A stretch of DNA of 61,128 bases, filler included. It is 3 parts of 3 records of this genome, joined end to end, with 100 filler letters (N's around TTAATTAATTAA, not from the genome) between each part and the next. Parts side by side here need not be neighbours in the genome. Positions count along the whole stretch, not along the records: positions 32,027 to 41,546 come from SRR20825019_1118; 2 more parts are not named here. The stretch is one strand, 5' to 3'. Under the pieces are notes generated by a model. The model did not search any database. It saw nothing but the letters and a program-made list of their open reading frames with translations, and was not told the origin of the DNA. Positions 1 through 61,128 of the stretch are shown piece by piece (the first letter of the stretch is position 1; each line of letters opens with the position of its first letter). The position numbers and the translations under genes are program-made.

Positions 1-318
<318 letters not shown>

Positions 319-337
319 TTACATGGACGTGGAGGCG

Positions 338-961
338 TCAGTTCTTGGTGGAACCGATGCGCAGTTGCCGCGCACGCGTCAGGATCGCGTCTTCAAGGTC
401 CCGGTGCAGCTTTTCTTCCGTATCCAGATCCTGCCATTGACCGGATGCGGTGAGCTTCTGCTTGAAGACCTTTGCCCTTATACCATCGGACCGTAATGCG
501 CGATCGAGGATGAAAACATTGATCTTGAAGCGCTCGCTCGGCGTTTCCGGCGGCGAATACCAGTCGGAGATTATGACACCCCCGAACGGATCCGCCGATG
601 CCAGAGGCATGAAGGAGATCGTGTCGAGGGATGCGCGCCAGAGGTAGCTGTTGACCGCAATGCCGGACCCGACAGAGGCCTGCTGGTTGTCTACATCGTT
701 TCCGAGCAGCGTGAAGCCGTCCTCACCGAAGATCTTCTCTTCTTTCTCGTAGGTCGGTTTTCCTCCGACACCGGTGCGCGGATATTCATATTCGATATCA
801 GCACCTGAACATGCCGTAAGGGATGCCATCCCAAGCAGCGCCAGCAGGCGCATGCCTTTGCTCATTCCCAGAAGATCCGGAATTTTCATATCACCCAAGA
901 CTCGCACTCGCGTTTCGATACGGACGAGACGCCTTTTACCGTTTCTCTTGCCCGCGAACAA
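338..961 (-). CDS. DUF3576-like alphaproteobacterial lipoprotein (true start probably downstream of 961)
   Basis: Lipobox LTAC; VNSYLWRASLDTISFMPLASADPFGGVIISDWY motif; typical neighbour of leuS. Confidence 0.85.
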   Translation of the reverse strand: MFAGKRNGKRRLVRIETRVRVLGDMKIPDLLGMSKGMRLLALLGMASLTACSGADIEYEYPRTGVGGKPTYEKEEKIFGEDGFTLLGNDVDNQQASVGSGIAVNSYLWRASLDTISFMPLASADPFGGVIISDWYSPPETPSERFKINVFILDRALRSDGIRAKVFKQKLTASGQWQDLDTEEKLHRDLEDAILTRARQLRIGSTKN

Positions 962-1027
962 CTTGACATATGATCACACCGGTTCTGTGTGCAAGAAATC
1001 GGATAAATACAGGCACAGTCATAGATT

Positions 1028-1045
1028 TGTGGCATTTTCGCCACA
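1028..1045. promoter_or_regulatory. Palindromic operator TGTGGC-N6-GCCACA in divergent promoter region
   Basis: Perfect 6-bp inverted arms between DUF3576 gene and porin; TTGACG -35-like element at 1083. Confidence 0.45.
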
Positions 1046-1202
1046 TTGAGACACATTTGCATAAACCCCCGGCCTGTCTTTCTTGACGGTCAAATGGCGA
1101 GAGAATAGTGATGCTGTGACGTGAGGTTAGGGGGTTACGCAGATTTTCTGCAGCCTACTTGCCGCGTTACTTAACCGATGACTCTCGGGAGTAGGGGAAA
1201 AG

Positions 1203-2315
1203 ATGAAAAAGATTCTTCTCGGAACGACTGCGATTGTTGCCGCTGGCATGATCGCTGCACCGTCTGCGGATGCTGCTGAAAAGCTGAAAGTGTCCGTCGG
1301 TGGTTACATGGAACAGTGGTTCGGCTACACGTCCACGGACGATGATGCCGGCACCGATTACAGCGGTTTCGACGTCAAGTCCGATGCTGAAATCCACTTC
1401 AAGGGCATGACCACGCTCGATAACGGCATCTCTGTCGGCATCAACGTGCAGCTCGAAGCTAACAGCAACAGCAGCGACCAGATCGACGAATCCTACATGA
1501 TCGTCAAAGGCAACTTTGGTGAAGTGAACCTGGGTTCTGAAAACTCCGCTCTGTACAAGATGAACTACGGTCCGTCTGACTACGGTATTGGCATCAACTC
1601 TGGTGACCAGTCTTCTTGGGCCACCAAGTCCGCCAACGTTTCCGGCAGCTTCTTCCGCAGCCCGTTCGGTTCGACCAACATTGAGCCGGCACGGACCAAC
1701 GACTCCGAAAAGCTGACCTACTACACGCCGCGTATCGAAGGCTTCCAGCTCGGTGTTTCCTACATTCCGGACGCTTCGCAGGACAGCAACGGTCAGCCGG
1801 ATCGGGATTCTTCCCTGACCGACGGCTATGCAGTTGCAGCCAACTTCAAGCGTGACTTCGACGGCTTCAACGTCGGCGTTTCCGGTGGCTTCGGTGGCTT
1901 CACCGGCGGTACCGCTGCTGGCCAGGACGATCCGAAAGCTTGGTCCGCTGGCCTGACCCTCGGCTTCGGCGGTTTCTCTGTTGGTGCAGCATATGCTGAC
2001 GCCGACGGCACCACCGATGCTGCTGATAGCGACGGTTACAATGTTGGTGTTGCTTACGCGACCGGCCCGTGGGGCGTCAGCCTCGGTTGGTTCCATGGCG
2101 AAGTCGACGGTTCCACCACTGCTGGTGTCACCACCGGCAATGGCGAGCACGACACGTATGCCCTGTCCGGCAAGTATGCGCTGGGCCCGGGTGTGACCGC
2201 TGCTGCGACCCTCGCTCACACCGAATACGACACCGACAACACGGACGCTACCGGCGCTGCTCTCGATGGCAACGAAGCGACCTACTTCGTGGTCGGCATG
2301 AAGCTGTCCTTCTAA
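1203..2315 (+). CDS. Outer-membrane porin
   Basis: Signal peptide, alternating beta-strand pattern, C-terminal Phe (MKLSF), codon usage typical of a highly expressed gene. Confidence 0.92.
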   Translation: MKKILLGTTAIVAAGMIAAPSADAAEKLKVSVGGYMEQWFGYTSTDDDAGTDYSGFDVKSDAEIHFKGMTTLDNGISVGINVQLEANSNSSDQIDESYMIVKGNFGEVNLGSENSALYKMNYGPSDYGIGINSGDQSSWATKSANVSGSFFRSPFGSTNIEPARTNDSEKLTYYTPRIEGFQLGVSYIPDASQDSNGQPDRDSSLTDGYAVAANFKRDFDGFNVGVSGGFGGFTGGTAAGQDDPKAWSAGLTLGFGGFSVGAAYADADGTTDAADSDGYNVGVAYATGPWGVSLGWFHGEVDGSTTAGVTTGNGEHDTYALSGKYALGPGVTAAATLAHTEYDTDNTDATGAALDGNEATYFVVGMKLSF

Positions 2316-2341
2316 TACAGCTTCTACGTCAAGACTTCGGG

Positions 2342-2373
2342 AAGGGGCCGCGTTTCGCGGCCCCTTTTCTTTT
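2342..2373 (+). terminator. Rho-independent terminator after porin
   Basis: AAGGGGCCGCG-TTT-CGCGGCCCCTT hairpin followed by T-rich tract. Confidence 0.9.
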
Positions 2374-2474
2374 GACCTATATCTCCTGCGCCTATTGAAG
2401 CGCGGCTTGCCCTATGGAACTGTCGTCGCGCCTGTTATACAGATCGCGCGCTATGGATATCCGGGAGCAAATCG

Positions 2475-3662
2475 GTGCAGTTCAGTAATTTCTTCAAGAA
2501 AATCACACGGGACCAGTTTCTGAAGGAATACTGGGACAAGGCCTATTATTTCGAGCAGGGCGCATTCGATCCGATCGGCGACCTGTTCGACTGGGATCAG
2601 ATGAATGATCTGATCAACCGCTCCAAGCTCTGGCATGCGCACTATATGGAGATGGCGGTCGATGGAAACGTCCTGCCCTCCGAGCAATATTGCCGCCCGG
2701 GTATCGACCGCAAGGGCATGAGCGTCCTGGTGCCTGATTCAGAGCGGGTACGCTTTCTGATGTCAAAAGGCGCAAGCCTTGTTCTCGATTACATTGAGGG
2801 TATTCACCCCTCGGTTCAGGAAGCGACACGTTTTATTGAGCGGCTGACCGGAACCCACGCTTCCTGTAACGCCTATTGTTCCTGGAAAAGCGTCCAGGCC
2901 TATCACTCCCATTTCGACACGATGTGTGTCTTCGCGGTGCAGATCGAGGGCGAGAAAACCTGGAATATCTATCGCGGCCGGGTCAACGAGGCGATCGACG
3001 TGCCGCGTGTACGGTCGGCTGACTTCACGCGCGAGCAGCACGATCAGCAGAAGGGCGAGGTCATGCAGCAGATCGTGATGCGCCCGGGCGATGTTCTGTA
3101 TCTTCCGCGCGGGCTCTATCACGACGCCATGACGACGGATACGGCGTCCCTGCACCTGTCTTTCGGTGCAACTTATGTGGATGGGCACTCCACCCTGTCG
3201 ATGCTCGCTCCTGCCTTGCACCAGGATGAGTTTTTCCGGAGGCGAATCCCACATTTTGACGATGGTGACGATCTGGAAAACTACATCACCGAACTGGGCA
3301 AGCGGGTTGCCGAACATATGGCGCGGCCGGAGTTCCACCAGCATGTGCGCGGTCATCTGATGAGCAAGGTCGCGGACAAGGTTGTGCGCCACACCCTGCC
3401 GGACCGGACTCCCGACATCAATTTCATGGTAACCCGCCGTCCTGTGAAACTCGCGCGGCGGGGCCAGGCCGCGACCTTGAGCGGCGAGGGGTTCTCGATC
3501 GATATTGCCAAGGAAGATTATGCCCTCGCCGAACGGATCGTAAAGTCCGAGGAGATCTGGTTGTCCGACCTGCGGGCAGAGTTCCCTGACCGGGTGCCGC
3601 ATTTTGAGCCTTTGCTGAAAGCGCTGGATCAGCATCATGTGATCTGGCGGCTTCGCGGGTGA
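2475..3662 (+). CDS. JmjC/cupin-4 family 2-oxoglutarate/Fe(II) oxygenase (RoxA/YcfD/NO66-like)
   Basis: HFD (HxD) in AYHSHFDTMCVFAVQIEGEKTWNIY and distal His in PGDVLYLPRGLYHDA. Confidence 0.88.
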   Translation: MQFSNFFKKITRDQFLKEYWDKAYYFEQGAFDPIGDLFDWDQMNDLINRSKLWHAHYMEMAVDGNVLPSEQYCRPGIDRKGMSVLVPDSERVRFLMSKGASLVLDYIEGIHPSVQEATRFIERLTGTHASCNAYCSWKSVQAYHSHFDTMCVFAVQIEGEKTWNIYRGRVNEAIDVPRVRSADFTREQHDQQKGEVMQQIVMRPGDVLYLPRGLYHDAMTTDTASLHLSFGATYVDGHSTLSMLAPALHQDEFFRRRIPHFDDGDDLENYITELGKRVAEHMARPEFHQHVRGHLMSKVADKVVRHTLPDRTPDINFMVTRRPVKLARRGQAATLSGEGFSIDIAKEDYALAERIVKSEEIWLSDLRAEFPDRVPHFEPLLKALDQHHVIWRLRG

Positions 3663-3681
3663 ACCGGGCTGACCTGATCCG

Positions 3682-4527
3682 ATGAGCGGAATTCTTTGGC
3701 TGGCATCCTTCCCTAAGTCTGGCAACACCTGGCTTCGTGTCTTCATCGAGAACCTGTTCCGCAATAGCGCGGAGCCGGTCTCGATCAACGAGTTGGGCGT
3801 GGTCCGGTTTGGCGACATGATGGGACCGCTCTATGAGCAGTTGAGCGGAAAACCATTGCAGGCAATGAGTGACGCGGAGCTGCATGCGCTGCGAGAGCCA
3901 TTGCAAAGATCCTGGGCACAACAGCCTCAGACGACGATCGTGAAGACGCATAATGCGATCGGTATACATGAGGGACGGCCGCTCATTCATCTCGAACTCA
4001 CTGCCGGGGCGGCGTATGTTGTGCGGAATGTTTTTGATGTGACCGTCTCTTATGCCGATCACTACAGGCTCACCCTGGACGATGCGGTGGAGGCGATGAC
4101 CTCGGGCCTGCAGACCACCCGGACCAGCCCGGCGGCGGTTTTCCAGATCCTTGGTACCTGGACCGACCATTACAGGAGCTGGCACGGTGTGGATAATTTC
4201 ACGCCCCTGACCCTGAAATACGAGGATATGGTCAAGAGTCCGATGAAGTCGTTTGGGGCTTTCATGCGTTACCTCGGTGTTCCCAAAAACCCGGCGCGGC
4301 TGAAGCGGGCGATCAAGAACAGCAGCTTTTCCGTGGTCTCGGGCCAGGAAAATCAAAGCGGTTTTCGTGAGCGGGTGCACCAGTCGCAAAAATTCTTCCG
4401 CTCCGGCGGGGTCGGCGGGTACCGGGCTCTTTTAAGCGATGATCATGTGAAACGCCTGACAGAGCGGCATTATGATCTGCTTCTGGAGCTGGGCTATGTC
4501 TCCAAATCCGGGACGCCCCGTGTCTGA
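3682..4527 (+). CDS. PAPS-dependent sulfotransferase
   Basis: 5'-PSB loop WLASFPKSGNTWLR; 3'-PB VVRNVFDVTVS; C-terminal FFRSGGVG motif. Confidence 0.9.
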   Translation: MSGILWLASFPKSGNTWLRVFIENLFRNSAEPVSINELGVVRFGDMMGPLYEQLSGKPLQAMSDAELHALREPLQRSWAQQPQTTIVKTHNAIGIHEGRPLIHLELTAGAAYVVRNVFDVTVSYADHYRLTLDDAVEAMTSGLQTTRTSPAAVFQILGTWTDHYRSWHGVDNFTPLTLKYEDMVKSPMKSFGAFMRYLGVPKNPARLKRAIKNSSFSVVSGQENQSGFRERVHQSQKFFRSGGVGGYRALLSDDHVKRLTERHYDLLLELGYVSKSGTPRV

Positions 4528-4535
4528 GCCAATGG

Positions 4536-6482
4536 GTGCCGACAAGCATGTCCATTCAGCCATCTGACTTCGATCCGGTCCGCAAGCTCGCGCATGCAGG
4601 CCGCTGGCGCGAGGCGCGGGAGCGCTATGCCCGGATCCTCCGCAAGGCCGGCAGCGATTGGCGGCCATACTATATGGCCGGGATGATCGAGGCTTCCGGC
4701 GGTGATTTCGACCGGGCGGCCAAGGCGCTGGAAAAAGCCCGGGCACAGGCACCGGCGGAGCCTCAGATAATCATCAATCTGGCGCAGGTTCAGCTGCATC
4801 GCGGATTGCCGGCGGAAGCGCTAAAGCTGCTCGACCCGCTTGCGGGCCGTTTCGCGGAGAATGCCGCCGTCCAGAAACTATACGGTACCGCCCTGTTGGA
4901 AGTGGGCCGGCATGATGAGGCGGCCCCGGCTCTGGAAAGAGCACTGCGTCAGGGTGATGATCCCGCCGTCTTGAACAATCTTGCCCTGATCTATCGCGGC
5001 CAGGGTGATTTGCACCGGGCCACAACCGTTCTGGAGCGGGCGGCGCGGGGTGGTGATGACGGCATTGAGGTGCAAAGTAATCTGGCCGGCGTCTATGTGG
5101 CAACCGGGCGCCATGAGGATGCCCGGATACTGTATGACAAACTTTCCAGCAGTGGCGCTTCAGATCCCCGGGCCTTACGCGCGCTTGCTGTCTTTTCGCG
5201 CGACACCGGACATGCGGACCGGGCGGTCCGGCTGGCCACGCGCGCCCTGATCCTCGACCCGTCTCAGGTTGCATCCTACACGATGCTGGCTGAGCTTTTA
5301 GACCGGACCTCGGCGTTGGAGGCCGCCTTGTCGGTTGCGCGCCGGGGAGTGTGCCTGGAGCCGGGAAAACAGCATCTCGTGGCGTTGGAAGGACGGGCGC
5401 TGAGGCGCCTCAAACGGTTTGATGAAGCGGTTTCCTTCCTGCAGGGGGCATTGGAAGGGGCGGTATCAGGGCCGGACACCTACCGTCTTGGCTTCGAGCT
5501 CGCGCAGTCCCTCGATTCACTAGGGCGCTACGATGATGCTTTTCGCTGGTTCGAGAGTGCAAACCGGACCCAGATCAAAGAATTTCGTGGCGGGTTTGTC
5601 GATCCCGGGCGGGCTTTCGCCGAGGTAGGGGCGCTCACGGCCGCATTCAGGAACGCTCCGTCCTGGGCTGGCATTGTCCCGCAGAACCGGGCGGGCCAGG
5701 CAGATCCGGTGTTTCTTGTCGGTTTTCCGCGCTCAGGCACAACACTGCTTGATCAGGTTCTTGATGCGCATCCCGGAGTGCAGGTGCTGGAAGAGCATCC
5801 GTTGATCACCGGTCTTTCTGCCCGGCTGGTGAGCAAGGCAGGATATCCGGGCGCGCTGGAAAATCTTTCCGAAGAGATGTGCGCCGAAATGCGGGCTGCG
5901 TATTTCGCCGAACGGGACCGGTTTCTGGTGCCCTCGGAAGGCGCGGTCTATATCGACAAGATGCCGCTTAATATCGTGCATGCGGGTCTGATCATGAGGA
6001 TCTTTCCGAAGGCACGGTTTATCCTCGCACTGCGGCACCCGTGCGATGTCTGTCTCAGTTGCCTGATGCAGAACTTCACCCTGAACCATTCCATGGCGGT
6101 CTTCTGCTCCTTGCCGGATACAGCCCGTTTTTATCGTGAGGTGTTCGGCCTCTGGCAGCTTTATGCGGAGCATCTGAAACCTGGCATCGTGACGGTGAAA
6201 TATGAGGATATGACCCGGGATCTCCGGGCTGCGGCGGAGCCCGTACTGCACTTTCTCGGGTTGGACTGGGATGATCGGGTGATGGAGTTTCACGAACATG
6301 CACGCCAGCGCGGGCACATCTCGACGCCGAGTTATGCGCAGGTAACACAGCCGCTCTACGGGCATGCGGTGGCGCGGTGGAAGCGCTATGGCGCCGCCAT
6401 GGAAGCGGTTGCCGGGGAACTTCGACCGGAAATCGAAGCGTTCGGATATGGGGACGAAAGCAATGGAGCAGCAGGTGGCTGA
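4536..6482 (+). CDS. TPR-repeat sulfotransferase
   Basis: Multiple N-terminal TPRs; C-terminal FLVGFPRSGTTLL, DKMPLN and LRHPCDVCLS sulfotransferase motifs. Confidence 0.9.
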   Translation: MPTSMSIQPSDFDPVRKLAHAGRWREARERYARILRKAGSDWRPYYMAGMIEASGGDFDRAAKALEKARAQAPAEPQIIINLAQVQLHRGLPAEALKLLDPLAGRFAENAAVQKLYGTALLEVGRHDEAAPALERALRQGDDPAVLNNLALIYRGQGDLHRATTVLERAARGGDDGIEVQSNLAGVYVATGRHEDARILYDKLSSSGASDPRALRALAVFSRDTGHADRAVRLATRALILDPSQVASYTMLAELLDRTSALEAALSVARRGVCLEPGKQHLVALEGRALRRLKRFDEAVSFLQGALEGAVSGPDTYRLGFELAQSLDSLGRYDDAFRWFESANRTQIKEFRGGFVDPGRAFAEVGALTAAFRNAPSWAGIVPQNRAGQADPVFLVGFPRSGTTLLDQVLDAHPGVQVLEEHPLITGLSARLVSKAGYPGALENLSEEMCAEMRAAYFAERDRFLVPSEGAVYIDKMPLNIVHAGLIMRIFPKARFILALRHPCDVCLSCLMQNFTLNHSMAVFCSLPDTARFYREVFGLWQLYAEHLKPGIVTVKYEDMTRDLRAAAEPVLHFLGLDWDDRVMEFHEHARQRGHISTPSYAQVTQPLYGHAVARWKRYGAAMEAVAGELRPEIEAFGYGDESNGAAGG

Positions 6483-7170
6483 GGCAGACGCAACGGTTGA
6501 TGTCGGAGCCAATCTCCGGGAAGTGAAAGCCCAGATCGAGGCTGCGGAGCAGGCGGCCGGGCGTGAGCCCGGAGAGGTCACGCTGGTCGCGGTCGGCAAG
6601 GTACAGCCGGTGGAAAAGGTCGAGGCGGCTCTGGCGCAAGGCCAGCGTATCTTTGGCGAGAATCGTGTGCAGGAAGCGCAGGGAAAATGGCCGGAGCTGA
6701 AGGCACGCTATCCCGATGTGACGCTGCATCTGATCGGCCCGCTGCAGACCAACAAGGCGGCGGATGCGATTGCGCTCTTTGATGTGATCGAGACTGTTGA
6801 CCGGCCCAAGCTGGCGCGGGTTCTGGCAGCGGAAATGAAAAAGCAGGGCCGGATGCTGGAGTGTTTCGTGCAGGTCAATACCGGCGAGGAGGACCAGAAA
6901 GCAGGCGTTCTCCCGGCTGACGCGGATGCGTTCATCGAGACGTGCCGGGATGAGCATGGCCTGAACATTGTCGGCCTGATGTGTATTCCCCCGGCGGATG
7001 ACGAGCCGGCGCTGCATTTCGCCCTGCTGCGGGAAATTGCCCGGCGGCAGGGCCTTGAAAAGCTGAGCATGGGCATGAGCGGGGACTATGAGATCGCGAT
7101 CGAATTCGGGGCGACCCATGTGCGTGTCGGCACGGCCATCTTTGGCGACAGGCTGAAACCCGCTGGTTAA
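6463..7170 (+). CDS. yggS: PLP homeostasis protein (YggS/PROSC family)
   Basis: LVAVGK, FGENRVQEA, HLIGPLQTNK, GLMCIPP and LSMGMSGDYEIAIEFGATHVRVGTAIFG motifs. Confidence 0.95.
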   Translation: MEQQVAEADATVDVGANLREVKAQIEAAEQAAGREPGEVTLVAVGKVQPVEKVEAALAQGQRIFGENRVQEAQGKWPELKARYPDVTLHLIGPLQTNKAADAIALFDVIETVDRPKLARVLAAEMKKQGRMLECFVQVNTGEEDQKAGVLPADADAFIETCRDEHGLNIVGLMCIPPADDEPALHFALLREIARRQGLEKLSMGMSGDYEIAIEFGATHVRVGTAIFGDRLKPAG

Positions 7171-7715
7171 GACGGCCCGGTTTTGTCCGCAAGTTCCGCC
7201 GGTACAACAACGGTGCCGCTGCCGCCGGTCTGTTCCAGGATCTTCAGCAGATCCGGAAGGGCCAATGCGATGCAGCCTTCGGTTCCGGAATAGTCCGGCC
7301 GGGCGACATGCATGAAAATTGCACTGCCCCGGCCCGGGGTCGGTGGGGTGTCGTTGTATCCCAGCTCCACGACCACATCGTAGACCGCGTCCTCGCGCTT
7401 CAGGCATTCGTGAGAGTGCGGATAAGGCAGTTTGACCAGCTGGTTATACTGTTTCGGGTCGGCCGGGTCGTCGCTCCAGCCATGATCCGCTTCGATCGGG
7501 ATCGCATCCGGGCATCCGAGGATGGGTTTCAGGCGGTCCGCCCGGTAGAAGATCCGGCGAAAGGGGAATTGCCCGACCGGTGTTGCACCATCTCCCTCGC
7601 GCTTGTCTTCACGGATGCCCCCCTTGCCGATGGCACAGGCAAGGGTCTGCCCATCAAGCACGATGCCGTGGGAGCCATCTTGCTTGCGGTGAAGGACGAG
7701 ATCCAATGGGGGCAC
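7167..7715 (-). CDS. L,D-transpeptidase (YkuD) family protein
   Basis: KREGDGATPVG and GSAIFMHVARPDYSGTEGCIAL (catalytic His...Cys). Confidence 0.88.
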   Translation of the reverse strand: MPPLDLVLHRKQDGSHGIVLDGQTLACAIGKGGIREDKREGDGATPVGQFPFRRIFYRADRLKPILGCPDAIPIEADHGWSDDPADPKQYNQLVKLPYPHSHECLKREDAVYDVVVELGYNDTPPTPGRGSAIFMHVARPDYSGTEGCIALALPDLLKILEQTGGSGTVVVPAELADKTGPS

Positions 7716-7752
7716 TCCTGATCAGACGCCGGAAAATGGCATCTGGCCGAAA

Positions 7753-8682
7753 CTACCCGACACCGCTGCCACTGACCTTCATGGTCCCATATTTATCGAG
7801 CGCCTTCATCATCCAATCCGCCAACCCGGCGCGTTGAGCTGGACTGACCGGCGGCAGTGCAGGCTCGCTCGCCGGTGCCTGGGCGCCCCGGGTTTTCAGG
7901 CCGGGCTGTACCAGGGACGGCAGGGACGGGCCGCGTCGCCGTGTTGCTGTCTTTGCCTGGCTGTCGCGGATAAGGGCATCAAGGCCTCCTCCGGCAACAG
8001 ATTGCATGCCTGGAGCGGACTCCGCAGCGGGTTGTGTGATCACGCCGCTGGTCCAGTCAACGGAACCGCTGCCTGGAGTAGGCGCTGTAAGTGCGCTTGC
8101 CTTGGCATAGGCGGCCATGGCCTCGGGTGTCATGCCGGCATCCGTGGCGGCGGTCTGTACGCCCGGAGCGGCAAAACTGCGCTGGCCGGCCGCAGGTGTG
8201 ATCGCGCCACTGTTGGCCGGAGCGGGCGCCGGGGCTGGTGTCGAGGGCTGCGGGGCTTCTGCAAGCACGCTTGTCTCGGTCGGCACGGCACTGGCTGCCG
8301 GTGCGGCTCCGTCTCCTCTAAGCTCGGCAATCATTGTCGCGCCGATATCGGAGCCGCTCTCTGCTTCGAACATCACGTTTGCGACGCCGGCCACCAGACC
8401 GGCGGGGCCGCCATATAGCGCTCCTCCCGCGGCGCGGGCCGCAGGCGCAATCGTGTCGCCGGTGAATTCCCGGTAGAGAGTGGAAACAAACGGCAGGTGC
8501 TGCAGCGGGTTTATGATGTCGACAAAATCATCGAAACCAAACCCGTCCGCACCCCAGCCACCATCATCGGCAGCAGAGGCGGCCTTGGCCGGCTCGAGCA
8601 TGTCTTCTTTGAGGTCGCGCTCTCCGCTCGAGGAGGATTGTGACCACCAGGCCGGTTGTGCCGCCGTTTGACTAACATTCAT
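7753..8682 (-). CDS. Conserved hypothetical protein with Ala/Pro-rich low-complexity middle
   Basis: FGFDDFVDIINPLQHLPFVSTLYREFTGD...GGALYGGPAG N-terminal block; SD AAAGGAG before ATG at 8682. Confidence 0.7.
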   Translation of the reverse strand: MNVSQTAAQPAWWSQSSSSGERDLKEDMLEPAKAASAADDGGWGADGFGFDDFVDIINPLQHLPFVSTLYREFTGDTIAPAARAAGGALYGGPAGLVAGVANVMFEAESGSDIGATMIAELRGDGAAPAASAVPTETSVLAEAPQPSTPAPAPAPANSGAITPAAGQRSFAAPGVQTAATDAGMTPEAMAAYAKASALTAPTPGSGSVDWTSGVITQPAAESAPGMQSVAGGGLDALIRDSQAKTATRRRGPSLPSLVQPGLKTRGAQAPASEPALPPVSPAQRAGLADWMMKALDKYGTMKVSGSGVG

Positions 8683-8709
8683 CGCGAGGGCTCCTTTGCC
8701 CCGCATTGA

Positions 8710-8725
8710 TGCAAGCCGCGTACCA
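8710..8725 (-). promoter_or_regulatory. Putative sigma-54 (-24/-12) promoter
   Basis: Minus strand TGGTAC-GCGGC-TTGCA vs consensus TGGCAC-N5-TTGCW, just upstream of the SD/ATG of the 7753-8682 gene. Confidence 0.6.
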
Positions 8726-8757
8726 TGAATCGGTGATGCTCTAAAGGCTTGGGATTC

Positions 8758-9927
8758 CTAGAAAAGGTGGCCTGTGCGGATGGCCTTGGTTTTCAGGTAA
8801 CCTTCATTGTGGCTGTTGGATGGGAAAATATGAGCCACCCGCTCAACCACATTGACCCCGGAGCTCCGGAGCTGGGCAATCTTTTCCGGATTATTCGTCA
8901 TCAATCTGACGGATTCGACCCCGAGCTGATGCAGCATTTCGGCGGCGGTCAGATAAACCCGCTCGTCCGCTTCGAAGCCAAGCTGTTCATTGGCGTCGAC
9001 CGTATCGCTGCCGAGATCCTGCAGCTGATAGGCGCGGAGCTTGTTGATCAGGCCGATATCCCGGCCTTCCTGGGCCAGATACAGCAGAATTCCCGAGCCT
9101 TGCTTGCCAATCTCCCGGAGAGCGCCCCGCAGCTGGTCGCCGCAATCGCAGCGCAGGCTGCCGAGCAGGTCGCCGGTCAGACATTCGGAATGCAGGCGCA
9201 CCAGGACCGGCTGGCTGACATCCGGCTCTCCGACCACAATCGCCAGATGCTCTTCCCCACCATCCGCCGGGCGGAAGGCGACAACGCGGGAGTCTTCCGC
9301 ATCCGCAAGCGGCACGCGGGCGGAGGCGACCCGGGTCAGGCGCCGCGCGCTTTCCTCGACGTAATCCTCAATGTTCGAAACGCTGACCGACAGGAGGCCC
9401 TGGCCATGGGCCCAGGATTCGGCGTCCGCCACATTCACGTCTGTCAGCCGGGCGACAACGACGGAGGGCAAAAGGCGCGCCCATTTCGAAAGCTGAACCG
9501 CTGCGGGTCCAAGCCGGCCCGCACGCACGGGAACCACGGTCAGGCCCCGGCCGAGCGAGCCAAACTTTTCCGGCTCGAACAGAGGGTCCGCGATCTGCCG
9601 GATCAGGGCGGCGTCAGCGCCTCTGGGCAGAGCCATGCTGGAATAGGGCGGCAATTCCCGGTTTCCGGTGATATCGCGCGCCCGGTTCTTCGGGACGATC
9701 ACCGAGGGCAGGCTGCCCGCGAGCCGGACCATGGTGCCGAGGCCGCTTTCATTGGCCATTTCGGCGGCGAGCACCAGCAGCACGCTTTCCTCGGCGGAGC
9801 CGTGCAGCAGGATCAGCCCACCACGGCGCAGCTCGGAGATCGCGCGGTCAACATGGGTCTGGGTTGGTGAGCCTGTGGGCACGCCCGTACCCTGAATGGG
9901 GAGTGTATCTGTCATGGACCGCATCAT
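8758..9927 (-). CDS. ribA: GTP cyclohydrolase II (with degenerate N-terminal RibB-like domain)
   Basis: VRLHSECLTGDLLGSLRCDCGDQL, QEGRDIGLINKLRAYQLQD, RLMTNNPEK. Confidence 0.95.
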   Translation of the reverse strand: MMRSMTDTLPIQGTGVPTGSPTQTHVDRAISELRRGGLILLHGSAEESVLLVLAAEMANESGLGTMVRLAGSLPSVIVPKNRARDITGNRELPPYSSMALPRGADAALIRQIADPLFEPEKFGSLGRGLTVVPVRAGRLGPAAVQLSKWARLLPSVVVARLTDVNVADAESWAHGQGLLSVSVSNIEDYVEESARRLTRVASARVPLADAEDSRVVAFRPADGGEEHLAIVVGEPDVSQPVLVRLHSECLTGDLLGSLRCDCGDQLRGALREIGKQGSGILLYLAQEGRDIGLINKLRAYQLQDLGSDTVDANEQLGFEADERVYLTAAEMLHQLGVESVRLMTNNPEKIAQLRSSGVNVVERVAHIFPSNSHNEGYLKTKAIRTGHLF

Positions 9928-10002
9928 CTTCCGACCGCGCTGGAGGTCAAGCACCTTGAACCGGCTTTGTGCCTCCCGCACTGTGAGGCTGGATGTGCAC
10001 AA

Positions 10003-10884
10003 ATGGACCGGGACATGACTCTTTTCAATTCCTATGACCGCGCCGGGCTTGATCGTGAATACGACAATCGGGCGAAAGTCGCCAATAGCGCGGAGATTTC
10101 AGCGCGCTGGGAGGCGGCGAGCGCCGATGTGCGCAAACAGTTTTCCGCCGATCTTGACCAGCCTTACGGCGACCATCCGCGCCAGTGCGTTGATGTTTTT
10201 CCCGCCGGAAAACGGGACGGGCCGGTGCTGATTTTCATCCACGGCGGCTATTGGCACATGCGGGACAAGTCGATCGCGCATTTTCTGGCGCCGACTTTCA
10301 TTGCGGCGGATATCAATTTCGTCTCTGTCGGCTACCGTCTGTGCCCGGAGGTTACGGTGGCGGATATCGCCGATGACATTCGTGCGGCCATTGTCTGGGT
10401 AAAGGATAATATCGGCCGCTTTGGCGGTAACCCGGGGCGTCTGTATCTGGCGGGTCATTCGGCTGGCGGCCACCTCAGCGCGCTGATGGGCGGGCCGGCG
10501 GGGCTTCAGGCGGGAACCCTCAAGGGTATTTGTTCTGTAAGCGGTCTGCATGACCTGGAGCCAATCCGGCTCTGCTATCTGAACGATGTACTCTCTCTGT
10601 CGGAAAAGGATGCCGCCGCCCTCTCGCCGATCCGGCTTGTGCGCGAGACGGCGGATGCCGGAATGCGCCTGCCGCCGCATCTGCTCACGGTCGGCAGCCT
10701 CGAAGGGCCGGAATATCTGCGCCAGCGGGACGAGCTTGCGGGGGCCTTGAGAGAGAAACGGCAGCCGGTTGAGTGCATCGATTTGCCTGATCGCGATCAT
10801 TTTACCGCACTTGAAGCCTTCGGCGATCCGCATCATCCGCTGTGTCTGGCGATGCTCCGGCTCATTCTGGCGCCATCTTTTTGA
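10003..10884 (+). CDS. Alpha/beta hydrolase (arylformamidase-like)
   Basis: FIHGGYW oxyanion motif, GHSAGGHL nucleophile elbow, C-terminal DHF. Confidence 0.88.
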   Translation: MDRDMTLFNSYDRAGLDREYDNRAKVANSAEISARWEAASADVRKQFSADLDQPYGDHPRQCVDVFPAGKRDGPVLIFIHGGYWHMRDKSIAHFLAPTFIAADINFVSVGYRLCPEVTVADIADDIRAAIVWVKDNIGRFGGNPGRLYLAGHSAGGHLSALMGGPAGLQAGTLKGICSVSGLHDLEPIRLCYLNDVLSLSEKDAAALSPIRLVRETADAGMRLPPHLLTVGSLEGPEYLRQRDELAGALREKRQPVECIDLPDRDHFTALEAFGDPHHPLCLAMLRLILAPSF

Positions 10885-10897
10885 AGGATCGCGAGGG

Positions 10898-11203
10898 ATG
10901 TTTGATCAGGTTCTGGTGGCGCGTTTTGGCGAGACGGAGATTGCCCGGGCGGCCGAGCGGGACACCGTGACGGTTGAGGGAAGTGTGTATTTCCCCCCGG
11001 ATTCCGTACGTTTCGAGCTGCTGCGGAAGACCGCTACCCGGACGCGCTGCCCATGGCGCGGCGAAGCGGTCTACTATGATGTCGTCGATGAAATGCGGGT
11101 TTCCCCGGACGCGGCCTGGTCCTATCCGCAGCCTGGCCGGAAGGCAAAGCGCATCGCCGGGTTCATCAGTTTCTGGAAAGAGGTCGAAATCGGGCCAGTT
11201 TAA
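10898..11203 (+). CDS. DUF427 domain protein
   Basis: VEGSVYFPPDSV, TRCPWRGEAVYY, AAWSYPQP...IAGFISFW. Confidence 0.85.
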   Translation: MFDQVLVARFGETEIARAAERDTVTVEGSVYFPPDSVRFELLRKTATRTRCPWRGEAVYYDVVDEMRVSPDAAWSYPQPGRKAKRIAGFISFWKEVEIGPV

Positions 11204-11268
11204 GCCTCTGGTATTCGGTCCTCTTTCTCCTTAAGTGTGGATCGGTACATAGCAACGGGTCGTGGTCG

Positions 11269-11961
11269 ATGATGGTGAACGGTAAGAAAGTCCTGTTGGT
11301 CGAGGATGACGAAGCACTTCGGGTGACGCTCAGCGAACAGCTGGAGCTGCACGAGGAATTCGTGGTCAGCGCGGTTGAAAACGGGGCTGCGGCACTGGAG
11401 ACGGTCAAGTCGGCGCATTTCGACCTGATATTGCTCGATGTTGGTCTTCCGGACATGGACGGACGCGATGTCTGCCGGCTGATCCGGCGCAACGGCGTGA
11501 AATCGCCTGTTGTCATGCTGACGGCCCAGGATGGCGACGCGGACACCATTCTCGGTCTCGATGCCGGGGCCAACGATTATGTCACCAAGCCCTTCAAGAT
11601 CGCCGTCCTGCTGGCCCGTATGCGGGCGCATCTCCGGCAGCATGAGCAGAGCGACGACGCGCTTTTCACGATCGGCCCGTACAGTTTTCGGCCCAGTGCC
11701 AAGCTGCTGATCGACGAGGCGCGGAACAAGAAGGTCCGGCTGACGGAGAAGGAAACCGCGATCCTGAAATATCTCTACCGGACCGGCGGACGCATGGTGA
11801 AGCGCGAGACCCTGCTGAACGAGGTTTGGGGATATAATGCGGGCGTCACCACGCATACGCTTGAAACGCATGTCTACCGGCTTCGGCAAAAGGTGGAGAT
11901 CGATCCGTCCAACGCACAGATTCTTGTGACCGATCCCGGCGGGTACAGACTGGTCCCCTGA
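11269..11961 (+). CDS. OmpR-family DNA-binding response regulator
   Basis: Receiver (LLVEDD, LLDVGLPD, KPF) plus winged helix (HTLETHVYRLRQK). Confidence 0.93.
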   Translation: MMVNGKKVLLVEDDEALRVTLSEQLELHEEFVVSAVENGAAALETVKSAHFDLILLDVGLPDMDGRDVCRLIRRNGVKSPVVMLTAQDGDADTILGLDAGANDYVTKPFKIAVLLARMRAHLRQHEQSDDALFTIGPYSFRPSAKLLIDEARNKKVRLTEKETAILKYLYRTGGRMVKRETLLNEVWGYNAGVTTHTLETHVYRLRQKVEIDPSNAQILVTDPGGYRLVP

Positions 11962-12051
11962 TCCTGGCCGGAGCCAAATAGAGGCTTGTACTGATTTAAC
12001 CTTTTCACGCTGCTCCCGCTCATGCAGACTTGGCGCTCTTAATATCCGGCT

Positions 12052-12909
12052 GTGGATTATGGGTTGGGGATTGCCGTGTCGCCGGGAGAAGAGTTTTTTG
12101 TCCGGATCTGGGGCGCCCGCGGAAGCATTGCCTGCCCGGGGCCTGAATTTGTGCGCTATGGCGGGAACACCGCGTGTCTTGAAATCCGCTGCGGCGGACG
12201 GGTTTTTATCCTCGATGCCGGTACTGGTTTGCGTAATCTCGGCATGATGCTGGACAAGTCCGGCCCGGTGGATGCGGACATCCTGTTTACCCACTCCCAT
12301 CTCGATCATATCGGCGGCCTGCCTTTCTTCACGTCGGCCTTCAAGAAGGGCAATGTCTTTCGTATCTGGTCCGGACATCTGGGTGGCAGGGCGAGCATGC
12401 GCGAGGTGATTGCGCGGCTGATGTCCTCTCCGCTTTTTCCGGTGCCGCTGGAGATCTTTCAGTCGGAGCTCGAATTCAAGGATTTTGCCGCTGGTGACAC
12501 GCTGAGTTTAGCACCGGACATTTCCGTGCGGACGGCGCCGCTCAATCATCCGCAGGGCGCTGTCGGGTATCGCTTCGATTATGGCGGCAAGTCGATCTGC
12601 TATATCACCGACACGGAGCATCGCCCTGGTGAGCCTGACCAGAATATCCTCGCGCTGGTGCAAGATGCGGATGTGATGATTTATGATGCCTGCTACACGG
12701 ATGAAGAATTTCCAAAATTCGTCGGCTGGGGACATTCGACCTGGCAGGAGGGGGTCCGCCTTGCCGATGCGGCCGGGGTCAGGAAGCTGGTTCTTTTCCA
12801 CCATGACCCAAGCCACACGGACGATAAAATGGACGAGATCCTTCGCCAGGCCGATGAGCGCCGCCCCGGCACCGTAGCGGCCTCCGAAGGCCTGACGATT
12901 ACCCCCTGA
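12052..12909 (+). CDS. MBL-fold metallo-hydrolase (phosphodiesterase/RNase Z-like)
   Basis: WGARGS, YGGNTAC, THSHLDHIGG (HxHxDH), WGHS, FHHDP. Confidence 0.88.
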   Translation: MDYGLGIAVSPGEEFFVRIWGARGSIACPGPEFVRYGGNTACLEIRCGGRVFILDAGTGLRNLGMMLDKSGPVDADILFTHSHLDHIGGLPFFTSAFKKGNVFRIWSGHLGGRASMREVIARLMSSPLFPVPLEIFQSELEFKDFAAGDTLSLAPDISVRTAPLNHPQGAVGYRFDYGGKSICYITDTEHRPGEPDQNILALVQDADVMIYDACYTDEEFPKFVGWGHSTWQEGVRLADAAGVRKLVLFHHDPSHTDDKMDEILRQADERRPGTVAASEGLTITP

Positions 12910-12910
12910 T

Positions 12911-13774
12911 ATGACCAGACAAAACCCGACCAATAGAAGCCACGCATGGCGCCGGCTTCGCCTCGGCCTGAGCACGATTCTTGGCATAAAACCAATGGGT
13001 TACTTTGTGCCCTACCGGTATGCCGCAAATGTCCCCACACACGGTAGTCGGTACGATTGGATCGAGGAGCGCTTCAGTGGCGATGCGCTACCGGCATTTG
13101 CCGGGACGCTTTCCGATATTGACCGCTACCGGGATGCGCTACAGGCGATAGGCAACGAGCAGCCGCCGGAACCACGCTGGCAACAGGACTGGTTTCCGGG
13201 CCTCGACGGGGCTGCCGCTTACACGCTTGTGCGGGAACGCCGTCCGGCGCGCATTCTGGAGATAGGTTCGGGCCACAGCACCCGCTTTCTCGCACGCGCC
13301 GTTCGCGATGCCAGCCTTGAAACCGAGATCACCTGTGTCGATCCCGCACCGCGTGCCTCTCTTGCCGGTACAGGCGTGCGCTTCCTTGAGCACACGATCC
13401 AGGATGTTCCGCGTGAAAGTCTGCCGGAGCTTGGTGCGGGTGATGTCTTGTTTCTGGATTCAAGCCATCTGGCCCTGCCGGGCTCCGACGTCGATCTGGT
13501 GCTGAACCACCTGTTGCCGACCCTGCCAGCGGGTTTGCTGGTTCACATCCATGACATTGTGCTGCCTGACCCCTATCCGGAAGTCTGGGCATGGCGAACC
13601 TATAACGAGCAATTGCTGGTGGCGGCTTTGCTGAGTGGCGGCGGGTTCCGGCCGGTTTTCTCAAGTCACTATGCCCGCACACGCATGCTCGGCCGGGATG
13701 GTGTGCCGGCGCTTGACTGGTTGCCGCTGCAACAGGGCGCGCTGGAGACCAGCCTCTGGCTTGAGAAGCTATAG
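12911..13774 (+). CDS. Class I SAM-dependent methyltransferase
   Basis: ILEIGSGHST motif I; FLDSSH; VHIHDI. Confidence 0.85.
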   Translation: MTRQNPTNRSHAWRRLRLGLSTILGIKPMGYFVPYRYAANVPTHGSRYDWIEERFSGDALPAFAGTLSDIDRYRDALQAIGNEQPPEPRWQQDWFPGLDGAAAYTLVRERRPARILEIGSGHSTRFLARAVRDASLETEITCVDPAPRASLAGTGVRFLEHTIQDVPRESLPELGAGDVLFLDSSHLALPGSDVDLVLNHLLPTLPAGLLVHIHDIVLPDPYPEVWAWRTYNEQLLVAALLSGGGFRPVFSSHYARTRMLGRDGVPALDWLPLQQGALETSLWLEKL

Positions 13775-13803
13775 CTGCGTTCAGTTTTGGATGATCTTTG
13801 GGA

Positions 13804-13878
13804 TGGCTGGGGCGGCAGGATTCGAACCTGCGCATGGCGATACCAAAAACCGCTGCCTTACCGCTTGGCTACGCCCCA
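13804..13878 (-). tRNA. tRNA-Gln (anticodon TTG)
   Basis: Reverse complement TGGGGCGTAGCCAAGCGGTAAGGCAGCGGTTTTTGGTATCGCCATGCGCAGGTTCGAATCCTGCCGCCCCAGCCA forms a cloverleaf with T-loop and CCA. Confidence 0.96.
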
Positions 13879-14002
13879 ATCGGGCGGGAAGATAGTCAGA
13901 AATCAGAATCCATGCAACAGCTTCGGCCCAGGTCACTTAACATCCTGGTCCGAAGGCGCTAGACTCCTATGATCCTTTTGCTTTTTGGGGATGAGGATTA
14001 TC

Positions 14003-14407
14003 ATGTCCAAACCAGTCCTGCCGTGGAGCCTGAAGGGCGTGTCGCCCGAAGCGCGTGAAATCGCGAAAAAGGCGGCAGCCCAGCAAGGCATCACCATCGG
14101 AGAATGGGTCAGCCGCGCCATCCGGGACGTTGGCCCGGATCAGCAAGCCGGCACTCTGCCGGATGATGCCCCGGCATCTGGCGAGACCTCCCTGTCAGCT
14201 TCCGCGGAAATGGATGGCGACGCCGTGCGTGATGCCGTGCGAGCCCGGATCTATGATTCGGAAGAGCGTGTCGCGCATATGGTCGGCCCGTTGCAGGATA
14301 TTATCGAACGGCTCTCCCGGCGCATGACGCGTATTGAGGAGAAAGTGGAGGACAGCCCGGCGCCACAGGTCGAGCAGGCCGACCCGCGCCGTCTTGACGG
14401 CTGGTAG
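14003..14407 (+). CDS. Small protein with PodJ-like N-terminal motif and coiled coil (paralogue 1)
   Basis: PWSLKGVSPEAREIAKKAAAQQGITIGEWVSRAI; SD GAGGA; no TM segment. Confidence 0.75.
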   Translation: MSKPVLPWSLKGVSPEAREIAKKAAAQQGITIGEWVSRAIRDVGPDQQAGTLPDDAPASGETSLSASAEMDGDAVRDAVRARIYDSEERVAHMVGPLQDIIERLSRRMTRIEEKVEDSPAPQVEQADPRRLDGW

Positions 14408-14571
14408 CTCGCGCTTTTACTGGCTGTATGGCTGGTAGGAAGTGATGGTCATATTGGGGCCTTCGCTTTACCAGTAGTGCATGGAAACCCTTGCCTTACC
14501 GGGTAACCTTTGGTAATTTTCAAGCCATTCGGTGGCCCGGTCTCCGAAACAAGATAAAGGCAGGGTGTCGG

Positions 14572-15492
14572 GTGTCAGGTAAATCCCCCTGGAGTGTAAA
14601 AGGTATCTCGGCGGAAGACCGCGAGGTCGCGAAGGTCGCGGCCCGGAAAGCGGGCGTGCCGATTGGCGTCTGGCTCAGTGAGCAAATCCGGCAGGCCTCC
14701 GAGGAGGCATCGCCGCCTGACCAGCCGACCGCGGAACAAGCCCGCATGCACGCCGATGACGATCATCAGCAGGCGCATCCGCCGGAGCAGCCCGCATATT
14801 CATCTCAAGACCGTCACCCCCAAGACCGGCATCCCCAAGATAGGCATCCGGGAGACCGTCCGCCTCAGGATCGTTATTCCCCGCAAGACCGCCGGCGTGG
14901 CAGTGGATCGGTGGATCCGCGCTTTGCATTCGGACGCGGGCAATGGAGCGTTGCGGAAGAGGTCGTCGACAGGGGCATGGTCGCTAATGCTTCGGCGGGC
15001 TATCCATGGCAGTTCCGCAATGCCCAGCATCCACCGCCGGCACATGCCGCGCCGCCGGTATCCCCCCCTCAAGCAGCCGTAAATGGCGCTTATCCGCCGC
15101 CAATGCCGCAACCCCAACACATGCCTGTGCCTGTGTCCGCTCCTCAGCAGACCAGCCTGTCTCGAGAAGAAGCAGAGGCGATGGAAAAGCGTGTTGATAG
15201 TCTCGAAGGGCGGCTCCGGGATCTGCAGCAGCGGATCAATAGCGTCGAAGACAAAACGCTTGCCCGGTTCGAGCCTGTTCTTGAGAAGATAGAAGCTCTC
15301 ACTGCAGAACTTGACCGGATAGACGCCAAGCCGGCGATGATTTCGCAAGGCGGCGATGCGTCTTTCTCGACGGCGCCTATAGAGCGCGCGGTAATGCGCT
15401 TGTCCGAGCGGTTGGGCCGGGTTGAGCAAACCGTCTTGCCGGGCTCCAGGCGCGGCCGTGGTTTCTTCTCCCGCCTTTTCCGTCGTGGGTAG
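14572..15492 (+). CDS. PodJ-like N-terminal motif protein with Pro/Gln-rich disordered region, coiled coil and C-terminal amphipathic helix (paralogue 2)
   Basis: PWSVKGISAEDREVAKVAARKAGVPIGVWLSEQI; ends GRGFFSRLFRRG. Confidence 0.75.
   Translation: MSGKSPWSVKGISAEDREVAKVAARKAGVPIGVWLSEQIRQASEEASPPDQPTAEQARMHADDDHQQAHPPEQPAYSSQDRHPQDRHPQDRHPGDRPPQDRYSPQDRRRGSGSVDPRFAFGRGQWSVAEEVVDRGMVANASAGYPWQFRNAQHPPPAHAAPPVSPPQAAVNGAYPPPMPQPQHMPVPVSAPQQTSLSREEAEAMEKRVDSLEGRLRDLQQRINSVEDKTLARFEPVLEKIEALTAELDRIDAKPAMISQGGDASFSTAPIERAVMRLSERLGRVEQTVLPGSRRGRGFFSRLFRRG
14806..14895 (+). repeat. Coding 15-bp tandem repeat (QDRHP-like, about 6 degenerate units)
   Basis: QDRHPQDRHPQDRHPGDRPPQDRYSPQDRR. Confidence 0.85.
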
Positions 15493-15617
15493 CGCTACCT
15501 TTCGGAACCGTATAAATTGAGCAAAAGCGATAGGTTAGCCGGGCCGGGAAGGACCACTACTTGGAGTGTTCCCCATGATCCCGCGCATCCCGAAACGTAA
15601 GGCGCGCAACGTGAGGA

Positions 15618-17993
15618 GTGCCGGTGGTTCGTAAGCCAACGACATGGAGCATCAAGGGTATCGAGGAAGATACCCGTGATATCGCCCGTGCTGCGGCTGA
15701 ACGGGACGAGCAGACCATTGGCTCCTGGATCGATTATGCGATCCGCGTTCATGGCGGCCAGCGGCCACGTGAAGCCGGGAGTGACGAAAAGGCGGCCCCG
15801 GAAACCGCGCCGCCACATACAGTAAACCAGACGACAAACACGCAGACGCCTGCTCCGGGGCTTACGGACCAGACGGTGCTCGATATCATCGACCGAGAGC
15901 TGGATGCATCGACCAATCGGCTCGACCGGGCGTTGCGCCCGATGGGTCTGGCCCTGCTGGATCTCGCCGAGCGGATGGTTTCCGTCGAGCAGGAGCGGTT
16001 CGGGCAGGCCCGGCTGGGTGAGGGCCGGGGATCTGAAAACGCTGGTGCGCTTGGAGTGGAAGAGGCGGCCGACGATGATTTCGGCCCGGAACTGCCTCCG
16101 CAAGCAGAGGAAGAGCTGCCGGAAGAGCCGGAAGAACTGGACCCGGAAATATATGATTCAGCGGAGCAGGGTGCGCTGGTGGAGCCGGAGCAGGCACCGC
16201 CTTCGCCGTCTCACGATCTGGACCCTGATTTCGATACGATCGACGTGCCGTTGCTTCCCGTCGAGGAAACAGATCGTGCCCGGGAAATAGACCGGCGCCT
16301 GCGGGCGCTTGCTGGTGAGGTTGATGCCGTCGATGCGGTGGATACCGACCCGCCGCCCCCGACGGGGGATCTCGGTCCGGCGGAAATTGTCATTGATGTG
16401 CCGCCTCCGGCAGCCGAACGGGCGCCGGATCTTGAGCTTCCGATGGCATTCCGCGGGGTGCAGCAAACCGCTTTCGACTCTGACCCCCGCGCGGTGGCTA
16501 GTGAAGACGCGCAAGACATGCGCACCCGGCGCCGTCGCCGGGTGCGGGGAGTTCTTCTGGGAAGTACGGGGCTCGCGGTTGCTCTGGCGGCCGGGCTCTA
16601 TGTTTTTGCGGGCCAGGTCGGGCTTGGACCGCTGCGGCATGAGCTGGACAGCCGCCTGCAGCCTGCCGTGCATAATGTTGTGAAGGGGGCGGCCCATATC
16701 TGGGACGAGACGGCAGCCCGTGCCGTCCCGATGATCGACCAGGCCAGGACAGCGCTGTTTGGCTCCGATCATCCGGAGGAGCCGGAAACCTCCCCGTCCG
16801 ATGAGAATGAGGCGCCTCCACTTGCAGAGCCTGCGCAGCCCGCTCAATCCGCCAATGAAGAGATGCCCGCCGCGCCCGATCGCGCGGAACAGGGCACAGC
16901 TTCCGCCCCGGCTGGCGCACCACAGTCTGGTGAACGGGAGGCAGAACAGCCGGCAATGGAGCCTCAGCCCCCGGCGTCCGAGGCGATCACATCACCAACG
17001 CCCGATGAAAGCCTGCCGGAGACAAACCGGGAAGCGGTGACGGGCGAGGTTGCTCCGGAGCCTGCGCCAAGTGAGCCGCCGGTGCCGGTACCGGATGCGG
17101 CACCCGCCCCGAGAGTGTCGGAAGCGCCGCCGCCCGCCCCCGCATTGTCGCCCCTGCGCGAAAAGGATCCGGCCGATACGGTTGCATCCTTGCCGGCTGA
17201 AAGCGGATTGGAAAAAGCGGAGCAGCACTCTCTTGAACAGCGTGCCGATGCCGGGGATGCCAAGGCCCAGCACGATCTTGCCCTGGCCTATCTGACGGGC
17301 TCGGCGGGCACGCAAAACCCCGAGCGGGCCGGAGAGCTGTTGCGCGAAGCCGCGATCCAGGGCCTGCCCGGCGCGCAATATAATCTGGCTGTGCTTTATG
17401 AAACGGGGCAAGGGGTCCGGCAGGACGATGTCCGGGCCCTGCTCTGGTATCACTCTGCCGCCGAGCAGGGGCATCCGAACGCTCAATACAATCTCGGTGT
17501 GATGTATGCCGAGGGTCGGGGTATCCCGCTGAATTTCGGGGAAGCGGCGCGCTGGTTCCAGGCTGCGGCCAAGCAGGGTATGGCACGGGCGCTGTATAAC
17601 CTCGCGGTGATGACCGACGAGGGCCTTGGTGTGCCGCAGGACAAAAAGAAGGCGCTGGAACTGTTTGCCGACGCCGCGGATGCAGGTGACCAGCGGGCCA
17701 TCGAAATGCTCTCGGGCGAAATGCTCTCGGGCCGTGACGGAACCGGTGCGGAGAATGCCCCGCAACTCAGTGGTACGGAAGGCGTGCAGGACGTGGCTGA
17801 TGCACCGGCAGCCATGGTCGCGGCGGTGCAGGGGGAGCTTACCCGCCTTGGCTTCTATTCAGGACGTGTGGACGGGTTGATGGGGCCGAAGACCCGGGCC
17901 GCAATCCGGCATTTTGAGAAAGTTGCCGGAGACCCTGAAAACGGTGAGGTGACGGAGGCCTTGCTGGAGAAACTGAAAGCGGCCAAGCCCTAA
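15618..17993 (+). CDS. podJ: PodJ-like polar localisation factor: N-terminal motif, acidic disordered region, TM helix, SEL1 repeats, peptidoglycan-binding domain
   Basis: TWSIKGIEEDTRDIARAAAE...IGSWI; RRRRR then hydrophobic TM; AQYNLGVMYAEGRG SEL1 repeats; VQGELTRLGFYSGRVDGLMGPKTRAAIRHFE PG_binding_1. Confidence 0.7.
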   Translation: MPVVRKPTTWSIKGIEEDTRDIARAAAERDEQTIGSWIDYAIRVHGGQRPREAGSDEKAAPETAPPHTVNQTTNTQTPAPGLTDQTVLDIIDRELDASTNRLDRALRPMGLALLDLAERMVSVEQERFGQARLGEGRGSENAGALGVEEAADDDFGPELPPQAEEELPEEPEELDPEIYDSAEQGALVEPEQAPPSPSHDLDPDFDTIDVPLLPVEETDRAREIDRRLRALAGEVDAVDAVDTDPPPPTGDLGPAEIVIDVPPPAAERAPDLELPMAFRGVQQTAFDSDPRAVASEDAQDMRTRRRRRVRGVLLGSTGLAVALAAGLYVFAGQVGLGPLRHELDSRLQPAVHNVVKGAAHIWDETAARAVPMIDQARTALFGSDHPEEPETSPSDENEAPPLAEPAQPAQSANEEMPAAPDRAEQGTASAPAGAPQSGEREAEQPAMEPQPPASEAITSPTPDESLPETNREAVTGEVAPEPAPSEPPVPVPDAAPAPRVSEAPPPAPALSPLREKDPADTVASLPAESGLEKAEQHSLEQRADAGDAKAQHDLALAYLTGSAGTQNPERAGELLREAAIQGLPGAQYNLAVLYETGQGVRQDDVRALLWYHSAAEQGHPNAQYNLGVMYAEGRGIPLNFGEAARWFQAAAKQGMARALYNLAVMTDEGLGVPQDKKKALELFADAADAGDQRAIEMLSGEMLSGRDGTGAENAPQLSGTEGVQDVADAPAAMVAAVQGELTRLGFYSGRVDGLMGPKTRAAIRHFEKVAGDPENGEVTEALLEKLKAAKP

Positions 17994-18892
17994 CTCTCAA
18001 GCGAAAAGCCGCGCAGAGAAGAACCATCCCAGTTTTTGAGTGCTCCGGCATGGGTCCAGCATGCCGGATGGGCGTGCCGGAAGCGCTCTGCCGCCTTGTC
18101 ACGTTCCGCATCGCTTTCAAACAGCACGAAGCATGTGGCACCACTGCCGGAAAGCCGCGCGCCAATAGCGCCTGGCAGGTCCGACAGCGCGCTTAATACC
18201 GGGCCGATCTCCGGGGCCACGGAGACGGCCGGCGCTTCAAGATCGTTGCGGCCTGCGAGGATTTCTTCCGCAAGGGCGCGCGGGGCCGATGCGTCCCGCA
18301 CGGTTTTCTGTCCCGCGGCCAACGCCCCGAAGACGGCCCCGGTGGGCACCGCGACCCCCGGATTGACCAGTAGAGCCGGATATCGGGGAAATGCAGGCTC
18401 TTCAGGGTCCAGCGCAACTCCCGTGCCGCGCATATACCGGCAGCGGGAATCCAGACACACCGGAATATCGGCGCCGAGTGCGGCGGCAATCGCCTGGACG
18501 GGTGGCGCCATGGCCGAAAGTCCGTGTTCACCGGCAAGCAGGCGCAGGATCGCTGCCGCATCGGCTGACCCGCCGCCAAGCCCGGCGGCAACGGGTATGG
18601 CCTTGTGCAATGCGATTGAGAGCGGAGGCACCGGCCCGACCTCGCTGCGAAAGGCGGAGATCGCCCGCAGAACGAGATTGTCCCGGTCAAGGCTTCCGGC
18701 GAATGGGCCAACTGCCGACAGGCGGTCGGTCCCGGTTTCCGACGGCGTCACAACCAGCCTGTCATGCAGGTCCGCGAAGGCGACAAGGCTGACCAGATCA
18801 TGATAGCCGTCCGGACGTTTGCCCAGAATGGTGAGACTGAGATTGAGCTTGGCGGGAGCGATCAGGGTGGCGGAATAGCCTGCCTCAGCCAT
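17990..18892 (-). CDS. ispE: 4-diphosphocytidyl-2-C-methyl-D-erythritol kinase
   Basis: APAKLNLSL, GYHDL, KAIPVAAGLGGGSADAA, LSGSGATCF. Confidence 0.96.
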   Translation of the reverse strand: MAEAGYSATLIAPAKLNLSLTILGKRPDGYHDLVSLVAFADLHDRLVVTPSETGTDRLSAVGPFAGSLDRDNLVLRAISAFRSEVGPVPPLSIALHKAIPVAAGLGGGSADAAAILRLLAGEHGLSAMAPPVQAIAAALGADIPVCLDSRCRYMRGTGVALDPEEPAFPRYPALLVNPGVAVPTGAVFGALAAGQKTVRDASAPRALAEEILAGRNDLEAPAVSVAPEIGPVLSALSDLPGAIGARLSGSGATCFVLFESDAERDKAAERFRHAHPACWTHAGALKNWDGSSLRGFSLES

Positions 18893-20621
18893 TGCCTGAC
18901 AAATGCTCGTCTTTGCCCGGGGTCATGCCTTCCCGGAGTTTCCGGTCGAGCTGCGTCGCCAGTTCGGGATCCGGGTCCATTTCCAGAGAGCGGCGCCATT
19001 GATAGGCTGCTTCGCGATGGCGCCCGACCCGCCAATAAGCATCGCCGAGATGATCGTTTATGACCGCATCGCCCGGCCGGAGCTGCACGGCGCGTTCAAG
19101 GTGCGGAACCGCTTCCTTGTGCTGGCCGGTGCGGTAGAGAACCCAGCCGAGGCTGTCCACGATATAGCCGTCGTCGGGGCGTTGCTGGACGGCGCGCTCG
19201 ATCAGGGCCTGCGCTTCCTTCAGGTTGCGTCCTTGCTCGACCCAGGAATAGCCGAGATAGTTCATGACATAGGGCTGTTCCGGCGCGAGCTTCAGGGCGG
19301 TCAGAAAATCGGCTTCCGCCCGCTCCCATTTTTTCGCCCGCTCCAGCGCGATGCCCCGTGTGTAATAGAGCGTCCAGTCCTGTGCCGCGGCCTCTCCGAG
19401 CTTGTCGAAGGCCTTGTCATAGACCGTAATTGCCGCATCCCAGTCCTCGCTTGCCCGCAATGTATCCGCCAGCCGGACCAGCACGGTTCCGTTGTCCGGG
19501 TAGGTCTTTGCCAGATCCTGCAGCACGGCAAGGGCGCTGTCCCGGTCGCCTTCGGCATCATATGCGGATGCGGTCCGGAGACGGGCCATCATGTGATAGA
19601 TGGAGTCCTGACCGATGTCGGCATAGATCTTCAAGGCATCGCCGTGCCGGCTGCGATCGTCGAGAATTTCGCCCACAAGCAGCCGGGCAAGCGGGAAGTC
19701 CGGCCGCATATAGAGCGCAAGCCGCGCATAAATCAGCGCAATCTCGCTGCCCCGGTCCCGTTGCAGCGCGCTGGCGATATCGAAGAGCGCCTCCGCGACG
19801 CCGTCGCTGGCAGTTGAGACCAGGCCCTTGGCTTGCTGTCCTGCTTCCGCGGCGGCGAGTGCCGCCGTCAGGGCCTCTGTATTTTGATCCGAGAGATCGC
19901 CACCAGCCAGAATTTCCCGGGCCCTGTCACCATGTCCGAGTTTCGCGTAATGCAGCGCCGCACCGATCCGCAGACGTGCGGGCGGGCGGTCCATGCCCTT
20001 CAACGCGGCCTTGAAAGCGGAGTCGAGGGCCTGGAAATCACCTTTCAGCGCGGCGATATAACCCGCATGCAACTCGGCAAGGAGGCCGAAGCCGCCCTGT
20101 TGGCGTATTCCGTCGAGATGCGCTTCGGATGCCGTCCAATTGCCGGTGCCGGCTTCGACCCAGGCAAGCAACAGCGGGCGCAGGATCTGGGTCAGCCGGG
20201 ATTCCGCGAGCGCATCGAGGTGCGCGCGGGCAGCGTCGTAATCGTTCTGTTTCAGGGCCGTGAGCGCAAGTGCAAGCCGCCCGAAAGCATTGCTGTCCTG
20301 CAGTTTGACCAGTTTTTCGGCCAGATCCAGGGCCTCGGCCGTCTTGCCGTCCACGACTTGCGCCAGGAAGGCCCGTTGCATCAGCCCGGGATTGCCCGGG
20401 TCGGCCTCAAGCACGGCCGCGAAATTCTGGGCGGCGGCGCTGAGGTCGCTGGTCCGGTAGGCATGCAGGGCGTTCAGATAGTCGCCGGAGACAGTGTCGC
20501 GGATGGGCACGTCAGGCAGCGCGCCCGGCCCACCCGATCCCATTCCGGCACAGGCGGAAAGAGACAGAGCCGCCAGAACCGCAAATATGGCGGTTCCTTT
20601 TCGCGATCCTGATGCAGTCAT
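18885..20621 (-). CDS. TPR-repeat lipoprotein
   Basis: Lipobox LSAC; TPRs incl. VMNYLGYSWVE, GYIVDSLGWVLY, INDHLGDAYW; conserved neighbour of ispE and ETF-QO. Confidence 0.88.
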   Translation of the reverse strand: MTASGSRKGTAIFAVLAALSLSACAGMGSGGPGALPDVPIRDTVSGDYLNALHAYRTSDLSAAAQNFAAVLEADPGNPGLMQRAFLAQVVDGKTAEALDLAEKLVKLQDSNAFGRLALALTALKQNDYDAARAHLDALAESRLTQILRPLLLAWVEAGTGNWTASEAHLDGIRQQGGFGLLAELHAGYIAALKGDFQALDSAFKAALKGMDRPPARLRIGAALHYAKLGHGDRAREILAGGDLSDQNTEALTAALAAAEAGQQAKGLVSTASDGVAEALFDIASALQRDRGSEIALIYARLALYMRPDFPLARLLVGEILDDRSRHGDALKIYADIGQDSIYHMMARLRTASAYDAEGDRDSALAVLQDLAKTYPDNGTVLVRLADTLRASEDWDAAITVYDKAFDKLGEAAAQDWTLYYTRGIALERAKKWERAEADFLTALKLAPEQPYVMNYLGYSWVEQGRNLKEAQALIERAVQQRPDDGYIVDSLGWVLYRTGQHKEAVPHLERAVQLRPGDAVINDHLGDAYWRVGRHREAAYQWRRSLEMDPDPELATQLDRKLREGMTPGKDEHLSGNG

Positions 20622-20676
20622 TGGGTTTGCCTCCGTCTCCGGCTCGTCGCCGTTCCGCGTTCGAGTATCCAGCCGA

Positions 20677-22311
20677 TCACATATTCGGATAGTTCGGACC
20701 GCCGCCGCCTTCCGGCACCACCCAGTTGATGTTCTGGGTCGGGTCCTTGATATCGCAGGTCTTGCAGTGCACGCAGTTCTGCGCGTTGATCTGCAGCCTT
20801 GGGTTAGACCCGTCATCGTCCCGCATTATTTCATAGACGCCTGCCGGGCAGTATCGCTGCTCCGGAGCGTCATAGAGCGGAAGATTGTAATCGACCGGTA
20901 TGCTCGGGTCTTTCAGGGTGAGGTGTGCCGGCTGGTTTTCCTCATGGTTCGTGTTTGAGAGAAACACGGATGACAGCCGGTCGAAACTCACTTTTCCGTC
21001 GGGTTTCGGATAGGTGATTTTTTCGCACTGTGCTGCCGGGCGCAAACTTTCGTGATCGTGATGATGGTGCAGGGTCCAGGGGCTCTTGCCCTTGAGCAGG
21101 GTCTCGACCCCGGCATTCGCCATGCCCATCAGGAAACCGGCCTTGAAGCCCGGGCGGATATTGCGGACTGCCTTCAGCTCGTCCCAGACCCAGGTTTTTT
21201 CCATCCGGGTGCGGTAGTCGGAGATTTCCATACCGGCGCCGGCACCGTCCTTCATGGTGTCGAACAGGGCTTCCGCGGCCGTCATGCCGGACTTCATCGC
21301 CGTATGAGAGCCCTTGATCTTCGGCACGTTCAGGAAGCCTGCCGAGCAGCCGAGAATGGCGCCACCCGGGAAAGTGATCTTCGGGATGGACTGAAAGCCG
21401 CCTTCGTTGATCGCCCGTGCGCCGTAGGAAATCCGGCGGCCGCCTTCGAAGAAGGGACGGATCTTCGGATGCGTCTTGTAACGCTGGAATTCCTCGAACG
21501 GGCTCATGTGCGGGTTCTCGTAATCGAGACCGATCACATAGCCCACCGCGACCTGGTTATCTTCCAGGTGATAGAGGAAGGAGCCGCCATAGGTCTTGCC
21601 GTCCATCGGCCAGCCAACGGTATGCACGACCAGGCCTTGCTGATGCACGGCCGGATCGACTTCCCAGAGCTCCTTGATGCCGATCCCGTAGGTCTGCGGA
21701 TCAACGCCCTCGCGCAGGTCGAAGCGCTCGAACAGGGTCTTGGTCAGCGATCCGCGCACACCCTCGGCGAACAGCGTCTGCTTGGCATGCAGCTCGATGC
21801 CCTGGGTGTAGTTCGCGGTCTGCTCGCCGTCCTTGCCGATGCCCATGTCGCCGGTGGCGACACCGCGCACCGCGCCATTTTCGTCATAGAGCACTTCGGC
21901 GGCGGCGAAGCCCGGATAGATCTCGACGCCCAGCGCCTCGGCCTGCTCGGCCAGCCAGCGGCAGACATTGCCGAGACTGACAATGTAATTGCCGTGATTG
22001 TTCATCTGCGGCGGGCAGGGGGCCTGGAAACCGGACTTGCGGGTGAGGAACATGAACCGGTCTTGTGTTACCGGGGTGTTCAAGGGCGCGCCGCGCTCCT
22101 GCCAGTCCGGGAACAGCTCGGCCATTGCCCGCGGCTCCATCACGGCGCCGGACAGAATATGGGCACCGACCTCCGAGCCTTTTTCCAGCACACAGACACT
22201 CAGGTCCTGGCCGTGTTCCGCGCTCAGTTGACGCAACCGGATGGCGGCCGACAGGCCGGAGGGGCCGGCTCCGACGATCACGACGTCGTATTCCATCGAC
22301 TCGCGTTCCAT
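20677..22311 (-). CDS. Electron transfer flavoprotein-ubiquinone oxidoreductase
   Basis: [35 protein letters not shown]-terminal CPAGVYE and [16 protein letters not shown] 4Fe-4S motif. Confidence 0.97.
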
Positions 22312-22421
22312 GAACCTCTCCAAATCGTTTCTTACACAGGTTACTGTCTTACTTGGCACAGCTCTTTTGTCGCGACAAGCGACGCGAGAGGCCGTGCGGC
22401 AAGATTGAGGGAACGAAATCA

Positions 22422-23282
22422 GTGGACTTAACGCCGGAACAGAATGCAATGCCGCCGGAGGTGCTGCTCGAATGGTATGTCGAGCTCGGCGCCGACGAGG
22501 CGATCGGGGATGTGGAAACGAACTGGTTCGCCGTATCTCCGGCAGCCGCCGTTCCGGCGGCGCCGACGGTGAATACCGGCGCTCTTGCCCCGGCCGCTCT
22601 GCAGGTATCGGCGGCGCCTTCTGGAGCCGCTGTTTCTGGCGCCCCGGGGCAGGCCCGGCCCCGGTCGGGTGCTGAACCGGCAACGGACATAGCGGCCAGC
22701 GCGCTTGCCGCCGGCGCCCAGTCTCTTGGGGAATTGCGCGCGGCACTGGAAGGCCTGGAAGGGTTTCCGCTCAAGGTGACGGCGACGAACCTTGTCTTCG
22801 GCGAGGGCGTCGAGACGCCGGATGTCATGTTTATCGGAGAGGCGCCGGGCGCCGATGAAGACCGGCAGGGCCGTCCCTTTGTGGGGGCCAGCGGCAGACT
22901 GCTTGACCGGATGATGCGGTCGATCGGCCTGGACCGGGCTGAAAACGCCTACATCACGAATATTCTGCCCTGGCGGCCGCCGGGGAACCGGGAGCCGACC
23001 GCCGCCGAAATCGCAATCTGCCTGCCCTTTATACGGCGTCATATCGCGCTGGTGCGTCCGCGCATTGTGGTCCCCGTGGGAGGGACGGCGGCAAAAACAC
23101 TGCTGGATCAGCGCCAGGGCATCATGCGCCTGCGTGGACGGCGCTTCGAATTCTCCGATCCGGACCTGGAACAGCCTTTGCCCGCAGTGCCGCTGTTTCA
23201 CCCGGCTTTCCTGCTCCGGTCGGCCGGTCAGAAGGCGCTGGCATGGCGCGATTTATTGACAATAAAGCAAATTATTCAATAA
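22422..23282 (+). CDS. Uracil-DNA glycosylase, family 4
   Basis: [37 protein letters not shown]. Confidence 0.93.
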
Positions 23283-23492
23283 ATTAGCGCAGTTCATTCA
23301 ATTAATTTTATAGGAAAACAGGATTCGTTTCTTTCATTATATATTTACTATATAAGTAGTTGATGTTAATAAAGGTATTACCGTGTATTCACTCATTACA
23401 TCAAAGCCCATACTTAAGTAGTTGTGGTAATTGACACGCATGCGTTAAGCGAAATCGCTGCTTGAGATTGGTCTTCGCATGCCCTACTTAGC

Positions 23493-25385
23493 GTGGTCAT
23501 GACCGAAGCTGTGAAACCGAATCCTCGCCGGTTCAAGTGGTTCTCCATGCCGGTGATCGCGGGTGCGATTCTTGGCATTGCCGCGGCGATATCGACATAT
23601 ACCGGGCCTGTGGCCGCCGCTGCTCGCGGCGACGAGATGCTGTCGCGCGCCTCGGCTCTTGGTGTCGTGGATTCCGATCCGGTGGTGCCGCGTATTCGCT
23701 ATGACATTGTCAGCGCTCTGGATGCGGAGCGGTATCAGGCCATTTTCACCCTGCAGGAAGCCGGAAACTGGAGTGCCGCAGACAAGCTGATCGCGGCGCT
23801 GGAAGACCGGGTTCTGATGGGCCATGTGCTGTATCAGCGTTACATGCACCCGACTGCTTACAGGTCTTCCTATAAGGAGCTGAAAAACTGGATGGCGCAC
23901 TATGCGGACCATCCGGGAGCCCGGAAGATCTACAGGCTGGCCTTGAGCCGGAAGCCGAAGAACTGGAAGGCGCCTGCGCGTCCCCAGAAGGGGTATCTGA
24001 CCGGCAGCGGCGCATCCCAGGTGAATGGCGCGGTCGAGCCGCAGCAGCACCTGTTCCGCAATGGCCCCAAAGTGTCCCGTCAGGGGCGCCGGGTGATCCG
24101 GGAAATCCGCCGTTTCGTTCGGAACGGATACCCAACGGGCGGGGTTAAATATCTCAATTCCAAGGCCGGACGCTCCCTTGGCGGCACGGATCGCGCCCAT
24201 GCGCTGGCGGAGATCGCACATGGCTATTTCGTCTTCAATGTTGATGATAAAGCCATTCGTTACGCTCTCGAAAGCATCAAGCTTTCGAAAGGCCTGATCC
24301 CGACAGCGCACTGGACGGCGGGTCTTGCCCTGTGGCGTGAGGGCCAGCATGACGAGGCATCCGGCCATTTTGAATCGCTGGCTCGGGCGCCCGATGTTTC
24401 CCGCTGGGTGAAGGCGGCCGGTGCCTATTGGGCATCGCGTGCTCATCTCGCCGAACGGCGGCCACGGCAGGCGACGCTCTGGCTGGCCCAGGCGGCGACT
24501 CACTCGGCGACCTTCTATGGCCTTCTGGCGCGCCGCGCGCTCGGCATCGACATGCCGCTCGACTGGACATTGCCGGAGCTGGACGCGGATACAAGAGAAG
24601 CACTGATCAATTCAAATGGCGGGCGCCGGACCTTTGCTCTGCTGCAAATAGGCCGGACCGACTTGGCGGAAAAGGAATTGCGCCGACTTTACCCGGTGCT
24701 GCCCGACTTCATGCATGGCGCGATCATGACGATTGCCGTCGGCAACGGCATGCCGGGTCTTGCCATGCGAATCGCGGGAATCCTTAAGGCGCGGGGGGAT
24801 CGCCCCTATTATGCGGCCTTTTATCCCCTGCCTGATTGGCAGCTCGATTCCATCGCCGGGATCGACAAGGCGCTGATCTATGCCATTGCCCGGCAGGAAT
24901 CCAAGTTCAATGCGACGGCCCGCAGCGGGCGCGGGGCGATTGGCGTCATGCAGATCATGCCGCGCACGGCGGCCTTCGTTGCCAATGACCGCAGTTTCCG
25001 CAGCCGGGACGGCCGCAAGGCATTGATGAACCCGTCCCTCAACCTGAAGCTCGGGCAGGAATATGTCGGCCATCTGCTGAAGCAGGACAGTGTCAATGAA
25101 GGTCTGTTCCAGCTTCTGGCGGCTTACAATGCAGGTCCGGGCACGTTGCGTAAATGGACGCGGAAGCTCGATTTCAAGGAAGATCCGCTGCTGTTCATAG
25201 AATCCATCCCGCGGCACGAGACGCGCGAATTCATCGAGCGGGTTCTGACCAATCTGTGGATGTACAGGCTGCGTCTCGGCCAGCCGGCGCCGTCGCTGGA
25301 TCACATTGCCGCCGGATCGTGGCCGCGTTATGAATCAATAGACATTTCGCAGCAGCCTGGCGGCCCGAAACATGCCCGGAATTGA
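23493..25385 (+). CDS. Lytic transglycosylase (SLT domain)
   Basis: AIARQESKF, GAIGVMQIMPRTA, AAYNAGPG, FIESIP.HETREF. Confidence 0.92.
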   Translation: MVMTEAVKPNPRRFKWFSMPVIAGAILGIAAAISTYTGPVAAAARGDEMLSRASALGVVDSDPVVPRIRYDIVSALDAERYQAIFTLQEAGNWSAADKLIAALEDRVLMGHVLYQRYMHPTAYRSSYKELKNWMAHYADHPGARKIYRLALSRKPKNWKAPARPQKGYLTGSGASQVNGAVEPQQHLFRNGPKVSRQGRRVIREIRRFVRNGYPTGGVKYLNSKAGRSLGGTDRAHALAEIAHGYFVFNVDDKAIRYALESIKLSKGLIPTAHWTAGLALWREGQHDEASGHFESLARAPDVSRWVKAAGAYWASRAHLAERRPRQATLWLAQAATHSATFYGLLARRALGIDMPLDWTLPELDADTREALINSNGGRRTFALLQIGRTDLAEKELRRLYPVLPDFMHGAIMTIAVGNGMPGLAMRIAGILKARGDRPYYAAFYPLPDWQLDSIAGIDKALIYAIARQESKFNATARSGRGAIGVMQIMPRTAAFVANDRSFRSRDGRKALMNPSLNLKLGQEYVGHLLKQDSVNEGLFQLLAAYNAGPGTLRKWTRKLDFKEDPLLFIESIPRHETREFIERVLTNLWMYRLRLGQPAPSLDHIAAGSWPRYESIDISQQPGGPKHARN

Positions 25386-25923
25386 TGAGTCCCGTCCCTT
25401 CGTTCCCGTTAACATCGCGATCCTGACGGTCTCGGACACCCGCACTCTTGATGATGACCGTTCCGGCGACACGCTGGTCCAGCGGCTGACCGATGCCGGT
25501 CATATCCTGGCGGACCGGAAGATCGTGACGGATGACGTTCCGGCGATTGCCGGGCAGCTCACATCCTGGATCGATGATGACGGCATCGACGTGGTGATCT
25601 CGACCGGCGGCACCGGATTGACCGGCCGGGACGTGACGCCGGAAGCCTTCCGCTCCGTCTTCGAGAAGGAAATAGAGGGCTTCGGAGAGCTGTTCCGCTG
25701 GCTCAGCTTCCAGAAAATCGGCACCTCGACCATCCAGTCGCGGGCCATCGCGGGGGTTACGCGCGGCACCTATCTTTTTGCCCTGCCGGGCTCTACCGGT
25801 GCCTGCAAGGATGCCTGGGACGATATCCTGGCAAATCAGCTCGATATCCGGTTCCGGCCCTGCAATTTCGTCGAGATCATGCCGCGCCTGCGCGAGCACG
25901 AGCTGTTCGGGCGCTCCGGCTGA
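25372..25923 (+). CDS. moaB: Molybdenum cofactor biosynthesis protein B
   Basis: AILTVSDTR, STGGTGLTGRDVTPEA, IGTSTIQSRA, LPGSTGAC, RPCNFVE. Confidence 0.95.
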   Translation: MPGIDESRPFVPVNIAILTVSDTRTLDDDRSGDTLVQRLTDAGHILADRKIVTDDVPAIAGQLTSWIDDDGIDVVISTGGTGLTGRDVTPEAFRSVFEKEIEGFGELFRWLSFQKIGTSTIQSRAIAGVTRGTYLFALPGSTGACKDAWDDILANQLDIRFRPCNFVEIMPRLREHELFGRSG

Positions 25924-26506
25924 CGCGGCTTGTTGCTGCGGCCAGATCCGGGCCTTCGTCCACATCCTGCATTTCCGCGACAAAACCGGCCCTCGTGCCT
26001 GACCGAAGGCCGGCCAATGTGTCCTCAAGCGCCCACTCGGTGGACCAGCGGACATCCGTGAACGGGTTGCCCCTGTAGCGCGGTGAGAAGCCGACCAGCC
26101 AGTATCCGCCATCGGCGGAAGGCCCGAACACCACGTCATTTTTCCCAAGTGCCCTGAAAGCCGCGGCAATGTGCCGTGGTTCGATCCCCGGAATATCGCT
26201 GCCGATGAGCACGGCATGGCCCTTGCCGGCGCCTTGCAGGGCTTTGTGCATCCGTTGACCGAGATTGCCGCGCGCCTGATGGCTGAACTGCCAGGGTTTC
26301 GGCCAGGGCCAGGCGGCGGCGTGGTGCGGGGCCGCGATGATGTGGCAGTTCCAGCGTTTAGCGAGGCCGAGCCGCCGCAGGGTCGCCGCAAGATTCCGCC
26401 GGTACCAGCGGGTCGCGGCCCCGGCGCCGATATCCCGGGCGAGACGGCTTTTCACCAGCCCCCGGCGGGGCGTTTTCGCGAAGACGATAAGGGTATTGCG
26501 GGCCAT
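25877..26506 (-). CDS. DUF2064/TIGR04282-type glycosyltransferase-like protein
   Basis: FAKTPRRGLVKSRLA, LGQRM, LIGSDIP, GPSADGGYWLVG, DVDEGPDL. Confidence 0.88.
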   Translation of the reverse strand: MARNTLIVFAKTPRRGLVKSRLARDIGAGAATRWYRRNLAATLRRLGLAKRWNCHIIAAPHHAAAWPWPKPWQFSHQARGNLGQRMHKALQGAGKGHAVLIGSDIPGIEPRHIAAAFRALGKNDVVFGPSADGGYWLVGFSPRYRGNPFTDVRWSTEWALEDTLAGLRSGTRAGFVAEMQDVDEGPDLAAATSRVSRSARTARARAGAA

Positions 26507-26508
26507 CT

Positions 26509-27303
26509 CTAACTGTAGATCCGGGCGATCAGCCGGGGCGGAACCCGGAGGAAGAAAAGCGTCAGGCAGAACAGGTTGCGCAGGGCACGGCGGAGATATC
26601 CGGCGCGCACATAACGCTCCGCCGAGGTGATGGCCTTGATATCGAACAGGGCAAGGCGGCTCATGCCGACGCGGCGGACGAAATCCACATCCTCCATCAA
26701 CGGAATCTCCTTGTAGCCGCCGAGCCGGCGATAGAAGCGCCGGTGGATCAGCAGACCCTGATCCCCATAGGGCAGACCGAGCCAGCGATTGCGCCAGCGC
26801 ACCATACCCTCGAGCCGCCGCGCGGCCGGGCTGTCATCGTCCAGTGCGAAGGTGAAGACGGCCCCCCGCTCCCGGTTCCGGTCATTACTGGCGAAGACCA
26901 TCACGCTCGCCGCCCAGCCGCGTTCCAGGGCGGTGTCGCCATGCAGGAAGAGGAGCCAGTCCCCTTTGGCCGCCCTGGCGCCTGCCGCGAGCTGAATGCC
27001 GCGACCGGGGGCACTCTCGATCACCCTGGTCCCGGCCGCCTCGGCGATGTCCCGCGTCGCGTCGGTGGAGCCGCCATCGGCAATGATGATTTCCGGCGCG
27101 AAGCCCGAGCGCTCGGCGCTTGCGAGGGAGTCGAGGGTCCGCTTCAGGCCTTTCTCCGCATTAAGGCAGGGGATGATGACACTGATCGACAGGTCCGGCG
27201 CCGGTGCGCCGATGCGGCGGCCGTGTGCGTCCAGCGGCCCGAGGGCGCCTGGCAGCGGCACCCGCCACAGATCTTCATTCTTCGATGTGTCCGATGATCC
27301 CAA
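26509..27303 (-). CDS. GT2/TIGR04283-type glycosyltransferase
   Basis: SVIIPCLN, ADGGSTDAT, LFLHGDT, PYGDQGL, PLMEDV. Confidence 0.88.
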   Translation of the reverse strand: MGSSDTSKNEDLWRVPLPGALGPLDAHGRRIGAPAPDLSISVIIPCLNAEKGLKRTLDSLASAERSGFAPEIIIADGGSTDATRDIAEAAGTRVIESAPGRGIQLAAGARAAKGDWLLFLHGDTALERGWAASVMVFASNDRNRERGAVFTFALDDDSPAARRLEGMVRWRNRWLGLPYGDQGLLIHRRFYRRLGGYKEIPLMEDVDFVRRVGMSRLALFDIKAITSAERYVRAGYLRRALRNLFCLTLFFLRVPPRLIARIYS

Positions 27304-27412
27304 GGCCGGTCCTTATTTTTCCGCAATACTGCTTCGTGTGCTAACAGAAGGGCATATGATCCTGCCAGTGCGGCAGGGAACTCAATTAGACCATTTCAGA
27401 GCATTCGCGGCC

Positions 27413-28474
27413 ATGACGACCGACCTCGACCTGCGCAATCTCCACGCCGAGCTGATGAAGCTCAAGATCTTCCCTATGCTTGCTCTCGAAGATCTGATCA
27501 GGCTGCCGTCGCGCGGCCTGACCCATGATCACGTTCTGCTGGGCGACAGGCCGTGGCAGGGAAAGCGTTTGCTGGCCCGTATTCCGCGCTTGGTCCGGCG
27601 TGACGTGACCCCGGAAGATGCACTCTCCCTGCAGGCGGAATGTTTCCGGCGCGCGGGTCCGAGCCGCCATACGCCTGTTCTGCATGGCCATCTCGACCCG
27701 AGCCCGCGGCTGCCGAACGGCGCGCTGATCGTCGATGCGGTCGAGGGCCGGGCGGTGGATCTTTCGAAGGATCTGCTGCAGCTCGCCGAAACTCTGGCCA
27801 GCGTACATCGGCTGCCGACCCCCGATGATCCGGCACCGCTTGCCTGGACCCCGCGTCCGGTGGAAGCGCTTGTCAGTCTGATCGAGGATCAGGCGGAATT
27901 CATCCCGGCTTTGGTGCAGGACCGGCAAGCCCGTGCCATTCTCGATGAAGAACGCCAATGGGCGCGCGCCTTTGCCGCCGAGCATGGCCGGGCGCCCTTG
28001 CCGCCGGCGCTTGTGCTGACAGATACGCATCCCGGGAACTATGTCATCCAGAAGGACGGCCGCGCGATCTTCGTCGATATGGAGAAGACCCAGTACGGCT
28101 CGCCCGCCATCGATCTCGCCCATGCCAGCCTCTACACCTCCGTGACCTGGGATCCGGAGGTGAGCGGCGAGCTCAGCAATGAGGATGTCGCGAATTTCTA
28201 CGATACCTACCGGACGGCAGTGCCGCCGTCGCTGGCCCGCGTCCTGGAGCCCTGGTTCCTGCCGTTCCGCCGCCTGACCTGGCTGCGCACCACGAGCTGG
28301 GGCTGTCGCTGGTATGCGGAGAATGAAAGCCAGGTGTCGCGTGGCGGCGATCAGAGCCAGCGGGACCGGATGCTGTCCGGTGTTCTCGACCGCTTGCGCC
28401 GGATGGTGCGGCCGGAGATCATGGAGCGGGTGCGCCGGGAATGGCACGGCCCGGACAAGCTGGTGCTCGATTAG
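27413..28474 (+). CDS. APH/choline kinase-like phosphotransferase
   Basis: Brenner-like TDTHPGN and FVDMEK motifs, GSPAIDLAHA. Confidence 0.75.
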   Translation: MTTDLDLRNLHAELMKLKIFPMLALEDLIRLPSRGLTHDHVLLGDRPWQGKRLLARIPRLVRRDVTPEDALSLQAECFRRAGPSRHTPVLHGHLDPSPRLPNGALIVDAVEGRAVDLSKDLLQLAETLASVHRLPTPDDPAPLAWTPRPVEALVSLIEDQAEFIPALVQDRQARAILDEERQWARAFAAEHGRAPLPPALVLTDTHPGNYVIQKDGRAIFVDMEKTQYGSPAIDLAHASLYTSVTWDPEVSGELSNEDVANFYDTYRTAVPPSLARVLEPWFLPFRRLTWLRTTSWGCRWYAENESQVSRGGDQSQRDRMLSGVLDRLRRMVRPEIMERVRREWHGPDKLVLD

Positions 28475-28503
28475 GCTGCGGCGCAGCGCGGGGAGGAGGG
28501 TCA

Positions 28504-28713
28504 ATGAGTGGCAAGATCGTCAATCTGCGGCAGGCCCGCAAACGCAAGACCCGCGCGGCCGCTGAAGAGAAGGCGGCTGACAACAGGGTGAAGTTCGGAC
28601 GCACAAAAGAACAGCAAGCCGAGGATGCAGCGGCTTCCGCGCGCCGGGACAAGGCGGTGGAGCAGCTTGAGCGGCATCGCATGGAACCTGATGATCCGCC
28701 GTCCGAAACCTGA
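28504..28713 (+). CDS. DUF4169 family small protein
   Basis: IVNLRQARKRK...NRVKFGRTKEQ; SD GGAGG. Confidence 0.85.
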   Translation: MSGKIVNLRQARKRKTRAAAEEKAADNRVKFGRTKEQQAEDAAASARRDKAVEQLERHRMEPDDPPSET

Positions 28714-28715
28714 TT

Positions 28716-28730
28716 GTTCTTGTTTTGTTC
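28716..28730 (+). promoter_or_regulatory. Alphaproteobacterial LexA (SOS) box
   Basis: GTTC-TTGTTTT-GTTC is an exact GTTC-N7-GTTC, 24 bp upstream of the radical SAM ATG. Confidence 0.75.
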
Positions 28731-28754
28731 CTTTGCTGGGTTTACGATCCAGCC

Positions 28755-29900
28755 ATGGCCGATCCCGATTTTCATACGCCGGATGATTTGGACCCGGACA
28801 TCATTCACCGCTCTCCGCACAAGGGACGCGGTGCTGTCAGTAATGTCAGCGGCCGGTTTGAGCAGGAACAGCGCCAGCGGGTCATCGGGGACTGGCCCGG
28901 CGATAATCCGTTCCAGGATGTGTCCGCTGATTTCCCCGATCTGGACGGCAAACCCAAAACCGAGGTCGGGATCGATGCATCCCGCACGATCATCGCCCGG
29001 AACAAGTCTCCCGACATCCCGTTCGATCGTTCGATCAACCCCTATCGCGGCTGCGAGCATGGCTGCATCTATTGTTTTGCCCGGCCGAGCCATGCCTATC
29101 TCGGTTATTCGCCGGGGCTCGATTTTGAAACCAGGCTGTTGGCGAAACCGGATGCGGCGATGCTGCTCGACGCTGCGCTGAGAAAGCCGGGCTACAAGCC
29201 GGATGTGATGGCGCTCGGAACCAATACGGACCCCTATCAGCCGATCGAGAAAGAGTACGGGATCACCCGTCAGGTGCTTCAGGTCCTGTCCGATTTCGGT
29301 CATCCGCTCTCCATTGTCACCAAATCGGTACTGGTCAGCCGCGACATAGATATTCTGGCACCGATGGCGGCACGCGGGCTGGTCTCGGTGGGGATCAGCA
29401 TCACCACGCTGGACCGGCATCTTGCCCGCATCATGGAGCCAAGGGCGGCAACGCCGGGACGCCGTCTGGATGCGGTGCATGCGCTCAAATCGGCGGGCAT
29501 TCCCGTCCACGTACTGGCGGCGCCGATTATTCCGGCGATCAATGACGGAGAGATTGAGGCGCTGGTGGAGGCGTCGGCGGAAGCCGGGGCGCGCGGTGTC
29601 GGCCATATCCTTCTGAGGCTGCCGCACGAGATCAAGGATCTGTTCCGGGAATGGCTGGAGCAGCATTTTCCGGACCGGGCGGACCGGGTCTATTCCCTGA
29701 TCAGGCAGACCCGAGATGGCGAGCTCTATCGGGCGGAGTGGGGGGAGCGCATGCGCGGCAGCGGACCCTATGCGGCCCTGATCCACCGCCGCTTCGAGAT
29801 CGCGAAAAAGCGGGTGGGCTTGTCCGGATCGTTCCCGCGGCTGCGCATGGACCGCTTCTCCGTGCCGCCGCGTGCCGGAGATCAGCTCAGCCTGTTGTAG
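28755..29900 (+). CDS. PA0069-family (SplB-like) radical SAM protein
   Basis: SINPYRGCEHGCIYCFARPSH (CxxxCxxC), GTNTDPYQP, C-terminal QLSLL clamp-binding-like motif. Confidence 0.92.
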   Translation: MADPDFHTPDDLDPDIIHRSPHKGRGAVSNVSGRFEQEQRQRVIGDWPGDNPFQDVSADFPDLDGKPKTEVGIDASRTIIARNKSPDIPFDRSINPYRGCEHGCIYCFARPSHAYLGYSPGLDFETRLLAKPDAAMLLDAALRKPGYKPDVMALGTNTDPYQPIEKEYGITRQVLQVLSDFGHPLSIVTKSVLVSRDIDILAPMAARGLVSVGISITTLDRHLARIMEPRAATPGRRLDAVHALKSAGIPVHVLAAPIIPAINDGEIEALVEASAEAGARGVGHILLRLPHEIKDLFREWLEQHFPDRADRVYSLIRQTRDGELYRAEWGERMRGSGPYAALIHRRFEIAKKRVGLSGSFPRLRMDRFSVPPRAGDQLSLL

Positions 29901-29904
29901 GACA

Positions 29905-30504
29905 TCAGGCCAGAAACAGGGAGGAGAGCAGCAGCAGGGCGAGCACGATATTCGCGACCCTGAGCCGGATGCCGTCCTGCAGCCAGCGGGAAAGACCGGC
30001 GCCGATCCCGGCCCAGGTGAAGCCGGAAAGAATGACGACAGCGAAGAACAGCGCACACATGACCGGCAGCCGGGCGGTGATGTCCGGCGAGCCATCGGCC
30101 GCAACGCCGCTGAAGGTGGTCATGGCGCTGGCCGAGATCAGCCAGGCCTTGGGGTTCACCCACTGGAAGGCGGCGGCTTCATAGAACCGCATCGGACGCT
30201 CCGGCCGGCCGACTTTCCCGGCGGAGCCGCCGGCGATTTTCCAGGCGAGGTAGATGAGGATGGTGATGGAAATGTAATGCAAGACTTCCAGCAACCCTGG
30301 AACGGCGCTTAGCAGCGACCAGAGGCCAAGCGCCACGGCGGCCAGCATTGCTGGGAAGCCAACGGCAACGCCGAGGATGTGCGGGACAGTCCGCGCGATG
30401 CCGAAATTGACCCCGGACGTCGTGAACAGCGTGTTGTTTGGCCCTGGCGTCAGGCTGAGGGTCAGGGCGAAAATGGCAAACCCTGCGATCCAGTCTTCAA
30501 ACAT
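29905..30504 (-). CDS. LysE family translocator
   Basis: TPGPNN, FQWVNPKAW, multiple TM helices. Confidence 0.9.
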   Translation of the reverse strand: MFEDWIAGFAIFALTLSLTPGPNNTLFTTSGVNFGIARTVPHILGVAVGFPAMLAAVALGLWSLLSAVPGLLEVLHYISITILIYLAWKIAGGSAGKVGRPERPMRFYEAAAFQWVNPKAWLISASAMTTFSGVAADGSPDITARLPVMCALFFAVVILSGFTWAGIGAGLSRWLQDGIRLRVANIVLALLLLSSLFLA

Positions 30505-30667
30505 TGCAGCAACCCTGTAGCAGCGCCCACTGTCGGGCTTTCGGCTGGATTAGGTCGTTATATGGAGGCGCCGCTGCAAGCAGAACCATGTCATGGATAC
30601 AATATTTCGTGGCTCTTCCTGTGTTGGTAGCTAGGTGTAGCGCCGGGGAGGACTATTTCGTAGGGCC

Positions 30668-30773
30668 AGGTGCAAAAACGCGGTCATTCCGATGCTTACT
30701 TTTCCGGAATGACCGTGTAGTGGATTGGTATTAAAAGATATTTCGGGTAGGGTTGGACCGTGATTTTGCACCT
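30668..30773. repeat. 106-bp element with 18-bp imperfect terminal inverted repeats and internal hairpin
   Basis: AGGTGCAAAAACGCGGTC (30668-30685) vs GACCGTGATTTTGCACCT (30756-30773), 16/18 complementary; internal CGGTCATTCCG...CGGAATGACCG. Confidence 0.55.
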
Positions 30774-30778
30774 CAGGA

Positions 30779-31432
30779 ATGAGTTATTTGTCTGATTTCA
30801 GCTTGGAAATGGATGCCGGTGCCGCACAGGGTGCTGTGATTGTCGGCATTGACGAGGTTGGGCGCGGGCCGCTTGCGGGGCCGGTGATGGCGGCGGCGGT
30901 ACATATTCCGTTTGCCCTGCATGCCGGTCCGCTTCTGAAGGACGTTACCGACTCCAAGAAGCTGAGCGCCGCCAAGCGGGAGCTTATTGCCGGGGCGCTT
31001 GTTGGCCTTGTCCCCCATGGTATCGGGGTGGCGGAGGTCGAGGAGATAGACCGGATCAATATCCTGCAGGCAACCTACCTCGCGATGGCGCGCGCGGCGG
31101 CGGCCCTGTCCAGCCGCCTCGATAGGGCGCCCGATCTGTACCTGATCGACGGTAACCGCCTGCCGCCGCTTCCCGTTCCCGCGCAGGCGGTGGTGAAGGG
31201 TGACATGAAGTCTCTCAGCATCGCCGCCGCTTCGATCATCGCCAAGGTGCACCGGGACAATGCGATGTGTGTTCTGGCAGAGGCCCATCCGGGATATGGC
31301 TGGGAGCGCAATGCCGGATACGGCACGGCCGAGCATCTGGCGGGCATCGCCGCGCTTGGTGTCACGGATCATCACCGGCGGTCCTTCCGGCCGGTCCGCG
31401 AAGCACTTTTCGCCGGTACCGGCACACCGTGA
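30779..31432 (+). CDS. rnhB: Ribonuclease HII
   Basis: GIDEVGRGPLAGPV, DSKKLS, IDGN, KGD..SLSIAAASIIAKV, HRRSF. Confidence 0.96.
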   Translation: MSYLSDFSLEMDAGAAQGAVIVGIDEVGRGPLAGPVMAAAVHIPFALHAGPLLKDVTDSKKLSAAKRELIAGALVGLVPHGIGVAEVEEIDRINILQATYLAMARAAAALSSRLDRAPDLYLIDGNRLPPLPVPAQAVVKGDMKSLSIAAASIIAKVHRDNAMCVLAEAHPGYGWERNAGYGTAEHLAGIAALGVTDHHRRSFRPVREALFAGTGTP

Positions 31433-31454
31433 CCTGAGGCGGGTGCTCTACTTC

Positions 31455-31926
<472 letters not shown>

Positions 31927-32026
31927 NNNNNNNNNNNNNNNNNNNNNNNNNNNNNNNNNNNNNNNNNNNNTTAATTAATTAANNNNNNNNNNNNNNNNNN
32001 NNNNNNNNNNNNNNNNNNNNNNNNNN
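31927..32026. other. Artificial contig spacer
   Basis: N-run, TTAATTAATTAA (stops in all six frames), N-run. Confidence 0.99.
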
Positions 32027-32896
32027 CACATCGACGAAAGTCTCGATGATGGCGCGGTGGTCGGAATCGCGCCAGACGGCAGAGAAATTAAATGTCATGG
32101 TGGGACGGCGGAGTTTGAGGAAGGTCACGCCGCTGGATTGCATACGATTGAGATCGGTGGGCACGAGGGCGACGCCGGCACCGGAACCGATGAGACCGAG
32201 GAGCTCGTTCAGTCCACTCGCATGCATGCCGATCTCGGGATTGATTTTGGCCAGTTTGAAAAGGCGCTGATGCATGGCCTCGCGTCCGGGGAAGCGTTCT
32301 TCGTTGAGGCTCAGAAACGTGTCCTGAGCAAAATCCGCCAGCGTCACGTTTTTGTGAGTCGCGAGAGCGTGATCCGACGGCACGACCATCCCCAATGGGG
32401 TGGTGCGGAGTGAGCGTGTGAAAAACTCCGTCTTCACTTTGCTCGACGCCGCGCCGGGAAGCGCGAGATCGATGGCTCCGCGCCGGAGTGCCGCGATCTG
32501 TTCGCCGGGATGCATCTCGGTGATCTGCACGCAAACCTTGGGCTGTTCGCGATTAAACAGTTTTAATCCTTCCGCCAACATGCCGGGCAGCGCCGTGGGG
32601 ATGAAACCGACGTTGAGGGTGATGCGACGTCCAACGTGACTGAACGCCTGCATCGAATCGGACAGCTGACCGGACCCGCGCAAAATCGTTCTGGCTTGGG
32701 GGAGAGCCATTTCTCCAGCGGGAGTCAGGCTGAGGCCCTGTGGCTCGCGCTTGAAAAGCGGCACGCCGAGTTCGGTCTCCAGATCGCGGATTTGGCGCGA
32801 GATCGCGGGTTGCGAGACATTCAACCGCGCCGCGGCCCGGCTGATGTTAGCCTCTTCGGCGACCATGATGAAATAGCGCAGGTGACGGAGCTCCAT
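32027..32896 (-). CDS. LysR-family transcriptional regulator (3' end truncated by contig edge)
   Basis: MELRHLRYFIMVAEEANISRAAARLNVSQPAISRQIRDLE HTH; divergent from pirin. Confidence 0.95.
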
Positions 32897-32974
32897 AGAA
32901 GGTATAACTAAAACGCATAGCGGCACAAGCACAAGGTATTGGTGCATTCATCCGGCATGCGGTATTCTCTGCTC

Positions 32975-33706
32975 ATGAACTCCAACTCATCAACAACCCG
33001 CACCGTCACGAAGCGTCCCGCCAACGAACGCGGTCAAGCCAACCACGGCTGGCTGCAGGCCCGGTTTACGTTTTCGTTTTCCGAATACTTCGATCCCGAT
33101 CACATGGGCTTCCAATCCCTGCGGGTGATGAACAACGACACGATCCAGCCGGGTGGCGGCTTTCCGAAGCATCCGCATGCCGACATGGAGATTTTTACTT
33201 ATGTGATCGAAGGCCAGCTTGCCCACGAGGACAGCATGGGCAACGGCTCGACGATCGAAGCCGGTGATTTGCAATACATGAGCGCGGGTCGCGGCGTGCA
33301 TCACAGCGAATTCAATCCTTCGTCGGCCAATCCCACCCACCTGTATCAAGTCTGGCTGCAACCGAATGAAAACGGCGGCGAGCCGCGTTATGCCGAAAAG
33401 AAGCTCGGGGAGAGCGCGGCACCCAATGCGCTGACCTTGCTCTTCTCGGGCGATGGTCGCGATGGCTCCACCGCGATCCGGCAAAACGCCGAGATCTCCT
33501 TCGGTCGTCTGGATGCGGGCGCTTCGCTCGAAATCCCCGCTTCAACAGATCGTCCGCACGTGTGGCTGCAGGTCATCTCCGGATCCGTAAACGTGGCGGG
33601 TGAAACGCTCGACACCGCCGATGGCGTCGAGATTAAAAACGATCCCGGCGCGATCCCGGTCGCAGCCACGGCCGACACGAAGTTCCTCCTCTTCCGTCTG
33701 AGCTGA
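32975..33706 (+). CDS. Pirin-family protein (YhhW-like)
   Basis: HGWL...FSFSEYFDP, GFPKHPHADMEI, HEDSMGN, MSAGRGVHHSEFN. Confidence 0.93.
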   Translation: MNSNSSTTRTVTKRPANERGQANHGWLQARFTFSFSEYFDPDHMGFQSLRVMNNDTIQPGGGFPKHPHADMEIFTYVIEGQLAHEDSMGNGSTIEAGDLQYMSAGRGVHHSEFNPSSANPTHLYQVWLQPNENGGEPRYAEKKLGESAAPNALTLLFSGDGRDGSTAIRQNAEISFGRLDAGASLEIPASTDRPHVWLQVISGSVNVAGETLDTADGVEIKNDPGAIPVAATADTKFLLFRLS

Positions 33707-33738
33707 ATGACAAGTCCATGTGGCATGCTCTGGAATAT

Positions 33739-33842
33739 TGGAGGGACCGGCTCCGCCCGGTCCGGACCCATACACAGCTTGAATTTCCCAAACCGGACGA
33801 CGTGAAAGTCGTCCCTCCATTAATAGAGCCGACCCGGCTACA
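33739..33842. repeat. Intergenic REP-like palindrome cluster
   Basis: TGGAGGGACCGG-loop-CCGGTCC and inverted GGACGAC-loop-GTCGTCCCTCCA pair, plus a partial GTAG-type unit on the minus strand. Confidence 0.7.
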
Positions 33843-33877
33843 GAAATCTTATCTCTAAAATCTAACCCACTCATATT

Positions 33878-34267
33878 ATGAAAGAAAAAATCATCGGCGG
33901 CCTGCTTGGCCTTATCTTCTTGGTCTTCGGACTCAACTTCTTCCTGAACTTCCTGCCCAATCCTCCGATGGAGGAAGGCACGCCACCCGCCATGTTTATG
34001 GGCGCGATGTATGTGTCGGGCTACCTGACCTTCGTGAAGGTGCTGGAGATTCTGGGCGGTATCCTGATCGCGATTCCGAAGCTGCGTCGGCTCGGCATGC
34101 TGATCCTCGGACCGATCGTGGTGAACATCCTCGCGACCAATGTGTTCATGATCAAAGGCGGCTGGATGCAGCCTCCCGTGTTCCTGGTCGTCATTTTCTC
34201 CGCGTTTCTCCTGTGGTCAGAACGGAAGTCATTCTGTGCTCTGATTAAGGGCGCGGCGAATGAGTGA
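33878..34267 (+). CDS. DoxX-like membrane protein
   Basis: Four hydrophobic helices; LLGLIFLVFGLNFF, VKVLEILGG, LGPIVVNI. Confidence 0.78.
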   Translation: MKEKIIGGLLGLIFLVFGLNFFLNFLPNPPMEEGTPPAMFMGAMYVSGYLTFVKVLEILGGILIAIPKLRRLGMLILGPIVVNILATNVFMIKGGWMQPPVFLVVIFSAFLLWSERKSFCALIKGAANE

Positions 34268-34291
34268 TAGCGTTTAATCTCTGTTAGTTCG

Positions 34292-34324
34292 GAGCGGTTG
34301 CTGATTCAGTAACCGCTCTTTTTT
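34292..34324 (+). terminator. Rho-independent terminator
   Basis: GAGCGGTTGCTG-ATT-CAGTAACCGCTC hairpin followed by T tract. Confidence 0.85.
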
Positions 34325-34464
34325 CTCACCGCCTCAAACTGGGCCTTTCCGATTGATCTACTCACGCGGAGAACACAGAGGCGCGGAGATTATAGTTTAG
34401 ATAGTGCTTACTCATTCGTTTCTCCCCGTCGCGGTCGTCGCGAGACTACGGATTGGATTTTGAA

Positions 34465-37400
34465 TCAACGAGACGTCTCGCGGCGCTGCCACCAGGTGAG
34501 AACGGTGACGAGAAGGGTCGGCAAAAAGGTGAGGGTGATTGCGGCGGTGAAGAGCAGGCCGAAGAGCACGATTGCGCCGACGCCGCGGTAGAGTTCCGTG
34601 CCGGCGCCGGGGATGAGCACAAGCGGGGCGAGCCCGCAAACTGTCGTGATGGTTGACATCATGATCGGACGCAGGCGCGAAGCCACCGCCTCTTCGACGG
34701 CTTGCACTACCGTGGTGCCGGCGGTCTTAAGATTGGAGATGGTTTCTTCCACGATCAGGATCGGATTGTTCACGACGGTGCCCAACAGAATGAGGAATCC
34801 GAGCATGGTGATCATGTCGAAAGGCTGACTGATCGGGGCGATTCCGATCCAAGGTAACAGTCCTCCAAGGAAGTTGAGCAGCCAGAGGCCGATGATCCCG
34901 CCGGCGATCCCGATCGGCACAGTGATGAGAATAAGGAATGGATAACCCCAGTGGGTGAAGATGACGACAAGCAGGAGGAAACTCAGTAACACGGAGACGA
35001 TGAAATTGCCGCCGAGTGCTTCGCGGGTATCGCTCAACTGATCACTGGCTCCGGAAAGGCTGACGGAAACGGCGGGTGGAATCTCACCCGCGTTGCGCAG
35101 GTGATTCACGACATCCTCGCGCACGATATCGACAGCGGTTTCCAACGCGACGGATCGAGGCGGCACGATATTGAGCGTGACCGTGCGGCGTCCATCCACG
35201 CGACGGATCGCATCGGTATCCACGGTCTCGACGATATCGGCGAGCGCGCTGACGGGTTGCACGCCACCTCGCGGGGTATGCAGTGAGAAATCGCCGATGC
35301 TGCCAATCTGTCGGGCCGCGACGTCGCGATTGTAGAGGAAGATGTCGATCTTGTCGTCATCGAGAAAGAACTCATCGACGTAGGCACCGTCGGTGAGCGC
35401 GGAAACGGCGTAACCGAACTCCTGGGCGCTGAAACCGAGCTCGGCGGCGCGATCCCAACGCGGACGGAGTTCGACGAGCGGTTGACCGAGCACGAGGTTG
35501 GAAGGGGATGAACCGATTTGCGGATTGGTAAATACGGCGTCGGCGCGCCGATAAGCGGCGAGAGCGGTCGTGTAGATCTCGGGTAGATCGGGTCCGCTGA
35601 TGTCGAGATTCACACTGCGGGTGCCGCCGTCGTTACTGGAAATGATCGAACCGCGGGAGGAGAAGGCCCGCATACCGGGATAGGAGCGCAGGTGAGAGGT
35701 GATCACATCCATGAAAGCGTTGATCTGCGCCGGGCTTTGCGTGGTGGCGATGAGCCGCAGCGAGCCCGGTTGGACGATGAGATAGAAGGTCTTGATGGCG
35801 GGCACCTCAGCATTCCCGGAAGCAAAGTCATCGGGATCCGCTCCCACGAAGGGCAGGAATTTCTCTTCAACCTTGGCGGCGATTTCTTCCATGGCCTCGA
35901 GACTGTAACCCGGAGGGGCGATCATCATGGAGAAGGTTTTGGCCTCTTCACCTTCGGGAAGATATTCGGCGGGCGGAGTCAGGAAGGCCAGCGAGGCAGC
36001 GGTGAGCGCAAAGATGCCGGCGATAAACGCGAGGCGACGGCGCGCCGTCGCGATGAGCCAATGGACGGCGGCGATGATGCGGCCCTTGAAAGGCGCGGGC
36101 GCGGGATCGGCGTTAGGATCAGCGAGCGGTTTAAATGCGAGTCGGGCGGTGGCCGCCGGCACGAGGGTGACGGCGATGATCATCGAAAGGATAATCGAAG
36201 AGGCGATGGCGATCGCGATATCCGAGTAGAGTTGCCCTGCTTCTTCCTTCACGAAGAGCACGGGCACGAAAACCAGCACGGTGGTGAGAGTGGACGCGAG
36301 GACGGCGGTCCACACGCGGCGCACCCCGGCAAGAGCGGCTTCAAATCGTCCGAGTCCGCGCCTTCGTTCGATCTCGATGGCTTCGAGCACGACGATCGTG
36401 TTGTCCACGGTCATGCCGATCGCGAAGGCCACCCCGGCGAGGGAGATCACGTTGATCGTGCGTCCAAAGATAAAGAGCCCCAGGAAGGCGGCGATGGTGC
36501 AGATGGGGATGCCGATCAGACCGACGATGGTGACCGGCACGGACCGTAAAAAGAGAAACATCACAATGGCGGCGAGAGCGGCCCCGATCGCGAGATTGGT
36601 CCAGACGTTGGCGATGGAGTCCTCGACGTAAACGACATCGTCGTTGGAAAGCATCATCTTCATGCCGGAGGGTCCGAGTAGCTCGCGGTTGATTTCCTCG
36701 ACGGCTTCGAGCACAGCGGCACGGACTTCGATCACGTTGGCTCCGGTTTCGCGTTTGACCGAGAGACCGATGACCGGAGTGCCGCTGAAAAAGGAATGAC
36801 GGCGGATCTCGGCGTGATGGAGACGGATTTCGGCGACATCCTCGAGACGGACCAGTGCGTCGTCGCGAGAGGCGATGATGAGCTGCCCGAGATCAGCGGG
36901 GCTTTTGAAACGGCCGATGGTGCGAATCAGGTAACGGCGTTTGCCGCTGTCCAGATCGCCGCCGGAGATGTCGCGATTGCGTTCGCGGATGGCGTTGCGA
37001 ACCTGCGTGAGCGTGAGGCCGCGAGCGGCGAGCCGTTCGGGATCGACGAGGATCTGAATCTGACGTTCGGCTCCGCCGCTGACGTTGACCTCGGATACGC
37101 CGGACGCGCGTTCAAGGCGGGTGCGCACGTAGTCATCCACGTAATCGCGCATGACCGTCATATCGAGACGACGTGGATTTTCCGGAAGCGGTAAAACGCG
37201 GAAATGGAGAAACGCGTTGTCCGAGAACGAGCTGGTGAGAAGGCGGGGTTCGTCGACGTTTTCCGGATACGCCGGCACCTGGCTGAGCGCGTTGTTTACC
37301 CTCACGAGAGCATCGTTGATTTCGGTGCCGAAAGGGAATTCGAGTTCGATGCTGGCCTGGCCGGTCGAGGCGGTGGAAACCATGCGGCTGAGATTGGGGA

Positions 37401-37614
37401 TGCCGCGGAGGTATTCCTCCTGTTCGATCACGATTTCTTTTTCGACATCCTGGGGCGTCGCGCCGGGCCACGAGGTTTGCACACTGATCGTGCGCACTTC
37501 GAGATCGGGAATCATCTGCACCGGCACGCGGAATGCCGCGAGGAGTCCGAACAGACAAACGATCAGGATGGTGACCGTGAGGAGAGTGCCGCGGCGGAGA
37601 AGTGCTTCGAGCAT
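34465..37614 (-). CDS. RND efflux transporter permease (AcrB/AcrD/AcrF family)
   Basis: 1049 aa; WPGATPQDVEKEI, GMTVDNTIVVLE, ASTLTTVLVF, SRLRPIMMSTITT. Confidence 0.95.
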   Translation of the reverse strand: MLEALLRRGTLLTVTILIVCLFGLLAAFRVPVQMIPDLEVRTISVQTSWPGATPQDVEKEIVIEQEEYLRGIPNLSRMVSTASTGQASIELEFPFGTEINDALVRVNNALSQVPAYPENVDEPRLLTSSFSDNAFLHFRVLPLPENPRRLDMTVMRDYVDDYVRTRLERASGVSEVNVSGGAERQIQILVDPERLAARGLTLTQVRNAIRERNRDISGGDLDSGKRRYLIRTIGRFKSPADLGQLIIASRDDALVRLEDVAEIRLHHAEIRRHSFFSGTPVIGLSVKRETGANVIEVRAAVLEAVEEINRELLGPSGMKMMLSNDDVVYVEDSIANVWTNLAIGAALAAIVMFLFLRSVPVTIVGLIGIPICTIAAFLGLFIFGRTINVISLAGVAFAIGMTVDNTIVVLEAIEIERRRGLGRFEAALAGVRRVWTAVLASTLTTVLVFVPVLFVKEEAGQLYSDIAIAIASSIILSMIIAVTLVPAATARLAFKPLADPNADPAPAPFKGRIIAAVHWLIATARRRLAFIAGIFALTAASLAFLTPPAEYLPEGEEAKTFSMMIAPPGYSLEAMEEIAAKVEEKFLPFVGADPDDFASGNAEVPAIKTFYLIVQPGSLRLIATTQSPAQINAFMDVITSHLRSYPGMRAFSSRGSIISSNDGGTRSVNLDISGPDLPEIYTTALAAYRRADAVFTNPQIGSSPSNLVLGQPLVELRPRWDRAAELGFSAQEFGYAVSALTDGAYVDEFFLDDDKIDIFLYNRDVAARQIGSIGDFSLHTPRGGVQPVSALADIVETVDTDAIRRVDGRRTVTLNIVPPRSVALETAVDIVREDVVNHLRNAGEIPPAVSVSLSGASDQLSDTREALGGNFIVSVLLSFLLLVVIFTHWGYPFLILITVPIGIAGGIIGLWLLNFLGGLLPWIGIAPISQPFDMITMLGFLILLGTVVNNPILIVEETISNLKTAGTTVVQAVEEAVASRLRPIMMSTITTVCGLAPLVLIPGAGTELYRGVGAIVLFGLLFTAAITLTFLPTLLVTVLTWWQRRETSR

Positions 37615-37635
37615 CGGGATACAGGACTTAAGAGA

Positions 37636-38736
37636 TTAACCCTGAGGTGTGATCGTGGCGGCCTCGGGGCGAACAGCTTGGCCGTCACGGAGCGTTTCAT
37701 TGCCGCGGATAATAATTTGTTGCCCGGCTTCGATACCGGTGCGGATCTCCACGAGATCGGCATAGGATCGCCCGAGATCCACGCGTCGCGGAGTCGCTTT
37801 CCAAGAGTCGCCTTCACGGAGGGCAACCCAGACGTTTACGGTGCCATCGGGGCGGCGCACGAGCGCGTCGCGGGGCACACTGAGAATCGGCCGCGCACTG
37901 CGCAGACCGAAAATGACGCGGGCGGATTTGCCGGGGAGTAGATGGATGGCCGAATCCGTGGGTTCCACCCGGATCAGTGCGGTGCGGGTGCCGGGATTGC
38001 TGACGGGGACTCGGGCGGAAACGCGTCCGCCCAGTCGCGAATCCGGTTGCGCATCGGGTAGGATGGAAACCGGTGTGTCGGCATTGATATCAGCGAAACG
38101 TTCCTGCGGGATCTGCACATCGATGCGGGCGCGATCGACGGAGACGAGTTGGATCGCAGCGTTGCCGGTGGAGACCCATTCGCCGGCGTCGGTGAGCTTT
38201 TGAGTCACCACGCCATCGAAGGGCGCGATGATGACGTGACGGGCGAGGAGCTCGGCGCTTTCCCGGGCTTCGATTTCCAATCGGGCCGCGGCGGCGGAGG
38301 CCATGGCGAGTTCGTTGTCGCGGCTTTTGGCTTCGCTGCTGGAAATCGAATTTTTGGCGAGCAGTTGTTGAGCCTCGTCGCGTCGACGTTCGTTTTCGGC
38401 GAGTTGCACGCGAGCTTCTTTCAGGGCTGCTTGTGCGCGATCGACGGCCAGACCCGCCATGACAGCATCAAGAGAAACGAGTTTATCGCCCTTCTTGACA
38501 TGATCTCCCGCATCGACGTGGACCGTGGCGACGAGTCCGCTCGTGCGAGGAGAGAGAGCGGCCTGTTGACGGGCGGTCACAGTGCCGGTGAGCGAGAGCT
38601 CTTCGACGACCCGATTCAGGCTAGCCTCGGTGGTGACGACCGGCACAGCGTTTTGGGCCCGGAGCGAAGGGGTGGCCATGAGCGCGATCAGGAGGAGGGC
38701 GCAAGGGACGAAGAATGCGGTGCGAAAAGATCTCAT
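37636..38736 (-). CDS. RND efflux periplasmic adaptor (membrane fusion protein)
   Basis: Signal peptide; lipoyl half-motifs SGLVATVHVDAGDHVKKGD and IIAPFDGVV; helical hairpin. Confidence 0.93.
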   Translation of the reverse strand: MRSFRTAFFVPCALLLIALMATPSLRAQNAVPVVTTEASLNRVVEELSLTGTVTARQQAALSPRTSGLVATVHVDAGDHVKKGDKLVSLDAVMAGLAVDRAQAALKEARVQLAENERRRDEAQQLLAKNSISSSEAKSRDNELAMASAAAARLEIEARESAELLARHVIIAPFDGVVTQKLTDAGEWVSTGNAAIQLVSVDRARIDVQIPQERFADINADTPVSILPDAQPDSRLGGRVSARVPVSNPGTRTALIRVEPTDSAIHLLPGKSARVIFGLRSARPILSVPRDALVRRPDGTVNVWVALREGDSWKATPRRVDLGRSYADLVEIRTGIEAGQQIIIRGNETLRDGQAVRPEAATITPQG

Positions 38737-38959
38737 GAAAATTATGGTCGGTCGTTGGTCGTGGGCCTGGAAATTTAATCGAATGGAGAAATGAAGAGGT
38801 TCCTATATAGATAACGGAAAAATAAAATTGGGTCGAGTATAGTCGAAAAATTCGCGACGAAAAGGGAGCTATTGCTTGGCTACCTTTTTAATTTGGACTG
38901 GAGCCCGAATCCGGTGAAAGAATTCCGGATTGGTTTAGCCCGCGGATAAACGCTCGTGA

Positions 38960-39736
38960 TCAGAGCGGCGTGAGCTGGGGGCGTTTGCAGGTGCGGCCGT
39001 CGCCGGCGGATTTTCCCCTGAGGCTCTGCCAAAGCCAGGGGATGCAATGGCGTGCCCACCAGCGTGCTTCGATGGCGCCTTTTTGGACGAGGGTGGGACG
39101 AAGGTCGGTGGGGAAGGGTTGATGCCAGGCATCGTTGGAGTTGGGGAGATCCAGCGCTTGGGCGAGGGCTTCGGCGATGCGGGTGTGACCGGCGGAATTG
39201 GCGTGGATGCGATCTTCGCTCCAAAGGCGCGGGTCCGTTGCGACGGGATACTTCGCAAAATCGACGAGGATTGTTCCGCTCTCGCGGGAGGCGTCGGCGA
39301 GGGCTTGATTCATCGCGGCGATGCGTGGTGCGATCAAACGGGCGAGAGGCATCAACGACGTGAGGTCGGGGAGAGTGAAGGTGAGCACCGTCGCGCCCTG
39401 GTCGACCAAGGCGCGTTGCATCTGCGCGATGTCGGCCGCGACCGATGAGGCATCGAATCGCAGAGCGGTCACATCGTTGGTGCCGCAAAAAAGGGTCGCG
39501 AGATCCGGCTTCATCGCGAGGGCGGCATCAAGTTGCTGGTCGCGCACCTGTCGCGTGGTCAGACCGCGGATCGCGAGATTCGCGTAAAGCAGCGGGGTGT
39601 TCTGCTGAGCGTCGATCCGCTCGGCGAGCCGCTGAGACCAACCGCGATAACCGCCCGCCCCGTCGGGATCGTCGATGCCTTCGGTCGAGCTGTCGCCCAT
39701 CGCGACATAGCGGGCAAAGGTTCGTGAAAGGGGCAT
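38960..39736 (-). CDS. SGNH/GDSL hydrolase
   Basis: YVAMGDSSTEG, NLAIRG, GTND, DRIHANSAGH. Confidence 0.92.
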   Translation of the reverse strand: MPLSRTFARYVAMGDSSTEGIDDPDGAGGYRGWSQRLAERIDAQQNTPLLYANLAIRGLTTRQVRDQQLDAALAMKPDLATLFCGTNDVTALRFDASSVAADIAQMQRALVDQGATVLTFTLPDLTSLMPLARLIAPRIAAMNQALADASRESGTILVDFAKYPVATDPRLWSEDRIHANSAGHTRIAEALAQALDLPNSNDAWHQPFPTDLRPTLVQKGAIEARWWARHCIPWLWQSLRGKSAGDGRTCKRPQLTPL

Positions 39737-39852
39737 CGCGCAAAATGTAGAACGCAAAATCGAGTCTTTGCGATCTCCGCGTGGGATCCGATTTTATCGG
39801 GGTCTCCCAATTGATTGGGATGCTTGGGAGGTCACTTGACTTGAATCATAAA

Positions 39853-39870
39853 ACTAGTCTATAGACTGGT
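39853..39870 (+). promoter_or_regulatory. Palindromic TA autoregulation operator
   Basis: ACTAGTCTATAGACTGGT near-perfect palindrome downstream of TTGACT (39836), just before the antitoxin ATG. Confidence 0.6.
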
Positions 39871-39880
39871 CTAAATAAGT

Positions 39881-40132
39881 ATGAAAACGACTCAAACAGT
39901 AGGTGCTTATCAGGCTAAGACTCATTTGCCCTCTTTGTTGGGACGAGTGTCGCGTGGTCGAGAGGTGCTGATTACTAAAAATGGCAAGCCCGTCGCGCGG
40001 CTGATCCCGGCCGATAAACCCACGGCACCCGATCGCACGGTGTTTGCGCGAATCCGGGCGATGCACGATCGTCTCTCTTTGGGGGAGGGCGTGACGGCCA
40101 AAGATCTTATCAATGAGGGACGTCGCATTTGA
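39881..40132 (+). CDS. Phd/YefM-family antitoxin
   Basis: VGAYQAKTHLPSLLGRV..GREVLITKNGKPVARLIP. Confidence 0.92.
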   Translation: MKTTQTVGAYQAKTHLPSLLGRVSRGREVLITKNGKPVARLIPADKPTAPDRTVFARIRAMHDRLSLGEGVTAKDLINEGRRI

Positions 40133-40548
40133 TGAACCCATTGGTTATCGACGCTTCGACGACGATGGGATTTCTGCTGCGTGATGAGCAGCCGGAATTG
40201 GCGATGAAGGTATTGGCGGCGATTGAACGGGGCAGTCCGGTGCATGTGCCCGCGCACTGGTCAGTCGAGGTGGCAAACGGGTTGCTTATGGCCGAGCGTC
40301 GGCAACGGACTTCACAGGCCGATGCAATGGAGGCGCACGAACTTATTTCGCAGCTGGGCGTCATCATTGATGATCAAACTTCGGAGCGCGCGGGTCGCGA
40401 TTCACTCGCACTGGCCCGACAATATGGACTCACGATTTACGATGCGGCTTATTTGGAGCTGGCGATCAGGATCAAAGCCGAACTGGCGACCAACGACAAA
40501 GCGTTGGCTAAAGCGGCTGCGACTGCGGGCGTGACGGTGTTCGCTTAG
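40132..40548 (+). CDS. vapC: VapC/PIN-domain toxin
   Basis: [36 protein letters not shown] overlap with antitoxin stop. Confidence 0.9.
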
Positions 40549-41546
40549 CCGACCCACTCGCGGGCGTTGCGGAAGAGTTTCATCCACGGGGAATCTTCCC
40601 CCCATTCCGATGGCGCCCAACTCATGCTGGTGGTGCGGAAGACGCGCTCGGGATGCGGCATCATAATCGTCACGCGACCGTCCGTCGTGGTGAGGGCGGT
40701 GATGCCGTGCGGCGAACCGTTCGGGTTGAGTGGGTAGAGCGATGTTCCCTGTTTTGAATCGTTGTCCGCCTTCGCCAAGGCTTCGGCGGACTGCGCAAGC
40801 GCGAGATCTCGCGCTTGCTTGTTGTCCACGTAACGCGCGCTGACGAAGCCGGAGTCGCTGCAGGCTTGCGCGATGGTGGCATCGGCAAACTCGGCGCGAC
40901 CTTCGCCGTGGGCGACGGCGACGGGGATGACGGAACCGGCCATGTCCTTGAAAAGGATACTCGGGCTGGCTTCGATTTTCAGCGAAACGAAACGGGCTTC
41001 GTAGCGGTCGGAATGGTTCTGCACGAAACGCGGCCAGTGATCGGAACCGGGGATGATTTCGTGGAGGTTGCTCAACATTTGACAACCGTTGCAGACGCCA
41101 AAGGCGAAGGTGTCTTCACGGGCAAAGAAGTCGGCGAATTCGGCGCGGGCCTTGGCGTGGAAGAGAATGCTCTTGGCCCAGCCTTCACCAGCTCCGAGCA
41201 CGTCGCCGTAGCTGAAGCCACCGCAGGCCGCGAGGCCACGGAAGTCTTTCAGGGAGACGCGACCCTCGAGGATGTCGGACATGTGCACGTCGATCGCTTC
41301 GAAACCGGCGCGGTCGAACGCGGCGGCCATTTCGACCTGACCGTTGACGCCCTGTTCGCGGAGGATGGCGATTCTCGGAGATGGGAGATCCTCCTTCGCC
41401 GAGGCTTCGGCGGACAAGTCGGAGATGGGCGTTGGGGTATTCTCAGGGTAGGGCGAACCCTCCGGGTGAGCCGTGGCGGTCGGACCGGGGGCAGCGACCC
41501 CGGCTACCGGGGCTGACGGCTCGGCGGGGACGCCTCGCCCTACCTC
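40545..41546 (-). CDS. purL: Phosphoribosylformylglycinamidine synthase (large PurL), C-terminal glutaminase domain; frame open to contig edge
   Basis: [56 protein letters not shown]; no stop codon in frame from 41546. Confidence 0.93.
40761..40827. repeat. In-frame double-palindrome insertion in purL
   Basis: GTCCGCCTTCGCCAAGGCTTCGGCGGAC (40764-40791) plus perfect 24-bp palindrome GCAAGCGCGAGATCTCGCGCTTGC (40795-40818); GTTGTCC direct repeats at 40761 and 40821. Confidence 0.8.
41375..41544. repeat. Composite REP-like elements within purL reading frame
   Basis: TCCTCCTTCGCCGAGGCTTCGGCGGACAAG between 11-bp direct repeats TCGGAGATGGG (41375, 41419); GGTAGGGCGA...TCGCCCTACC inverted pair (41447-41544) with a nested GTAG unit. 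Confidence 0.8.
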
Positions 41547-41646
41547 NNNNNNNNNNNNNNNNNNNNNNNNNNNNNNNNNNNNNNNNNNNNTTAATTAATT
41601 AANNNNNNNNNNNNNNNNNNNNNNNNNNNNNNNNNNNNNNNNNNNN
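41547..41646. other. Artificial contig spacer
   Basis: N-run, TTAATTAATTAA, N-run. Confidence 0.99.
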
Positions 41647-41755
41647 GGGGGGGGGGGGGGGGGGGGGGGGTCCGACTGCTTGTGCGGTGGCGGCAACCAG
41701 ACGCCGTATGGAAGGGCACTGTTGATGGTGAGCGCGGGGCTGACCTTCCATGCAG

Positions 41756-43371
41756 GCATATTGGTTCTTCAGCTCCTTGGCCAACCACGGCGCGTCGGCC
41801 GGGCAGATGATGAAGAAACGCAAACAAATCACGAACAGCGCGGGGATCTTTGAGGGGTTTCGGGCCAAGACGAGCCAGAAGGTCTTCCACTTCAACAAGA
41901 CCGGCATCAACTCATACTACATCTGCAACATGGAGCCCCGGGCAAAACACTTCGACAAAGTGACGTGCGTGGAGTACCTGGCCCCGGGGGATCTGGAGGA
42001 GTTTGCCATGTCGAGGATCAAGACGAACGACGGGATGCTGCAGCGGTTTGTGCTGCCCAAGGGTGGCAAGAACACGCTGATCCGCGTCACTTGGTCGCCG
42101 CGTTTCTTCTATGTGGAGCGGAGGCAGAATAAGCACAGCATATATGAGCAGAGACTGGACATGTACGAGCGGGCAGTGACTTATGAAGGGCGGGAATTCA
42201 ACGCCACCAGTGTCCCGATGAAGGGGTTCGCGCTGAACATGCGATTCCGGACGATATGCGAAAAGATCGCAAAGCACGTGTACCAGACATCGCCGGCACA
42301 CCACAAGATCAAGAGGATGGTGTTGTACTTCAAGATTGACTTTGAGGACAGGATCTGGCTATTGTGGTGCGGGCACCTCAGGGTCTTTGACGAGTTTGTG
42401 GACAAGCTCATGACGGAGGCCCCCATCCCCGAGATCCCTATGACCGTGCCGGAACACATCAACCTGCAGATGAGTGCCAGCGTGAACCACCCGCTGATGC
42501 TCCAGAGGACGTACCAGTGCCCGTCGTGCGAAGACTTTGTGGAGAGTGACCAGATCACGGACATTGCCTACGGAAATATCATCGATTTTTATGCGGCACT
42601 CCGCGGGGTCGACCCCGAGGCGTTCCTCAAGAACACTCGCAACAACAAAGTGCGGCAGCAGGCCGCGGCTGTGATCCAGCGCGCATTCAGAAACTGGCAC
42701 GCCCGCCTGGTGAAGGAGGGCGAGCGGAAGCCGCTGGGCGGGCGGAGGAAGCGGCAGGGGGCGAAGGAGAAGGTCCCTGCAATCATCCAGAACATCCACC
42801 CGCACCTCAACTTTGAGCGCTACGCGTTCCTCAGCAAGAAGCCGGTGTTTAGATACAAGACCATAGGCGTGTGCCCGCGGTGTGCAACCAAGTTCACGGA
42901 CAAGCTGTCGCAGAAGGAGCTGTCGGAAATGATCAACTCGGCCACGGCGCGCCGGGATTCCCAGGTCAAGGTTTCGACGTGAGTGGTGTGGCCCGTGCCC
43001 TGTACGCCATGTGTGTCTGACCGGAGGGTTCGCAGGATGAGTCTGTCTCAGAAAATCATGATGGAGACCACTAGGAAGGGGAGCATGACCGCACTACGCC
43101 AGCTGTACCCGTCGGAGACGGACATTGAAGGTAGCTAACTAGCCGTCCTCGCGGCGCGGTCTGAACTTGGTGTGACTGAAATCTTTTGACAGCGCCTATG
43201 ATCGATTTCTCGAAAACGATGAAGACCCTGGCCGGGATCATGCGGAAAGCGTCGCTGCCTCCCATTAAGCGGCCGGAGAGCGAGACGGCGGACGTGCTCA
43301 ACCGCACCAACTCGTTCCTCGGCGACAGCAGGGCCAACGCCTCGACATTATCACTGCCGGAGATCAAGTGA
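41756..43371 (+). CDS. Eukaryotic uncharacterised protein (5' partial; introns 42979-43035, 43131-43192) with IQ motif and two CxxC pairs
   Basis: Long ORF; splicing the GT-AG introns keeps frame to TGA 43371; AAAVIQRAFRNW IQ motif; CPSC and CPRC. Confidence 0.7.
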
Positions 43372-43519
43372 GGGCCTGGTGTGACGCGGACTGCACAGGA
43401 ACAGCCAGAGCGAGCCACGGAGTGATTGGGCTGGGCGGCGGGCGGACACGAGCGAGGCGATGCGCCCCGCACTGGCGCACACATACCACGGCCTGCACAT
43501 AATATCCTTTAAATACCTG

Positions 43520-45111
43520 TTAACATCCATCGGGCCTCGCGTAGCCGTCGCGGTTCCACGAAGGGCAACGCTCGTTCATCCCGGCGTAGGGCTCGATGGT
43601 GTTGTAGCCCGGCAGCTCAAGGTCGTACTTTCCCATGATCTGGCACACAGTACCCGTCCCCGCCACCACACGCCTGGTTTCGCACTGGGGATCGTCCTGG
43701 CCCGCGGAATACTCTTGCCGGTACAGCCTCAACATGTAGGTGTCCTTCGGCGTATGCTCCGTCGCCTCGATGTGCTCGGCGAGGTCACCGAACACACCCG
43801 CCTCCTCGTACACCCGCTGCACGTATACGTTGCACACCATCGACAGGCCCTGCTTGTACACCCACGCGTCCCTCTCCGGCTGGCTCACCACGTCCCAGAA
43901 TGACTCGTTCCGCCGCGCAATCTCCTCGAGCACGCCCGCGAAGTCCAGCCCCGCGGTGCCCAACCGGTGATTCATCGTCTCTGCAAACATTGCGTCGAGT
44001 TTCTTGTGAACAAAGCGCTCGCCAACCACCATGGCTGAGAGTGCGATCTGGGGGGTGGCGGGATAGGGGATGTTCTTGTCGGGGACGTCGAGGAATCCCA
44101 TGAGGTAGTTGGGGTGGCCGTACGGCGTGCCCTCGTGCTTGCGGAAGAACGCGACCGCGGCGTCCTCGTTGAACTTCGCGCGGGCCTCGTTCGAGAGGGG
44201 AAGGTAGTCCACCATGTAATTGGCCGCCCTGGCCTGAGTCAGCCATTGCCGATAGGGGGTTCGGATCACACCTGCGTGCGTTGTGGCGTTAGTGCTCACG
44301 TGTACAAACTTGGGGTTAGGGGGCGGGACCGGGGGGGGAGGGCTTACCGTGTGGTGCGGGCCAGAACTTGGTCTCGGACTTGCTCTCCGTGACGAACAGC
44401 TCGCCATCCATCCAGAGGAACACCGCGGTGTGCCCCGTGCGCCCGCCCGTGCCCCACAATATGAGCGAATGCGAGCCGTCCAGGCGGTTGATGGCCAGCT
44501 GGTCCCCAGACTGAATGAACTTCTCATCCAAAGCAAAGTCCGCGGTGGCGCGTGGCTCCAGGGTGTACCCGACACGGTTATGAAGGAATTCGACGATCTG
44601 CTCCTCGGAAGGGCTGCCCGACAGCATCCGCAGCGTCTGGACGAGAGACGATGCCACCTCGACGTCGCTGTGTGTCCACTCGTAGAACTGGATACCGTTC
44701 ACGGCGATATCCTGCATGCACACACCCGTGAGCAGATCCGCCCTCCTAGCCCGACCCGGGAGACCTCCGACTCACCTGGTCCTCATGCTCCTTCAGCTTG
44801 AGGGTCACAGTGTGGCGGCCTCTGGTGACTAACACGGCGGGCTGGAAGCGATACTCGGTCACCACTACATAGCGGTCGGCACAGAGGAGCGAGCGCGGCT
44901 TCGACACCTCCACGGTCACGCGGCACGTGCCCTCGTCGGAACAGCCCTCAAGGGACGCCGTGGTCTTGCCAAAGCATGATCCCTTCCACGAGACGGCACC
45001 TCCGCCCCGTGTGATGGAACCCTTATGCAGCGGGAGGAAATCAAACGGTGCGGAGGCGGCTGCTGCGACTGCTGCGACGAAGGCCACTAGCACGAGTCCG
45101 GTGATCTTCAT
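43520..45111 (-). CDS. Secreted protein of a conserved plant/protist uncharacterised family, probable permuted papain-like (NlpC/P60) fold; introns 44712-44775, 44272-44347
   Basis: Signal peptide MKITGLVLVAFVAAVAAA; GHTAVFL...LFVTES; PYGHPNY; SMVCNVYV; C-terminus CQIMGKYDLELPGYNTIEPYAGMNERCPS. Confidence 0.72.
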
Positions 45112-46044
45112 GGGTACTTTGCAGCTTTAGTGTTCAGGACCGACCAATATGATGATATGTCTACTCGAAAGCGGTGGGAAGCGTGCCGGGGGGGGGGTCG
45201 ATACGCGCGAGGCCGTGGCCTGATGAGTGCCGGGATCCCTGATGAGCGACGGTGCGCAGGGCCGCACCCAGACCGCGCCTCAAAAGCCAGCATGAGGACG
45301 CCATTCGTGGCCCGGTGCCGAGTGAGCTGAGGGCGAGGGCGGCGCGGCCGGGCCCCGGCCCGGCGCGGTGGGGCCACCGTCTTGGCGGCGCGCGTTCGGT
45401 GCAAGCGTCCGGGCACCCGGCCACCGGCCCCGAGGCGGGACGGCGGCCACGCTCATCAATGACGGTACCCTTTCAACGTCACGATTCTGCAACTCAAATC
45501 TCTTAATCTACACGTGTATAATATAACTTTATTTGATCCTGAATGTTGCGGTTATCATTTCCTCGATAACGACTTCGCACGATTTGGTTTTTGAACTGAA
45601 ACCGCCAGGGCAGGCACGCTTTGACTGACCTGGGTTGTGACCAGAGCGGACCTCCTCCTCGCCAAGGCGGTCCGAGTAACGACCCGCCGGCGCGTCCGGC
45701 CACTCCCCCCTGCAGCGGCGGCCGCCCCCCCGCCCGTCCGGCGCCGGCGCTGGGGCTGGCCGGACGACTGGGAAAGCCGAGGCCGGCCCGCGGGGCCCGC
45801 CCGGCTCGCCCCCCTCCCGGGCCCGGCCCCGGGCGCGCGGCCTTCTGACCATGCGGGCTTCGTTCCGGCCGGGCGTTGTTGCACCGACGGCTCCCCCTCA
45901 ACGCAGCACCGGGCCACGGCTTGAGGACTCTATCCCCAGCGCACGGCCGGGCACTCATGACTCGTGTGCTGCCTCCGCCCTGAACAGAACATATATACGG
46001 GTCACCTCTCATCCCAGGTGTCCCCGAGGGCGAACGGAGGCGCA

Positions 46045-49000
46045 ATGGCTTTGGACTTGCAGCTGCGAAGGCAGTTGAACCTTGCCCTCCAGGAGAAAGA
46101 CGTCAAGACAGTGACGACCATCCATGAAACCATCGCAAAACTGCTGGACAAGACCCCGGCCGGGCTGGAGGTGCCCGTGTCGGAGTCCAAACTAACACCT
46201 GAGATCGTGGTGCTGTGCGCGGAGGTCGCGCTGGAGCTGGGGGTATTTGACATCACAGACGACTGCCTCAACAGATACTTTGTCACTCTGCCGCCGCCGA
46301 GCCAGTTCTACTGCCGGGCGTGCTTCGCTAAGGCGCGCCTGGACAACCGAAACACATACCTGCTGAAGGGGGAGGAAGCTATCAAGGCGACAGAGGAGGC
46401 CCTGAACTGGGTGATCAAGGGACTGGACGTGGCCCTCACGGACGAGCGCTACCAGTTCCTGCAGTACAACGCCAGCGTTGTATACTACAACATCGCGCGG
46501 CAGCTCTTCAGGGATGAGTACAGCCGGCACCTCATCCCGACGATGACCAAGGTCGTGAAGGCGCTGGAGGACATGGACGATACGGACTATGAGTGGCGCA
46601 TCCGCTTCAACACGATGCTGGCGCACTGCCACGACGATAATGGGAAGAGCGACGAGGCTCTCAAGGCGGTGGCCGTTGCCCAAGGTAGGCTGGGTCCCCT
46701 TTTGGGGGGTGTGGCGCCGGTGCTGGCGTTTGTATTGACTCTGGTTGGCAGGGCTGGCGGATAAGTACTGCGAGGCAATGAAGGTGCCGGTGTGGAGGCT
46801 TGCGGTGCACCTCAACCGCAAGAACCCTGGCGCCGTGGGCAAGCTGCTTGGTGATGCCAAGAACAACCCCGACCTCAAGGTCATCGCGCCAATCCAGATG
46901 ACCAAGGTGAGTGGTGGGTGGCGGTGCGGTGTGGGACGGGACTGACGGTGCGGCCGCCCAGTCGGGCATGATCACGGATAAGGCACAGATCGAGAAGGAG
47001 CTGACGGAGGCGCTCAACACGCTGAAGACCAATGGTGGGGCGGATGGTAAGAACATCAATGCCGAGCTGATGGGTGAGCTTGCGCTCGTGGCGGCGGAGT
47101 CTGGGCTGTTGACGATGGCCGATGAGTGCGCGGGGATCGCACGGAAGCTCAAGAACCTCAAGGGCAATGTCCTCGCGGAGTATTCGCAGGCCCTGTCGAT
47201 GGTGGCCGGGCTGGATTGGGAGGCGGATAAATATAGCCGCACGATGGTGGAGACTCGTGTCGGCGCGCTACGAATCGTGGAGAAGGCGCTGACGTCCGCA
47301 ATGCGGCTGGACGACCCGGCGGTCGTTCAGGACGGCTGCGTCATCATCTGGAACATTGCCCTGCCCCTACTCCAGCCGAACCTCCGCGGCCTCGTGCTCA
47401 AGTACTTCCACATGGCTGCGGGTGCCCTGGAGGAGATGGACTCGCTCTTGGCCCACCTGCGGGCCCGGTTCCACCTCGAGCTCACCTTGTGCGAAATGAG
47501 CGCCGACATGCTGTCCAAGGCTGCCAGCCACGCGGAGAAGGCGTTGATTCAGGTGGAGCCGGAGAACGACATCGGTGGCACGGCGCCCAAGGGGCTGCAG
47601 CGATACCTGTACCCGCTCAAGCGCAAACTGACCCTGAAGACCTCTATCTACTCCGAGCCGGACGGCCCGGAGGAGAAGGCGCTGCTGATCGTGGAGCAGG
47701 CGCGCGATGCCAAGGAGGGAAGCCTCCGTGCGACCTTCATCGAGAGGGCCATCAGCACCCTGGAGGGTGCCTCAGAGGGCGGGGAAGACAACACCGCGGA
47801 GACCAACGCCGACCCCGAGAAGAGGACGCCTAAGGAGCGCATGGTGGTGCTGCTGTGGTTCGAGATGGCCAAGCTGTCCTGGCAGAACCAGAACCGCGTC
47901 CTGGCGCGCAAGTGCGCCAAGCAGGTGCTGGAGCAGAAGTGGGACAAGGAGCGAGAACGCGACATAGTGACCGCGCAGGCCCAGGCCCACTTCATCCTGG
48001 CGGAGGTGGCGGTGGTGGAGCTGCTGCGGGAGGACTACGAGCTTTGCCACCCCGAGATCGAGGAGGACGACTGGGCCATCGAGCAGCAGGACCTGGTGCG
48101 CAAGCACTTCATGGAGGGCATGCGCGTGGGCCAGGAGCTTGAGGAGGACTGGATCGTGCAGAACGGCGTGCTGTACATGTGGAACTACCACATCCATGTC
48201 CACAAGCAGCAGCGGCACAGCGAGCTGGTTGAGTACCTCCAGGAGGGCTTTGATGCCATCGTCGACCTTAAAACCGTGGATCCGATCCTCCTCTCCAACG
48301 TGACCTATGCCCTGGCCACCGGCCTGGAGCACCAGTATTACCTCGGCCGCGCGGACAAGGACGGCATCGAGAGAGGGGAGGAGACGACCTACGCTAAACT
48401 CTCGGTTAAGTACGCGGGGCCCGGAGACAAGGCCTCCGCGGAGCTGAACAAGGCCAAGTCGGCCTGCGAGAAGGCGATCGGTGTTATCCCGGACCCGATG
48501 ATGAAGAAGAATGTGCTCAGTACTCTCTCCAAGATCAGTGGGATGCTGGGCGGGGCGACGATAGTGAAGGAGGGCGCCGAGGACATGGTCCTGGGATACA
48601 TCGCGGACATTGAGGGCGCGACGGATAACGACAACCAGAAACGCGACAAGCTCAAGAAGGGAGCGGAGATGCTGACCTCCGGCTCGGTGACGAACCCGGA
48701 GCTGTGGGCCCGCCTGGCAGGGTGCGCGCTCATGATGGAGGAGTATGAGCAGGGAATACAGTTCTGTGAGACCGCCGTCCAGGCCCTCAAGGAGACCAAC
48801 CCCAGCGTGTCCCAGCACAACTGGCGCTGGTTCAGCCTGGCCGAGTGCGTCCACACCCAGATCATCACCAAGTTTATCAAGCCGGGCATGGACAAGCCGG
48901 GCGAGGACCTCGTGCGTCACAAGAGCATCGAGCACGCCGAGCTCGCCGTGATCTACGGCCACCGCGCCCGGTGCGGCACGCTGACTCTGAACGCGGCGCG

Positions 49001-52000
49001 GCACTTCTGGAACGTGGCCATTCCATTCATGGACACCCCCTTCACGCGCAAGACGATCGTCAACTACCTGCGTGTGATCATTGAGAAGCTGTCCGAGGTT
49101 GGTGCCTCGGAGGACTACCAGTTCCTCGCGGACATGTACAAGCTCTACATGGACACCGTGGCGGACGCGCAGGACTGGGCCCTCGGCAACCGCATAGTAA
49201 CCAAGGCCTTTGGTGTTCTACCCAAGGCGTTCCACCGGGTCCTGTGGGAGTCCAAGATCACCTTCCTCTCTAAGATGGGCAAGGACGTCGCCGGCGAGAT
49301 GCTTAAGGTGAAGGAGTACGACCTTGGCCTCCAGGCTCAGATCTGGGTCACCCTCGCACGCAACTCGGAGCGGCCGCTTGACCAGATGAGGGCTTACGAA
49401 ACCATCCTGGCCTTGCTCAAGGAGATGCCGTTTGAGATGATTGAATACCTGATCGAATTTGGCCAGTGGATGCACAGCAACAACTTCCCTCTGGACGACG
49501 CCCTGGACCAGCTGCTGAGCGCCGCCGACATTGTCCTCGACATCGAGTGCGCGGATGAAGAGGCGGAGGCCGACGACGGCAACGACGGTGGAAGCCGCGC
49601 CGGCAGCCGCGCCGGCAGCCGTGCCTCGCGCAAGAGTGGCGGCAGCCGCGCCGGCAGCCGGGCGTCGCGAAGGAGCGGTGGTAGCCGGAGGGGAAGCAGG
49701 GCCGGCAGCAGGGCCGGCAGCCGGAACCGCTCGCGCACGAGCCGCAAGACCGGGGACTCCAAGTCGATCGCGTCCACAAACCAAGACCAGCCCGTGCCGG
49801 AGATGTTCAACGTTCGGCACTTGGAGCAGCTGGGCCGCATCTATCTCAACATCGCCAAGATCGCTCCCACGATGGAGGAGAAGGTGGAGTATCTCCTCCT
49901 GTCCGCACACTACTACGGCCGCATGTGGGCGTGCAGCATCGACCTGATCAATCACAAGGCCCAGAAGGCCCACCACGACCGCGCCCTCGACGCTCACTAC
50001 GACAACCTCCCCTTCGACGAGCCGGCCCCCGAGCTCATCCCGCCCGCGCCCGCCGCTCCCAAGGACTGGATCGGCTTTGTTCCGGATGAAAAGATCATCC
50101 AGCATTTCAGGGACGAGGAAGGCCCCATCGCGATCAACAAGCGCAGCATCACGCAGCCTGTGGTCACATGGCTGACCATGAACGAGCTCATCGAGGAGCT
50201 GTGCGAGGTCGGATATGACATTTACGCCCTCCCGCTGTTCTACATCCTCGACATCATCGCCGCCGATGTCATGGACGACAAGTCCCTGTCCCAGCTCAAC
50301 TCGTACAACATGGCCGCGTTCCTCGACTCGATGGCGCTCACGGACCTCGCCAAGGAGCGGATCGAGCGCGGCGGCGCGGTCCTCATTGACCCGGAAGTCC
50401 GCGGCGTGGTGCGCCAGGCGGTGTCGCGCCGCCTCCATCTCAAGAAGAACGCCGGTGAGGTCAAGCAGAAGACCGCGGACAGCACGGAGCTCGCGCTCCC
50501 GCCGTGGGGGCCCGCCGGAGGAGGCAGGAACAAGTGCTCGGCCTTCAACAATGTCTCGCCGATGGCGTTCAAGGAACACCAGCGGTGGCTGCAGCTGATC
50601 CCTGCCATGATCAAGCACAGGCTCATCGACACGGCCAAGGACCTTGTCGCCGAGTGCAGTGAGTATGCGGAGGCCTTCGAGGACGCGTATGCGGAGGCGT
50701 GGTGTGAGTACTACAAGGCGGAGATCTGCTTCTTCGAGGGGGCCACCGACCAGGCCCTTCGCCACATCCTCACGGCCCAGAAAATGAACGGAGACATGCG
50801 CTTCTGGAGGCGGGTTACGGGCCTTCTGTTCAAGATCTTGATGTATCTCGGCCGCTACCGTGAATGTGTGGTGGCTCTCGGCGGTGCCGCGGCCTGCCTT
50901 GGCCAGTTCCGGGAGGACTACTCTAACGTCGCCCTTGAGACCCGCCTGCTGTTGGCCTCGGTGGACCACGACTACGGCCACGCCCTCCTCGCTCACGCCT
51001 ATGTTCTCAAGTCGCAGGACAAGTTCTACAAGGAGGAGTTCAACCAGGCCATGTCCCTCCTGCGCGGCTGCGTCGATTTCTTCAAGGAGGAACGCGCATA
51101 TAGCCACCTGCTTTCGTACAGCATGGCCCTGGCCCGCGCCGTGGCCACCCAGCCCCACGAGTCGCCGTATCAGCAACGTGAGTTCTGGAACGAGGCGGTG
51201 GAGATCCTCAAGGAGGCTGAGAAGGGCGGCGAGGAACTCCTTTGTGAGGTCAAGCCCGCCGACCTTCCGAGCAACGTCGCCCTCCGCCCCATGCGCAGGC
51301 TGGGCAGGGTGAAGCTCGTGCTTGCGCGCCTGGAGCTGGAGACGGCCACGATGATCGCCGTCAACACCAAGGCCAGCACCCCGCGCCCGCCCCTGCCGCC
51401 ATACCCGCAGGTCGAGGGTGGAGAGCATGCGGTCATTGAGGACTTCCTGAACGAGGAAGACCGCTCCAAGATTCCGCCGCCGACCCAGATGACCTCCACG
51501 GAGCGCGCGCTGGTGTACGCATCCACGGCCAACTCCCTTCTGGTGGATGTAGGCGTCGGGGCCCCCGCAAGGAGCCTCATGGGCGCGTGCCTCCTCCGGA
51601 TGGCCGATATTAGCGAGCAGATGTACAAGCACTGGAGGGAGGTGCCGAATGTGGACGAGCGGGACTGGACGCGCGAGGAGCGCAAGAAGAAGATCGAGGA
51701 GGACCGGATCGCCGCTGAGGCCGCGGCGGAGGCCGAGGCAGCCGCGAACAAGAAGGGCGGCGGCAAGGACAAGGGCGGCAAGAAGGGAAAGAACGACAAG
51801 GAGCCCGAACCCGAGCCCGAGCCTGAGCCTGAGCCTGTGGATCTGGAGCCGGAGTATGTGCCACCACCGCCCCCCGTGGACTACCTGCAGGAAGCCACGC
51901 AGGTTCTGCAAGAGTCGCTTGACGCGGCCCTCGCACAGAGCGACATGGCCGCCGCGGCCGACTCGGCTTTCCATCTGGCCATGGCGTGCGGCAACGTCGA

Positions 52001-53618
52001 GCCCGCCAAGTGCTTCGAATACCTCTCGCTTGCTCAGTCGTGCCAGGCGCGGGAGCAGCTCCTGGAGGTGGTTATGAAGGCCCAGCAGAACGAGCAGCCG
52101 GAGAAGATGTTCGTGCGGATGCGCGAGGAGCTCCGCTCCGAGTTTATCAACTACGCCCAGCTGGACCAGACCATGGAGGTTGACCAGTTCCTGAACCAGT
52201 GCAGCGAGATGTGGAAGCGAACATTCACCTCGTCACCCTTCGCCGACATCTCAGCCGCGATTCCCCCGAACATGGCCGTGGTCATCCTTCATCACAAGCA
52301 GATGTCCGACTCGCAGAACGACATGCTCTTCGGAGGAGTGTACGTGGCGAACCAATCGCCCCGGCTGGCCCAGATGAGATTCGACCGCGCGGAGCTGAAC
52401 CGTGTCCGGGCGTCTGCGAAGGAGTTCCGCAACACCATGTACAAGACAGTCATTCGCCAGCAGAAGAAAACGGCGTCTCAGGAGCCGGAGACGTTCTTCG
52501 TGGAGGATGACATGTTTGAGCACCTGGTGGAGGACTCGGACCGCCTCCTCTGGCCCGTGATGTGTGAGATCGAGTACGCGTTGGACTCGATCTACCCGCC
52601 CGAGTACAATGTCGTGGTTATTGCGGATCCAATGCTCATGGACCTGCCCCTCGAGGCTCTTCCGGGCTTCCAGAACGCCCAGGCCGTGTCTCGTGACTTC
52701 AGCCTCCACATGCTGTACACCCGCCTCTGCACCGCCGGAACCCTCAAGAAGAATGCCATCAGCTACGTGGTGGACCCCGTCAACGAGGACAATCCCCAGA
52801 ATGTCATGGAGATTGGACGCAAGTCCACCCCCATCGCGAACCAATTCACCGCGCTCAAGGACGCGGCGTGGACTGGCGTGGTCGGTACCGAGCATGTTCC
52901 GTCCGAGTCTGAGTGGCAGAGCCTGGTGTGTGAGGGATCCGCATTCATGTACTATGGTCTCGCCAGGTGCCTGAGCTACTTCCCGCCGAGCAAGCTGGCG
53001 TCCATCAACCTCAACGAGTGCGACCTCGCGATGATCATCGACCGCACCTACAATGACGAGGCCGTGCGGCGCCAGGGCAAGCTCGACACCCAGAAAACGG
53101 ATGCCGAGCTGGAGCTGGAGAGGACGTACCCCTGCGCCGTGCTCTTCTCCACTCGGGGTGCCCGGTCGGTGGTCCTCAACCAGTGGGCCACCTTCAGCGA
53201 CGGAAACGCCGCCCTCTTCCGCAACGTGGTGGATGAGTTCTTCAAGGGTTCTTCGTCCATCGGAAAGGCTGTTTCCGCGCACCGCCGGTACCTGCAGATC
53301 AAGAACAACAACGTGGAACTGACTGAGGAGGAGATGGCCGAGTTTACTACCAAGGAGGAGCAGCTCATCGAGGCCGCCAAGGGAGATGGCGCCGAGAAGA
53401 TGGACAAGAAGAAGGGCGGAAAGGCCGCCGGAAAGAAATCCAACCCGGGCACTCCGGCCGAGTCCGCAAAGTCCGGCACTCCCGACACCGACGCCACATT
53501 CGGACTCCAAACGCCCCTGTGGTCACGCCGGTGCTTCCAGTACAACACCATCGTCTTTGGTCTTCCCAACATCGGCGAGGGTCCCGCCGTCGACGACAAG
53601 AAGAAGAAAAAGAAGTAA
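46045..53618 (+). CDS. CFAP46: Cilia- and flagella-associated protein 46 (TTC40/FAP46), central-pair component; introns 46685-46751, 46907-46961
   Basis: About 2500 aa TPR-like helical protein; RYQFLQYNASVVYY, GCVIIWNIALPLLQPNLR, YMWNY, YLIEFGQW, LPLEAL...VSRDFSLHML, VVLNQW. Confidence 0.85.
49587..49745 (+). repeat. Coding GSRA tetrapeptide repeat tract
   Basis: GGSRAGSRAGSRASRKSGGSRAGSRASRRSGGSRRGSRAGSRAGSRNRSRTSR. Confidence 0.85.
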
Positions 53619-53779
53619 TTTCCACAAGCCCGCACTCTCCGGACTCAGACCGGGGTGCCCAACGCAAGAAAGGAGCCGCGACTCCGGGGATGATCACGTC
53701 CCCACACCGCCTGCCCGCCCAGACGAGGCGGCAGAACACCCAATACAATAAACACAATAGACAGAGAGCCCGGGATTTC

Positions 53780-56739
53780 TCAGCGATGCTGGACAAGTGA
53801 CTCGATGCTCGGCTGCTTATCGAGAAACGCAATCAGCTTCTTGGCGTTGCCCGGTCCAATGAGCTCGTTCAGATCCTCCTTGGACATCTGCGATGGGGGA
53901 AATGACTCAGCGGCCGGCATACCGGGTGCATTTCATGTGCAAACTCACCTGGAAGAGATCGGACAGGCACCTCACCTTGGCCATAACCTGCCGATAGTTG
54001 GCGGCGCCGATGCCCGGCAGCCTCTTCAGGATGTCCTGCGGCGCCATGTTGACAAACCCGGCGTCGGGCGCATCCGGGTCATTGACGCCGACCTCTCCCG
54101 GCCTGTGACCGAGCGGCTGTCCGACGACCGCGGCCTTGACTTCGTCGGGCTGCTCCCGGTTCATCTTGAGGCTCTGGAAGAGGTCCGCGGTGGCGTAGTT
54201 GCCGTGGCACCACAGGATCCTCAGGGAGGGGAAGTGCAGCGTCAGAAGGACGAGGCGCGATATGATGTTGCTGATCGTGATGTCCGACTTGATGTCCTCC
54301 ACCGACTGAAGCGAGAAAGCCCGGCTCTCGTCAAACTCGATCAGCAGCACGGGGGTCGCATAGTGCCGCGACATGTTCTCGGCCTGCTGGTACAACCGCC
54401 CGGAAGCGAATGAGGAATACAGATCGCTGATGGACTTGCGCTCGACGCAGATCTCTGGAGAGAGGATGTAATCCCCGATCTCCAGCGTCACGGGGACCAG
54501 TGCCACGCCCGCCAGGTGAAGGATGGAGGGTAACGAGCTCCTGAACTCGCGCACATCCACCACCACCTTGGACGGGCCCTGCTGCTTCTCCCGCCCGCCC
54601 GCCCGCGTCTGCGAATTGGCGAGGAATCCCGGCATCTGGGTGTTGGTGAGAGGCGTCATGGGGTCTTTGGAGTCCTCGACTGTCTTCATATTGATGGCCA
54701 TGTTCGCCTTCTGGTCAATCAGCCTCTCGAACGAGTCCTTCTCCCGCTTCAGCTCCCCGCGGAACCGCTGCTCCTCCACGGAGCTCTCGTACATCGAGAA
54801 ATACACCCGCATGCGCCGGGCCGGTACCTGGGCCTGGTACACCTCGATGGCGCGGATGAGGGCTGGGTCCGGGTCAAAAATGATGACATAGCGAGGCTGA
54901 ATCTCGCTCAGGTCGGGCTCTCGCGGGGTGGTGGAGTGCACGATGATCTCCTCGTCCGGGGCAATGAAGCCCTGGGCCGCCCCCGCCGCACCCGCCGCCC
55001 CCTCTCCGTCCTGCAGGGATTCGTACATGATGTCAATGTCCACCGGCACCGCGCTCTCTACCAGAACACGCGTGGGCGCGGCGGGGCGCGCCCCCGGCAC
55101 TGCACCGTCTTCTCCGTCGGCTCGGCTCGTTGCCGCACGTCCCTTGCCCTTACTCTTGGCTTTGCCCTTTCCGCGCCCACTGGCCTTATTCTGCTGGAAC
55201 ACCTGCTTGCCCAAGGACATGCCATCCCCGGCCTCCGCACCATCATCGAGCTCTTCCATCAGCAACCGATCCTCGCGCTGCCTGTCCGACAGATCCGCCG
55301 TCTCCACATCCTTCAGGCTCGGATTCTCGGCCTGGGCAAGCCTCTGCTTTTTCTTGACAAGGAAATGCCTGAACATACGCCTCATGATCGCATCGCCACC
55401 CTCTAGTAGGTACCCTCGCAGGAGGGCCGCGCTCCTCTCGTCACTGGTTAAAATCAGTACGCGGCCGGGCCCGGGCCGTCCCGCCGCCTTCGCCTCCTCG
55501 CGTATCTCCTTGAGAATGTCCACGACCAGCCCCCATTTAGGATTCTCCTCAAGGTTAGGCACCAGCTCATAAAGCTTCCTGCTTCCCTCGTCGTCGCCCG
55601 ACTTGGAGGGGGAGGGGCCCGGCGCCTTGCGCTTGGATGGGATCTTGACGGCACCCTGCCGCGCCCGCACGGTGTAGACGCGCTCCTTGGCCAGGTTGAA
55701 CAGCGTGTGCGCGGCATCCATCAGCATCCACTGGGAATTCCTCCCGCCCTCCGCCGCGCGCAGGGTCTCCAAGTATGTGTAGAATGTCACCGCGTCGTAA
55801 CGAAGCAGGTATGTGAAGAGCCTACGCAGGGTACCGAGGTCAGCCACGAGCCGCTTGGTCTTGCCCGGGACGCTGTTCCACATCGCATCCAGCTGGGATC
55901 GCACTATAAGGTCAAATGACTTGTGGAGGTTGTCCTCGACTGTCAGCTCCGTCACGTCGATTCTGTTTGTTCGCTTCAGCTCCGAGAGACACCCTTCCAT
56001 CAACTCGATGACCGTGCGCTGCACACGTCGCATGAGCGGCGTCATGGGCTGCATGAGCTCGACTACCTCCGGCGGCGACTTCTCGAGGCAGGAGCACACG
56101 GACAGATGGAACCGGGGCCACAGAAACACCTTGGAGATGTGTAGTGACCTCATCAGCTTCTCAAGCTTGCCAAACTCGCCCTGGAGATCCGTGGGGCGGT
56201 CGGAAAATGCCTTTACGAAGGCCGTTCGGTTAGGCGGCGTTTTCTGTAAAACGAGGCGTGCGATGAAGGACTCTTGCGAGAGCTCGGTGATCTGGTGGGC
56301 ATTGTTGACGAGCAGCCCCGACAGGCGGCCGAATGGGATCCTGTCTGAGAGCATGTCCACTACGAGTATGCGGGAAGTGATGAACAGACACCCGCCCTCC
56401 GCGTACAGCGTCTGCACATCACACCCTACGAAGTCAGTCTCCACACGGATCAGCATCGACACGCATCAATCCTACCGCGCGTTCTCTCTGGGTGTACTCG
56501 TTCGTGACAATACGCGGAGGCATGTCAACGCCGGCTAGCACCAGCTCCTCGGACCATAGTCGCTCGTCCTGAGCGTCCGTGTTGAGGACAAAAACTAGGT
56601 GCTCGCGTGAGGAGTAGCGCTTCAAAAAGCCGAGGAACACCTTGGAGAGGCCTAGGCCCCGCGCCAGAACGCACAGCCCGTCATCCTGCAGCAGTTCCTT
56701 GAACACCGACTGCTGGAACTGCAGTGCCGCCTGGGTCAT
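53780..56739 (-). CDS. ERCC4: DNA repair endonuclease XPF (Rad1/Rad16/UVH1); introns 56412-56475, 53888-53948
   Basis: DGLCVLARGLGL, ITSRILVVDML, LWPRFH, VVVDVREFRSSLP, GDYILSPEICVERKSISDL, HhH LPGIG. Confidence 0.95.
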
Positions 56740-57391
56740 GGCGAGACGAATTCCCTCCTAAAGTGGTCACAGCGGCTCCAACCCCTTCCTGGAAATTTAG
56801 TTTGTCGCTCTCCCTCTTCTTTGTGGCTGTGTGTGGCCACGGTGTTTGACCACTGGATGGCACCGAGTGGCGGCAGAGTGATGTGGCAAGCGCGCGGCCG
56901 GCGGGACCGATGAGGGGCAGCCCAGTTTGCGGCCCGGGCACGGCGGCGAGCGCGGCGCCGGCCACCGCGGCCGGGCGGGCGCGGGCCAGTGCCCCTCCAC
57001 TTTCTTCGTGACCGAGACTGCCGGGGGTCGCGCCTCCGAACACTGAACTCAGCCACACTAAAAATAGAAGTTTTCATACTTCTCTCTCCATCGTATATCT
57101 ATCTCCATATATCAAAGATCCCACGGCCTCAGCTACCCAGTCAACTTTAAGCCCCAGCGACAGTGGCACAGCGTCCGTCACAAACAACCACCCGTGCTCG
57201 GCAGCCCACACGCCCAGCCCAATATGCCCTAAGCAGTCCTGTCACCCCAAGCTGTGTGAAATCAAGCGTTTGCCGAGCAAACGCTTTCCAAGTTTACTAT
57301 TACAACGCAACACGCCCAGCAAACCACGGAGGCTTTCGCGTCTGTGTGTCACCTCGCGCCACAAAATTTTGGCCATACGGCTGCTGGCCAT

Positions 57392-57811
57392 CTATCCGTC
57401 AAAGCCCAGTCCAAGATCGTCGTTGGTTGCTTCCATACACATGCCCTTCTCCTTGGCAGCCTTCCTCCGGAGTTTTGCCAAGTGCTCCTTCTTTGCCTTC
57501 TCCTGCTTTTGTGCCTCAAGCACTTCCTCCACGGGTACCTTATTTCCCATATTGTGGTGGCGATCCCGGCTCTCGTCAACTTCACCCAAGAGCACCACGT
57601 TCTCACCCCGAATAAGATACAATCCAAGAGGGATTTCCCCATACTGCCGCCCGACGTAAACCCTCTCTACCGCGCCTTCCAAAACAATGTTGGCAAACTG
57701 ATCAAAAGATCGGAGAGCCCCCACGATTCTCCTCCCATCCCTGAGCTCCATAAAAATGGTGCGGTCCAATAAAAGAGAAAGAGACGCTGTCCCTGGCAAG
57801 CTGCTCGCCAT
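57392..57811 (-). CDS. LSM1: Sm-like protein LSm1
   Basis: LPGTASL...LDR...LRDGRRIVGALRSFDQFANIVLE...ER.YVG..YGEIPLGLYLIRGENVVLLGEVD. Confidence 0.92.
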   Translation of the reverse strand: MASSLPGTASLSLLLDRTIFMELRDGRRIVGALRSFDQFANIVLEGAVERVYVGRQYGEIPLGLYLIRGENVVLLGEVDESRDRHHNMGNKVPVEEVLEAQKQEKAKKEHLAKLRRKAAKEKGMCMEATNDDLGLGFDG

Positions 57812-58288
57812 TTTACTATTTCAATGCAAAGACAAGAAGGCTTCTCCCCACTTTAATAATTAATTTCGTAGTAAGGGTGCAGAGTGTTCTAAGGAAAACA
57901 TGCCGAACCGGTCCGGCGTGCTTCAATGGGTGTGTTGCAGAGCTCCACAAGTCCTGCGGGCGCCATAGAGAGAAGGGCCCGCCGGTCCGGTGCACCACGC
58001 GCAGCCCGGTCGGCCCGACCGGCGGGCGGGTCCCGGCCGCTCGGCCGGGCGACTGCAGCAACTGGCCAGGACACCCTCAACGATCGCGGGCCCGGGCGCT
58101 CCGGCGTGACTGCCAGGCCTATGCAGACCGCGGCTTGCGCCTTCGGGCGTTCGGGGGGCGTTCGATGCAGGCTTCACTTGAAATCGCGCTTACAATTCGA
58201 TCGTCGATGGATTGAAGATGAAGGAGTCGAGGAGGGGCTGATCCAAATTTGTAGTCAACAATTGCCGTCGTTCCGTTTTGCTGTCAGA

Positions 58289-60253
58289 TCACTCAGAATC
58301 ATCACTGTCGCTGAACTCGCCCTGGATAATGCGTTTGTTCCACCCAAGCTGAAGGCGAGCGCATGAGATGCTTGCGCTGGCCTGCCGACACACCCTTTCG
58401 CGACATACCTTGTCAACCAGAGAGCCGAACCAGTCCATATCGTACCGAAGCACATTAATCACCGGGAATGGACATATCGCCGTCACCACTTGCACCCTGT
58501 GCAGCGAACTTGAGCACCATTCGGCAACGTTCAACGATGTCCTACCTATCACCCTTGTGCAAGAACACATCGTTCTTCCCATCAAAACTAATCCTCGAGG
58601 CACCACGCGCGGACTTGGGGACCTGGATGTCCACTATGGAGGTTTCTGGTATCACCACAGGGCGAAAGCTCAGCGAGTGGGGGGCGATGGGGGTTATCGC
58701 CATGCAGCGGACCTGGCAACGGGGGAGTCAGCGATGCACATTCGGAGGTCCAGAGAACCACCCACCGAGGGTGCGACCATGGGACCGCCAGCGCTCATGT
58801 TGTAGGCAGTGGAGCCTGAGGCAGTGGCAATAATAATGCCATCTGCCTGCACAGTGGTGATGTCTGTCCCGTCAACAGAGAGGGCAAGGTTTGTTAGAGA
58901 TGGTGAGCCACCACGATCGATCAGACACTCATTCAAAACGTAGTGGACAATTTTTTCCTCCTTGACGCCGGGCCTTATCACCTCGCACCTCAATCTTGTC
59001 CGCAGTGTACAGAAGATAGGTTCCTGGGACTCTGTGAGCACGAGAAACGCACAGGACTTGCCGGTAGGGCACTGACCTCATGGGCGCGAAGAATTGTCTC
59101 GAGAATGCTTTCATAATTATCCACGTCGAAGGGGGTGAGAAATCCGAGCGATCCCATGCTGAAGCAGATGCAGGGAGGAAGCACATGATCTGGACAGGAG
59201 CGTGTTATCGCCTGCTTCACGCCCGTGTGATTCCCGCCCACCTTCATCAAACAGACTGTTCAGATAGATCATCGTGCCATCACCTCCAATGCATATCATG
59301 AAGTCCAGATTCCGTCCGCTCTTCTCTCTTGTGTAAGGTAGAAACTCAGGGCATTCCTCCGCCGCCACATCCTCCTCGGCATACACCTCGATCCCTTTCT
59401 GTTGAAGCCAGGCCCCCACCTGTTTCATCTTCTTCGTGACATGTTTGTTTCGCCATTTCTTCACAATCAGCACTCGCTTCGGAGCCTGATCCCAAACCAG
59501 CCTCACATCCCGGCCATCGCGCACTATGTCTTCTATGAGCAATACACTCTACGCACTGGTTTTCAGCACTTACAAATATGAGGCGGCGTCCTCAAATCCA
59601 CAGACATGGAACTGTGCAGTGCCGCAACACCCAAAATGAACTCCTGGAACTCAATCTGACCTGCACAGCGTTGCTTTAATGGTGTTGTCCGCCACCAGAA
59701 CATCCAACTACCATTCTTATTCTTGTCGAAAGCATTGAAATATCGCTGACAGAGCGCTGCGTCTATGACTCCGAGCAGCTCCAAGCTGCTGCTAAAGTCG
59801 GATATCGTGAGATGGTCTGAGCAGCCACATGGTGAGCCAGAACGCAGGAGGAGGTGCCGAGCGGTACGCACCTTTTCCGCAGCTAAGAGTTTCAAACTTT
59901 CCCTGCAGCGCCATCATATCCGCCATCGTGAACCCGGAGCGCTCCGCGAGGGCCTCCTTTGGGCAGGGTCAGTGTGGTTTTGGCATGAGGCGATCGCCAC
60001 GAACCATTTCAGTTTGTTCTATGAACTTACAGTCGTGCTTGGTCAGGAACCGCGCCGGAGACTCTGGGATGGGGGAGGCACCAAACGGGAATGCGGTCCT
60101 TGGTGAGAAAGACGAACCTAAAAAGCCGCGGAGGTGATTACGCGGGGTGTGCCAAGACCTGCCGGGCTGTAAGTGGCACACAGGCAGCCGCGAAGCCAAC
60201 TTCGAACAGTAATGCGGGGCATAAGCCAAGCGCGCCCACTGCTGCAACCACAT
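58289..60253 (-). CDS. NAD(H) kinase with N-terminal EF-hand domain and probable organellar presequence; about 9 short introns
   Basis: Spliced product contains DKNKNGQIEFQE EF loop, CIGGDGT, FSMGSLGFLTPF, VLNE, QADGIIIATASGSTAYNMSAGG, TPIAPHSLSFRP, FDGK, LGWN. Confidence 0.88.
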
Positions 60254-61047
60254 GCCCACCTTGCCTTCGTCTGATTCACTGGCTAGTATCCTTCCTTATA
60301 CGTCTTGTTTGGATGAGAGCGGAACTCAAACTGGCGAAACTGGGCCAGGGACGCAGTTTGAGCAATTTCCAACCCAAGTCTGGGCGAGAAGGGGCGGGAC
60401 CGATGCCGCGGTGGCGGCCTGCCCCAGTTAAGTCAGCCAGCACGCCCGGGGGTCAGGCAGTCCCGCGGGGGGAGCGCTCGAGTCCATCACAGTGACGGTG
60501 TGAGCTTGGAACTGAACCGGCGGGGCCGCCCCCGCCGGCCCGCCGCCAGCGGGCTCACTGGCGCCGGTCCCGGCCGCCGGCCCACGGCCGTCAACGTTCC
60601 TCCTCTCGGAAATAGCGAATCCACCTTCCTGATCTGCGGAACACTTGGGCCTTAGTGTCGCGCTAAAAATAACCCCGCGGGCCCACGGCCCACCCAACGT
60701 CCACCGCACTCCGGCGCAGCACCCCGCGGACGGGCCGGCTGCGGCTCGCCAAGGCCCGGCCATCATCGGGACTCGGCCCTGATCAGCCGCTCGCGGGCGG
60801 CTCAGCGCTGCCTGCAGGCCCGCGGGCCGGGCGGATGCTGGGCGGATGAGCGCCCGCGGTCATCGCGCCCCCCTGCTGGAAGGGGACCGGCTGATCATGC
60901 GGCAACTACGGAAACCAGGCACGACTAATCAATGGGGGCCTTAGCCTCCCCCGCTCGAGGATATGCCAGGGGACTGCTAGTCACAATAGATCCGGCTTCT
61001 CTATCATTTAATTGTGTGATTTGGAGTTGAACGGACCAAGCGGGACC

Positions 61048-61128
61048 ATGGGAAAAAAGAAGGAAGAAGAGGCTTTGCTGGAAGAGTCTGAGCGTGAGGA
61101 GGAGGAAGAGGAAGAGGAAGAGGAAGAG
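61048..61128 (+). CDS. Probable 5' end of a gene with a Glu-rich N-terminus (runs off window)
   Basis: ACCATGG context; MGKKKEEEALLEESEREEEEEEEEEEE. Confidence 0.45.
   Translation, partial: MGKKKEEEALLEESEREEEEEEEEEEE

What the first reader, a model, noticed from the sequence alone, without database searches (positions are those of the whole stretch)
40761..40827. 60-bp palindromic DNA element inserted in frame into the PurL glutaminase domain
Seen: between RYVDN and YPLNPNGS the protein reads [28 protein letters not shown]. The DNA here is two adjacent hairpins, a perfect 24-bp palindrome and GTCCGCC-N14-GGCGGAC, bounded by GTTGTCC direct repeats exactly 60 bp apart. Removing one repeat plus the interval leaves [21 protein letters not shown]. 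Knowledge: large PurL proteins have only a short loop here (as I recall, E. coli reads [20 protein letters not shown]). Rickettsia palindromic elements are the precedent for repeats spreading inside coding regions. Inference: a small mobile palindrome family colonises housekeeping genes without breaking them, adding peptide segments, possibly via target-site duplication.
Basis: partly seen in the sequence, partly recalled or inferred. Interest (0 to 1): 0.78.

Follow-up and report, generated by a model that had tools for sequence, protein, structure and literature searches.

The report
Translated REP-type hairpin cassette in purL
A purine-synthesis gene of an Opitutaceae bacterium carries, in a surface loop, an in-frame piece of palindromic DNA partly derived from a repeat that is scattered through verrucomicrobial genomes; this kind of insertion is already known, but this one behaves as an old cassette passed between gene copies and not as a fresh transposon hop.

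Summary
The purL glutaminase domain (minus strand) has 25 residues where solved PurL has 4, encoded by a perfect 24-bp palindrome plus a 7-bp-stem hairpin, with GTTGTCC repeats 60 bp apart. Contigs of two studies and a sister genome carry the same insert.

Hairpin 2 belongs to a dispersed repeat: 15 copies in the closest genome, and hits in 147 of 301 family and 81 of 251 phylum genomes. It lies between genes and in frame, always read SAEA.AKA, in other housekeeping genes and again in this gene's linker. Intragenic REPs are already described for Opitutus terrae (Di Nocera 2013), and this scan has noted them in Verrucomicrobia several times, though not at purL.

Three parts fail. Palindrome 1 is single-copy and purL-specific. 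The direct repeat is not a target duplication: excision does not restore the sister's loop, and the repeat is imperfect in the sister genome. The insert is not recent: 47 of 121 related PurLs carry variants at the same site.

These variants are scattered over the PurL tree (monophyly rejected, p=5e-10). A roughly 146-nt mosaic tract suggests the cassette arrived by short-patch recombination. AlphaFold2 predicts a confident helical hairpin. No Y1-transposase link was found.

The parts
40545..41546 (-). 3' part of purL (large FGAM synthetase): inter-domain linker plus the complete glutaminase domain. The stop codon is at 40545-40547. The gene is cut by the contig end at 41546.
   Evidence: ORF and translation. 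The closest proteins carry the PurL Pfam domains. Solved Salmonella PurL chains match at E 1e-107. The AF2 model matches them with TM 0.88 and rmsd 1.8 A. The residues Cys (GVCNGCQ) and His/Glu (PHPE) are invariant in alignment A3.
40746..40820 (-). Loop cassette: 25 codons ([25 protein letters not shown]) between the conserved N of RYVDN and the T before YPLNPNGS. Solved PurL has 4 residues here.
   Evidence: Predicted as two helices (model residues 189-197 and 201-211) with block pLDDT 90-96.
40795..40818 (.). Palindrome 1: a perfect 24-bp palindrome encoding QARDLALA. It is purL-specific. Other lineages carry an 18-bp form, GCAAGCGC-tc-GCGCTTGC, encoding KQALALAQ.
   Evidence: (I6). Single-copy and only at purL in the genomes searched. 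In six lineages 7 of 8 of its codons are identical, against 44 of 139 invariant-residue codons elsewhere, P=0.0018.
40764..40791 (.). Hairpin 2: GTCCGCC-N14-GGCGGAC, encoding SAEALAKAD. It is one unit of a REP-like repeat family found across the Verrucomicrobiota.
   Evidence: Four exact 27-nt matches, including this purL site, and 15 matches at up to 3 mismatches in G207. Hits in 147 of 301 family genomes and 81 of 251 phylum genomes, with reversed-pattern controls of 1 and 2 hits.
40761..40767 (.). Direct repeat GTTGTCC, copy 1. It overlaps the arm of hairpin 2 and the following Asn codon.
   Evidence: Judged coincidental and not a target duplication.
40821..40827 (.). Direct repeat GTTGTCC, copy 2. 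These are the conserved Val-Asp-Asn codons of RYVDN.
   Evidence: G207 has GATAAC here, 6 of 7.
41389..41415 (.). Second copy of the hairpin-2 repeat (25 of 27 identical), in the purL inter-domain linker. It lies 624 nt (208 codons) upstream in the same codon phase and reads [16 protein letters not shown]. Its flanks (about 41369-41438) match the roughly 50-nt coding subfamily of G207.
   Evidence: (D1). Absent from the linker of G207/P0001.
41447..41544 (.). GTAG-tagged inverted repeat (GGTAGGGCGA...TCGCCCTACC) translated inside the linker as [10 protein letters not shown]...HPEGSPYPE. It is of the same kind as the outer arms that enclose hairpin 2 in genome G132.
   Evidence: (I5). G132 copies L149, L151, L154 and L155, plus L150 with a GGCAGGGCG variant. 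P0004 has it and P0001 lacks it.
40737..40882 (-). Inferred short recombination tract around the cassette. Here the window resembles a cassette-bearing purL (G249) more than its whole-gene sister (G133).
   Evidence: Informative sites are 16 donor-like to 3 sister-like inside the tract, against 31 to 94 outside. Max-chi-square permutation p is about 0.002-0.003. The test is not significant with G036 as the donor proxy (p 0.21).

Best explanation
The 60 bp is not a discrete transposon. It is the core of an old, in-frame, two-hairpin cassette that occupies a permissive surface loop of the PurL glutaminase domain in part of the Opitutaceae.

Composition.
- The downstream hairpin (SAEALAKAD) is a translated unit of a REP-like repeat family. 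The family is dispersed through verrucomicrobial genomes, between genes and in frame in loops, linkers and N-termini of other housekeeping genes.
- The upstream palindrome (KQA..LALAQ) exists only at this purL site.
- Together they replace 4 loop residues by 25, predicted to fold as a protruding helical hairpin that leaves the enzyme core unchanged.

Inferred history.
1. A REP-type hairpin entered the loop of an ancestral purL.
2. The cassette diversified locally: loop-length changes, a one-base frame switch to the RRSxGEGG reading, tandem duplication, and a six-base longer palindrome centre (two extra codons).
3. It moved among purL alleles by short-patch homologous recombination. That is how the window's lineage got it, since its nearest relatives keep the ancestral short loop.

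What is shown: the anatomy, repeat-family membership, same-site variants, non-monophyly and a mosaic tract. What is inferred: the original insertion mechanism, the direction of transfers, and neutrality or benefit to the enzyme.
For: Repeat family.
- Hairpin 2 has 15 matches at up to 3 mismatches in G207, 4 of them exact over 27 nt, against 0 for the reversed pattern.
- A degenerate pattern hits 147 of 301 family genomes, up to 46 per genome, and 81 of 251 phylum genomes.
- In G132 and G100 the hairpin sits between GTAG-tagged arms.

In-frame copies.
- Of the 15 G207 copies, 5 lie in long open frames, all in the phase that reads SAEA.AKA.
- Pfam supports three G207 hosts (an AMP-binding enzyme, an EF-Tu-type GTPase and GcvP) and a helicase host in G100.

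Same DNA, other frame.
- Other PurL loops read SRRSPxxEGG or RRSLGEGG from the same repeat shifted by one base.

Palindrome 1 is purL-only.

Age and spread.
- 47 of 121 loops carry an insert.
- The full-length tree needs 17 parsimony changes. P0001 is nested in a short-loop clade with supports 1.0, 0.997 and 0.986.
- The AU test rejects one clade for the insert (delta lnL 1492, p 5e-10).

Not produced by deletion.
- All 74 short loops are 7 aa of the type HHxxTEx, which a deletion within the cassette cannot produce.

Mosaic tract.
- Window 40882..40737 is donor-like 16:3 against 31:94 elsewhere, p about 0.002-0.003. The same holds for G207.

Structure.
- The AF2 model has mean pLDDT 88.8, and the insert forms two helices with pLDDT 90-96.

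The sequence is real.

Precedent.
- Intragenic GTAG REPs are most numerous in O. terrae (PMC3733652, passages read).
Against: - No whole genome of the source organism is held. Copy numbers come from relatives, and the window itself has only 2 copies.
- The mosaic test is significant for one donor proxy (G249) and not for another (G036, p 0.21). Two tests with a poorer sister were weak (p 0.05 and 0.25). The interval was found by scanning, although the permutation accounts for that.
- The AU subset of 35 sequences was chosen after the tree had been seen.
- The 120 database proteins were ranked with a query that contains the insert, so 47 of 121 overstates its frequency. In the family sample only 16 of 284 genomes with a match aligned straight through the loop.
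- The window's hairpin lacks a GTAG tag (it has GAAG), and no transposase link was found (1 of 26 loci). 'REP' is therefore a resemblance in behaviour, not a proven mechanism.
- The QALALAQ 21-mer also occurs in 8 unrelated coding contexts among 17 metagenome hits. Palindrome 1 could therefore be ordinary helix-coding sequence and not repeat-derived.
- High pLDDT for Ala/Leu-rich helices does not show function.
Confidence: 0.62

Rival explanations
1. One reading: a 60-bp mobile palindromic element recently transposed into purL and duplicated a 7-bp target (GTTGTCC). The same element colonises other genes.
For: The 7-bp direct repeats lie exactly 60 bp apart. One half, hairpin 2, is multi-copy and occurs in frame in other genes. 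The linker of the same gene gained or lost repeat copies between 94%-identical proteins.
Against: - Palindrome 1 has no other genomic copy.
- The repeat is 6 of 7 in G207 and absent in other insert classes.
- Excision leaves an 8-aa loop unrelated to the sister's HHNVTDT.
- Other copies of hairpin 2 have different flanks and no GTTGTCC.
- The insert is shared by PurLs that are only 76-81% identical.
Confidence: 0.05
2. The insert is an ordinary lineage-specific protein loop extension, a helical hairpin selected for a PurL function. Its DNA palindromy is a by-product of Ala/Leu-rich coding in GC-rich DNA, and it is not repeat-derived.
For: AF2 predicts two confident helices. The QALALAQ 21-mer recurs in unrelated genes. 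The loop is kept in many lineages.
Against: - Hairpin 2 is identical over 27 nt to intergenic and other-gene copies.
- Related PurLs read the same DNA in another frame as RRSxGEGG, which is homology at the DNA level and not the protein level.
- Tandem duplications of the DNA unit occur in P0060, P0117 and L161.
- The rare codons CAA and CTT that make the palindrome are conserved.
Confidence: 0.1
3. The two hairpins are kept because they act as nucleic-acid structure inside purL. They could be an mRNA element that pauses translation between folding units or modulates decay, or a DNA site. The peptide would then be a passenger.
For: - Synonymous sites of palindrome 1 are conserved beyond the background: 7 of 8 codons against 44 of 139, P=0.0018.
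- Three different perfectly paired 7-bp stems occur in purL loops: GTCCGCC/GGCGGAC, GTCAGCC/GGCTGAC and GTCCTCC/GGAGGAC.
- The fold has z = -2.87.
Against: - The stems are degraded in many lineages (L082, L084, L085, L086).
- The palindrome centre is imperfect in G207.
- Excess identity could equally reflect recent spread by recombination.
- The stem variants also exist in the genome-wide family.
- There are no expression or structure-probing data.
Confidence: 0.15
4. The palindrome or insert is an assembly or chimera artefact.
For: Perfect palindromes can arise as amplification or assembly artefacts. The window is a concatenation of contigs.
Against: Contigs from four runs in two studies are identical across the site. 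An independently assembled genome (G207) has the same 28-aa loop at 97% nt identity in that part.
Confidence: 0.01

Closest known systems
Intragenic GTAG-type REPs of Opitutus terrae and other bacteria (Di Nocera, De Gregorio & Rocco 2013, BMC Genomics 14:522, PMC3733652; passages read)
   Same: - Same bacterial family.
- Short hairpin repeats, mostly between genes, with some lying entirely inside ORFs of known proteins and read through in frame.
- Single units, dimers and clusters that add about 10-30 aa.
- Some genes are hit at two sites, as purL is here.
- In G132 and G100, hairpin 2 is enclosed by GTAG-tagged arms.
   Different: - The window's hairpin has no terminal GTAG.
- I could not match it to families GTAG-17 to GTAG-20, because the consensus sequences are in a figure that is not held.
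- purL is not mentioned in the main text, and Additional file 3, which lists the target ORFs, could not be read.
- The paper does not describe a single-copy partner palindrome, same-site variants discordant with the gene tree, or transfer by recombination.
Rickettsia palindromic elements (RPE; Ogata et al. 2000, 2002; known to me from recall and as mentioned in PMC3733652)
   Same: Palindromic repeats inserted in frame in housekeeping genes and tolerated on protein surfaces. They show a strong bias for one reading frame; here 6 of 6 Pfam-supported or purL copies read SAEA.AKA.
   Different: - A different phylum and unrelated sequence families.
- RPEs are longer.
- No sequence membership was tested or is claimed.
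- The purL cassette contains a non-repeated half.
REPIN/RAYT systems (REP doublets mobilised by Y1 HUH transposases; recalled, and summarised in PMC3733652)
   Same: Hairpin repeats, in some genomes embedded between inverted GTAG arms. RAYT-size Y1_Tnp genes exist in these genomes and are flanked by REPs.
   Different: - Those RAYT genes are flanked by other repeat families. Hairpin 2 was near only 1 of 26 Y1_Tnp loci.
- G100 has 30 hairpin-2 copies and no PF01797 match.
- The motif is conserved across a phylum, which is wider than usual for a RAYT-specific REP.
Short-patch gene conversion and mosaic alleles of housekeeping genes (general knowledge)
   Same: A tract of about 146 nt around the cassette has a different nearest relative than the rest of the domain.
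   Different: What is carried is a repeat-derived insertion and not point differences. The donor and recipient genes are only about 78% identical.

Membership tests
REP / REPIN-type dispersed palindromic repeats (GTAG/CGTC superfamilies of Di Nocera 2013) | Short (20-40 bp) imperfect palindrome able to form a stem-loop | tested here: met
   Hairpin 2 is 28 nt with a 7-bp stem. It appears in the MFE and centroid DNA folds.
REP / REPIN-type dispersed palindromic repeats (GTAG/CGTC superfamilies of Di Nocera 2013) | Many dispersed copies per genome, mostly extragenic | tested here: met
   Met in relatives, not in the source genome, which is not held. G207 has 15 copies, 10 of them outside open frames of at least 120 aa or in doubtful ones. 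Up to 46 copies per genome, in 147 of 301 genomes. Palindrome 1 fails this feature because it is single-copy.
REP / REPIN-type dispersed palindromic repeats (GTAG/CGTC superfamilies of Di Nocera 2013) | GTAG or CGTC tetranucleotide tag at one end | tested here: inconclusive
   The window's copies have GAAG where the commonest phylum variant has an internal GTAG (..CCGTAGCC..). GTAG-tagged arms enclose the hairpin in G132 and G100. Class-B purL inserts end in ..ATCTAC. The window's loop copy has no terminal tag.
REP / REPIN-type dispersed palindromic repeats (GTAG/CGTC superfamilies of Di Nocera 2013) | Association with a RAYT (Y1 HUH transposase gene flanked by the repeat) | tested here: not met
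   PF01797 genes are present, but hairpin 2 lay within the fetched flanks of 1 of 26 loci. RAYT-size genes are flanked by other repeats.
Transposon or MITE inserted with a target-site duplication | Direct repeats that are a duplicated target, so that excision restores the empty site | tested here: not met
   Excision gives DSKQGTSL, against HHNVTDT in the sister. The repeat is 6 of 7 in G207 and absent in other classes. Other copies have unrelated flanks.
Rickettsia palindromic elements | Membership of the RPE sequence families of Rickettsia | not tested
   No RPE sequence was compared. Only the behaviour is alike: in frame, palindromic and frame-biased.
Large PurL (FGAM synthetase), glutaminase domain (class I amidotransferase) | Sequence and fold match to solved PurL, with invariant residues Cys (GVCNGCQ), His and Glu (PHPE) | tested here: met
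   E 1e-107 to Salmonella PurL chains. Foldseek TM 0.88 and rmsd 1.8 A. C99, H245 and E247 are invariant in 59 sequences. That these are the catalytic triad is recalled and was not tested.
Known RNA families (Rfam 15) | Match to a curated covariance model | tested here: not met
   No family matched at the repeat in 15 G207 loci at E up to 1. The only real match was a tRNA near L119.

The most novel reading that the evidence does not exclude
The purL loop is a fixed 'slot' holding a REP-derived mini-cassette that propagates between purL alleles of different Opitutaceae lineages by short-patch gene conversion. This would be homing-like spread without any encoded enzyme.

On this reading its DNA palindromes are kept by selection or by hairpin-templated repair, and its peptide has been co-opted as a folded helical hairpin on the enzyme surface. 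That would be a route by which selfish hairpin DNA becomes a heritable, exchangeable protein module.
Probability: 0.2. Interest if true: 0.65.

Novelty: new member of a known kind. Interest (0 to 1): 0.42.

Why it matters
In-frame REP-type repeats show how non-coding selfish DNA can become protein sequence. That part is already documented for Opitutus and Rickettsia, and this scan has met it repeatedly in Verrucomicrobia.

This case adds three testable points.
1. One essential enzyme loop holds a family of related cassettes whose distribution contradicts the gene tree. There is a small mosaic tract around it, so such inserts may spread by recombination between alleles as well as by transposition.
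2. The insert is predicted to be a well-ordered helical hairpin and not a floppy loop.
3. The hairpin motif is conserved in sequence across a phylum with no visible Y1-transposase partner. That leaves open what copies or maintains it.

For annotation, it warns that unusual PurL lengths (1296-1599 aa among the 120 database proteins, up to a 1674-aa open frame) reflect repeat content and not new domains.

Tried and rejected
- **Rfam.** No family matched at the repeat.
- **RAYT association.** 26 Y1_Tnp loci in 8 genomes were examined and 1 has hairpin 2 nearby. GTAGGGCR words occur near a few of them, which is inconclusive.
- **Palindrome 1 as a dispersed repeat.** Rejected. Its exact 21-mer in metagenomes gave 9 purL and 8 unrelated coding hits.
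- **11-bp direct repeat CCCATCTCCGA around the linker copy as a target duplication.** Rejected. It is 44 nt apart, which is not a multiple of 3, and both flanks are part of the roughly 50-nt repeat unit shared with G207 copies.
- **Long recombination tract.** Not seen in 60-nt identity windows. Only the informative-site test showed a short one.
- **Literature by motif words.** One irrelevant primer hit. The search 'GTAG CGTC palindromic Opitutus' found nothing because the paper writes 'O. terrae'.
- **Earlier scan notes by sequence.** None.
- **L041.** Its long purL match is a duplicated 3' end after the stop, unrelated to the loop.
- **Other contigs of run X20.** They match the linker repeats (records 17-19). 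This hints at more copies in the sample, but the organism is not assignable.
Full report
**Setting**

The window is three contigs joined by N44-TTAATTAATTAA-N44 spacers, with N runs at 31927-32026 and 41547-41646. The finding lies in the middle contig, 32027-41546. Pfam assigns these genes on it:
- a LysR regulator,
- an AcrB/HlyD-type efflux pair,
- a GDSL lipase,
- a Phd/PIN toxin-antitoxin pair.

On the minus strand lies the last 333 codons of a large purL, 40545-41546, cut by the contig end. No whole genome is held for the window. The nearest genomes and proteins are labelled Opitutaceae. The closest is genome handle G207. Its purL, protein P0001 on a 125,493-nt contig, is 93-94% identical in protein and 88.7% in DNA over the glutaminase domain.

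- GTTGTCC lies at 40761-40767 and 40821-40827.
- A perfect 24-bp palindrome lies at 40795-40818.
- GTCCGCC-N14-GGCGGAC lies at 40764-40791.
- The palindrome is the longest in the window. None of 100 shuffles reached its 12-nt arm.
- The stretch folds as single-stranded DNA into exactly these two hairpins, z = -2.87.
- Nine homologues lack 21 columns.
- In solved Salmonella PurL only 4 residues lie where the window has 25, K190 to G214 of the model, window 40820-40746.
- Contigs of four public runs from two studies are identical across the site, and G207 encodes the same 28-residue loop. It is not an artefact.

**What the two halves are**

Hairpin 2 is a member of a dispersed repeat.
- A 27-nt pattern at up to 3 mismatches hits G207 15 times, 4 of them exact. 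It hits G249 6 times, G036 3 times and G061 0 times, with 0 hits for the reversed pattern.
- A 25-nt degenerate pattern at up to 1 mismatch hits 147 of 301 sampled genomes of the family, up to 46 per genome, with 1 control hit.
- The same pattern hits 81 of 251 sampled genomes of the phylum, with 2 control hits.
- No Rfam family matches it.
- In G132 the hairpin is the centre of a larger element with inverted GTAG-tagged arms (GGTAGGGCGAGG...GGTTCGCCCTACC). In G100 it abuts ..GTCCGCGCCCTAC.
- The window's own purL linker contains such a GTAG inverted repeat at 41447-41544. It also contains a second hairpin-2 copy at 41389-41415, 25 of 27 identical, 208 codons upstream in the same phase.

Palindrome 1 is not a repeat.
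- Its core pattern and a 29-nt version with flanks occur once per genome, and only inside purL. The 29-nt version was found in 6 of 301 genomes.
- Its exact 21-mer in JGI metagenomes gave 17 contigs: 9 purL loops and 8 unrelated coding contexts not flanked by hairpin 2.

**In-frame copies elsewhere**
- Of the 15 G207 copies, 5 lie in long open frames, all in the phase reading (L)SAEA[SL]AKA[DE].
- Pfam supports the hosts: an AMP-binding enzyme (between its two domains), an EF-Tu-type GTPase of CysN kind (N-terminal extension), glycine-cleavage P protein (after its first half), and purL. A fifth host has only sub-threshold HTH hits.
- In G100 one copy lies between the DEAD and Helicase_C domains of a helicase, in the same phase. 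One lies at the start of a methyltransferase ORF, and one long ORF had no Pfam hit and is probably spurious.
- All six frames of the unit are open, as the six readings show, so this phase bias is not forced by stop codons.
- Four G207 copies and the window's linker copy share about 50 nt..CTCCGACTT-hairpin-TCTCCCATCTCC...
- The linker differs between close relatives. The window has both repeats, P0004 has only the GTAG one, and G207/P0001 has neither. Repeats therefore come and go in this gene on a short time scale.

**The loop cassette is old and variable**
- Among the 120 best database PurLs plus the window, 74 have a 7-residue loop of the type HHxxTEx and 47 have 21-60 residues.
- This share is inflated by a query that contains the insert. 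In the family sample only 16 of 284 genomes with a match aligned straight through the loop.
- Inserts start K/H/Q/R-Q-A-L-A-L-A-Q-S and end ..(P)IYTEQ or ..GTEx.
- At the DNA level most keep GCAAGCGC-tc-GCGCTTGC followed by a hairpin-2 derivative.
  - GTCCTCC-N17-GGAGGAC occurs in L092, L163 and L164.
  - GTCAGCC-N14-GGCTGAC occurs in L083.
  - A one-base-shifted form reads SRRSPxxEGG or RRSLGEGG (L086, L090, L159; P0024, P0037, P0061).
- Tandem duplications of the unit occur in P0060, P0117 and L161.
- The window's class has a palindrome centre six bases longer (two extra codons, R-D). In G207 two synonymous differences spoil the centre.
- In six lineages that are 76-82% identical in DNA, 7 of 8 palindrome codons are identical, including the rare CAA and CTT, against 44 of 139 invariant-residue codons elsewhere (P=0.0018).

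**Not a target duplication**
- Removing 60 bp gives DSKQGTSL, not the HHNVTDT of the nearest short-loop relatives.
- The first repeat is the conserved Val-Asp-Asn codons, and half of the second is the hairpin's arm.
- G207 has 6 of 7, and other classes have no repeat.

**Distribution against the gene tree**
- On a 249-column domain tree, presence or absence needs 22 changes.
- On a 97-sequence, 1283-column full-length FastTree it needs 17.
- P0001 is nested as (P0012 short, (P0001 insert, (P0004, P0005, P0006 short))) with supports 1.0, 0.997 and 0.986. Several other insert/short sister pairs have support of at least 0.99.
- For 35 sequences, chosen after seeing that tree, the AU test rejects one clade for the 16 insert-bearers (delta lnL 1492, p 5e-10).
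- Short loops cannot arise from the cassette by deletion, because they keep the ancestral HH. The pattern therefore needs exchange of loop alleles.
- The window is 84.2% identical to the short-loop sister (G133, L108) and 77.9% to a cassette-bearing purL (G249, L082).
- At sites where those two differ, a tract at window 40882..40737 is G249-like 16:3, against 31:94 elsewhere (permutation p 0.002-0.003). G207 gives the same result.
- With G036 as the donor proxy the test is not significant (p 0.21). With a more distant 'sister' it is weak (p 0.05 and 0.25).
- I read this as moderate support for acquisition by short-patch homologous recombination.

**Protein level**

AlphaFold2 on a 59-row alignment gives mean pLDDT 88.8 and pTM 0.88. 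The insert forms two helices, 189-197 and 201-211, at block pLDDT 90-96. The rest superposes on solved PurL with TM 0.88 and rmsd 1.8 A. Each DNA hairpin thus encodes one helix of a protruding helical hairpin. No function is shown.

**Mobilising enzyme**
- PF01797 (Y1_Tnp) genes exist in 8 of the 9 genomes tried.
- Hairpin 2 lay in the fetched flanks of 1 of 26 loci.
- RAYT-size genes are flanked by other repeats.
- G100 has 30 hairpin copies and no PF01797 match.

**Known or new**

Di Nocera, De Gregorio and Rocco 2013 (PMC3733652; abstract and passages read) define GTAG and CGTC REPs. They report REPs wholly inside ORFs, with the most intragenic GTAG units in O. terrae, dimers and clusters encoding 20-30 aa, and genes hit twice. 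purL is not in the main text. The consensus figure and the supplementary list of target genes could not be seen and may bear on whether this family and this gene were already listed.

Word searches for the motif found nothing relevant. A search on REP, Verrucomicrobia and intragenic returned that same paper as the only relevant one.

Earlier notes of this scan report in-frame REPs in several verrucomicrobial genes, but no look-alike of this stretch.

**Verdict**

This is a new member of a known kind. Two features are not described in what I could read: a single-copy partner palindrome, and a cassette distribution that points to exchange between alleles.

Noticed in passing
window 31927-32026 and 41547-41646: The window is a concatenation of three contigs joined by N44-TTAATTAATTAA-N44 spacers. 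The third contig starts with a G run of about 24 bases at 41647 and carries long ORFs without Pfam hits (41750-42982, and 46911-53618 at 2235 aa), so it may come from a different organism than the Opitutaceae-like middle contig.
   Followed up: partly
window 41447-41544: A GTAG-tagged inverted repeat (GGTAGGGCGA...TCGCCCTACC) is translated inside the purL linker as [10 protein letters not shown]...[10 protein letters not shown]0004 has a shorter version and G207/P0001 has none. The PurL lengths of 1296-1674 aa in this family seem to be driven by such repeat content.
   Followed up: partly
window 41375-41385 and 41419-41429: An 11-bp perfect direct repeat, CCCATCTCCGA, flanks the linker copy of hairpin 2 and is 44 nt apart. 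It looks like a target duplication, but both flanks belong to the roughly 50-nt repeat unit shared with G207 copies.
   Followed up: yes
window 39881-40548 versus G207:C14:92047-92714: The Phd/PIN toxin-antitoxin pair sits between the GDSL lipase gene and the purL stop in the window. In G207 it lies beyond the lipase gene, so the module has moved between close relatives.
   Followed up: no
P0060, P0117, L161:about 840-990: Some PurL loops hold tandem duplications of the unit (QALAQ-SRRSPxGEGG repeated two or three times, giving loops of up to 60 aa). The cassette therefore also grows by local duplication.
   Followed up: partly
G207 loci L120 and L125 (motif at 501-527): Intergenic copies of hairpin 2 are enclosed by GGCGGGG.../...ACCCCGCC stems and followed by a T run, which makes them look like intrinsic terminators.
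   Followed up: no
G486 locus L174; G242 locus L175; G027 locus L173: RAYT-size Y1 transposase genes are flanked by arrays of other REP families (for example GGGTAGCGCGATGC..CAACCCTGG in L174). This is a classical RAYT-REP arrangement, distinct from the hairpin-2 family.
   Followed up: partly
L041:947-2031: In a gammaproteobacterial MAG the purL 3' end is followed, about 300 nt after the stop, by a duplicated fragment of its last roughly 20 codons.
   Followed up: partly
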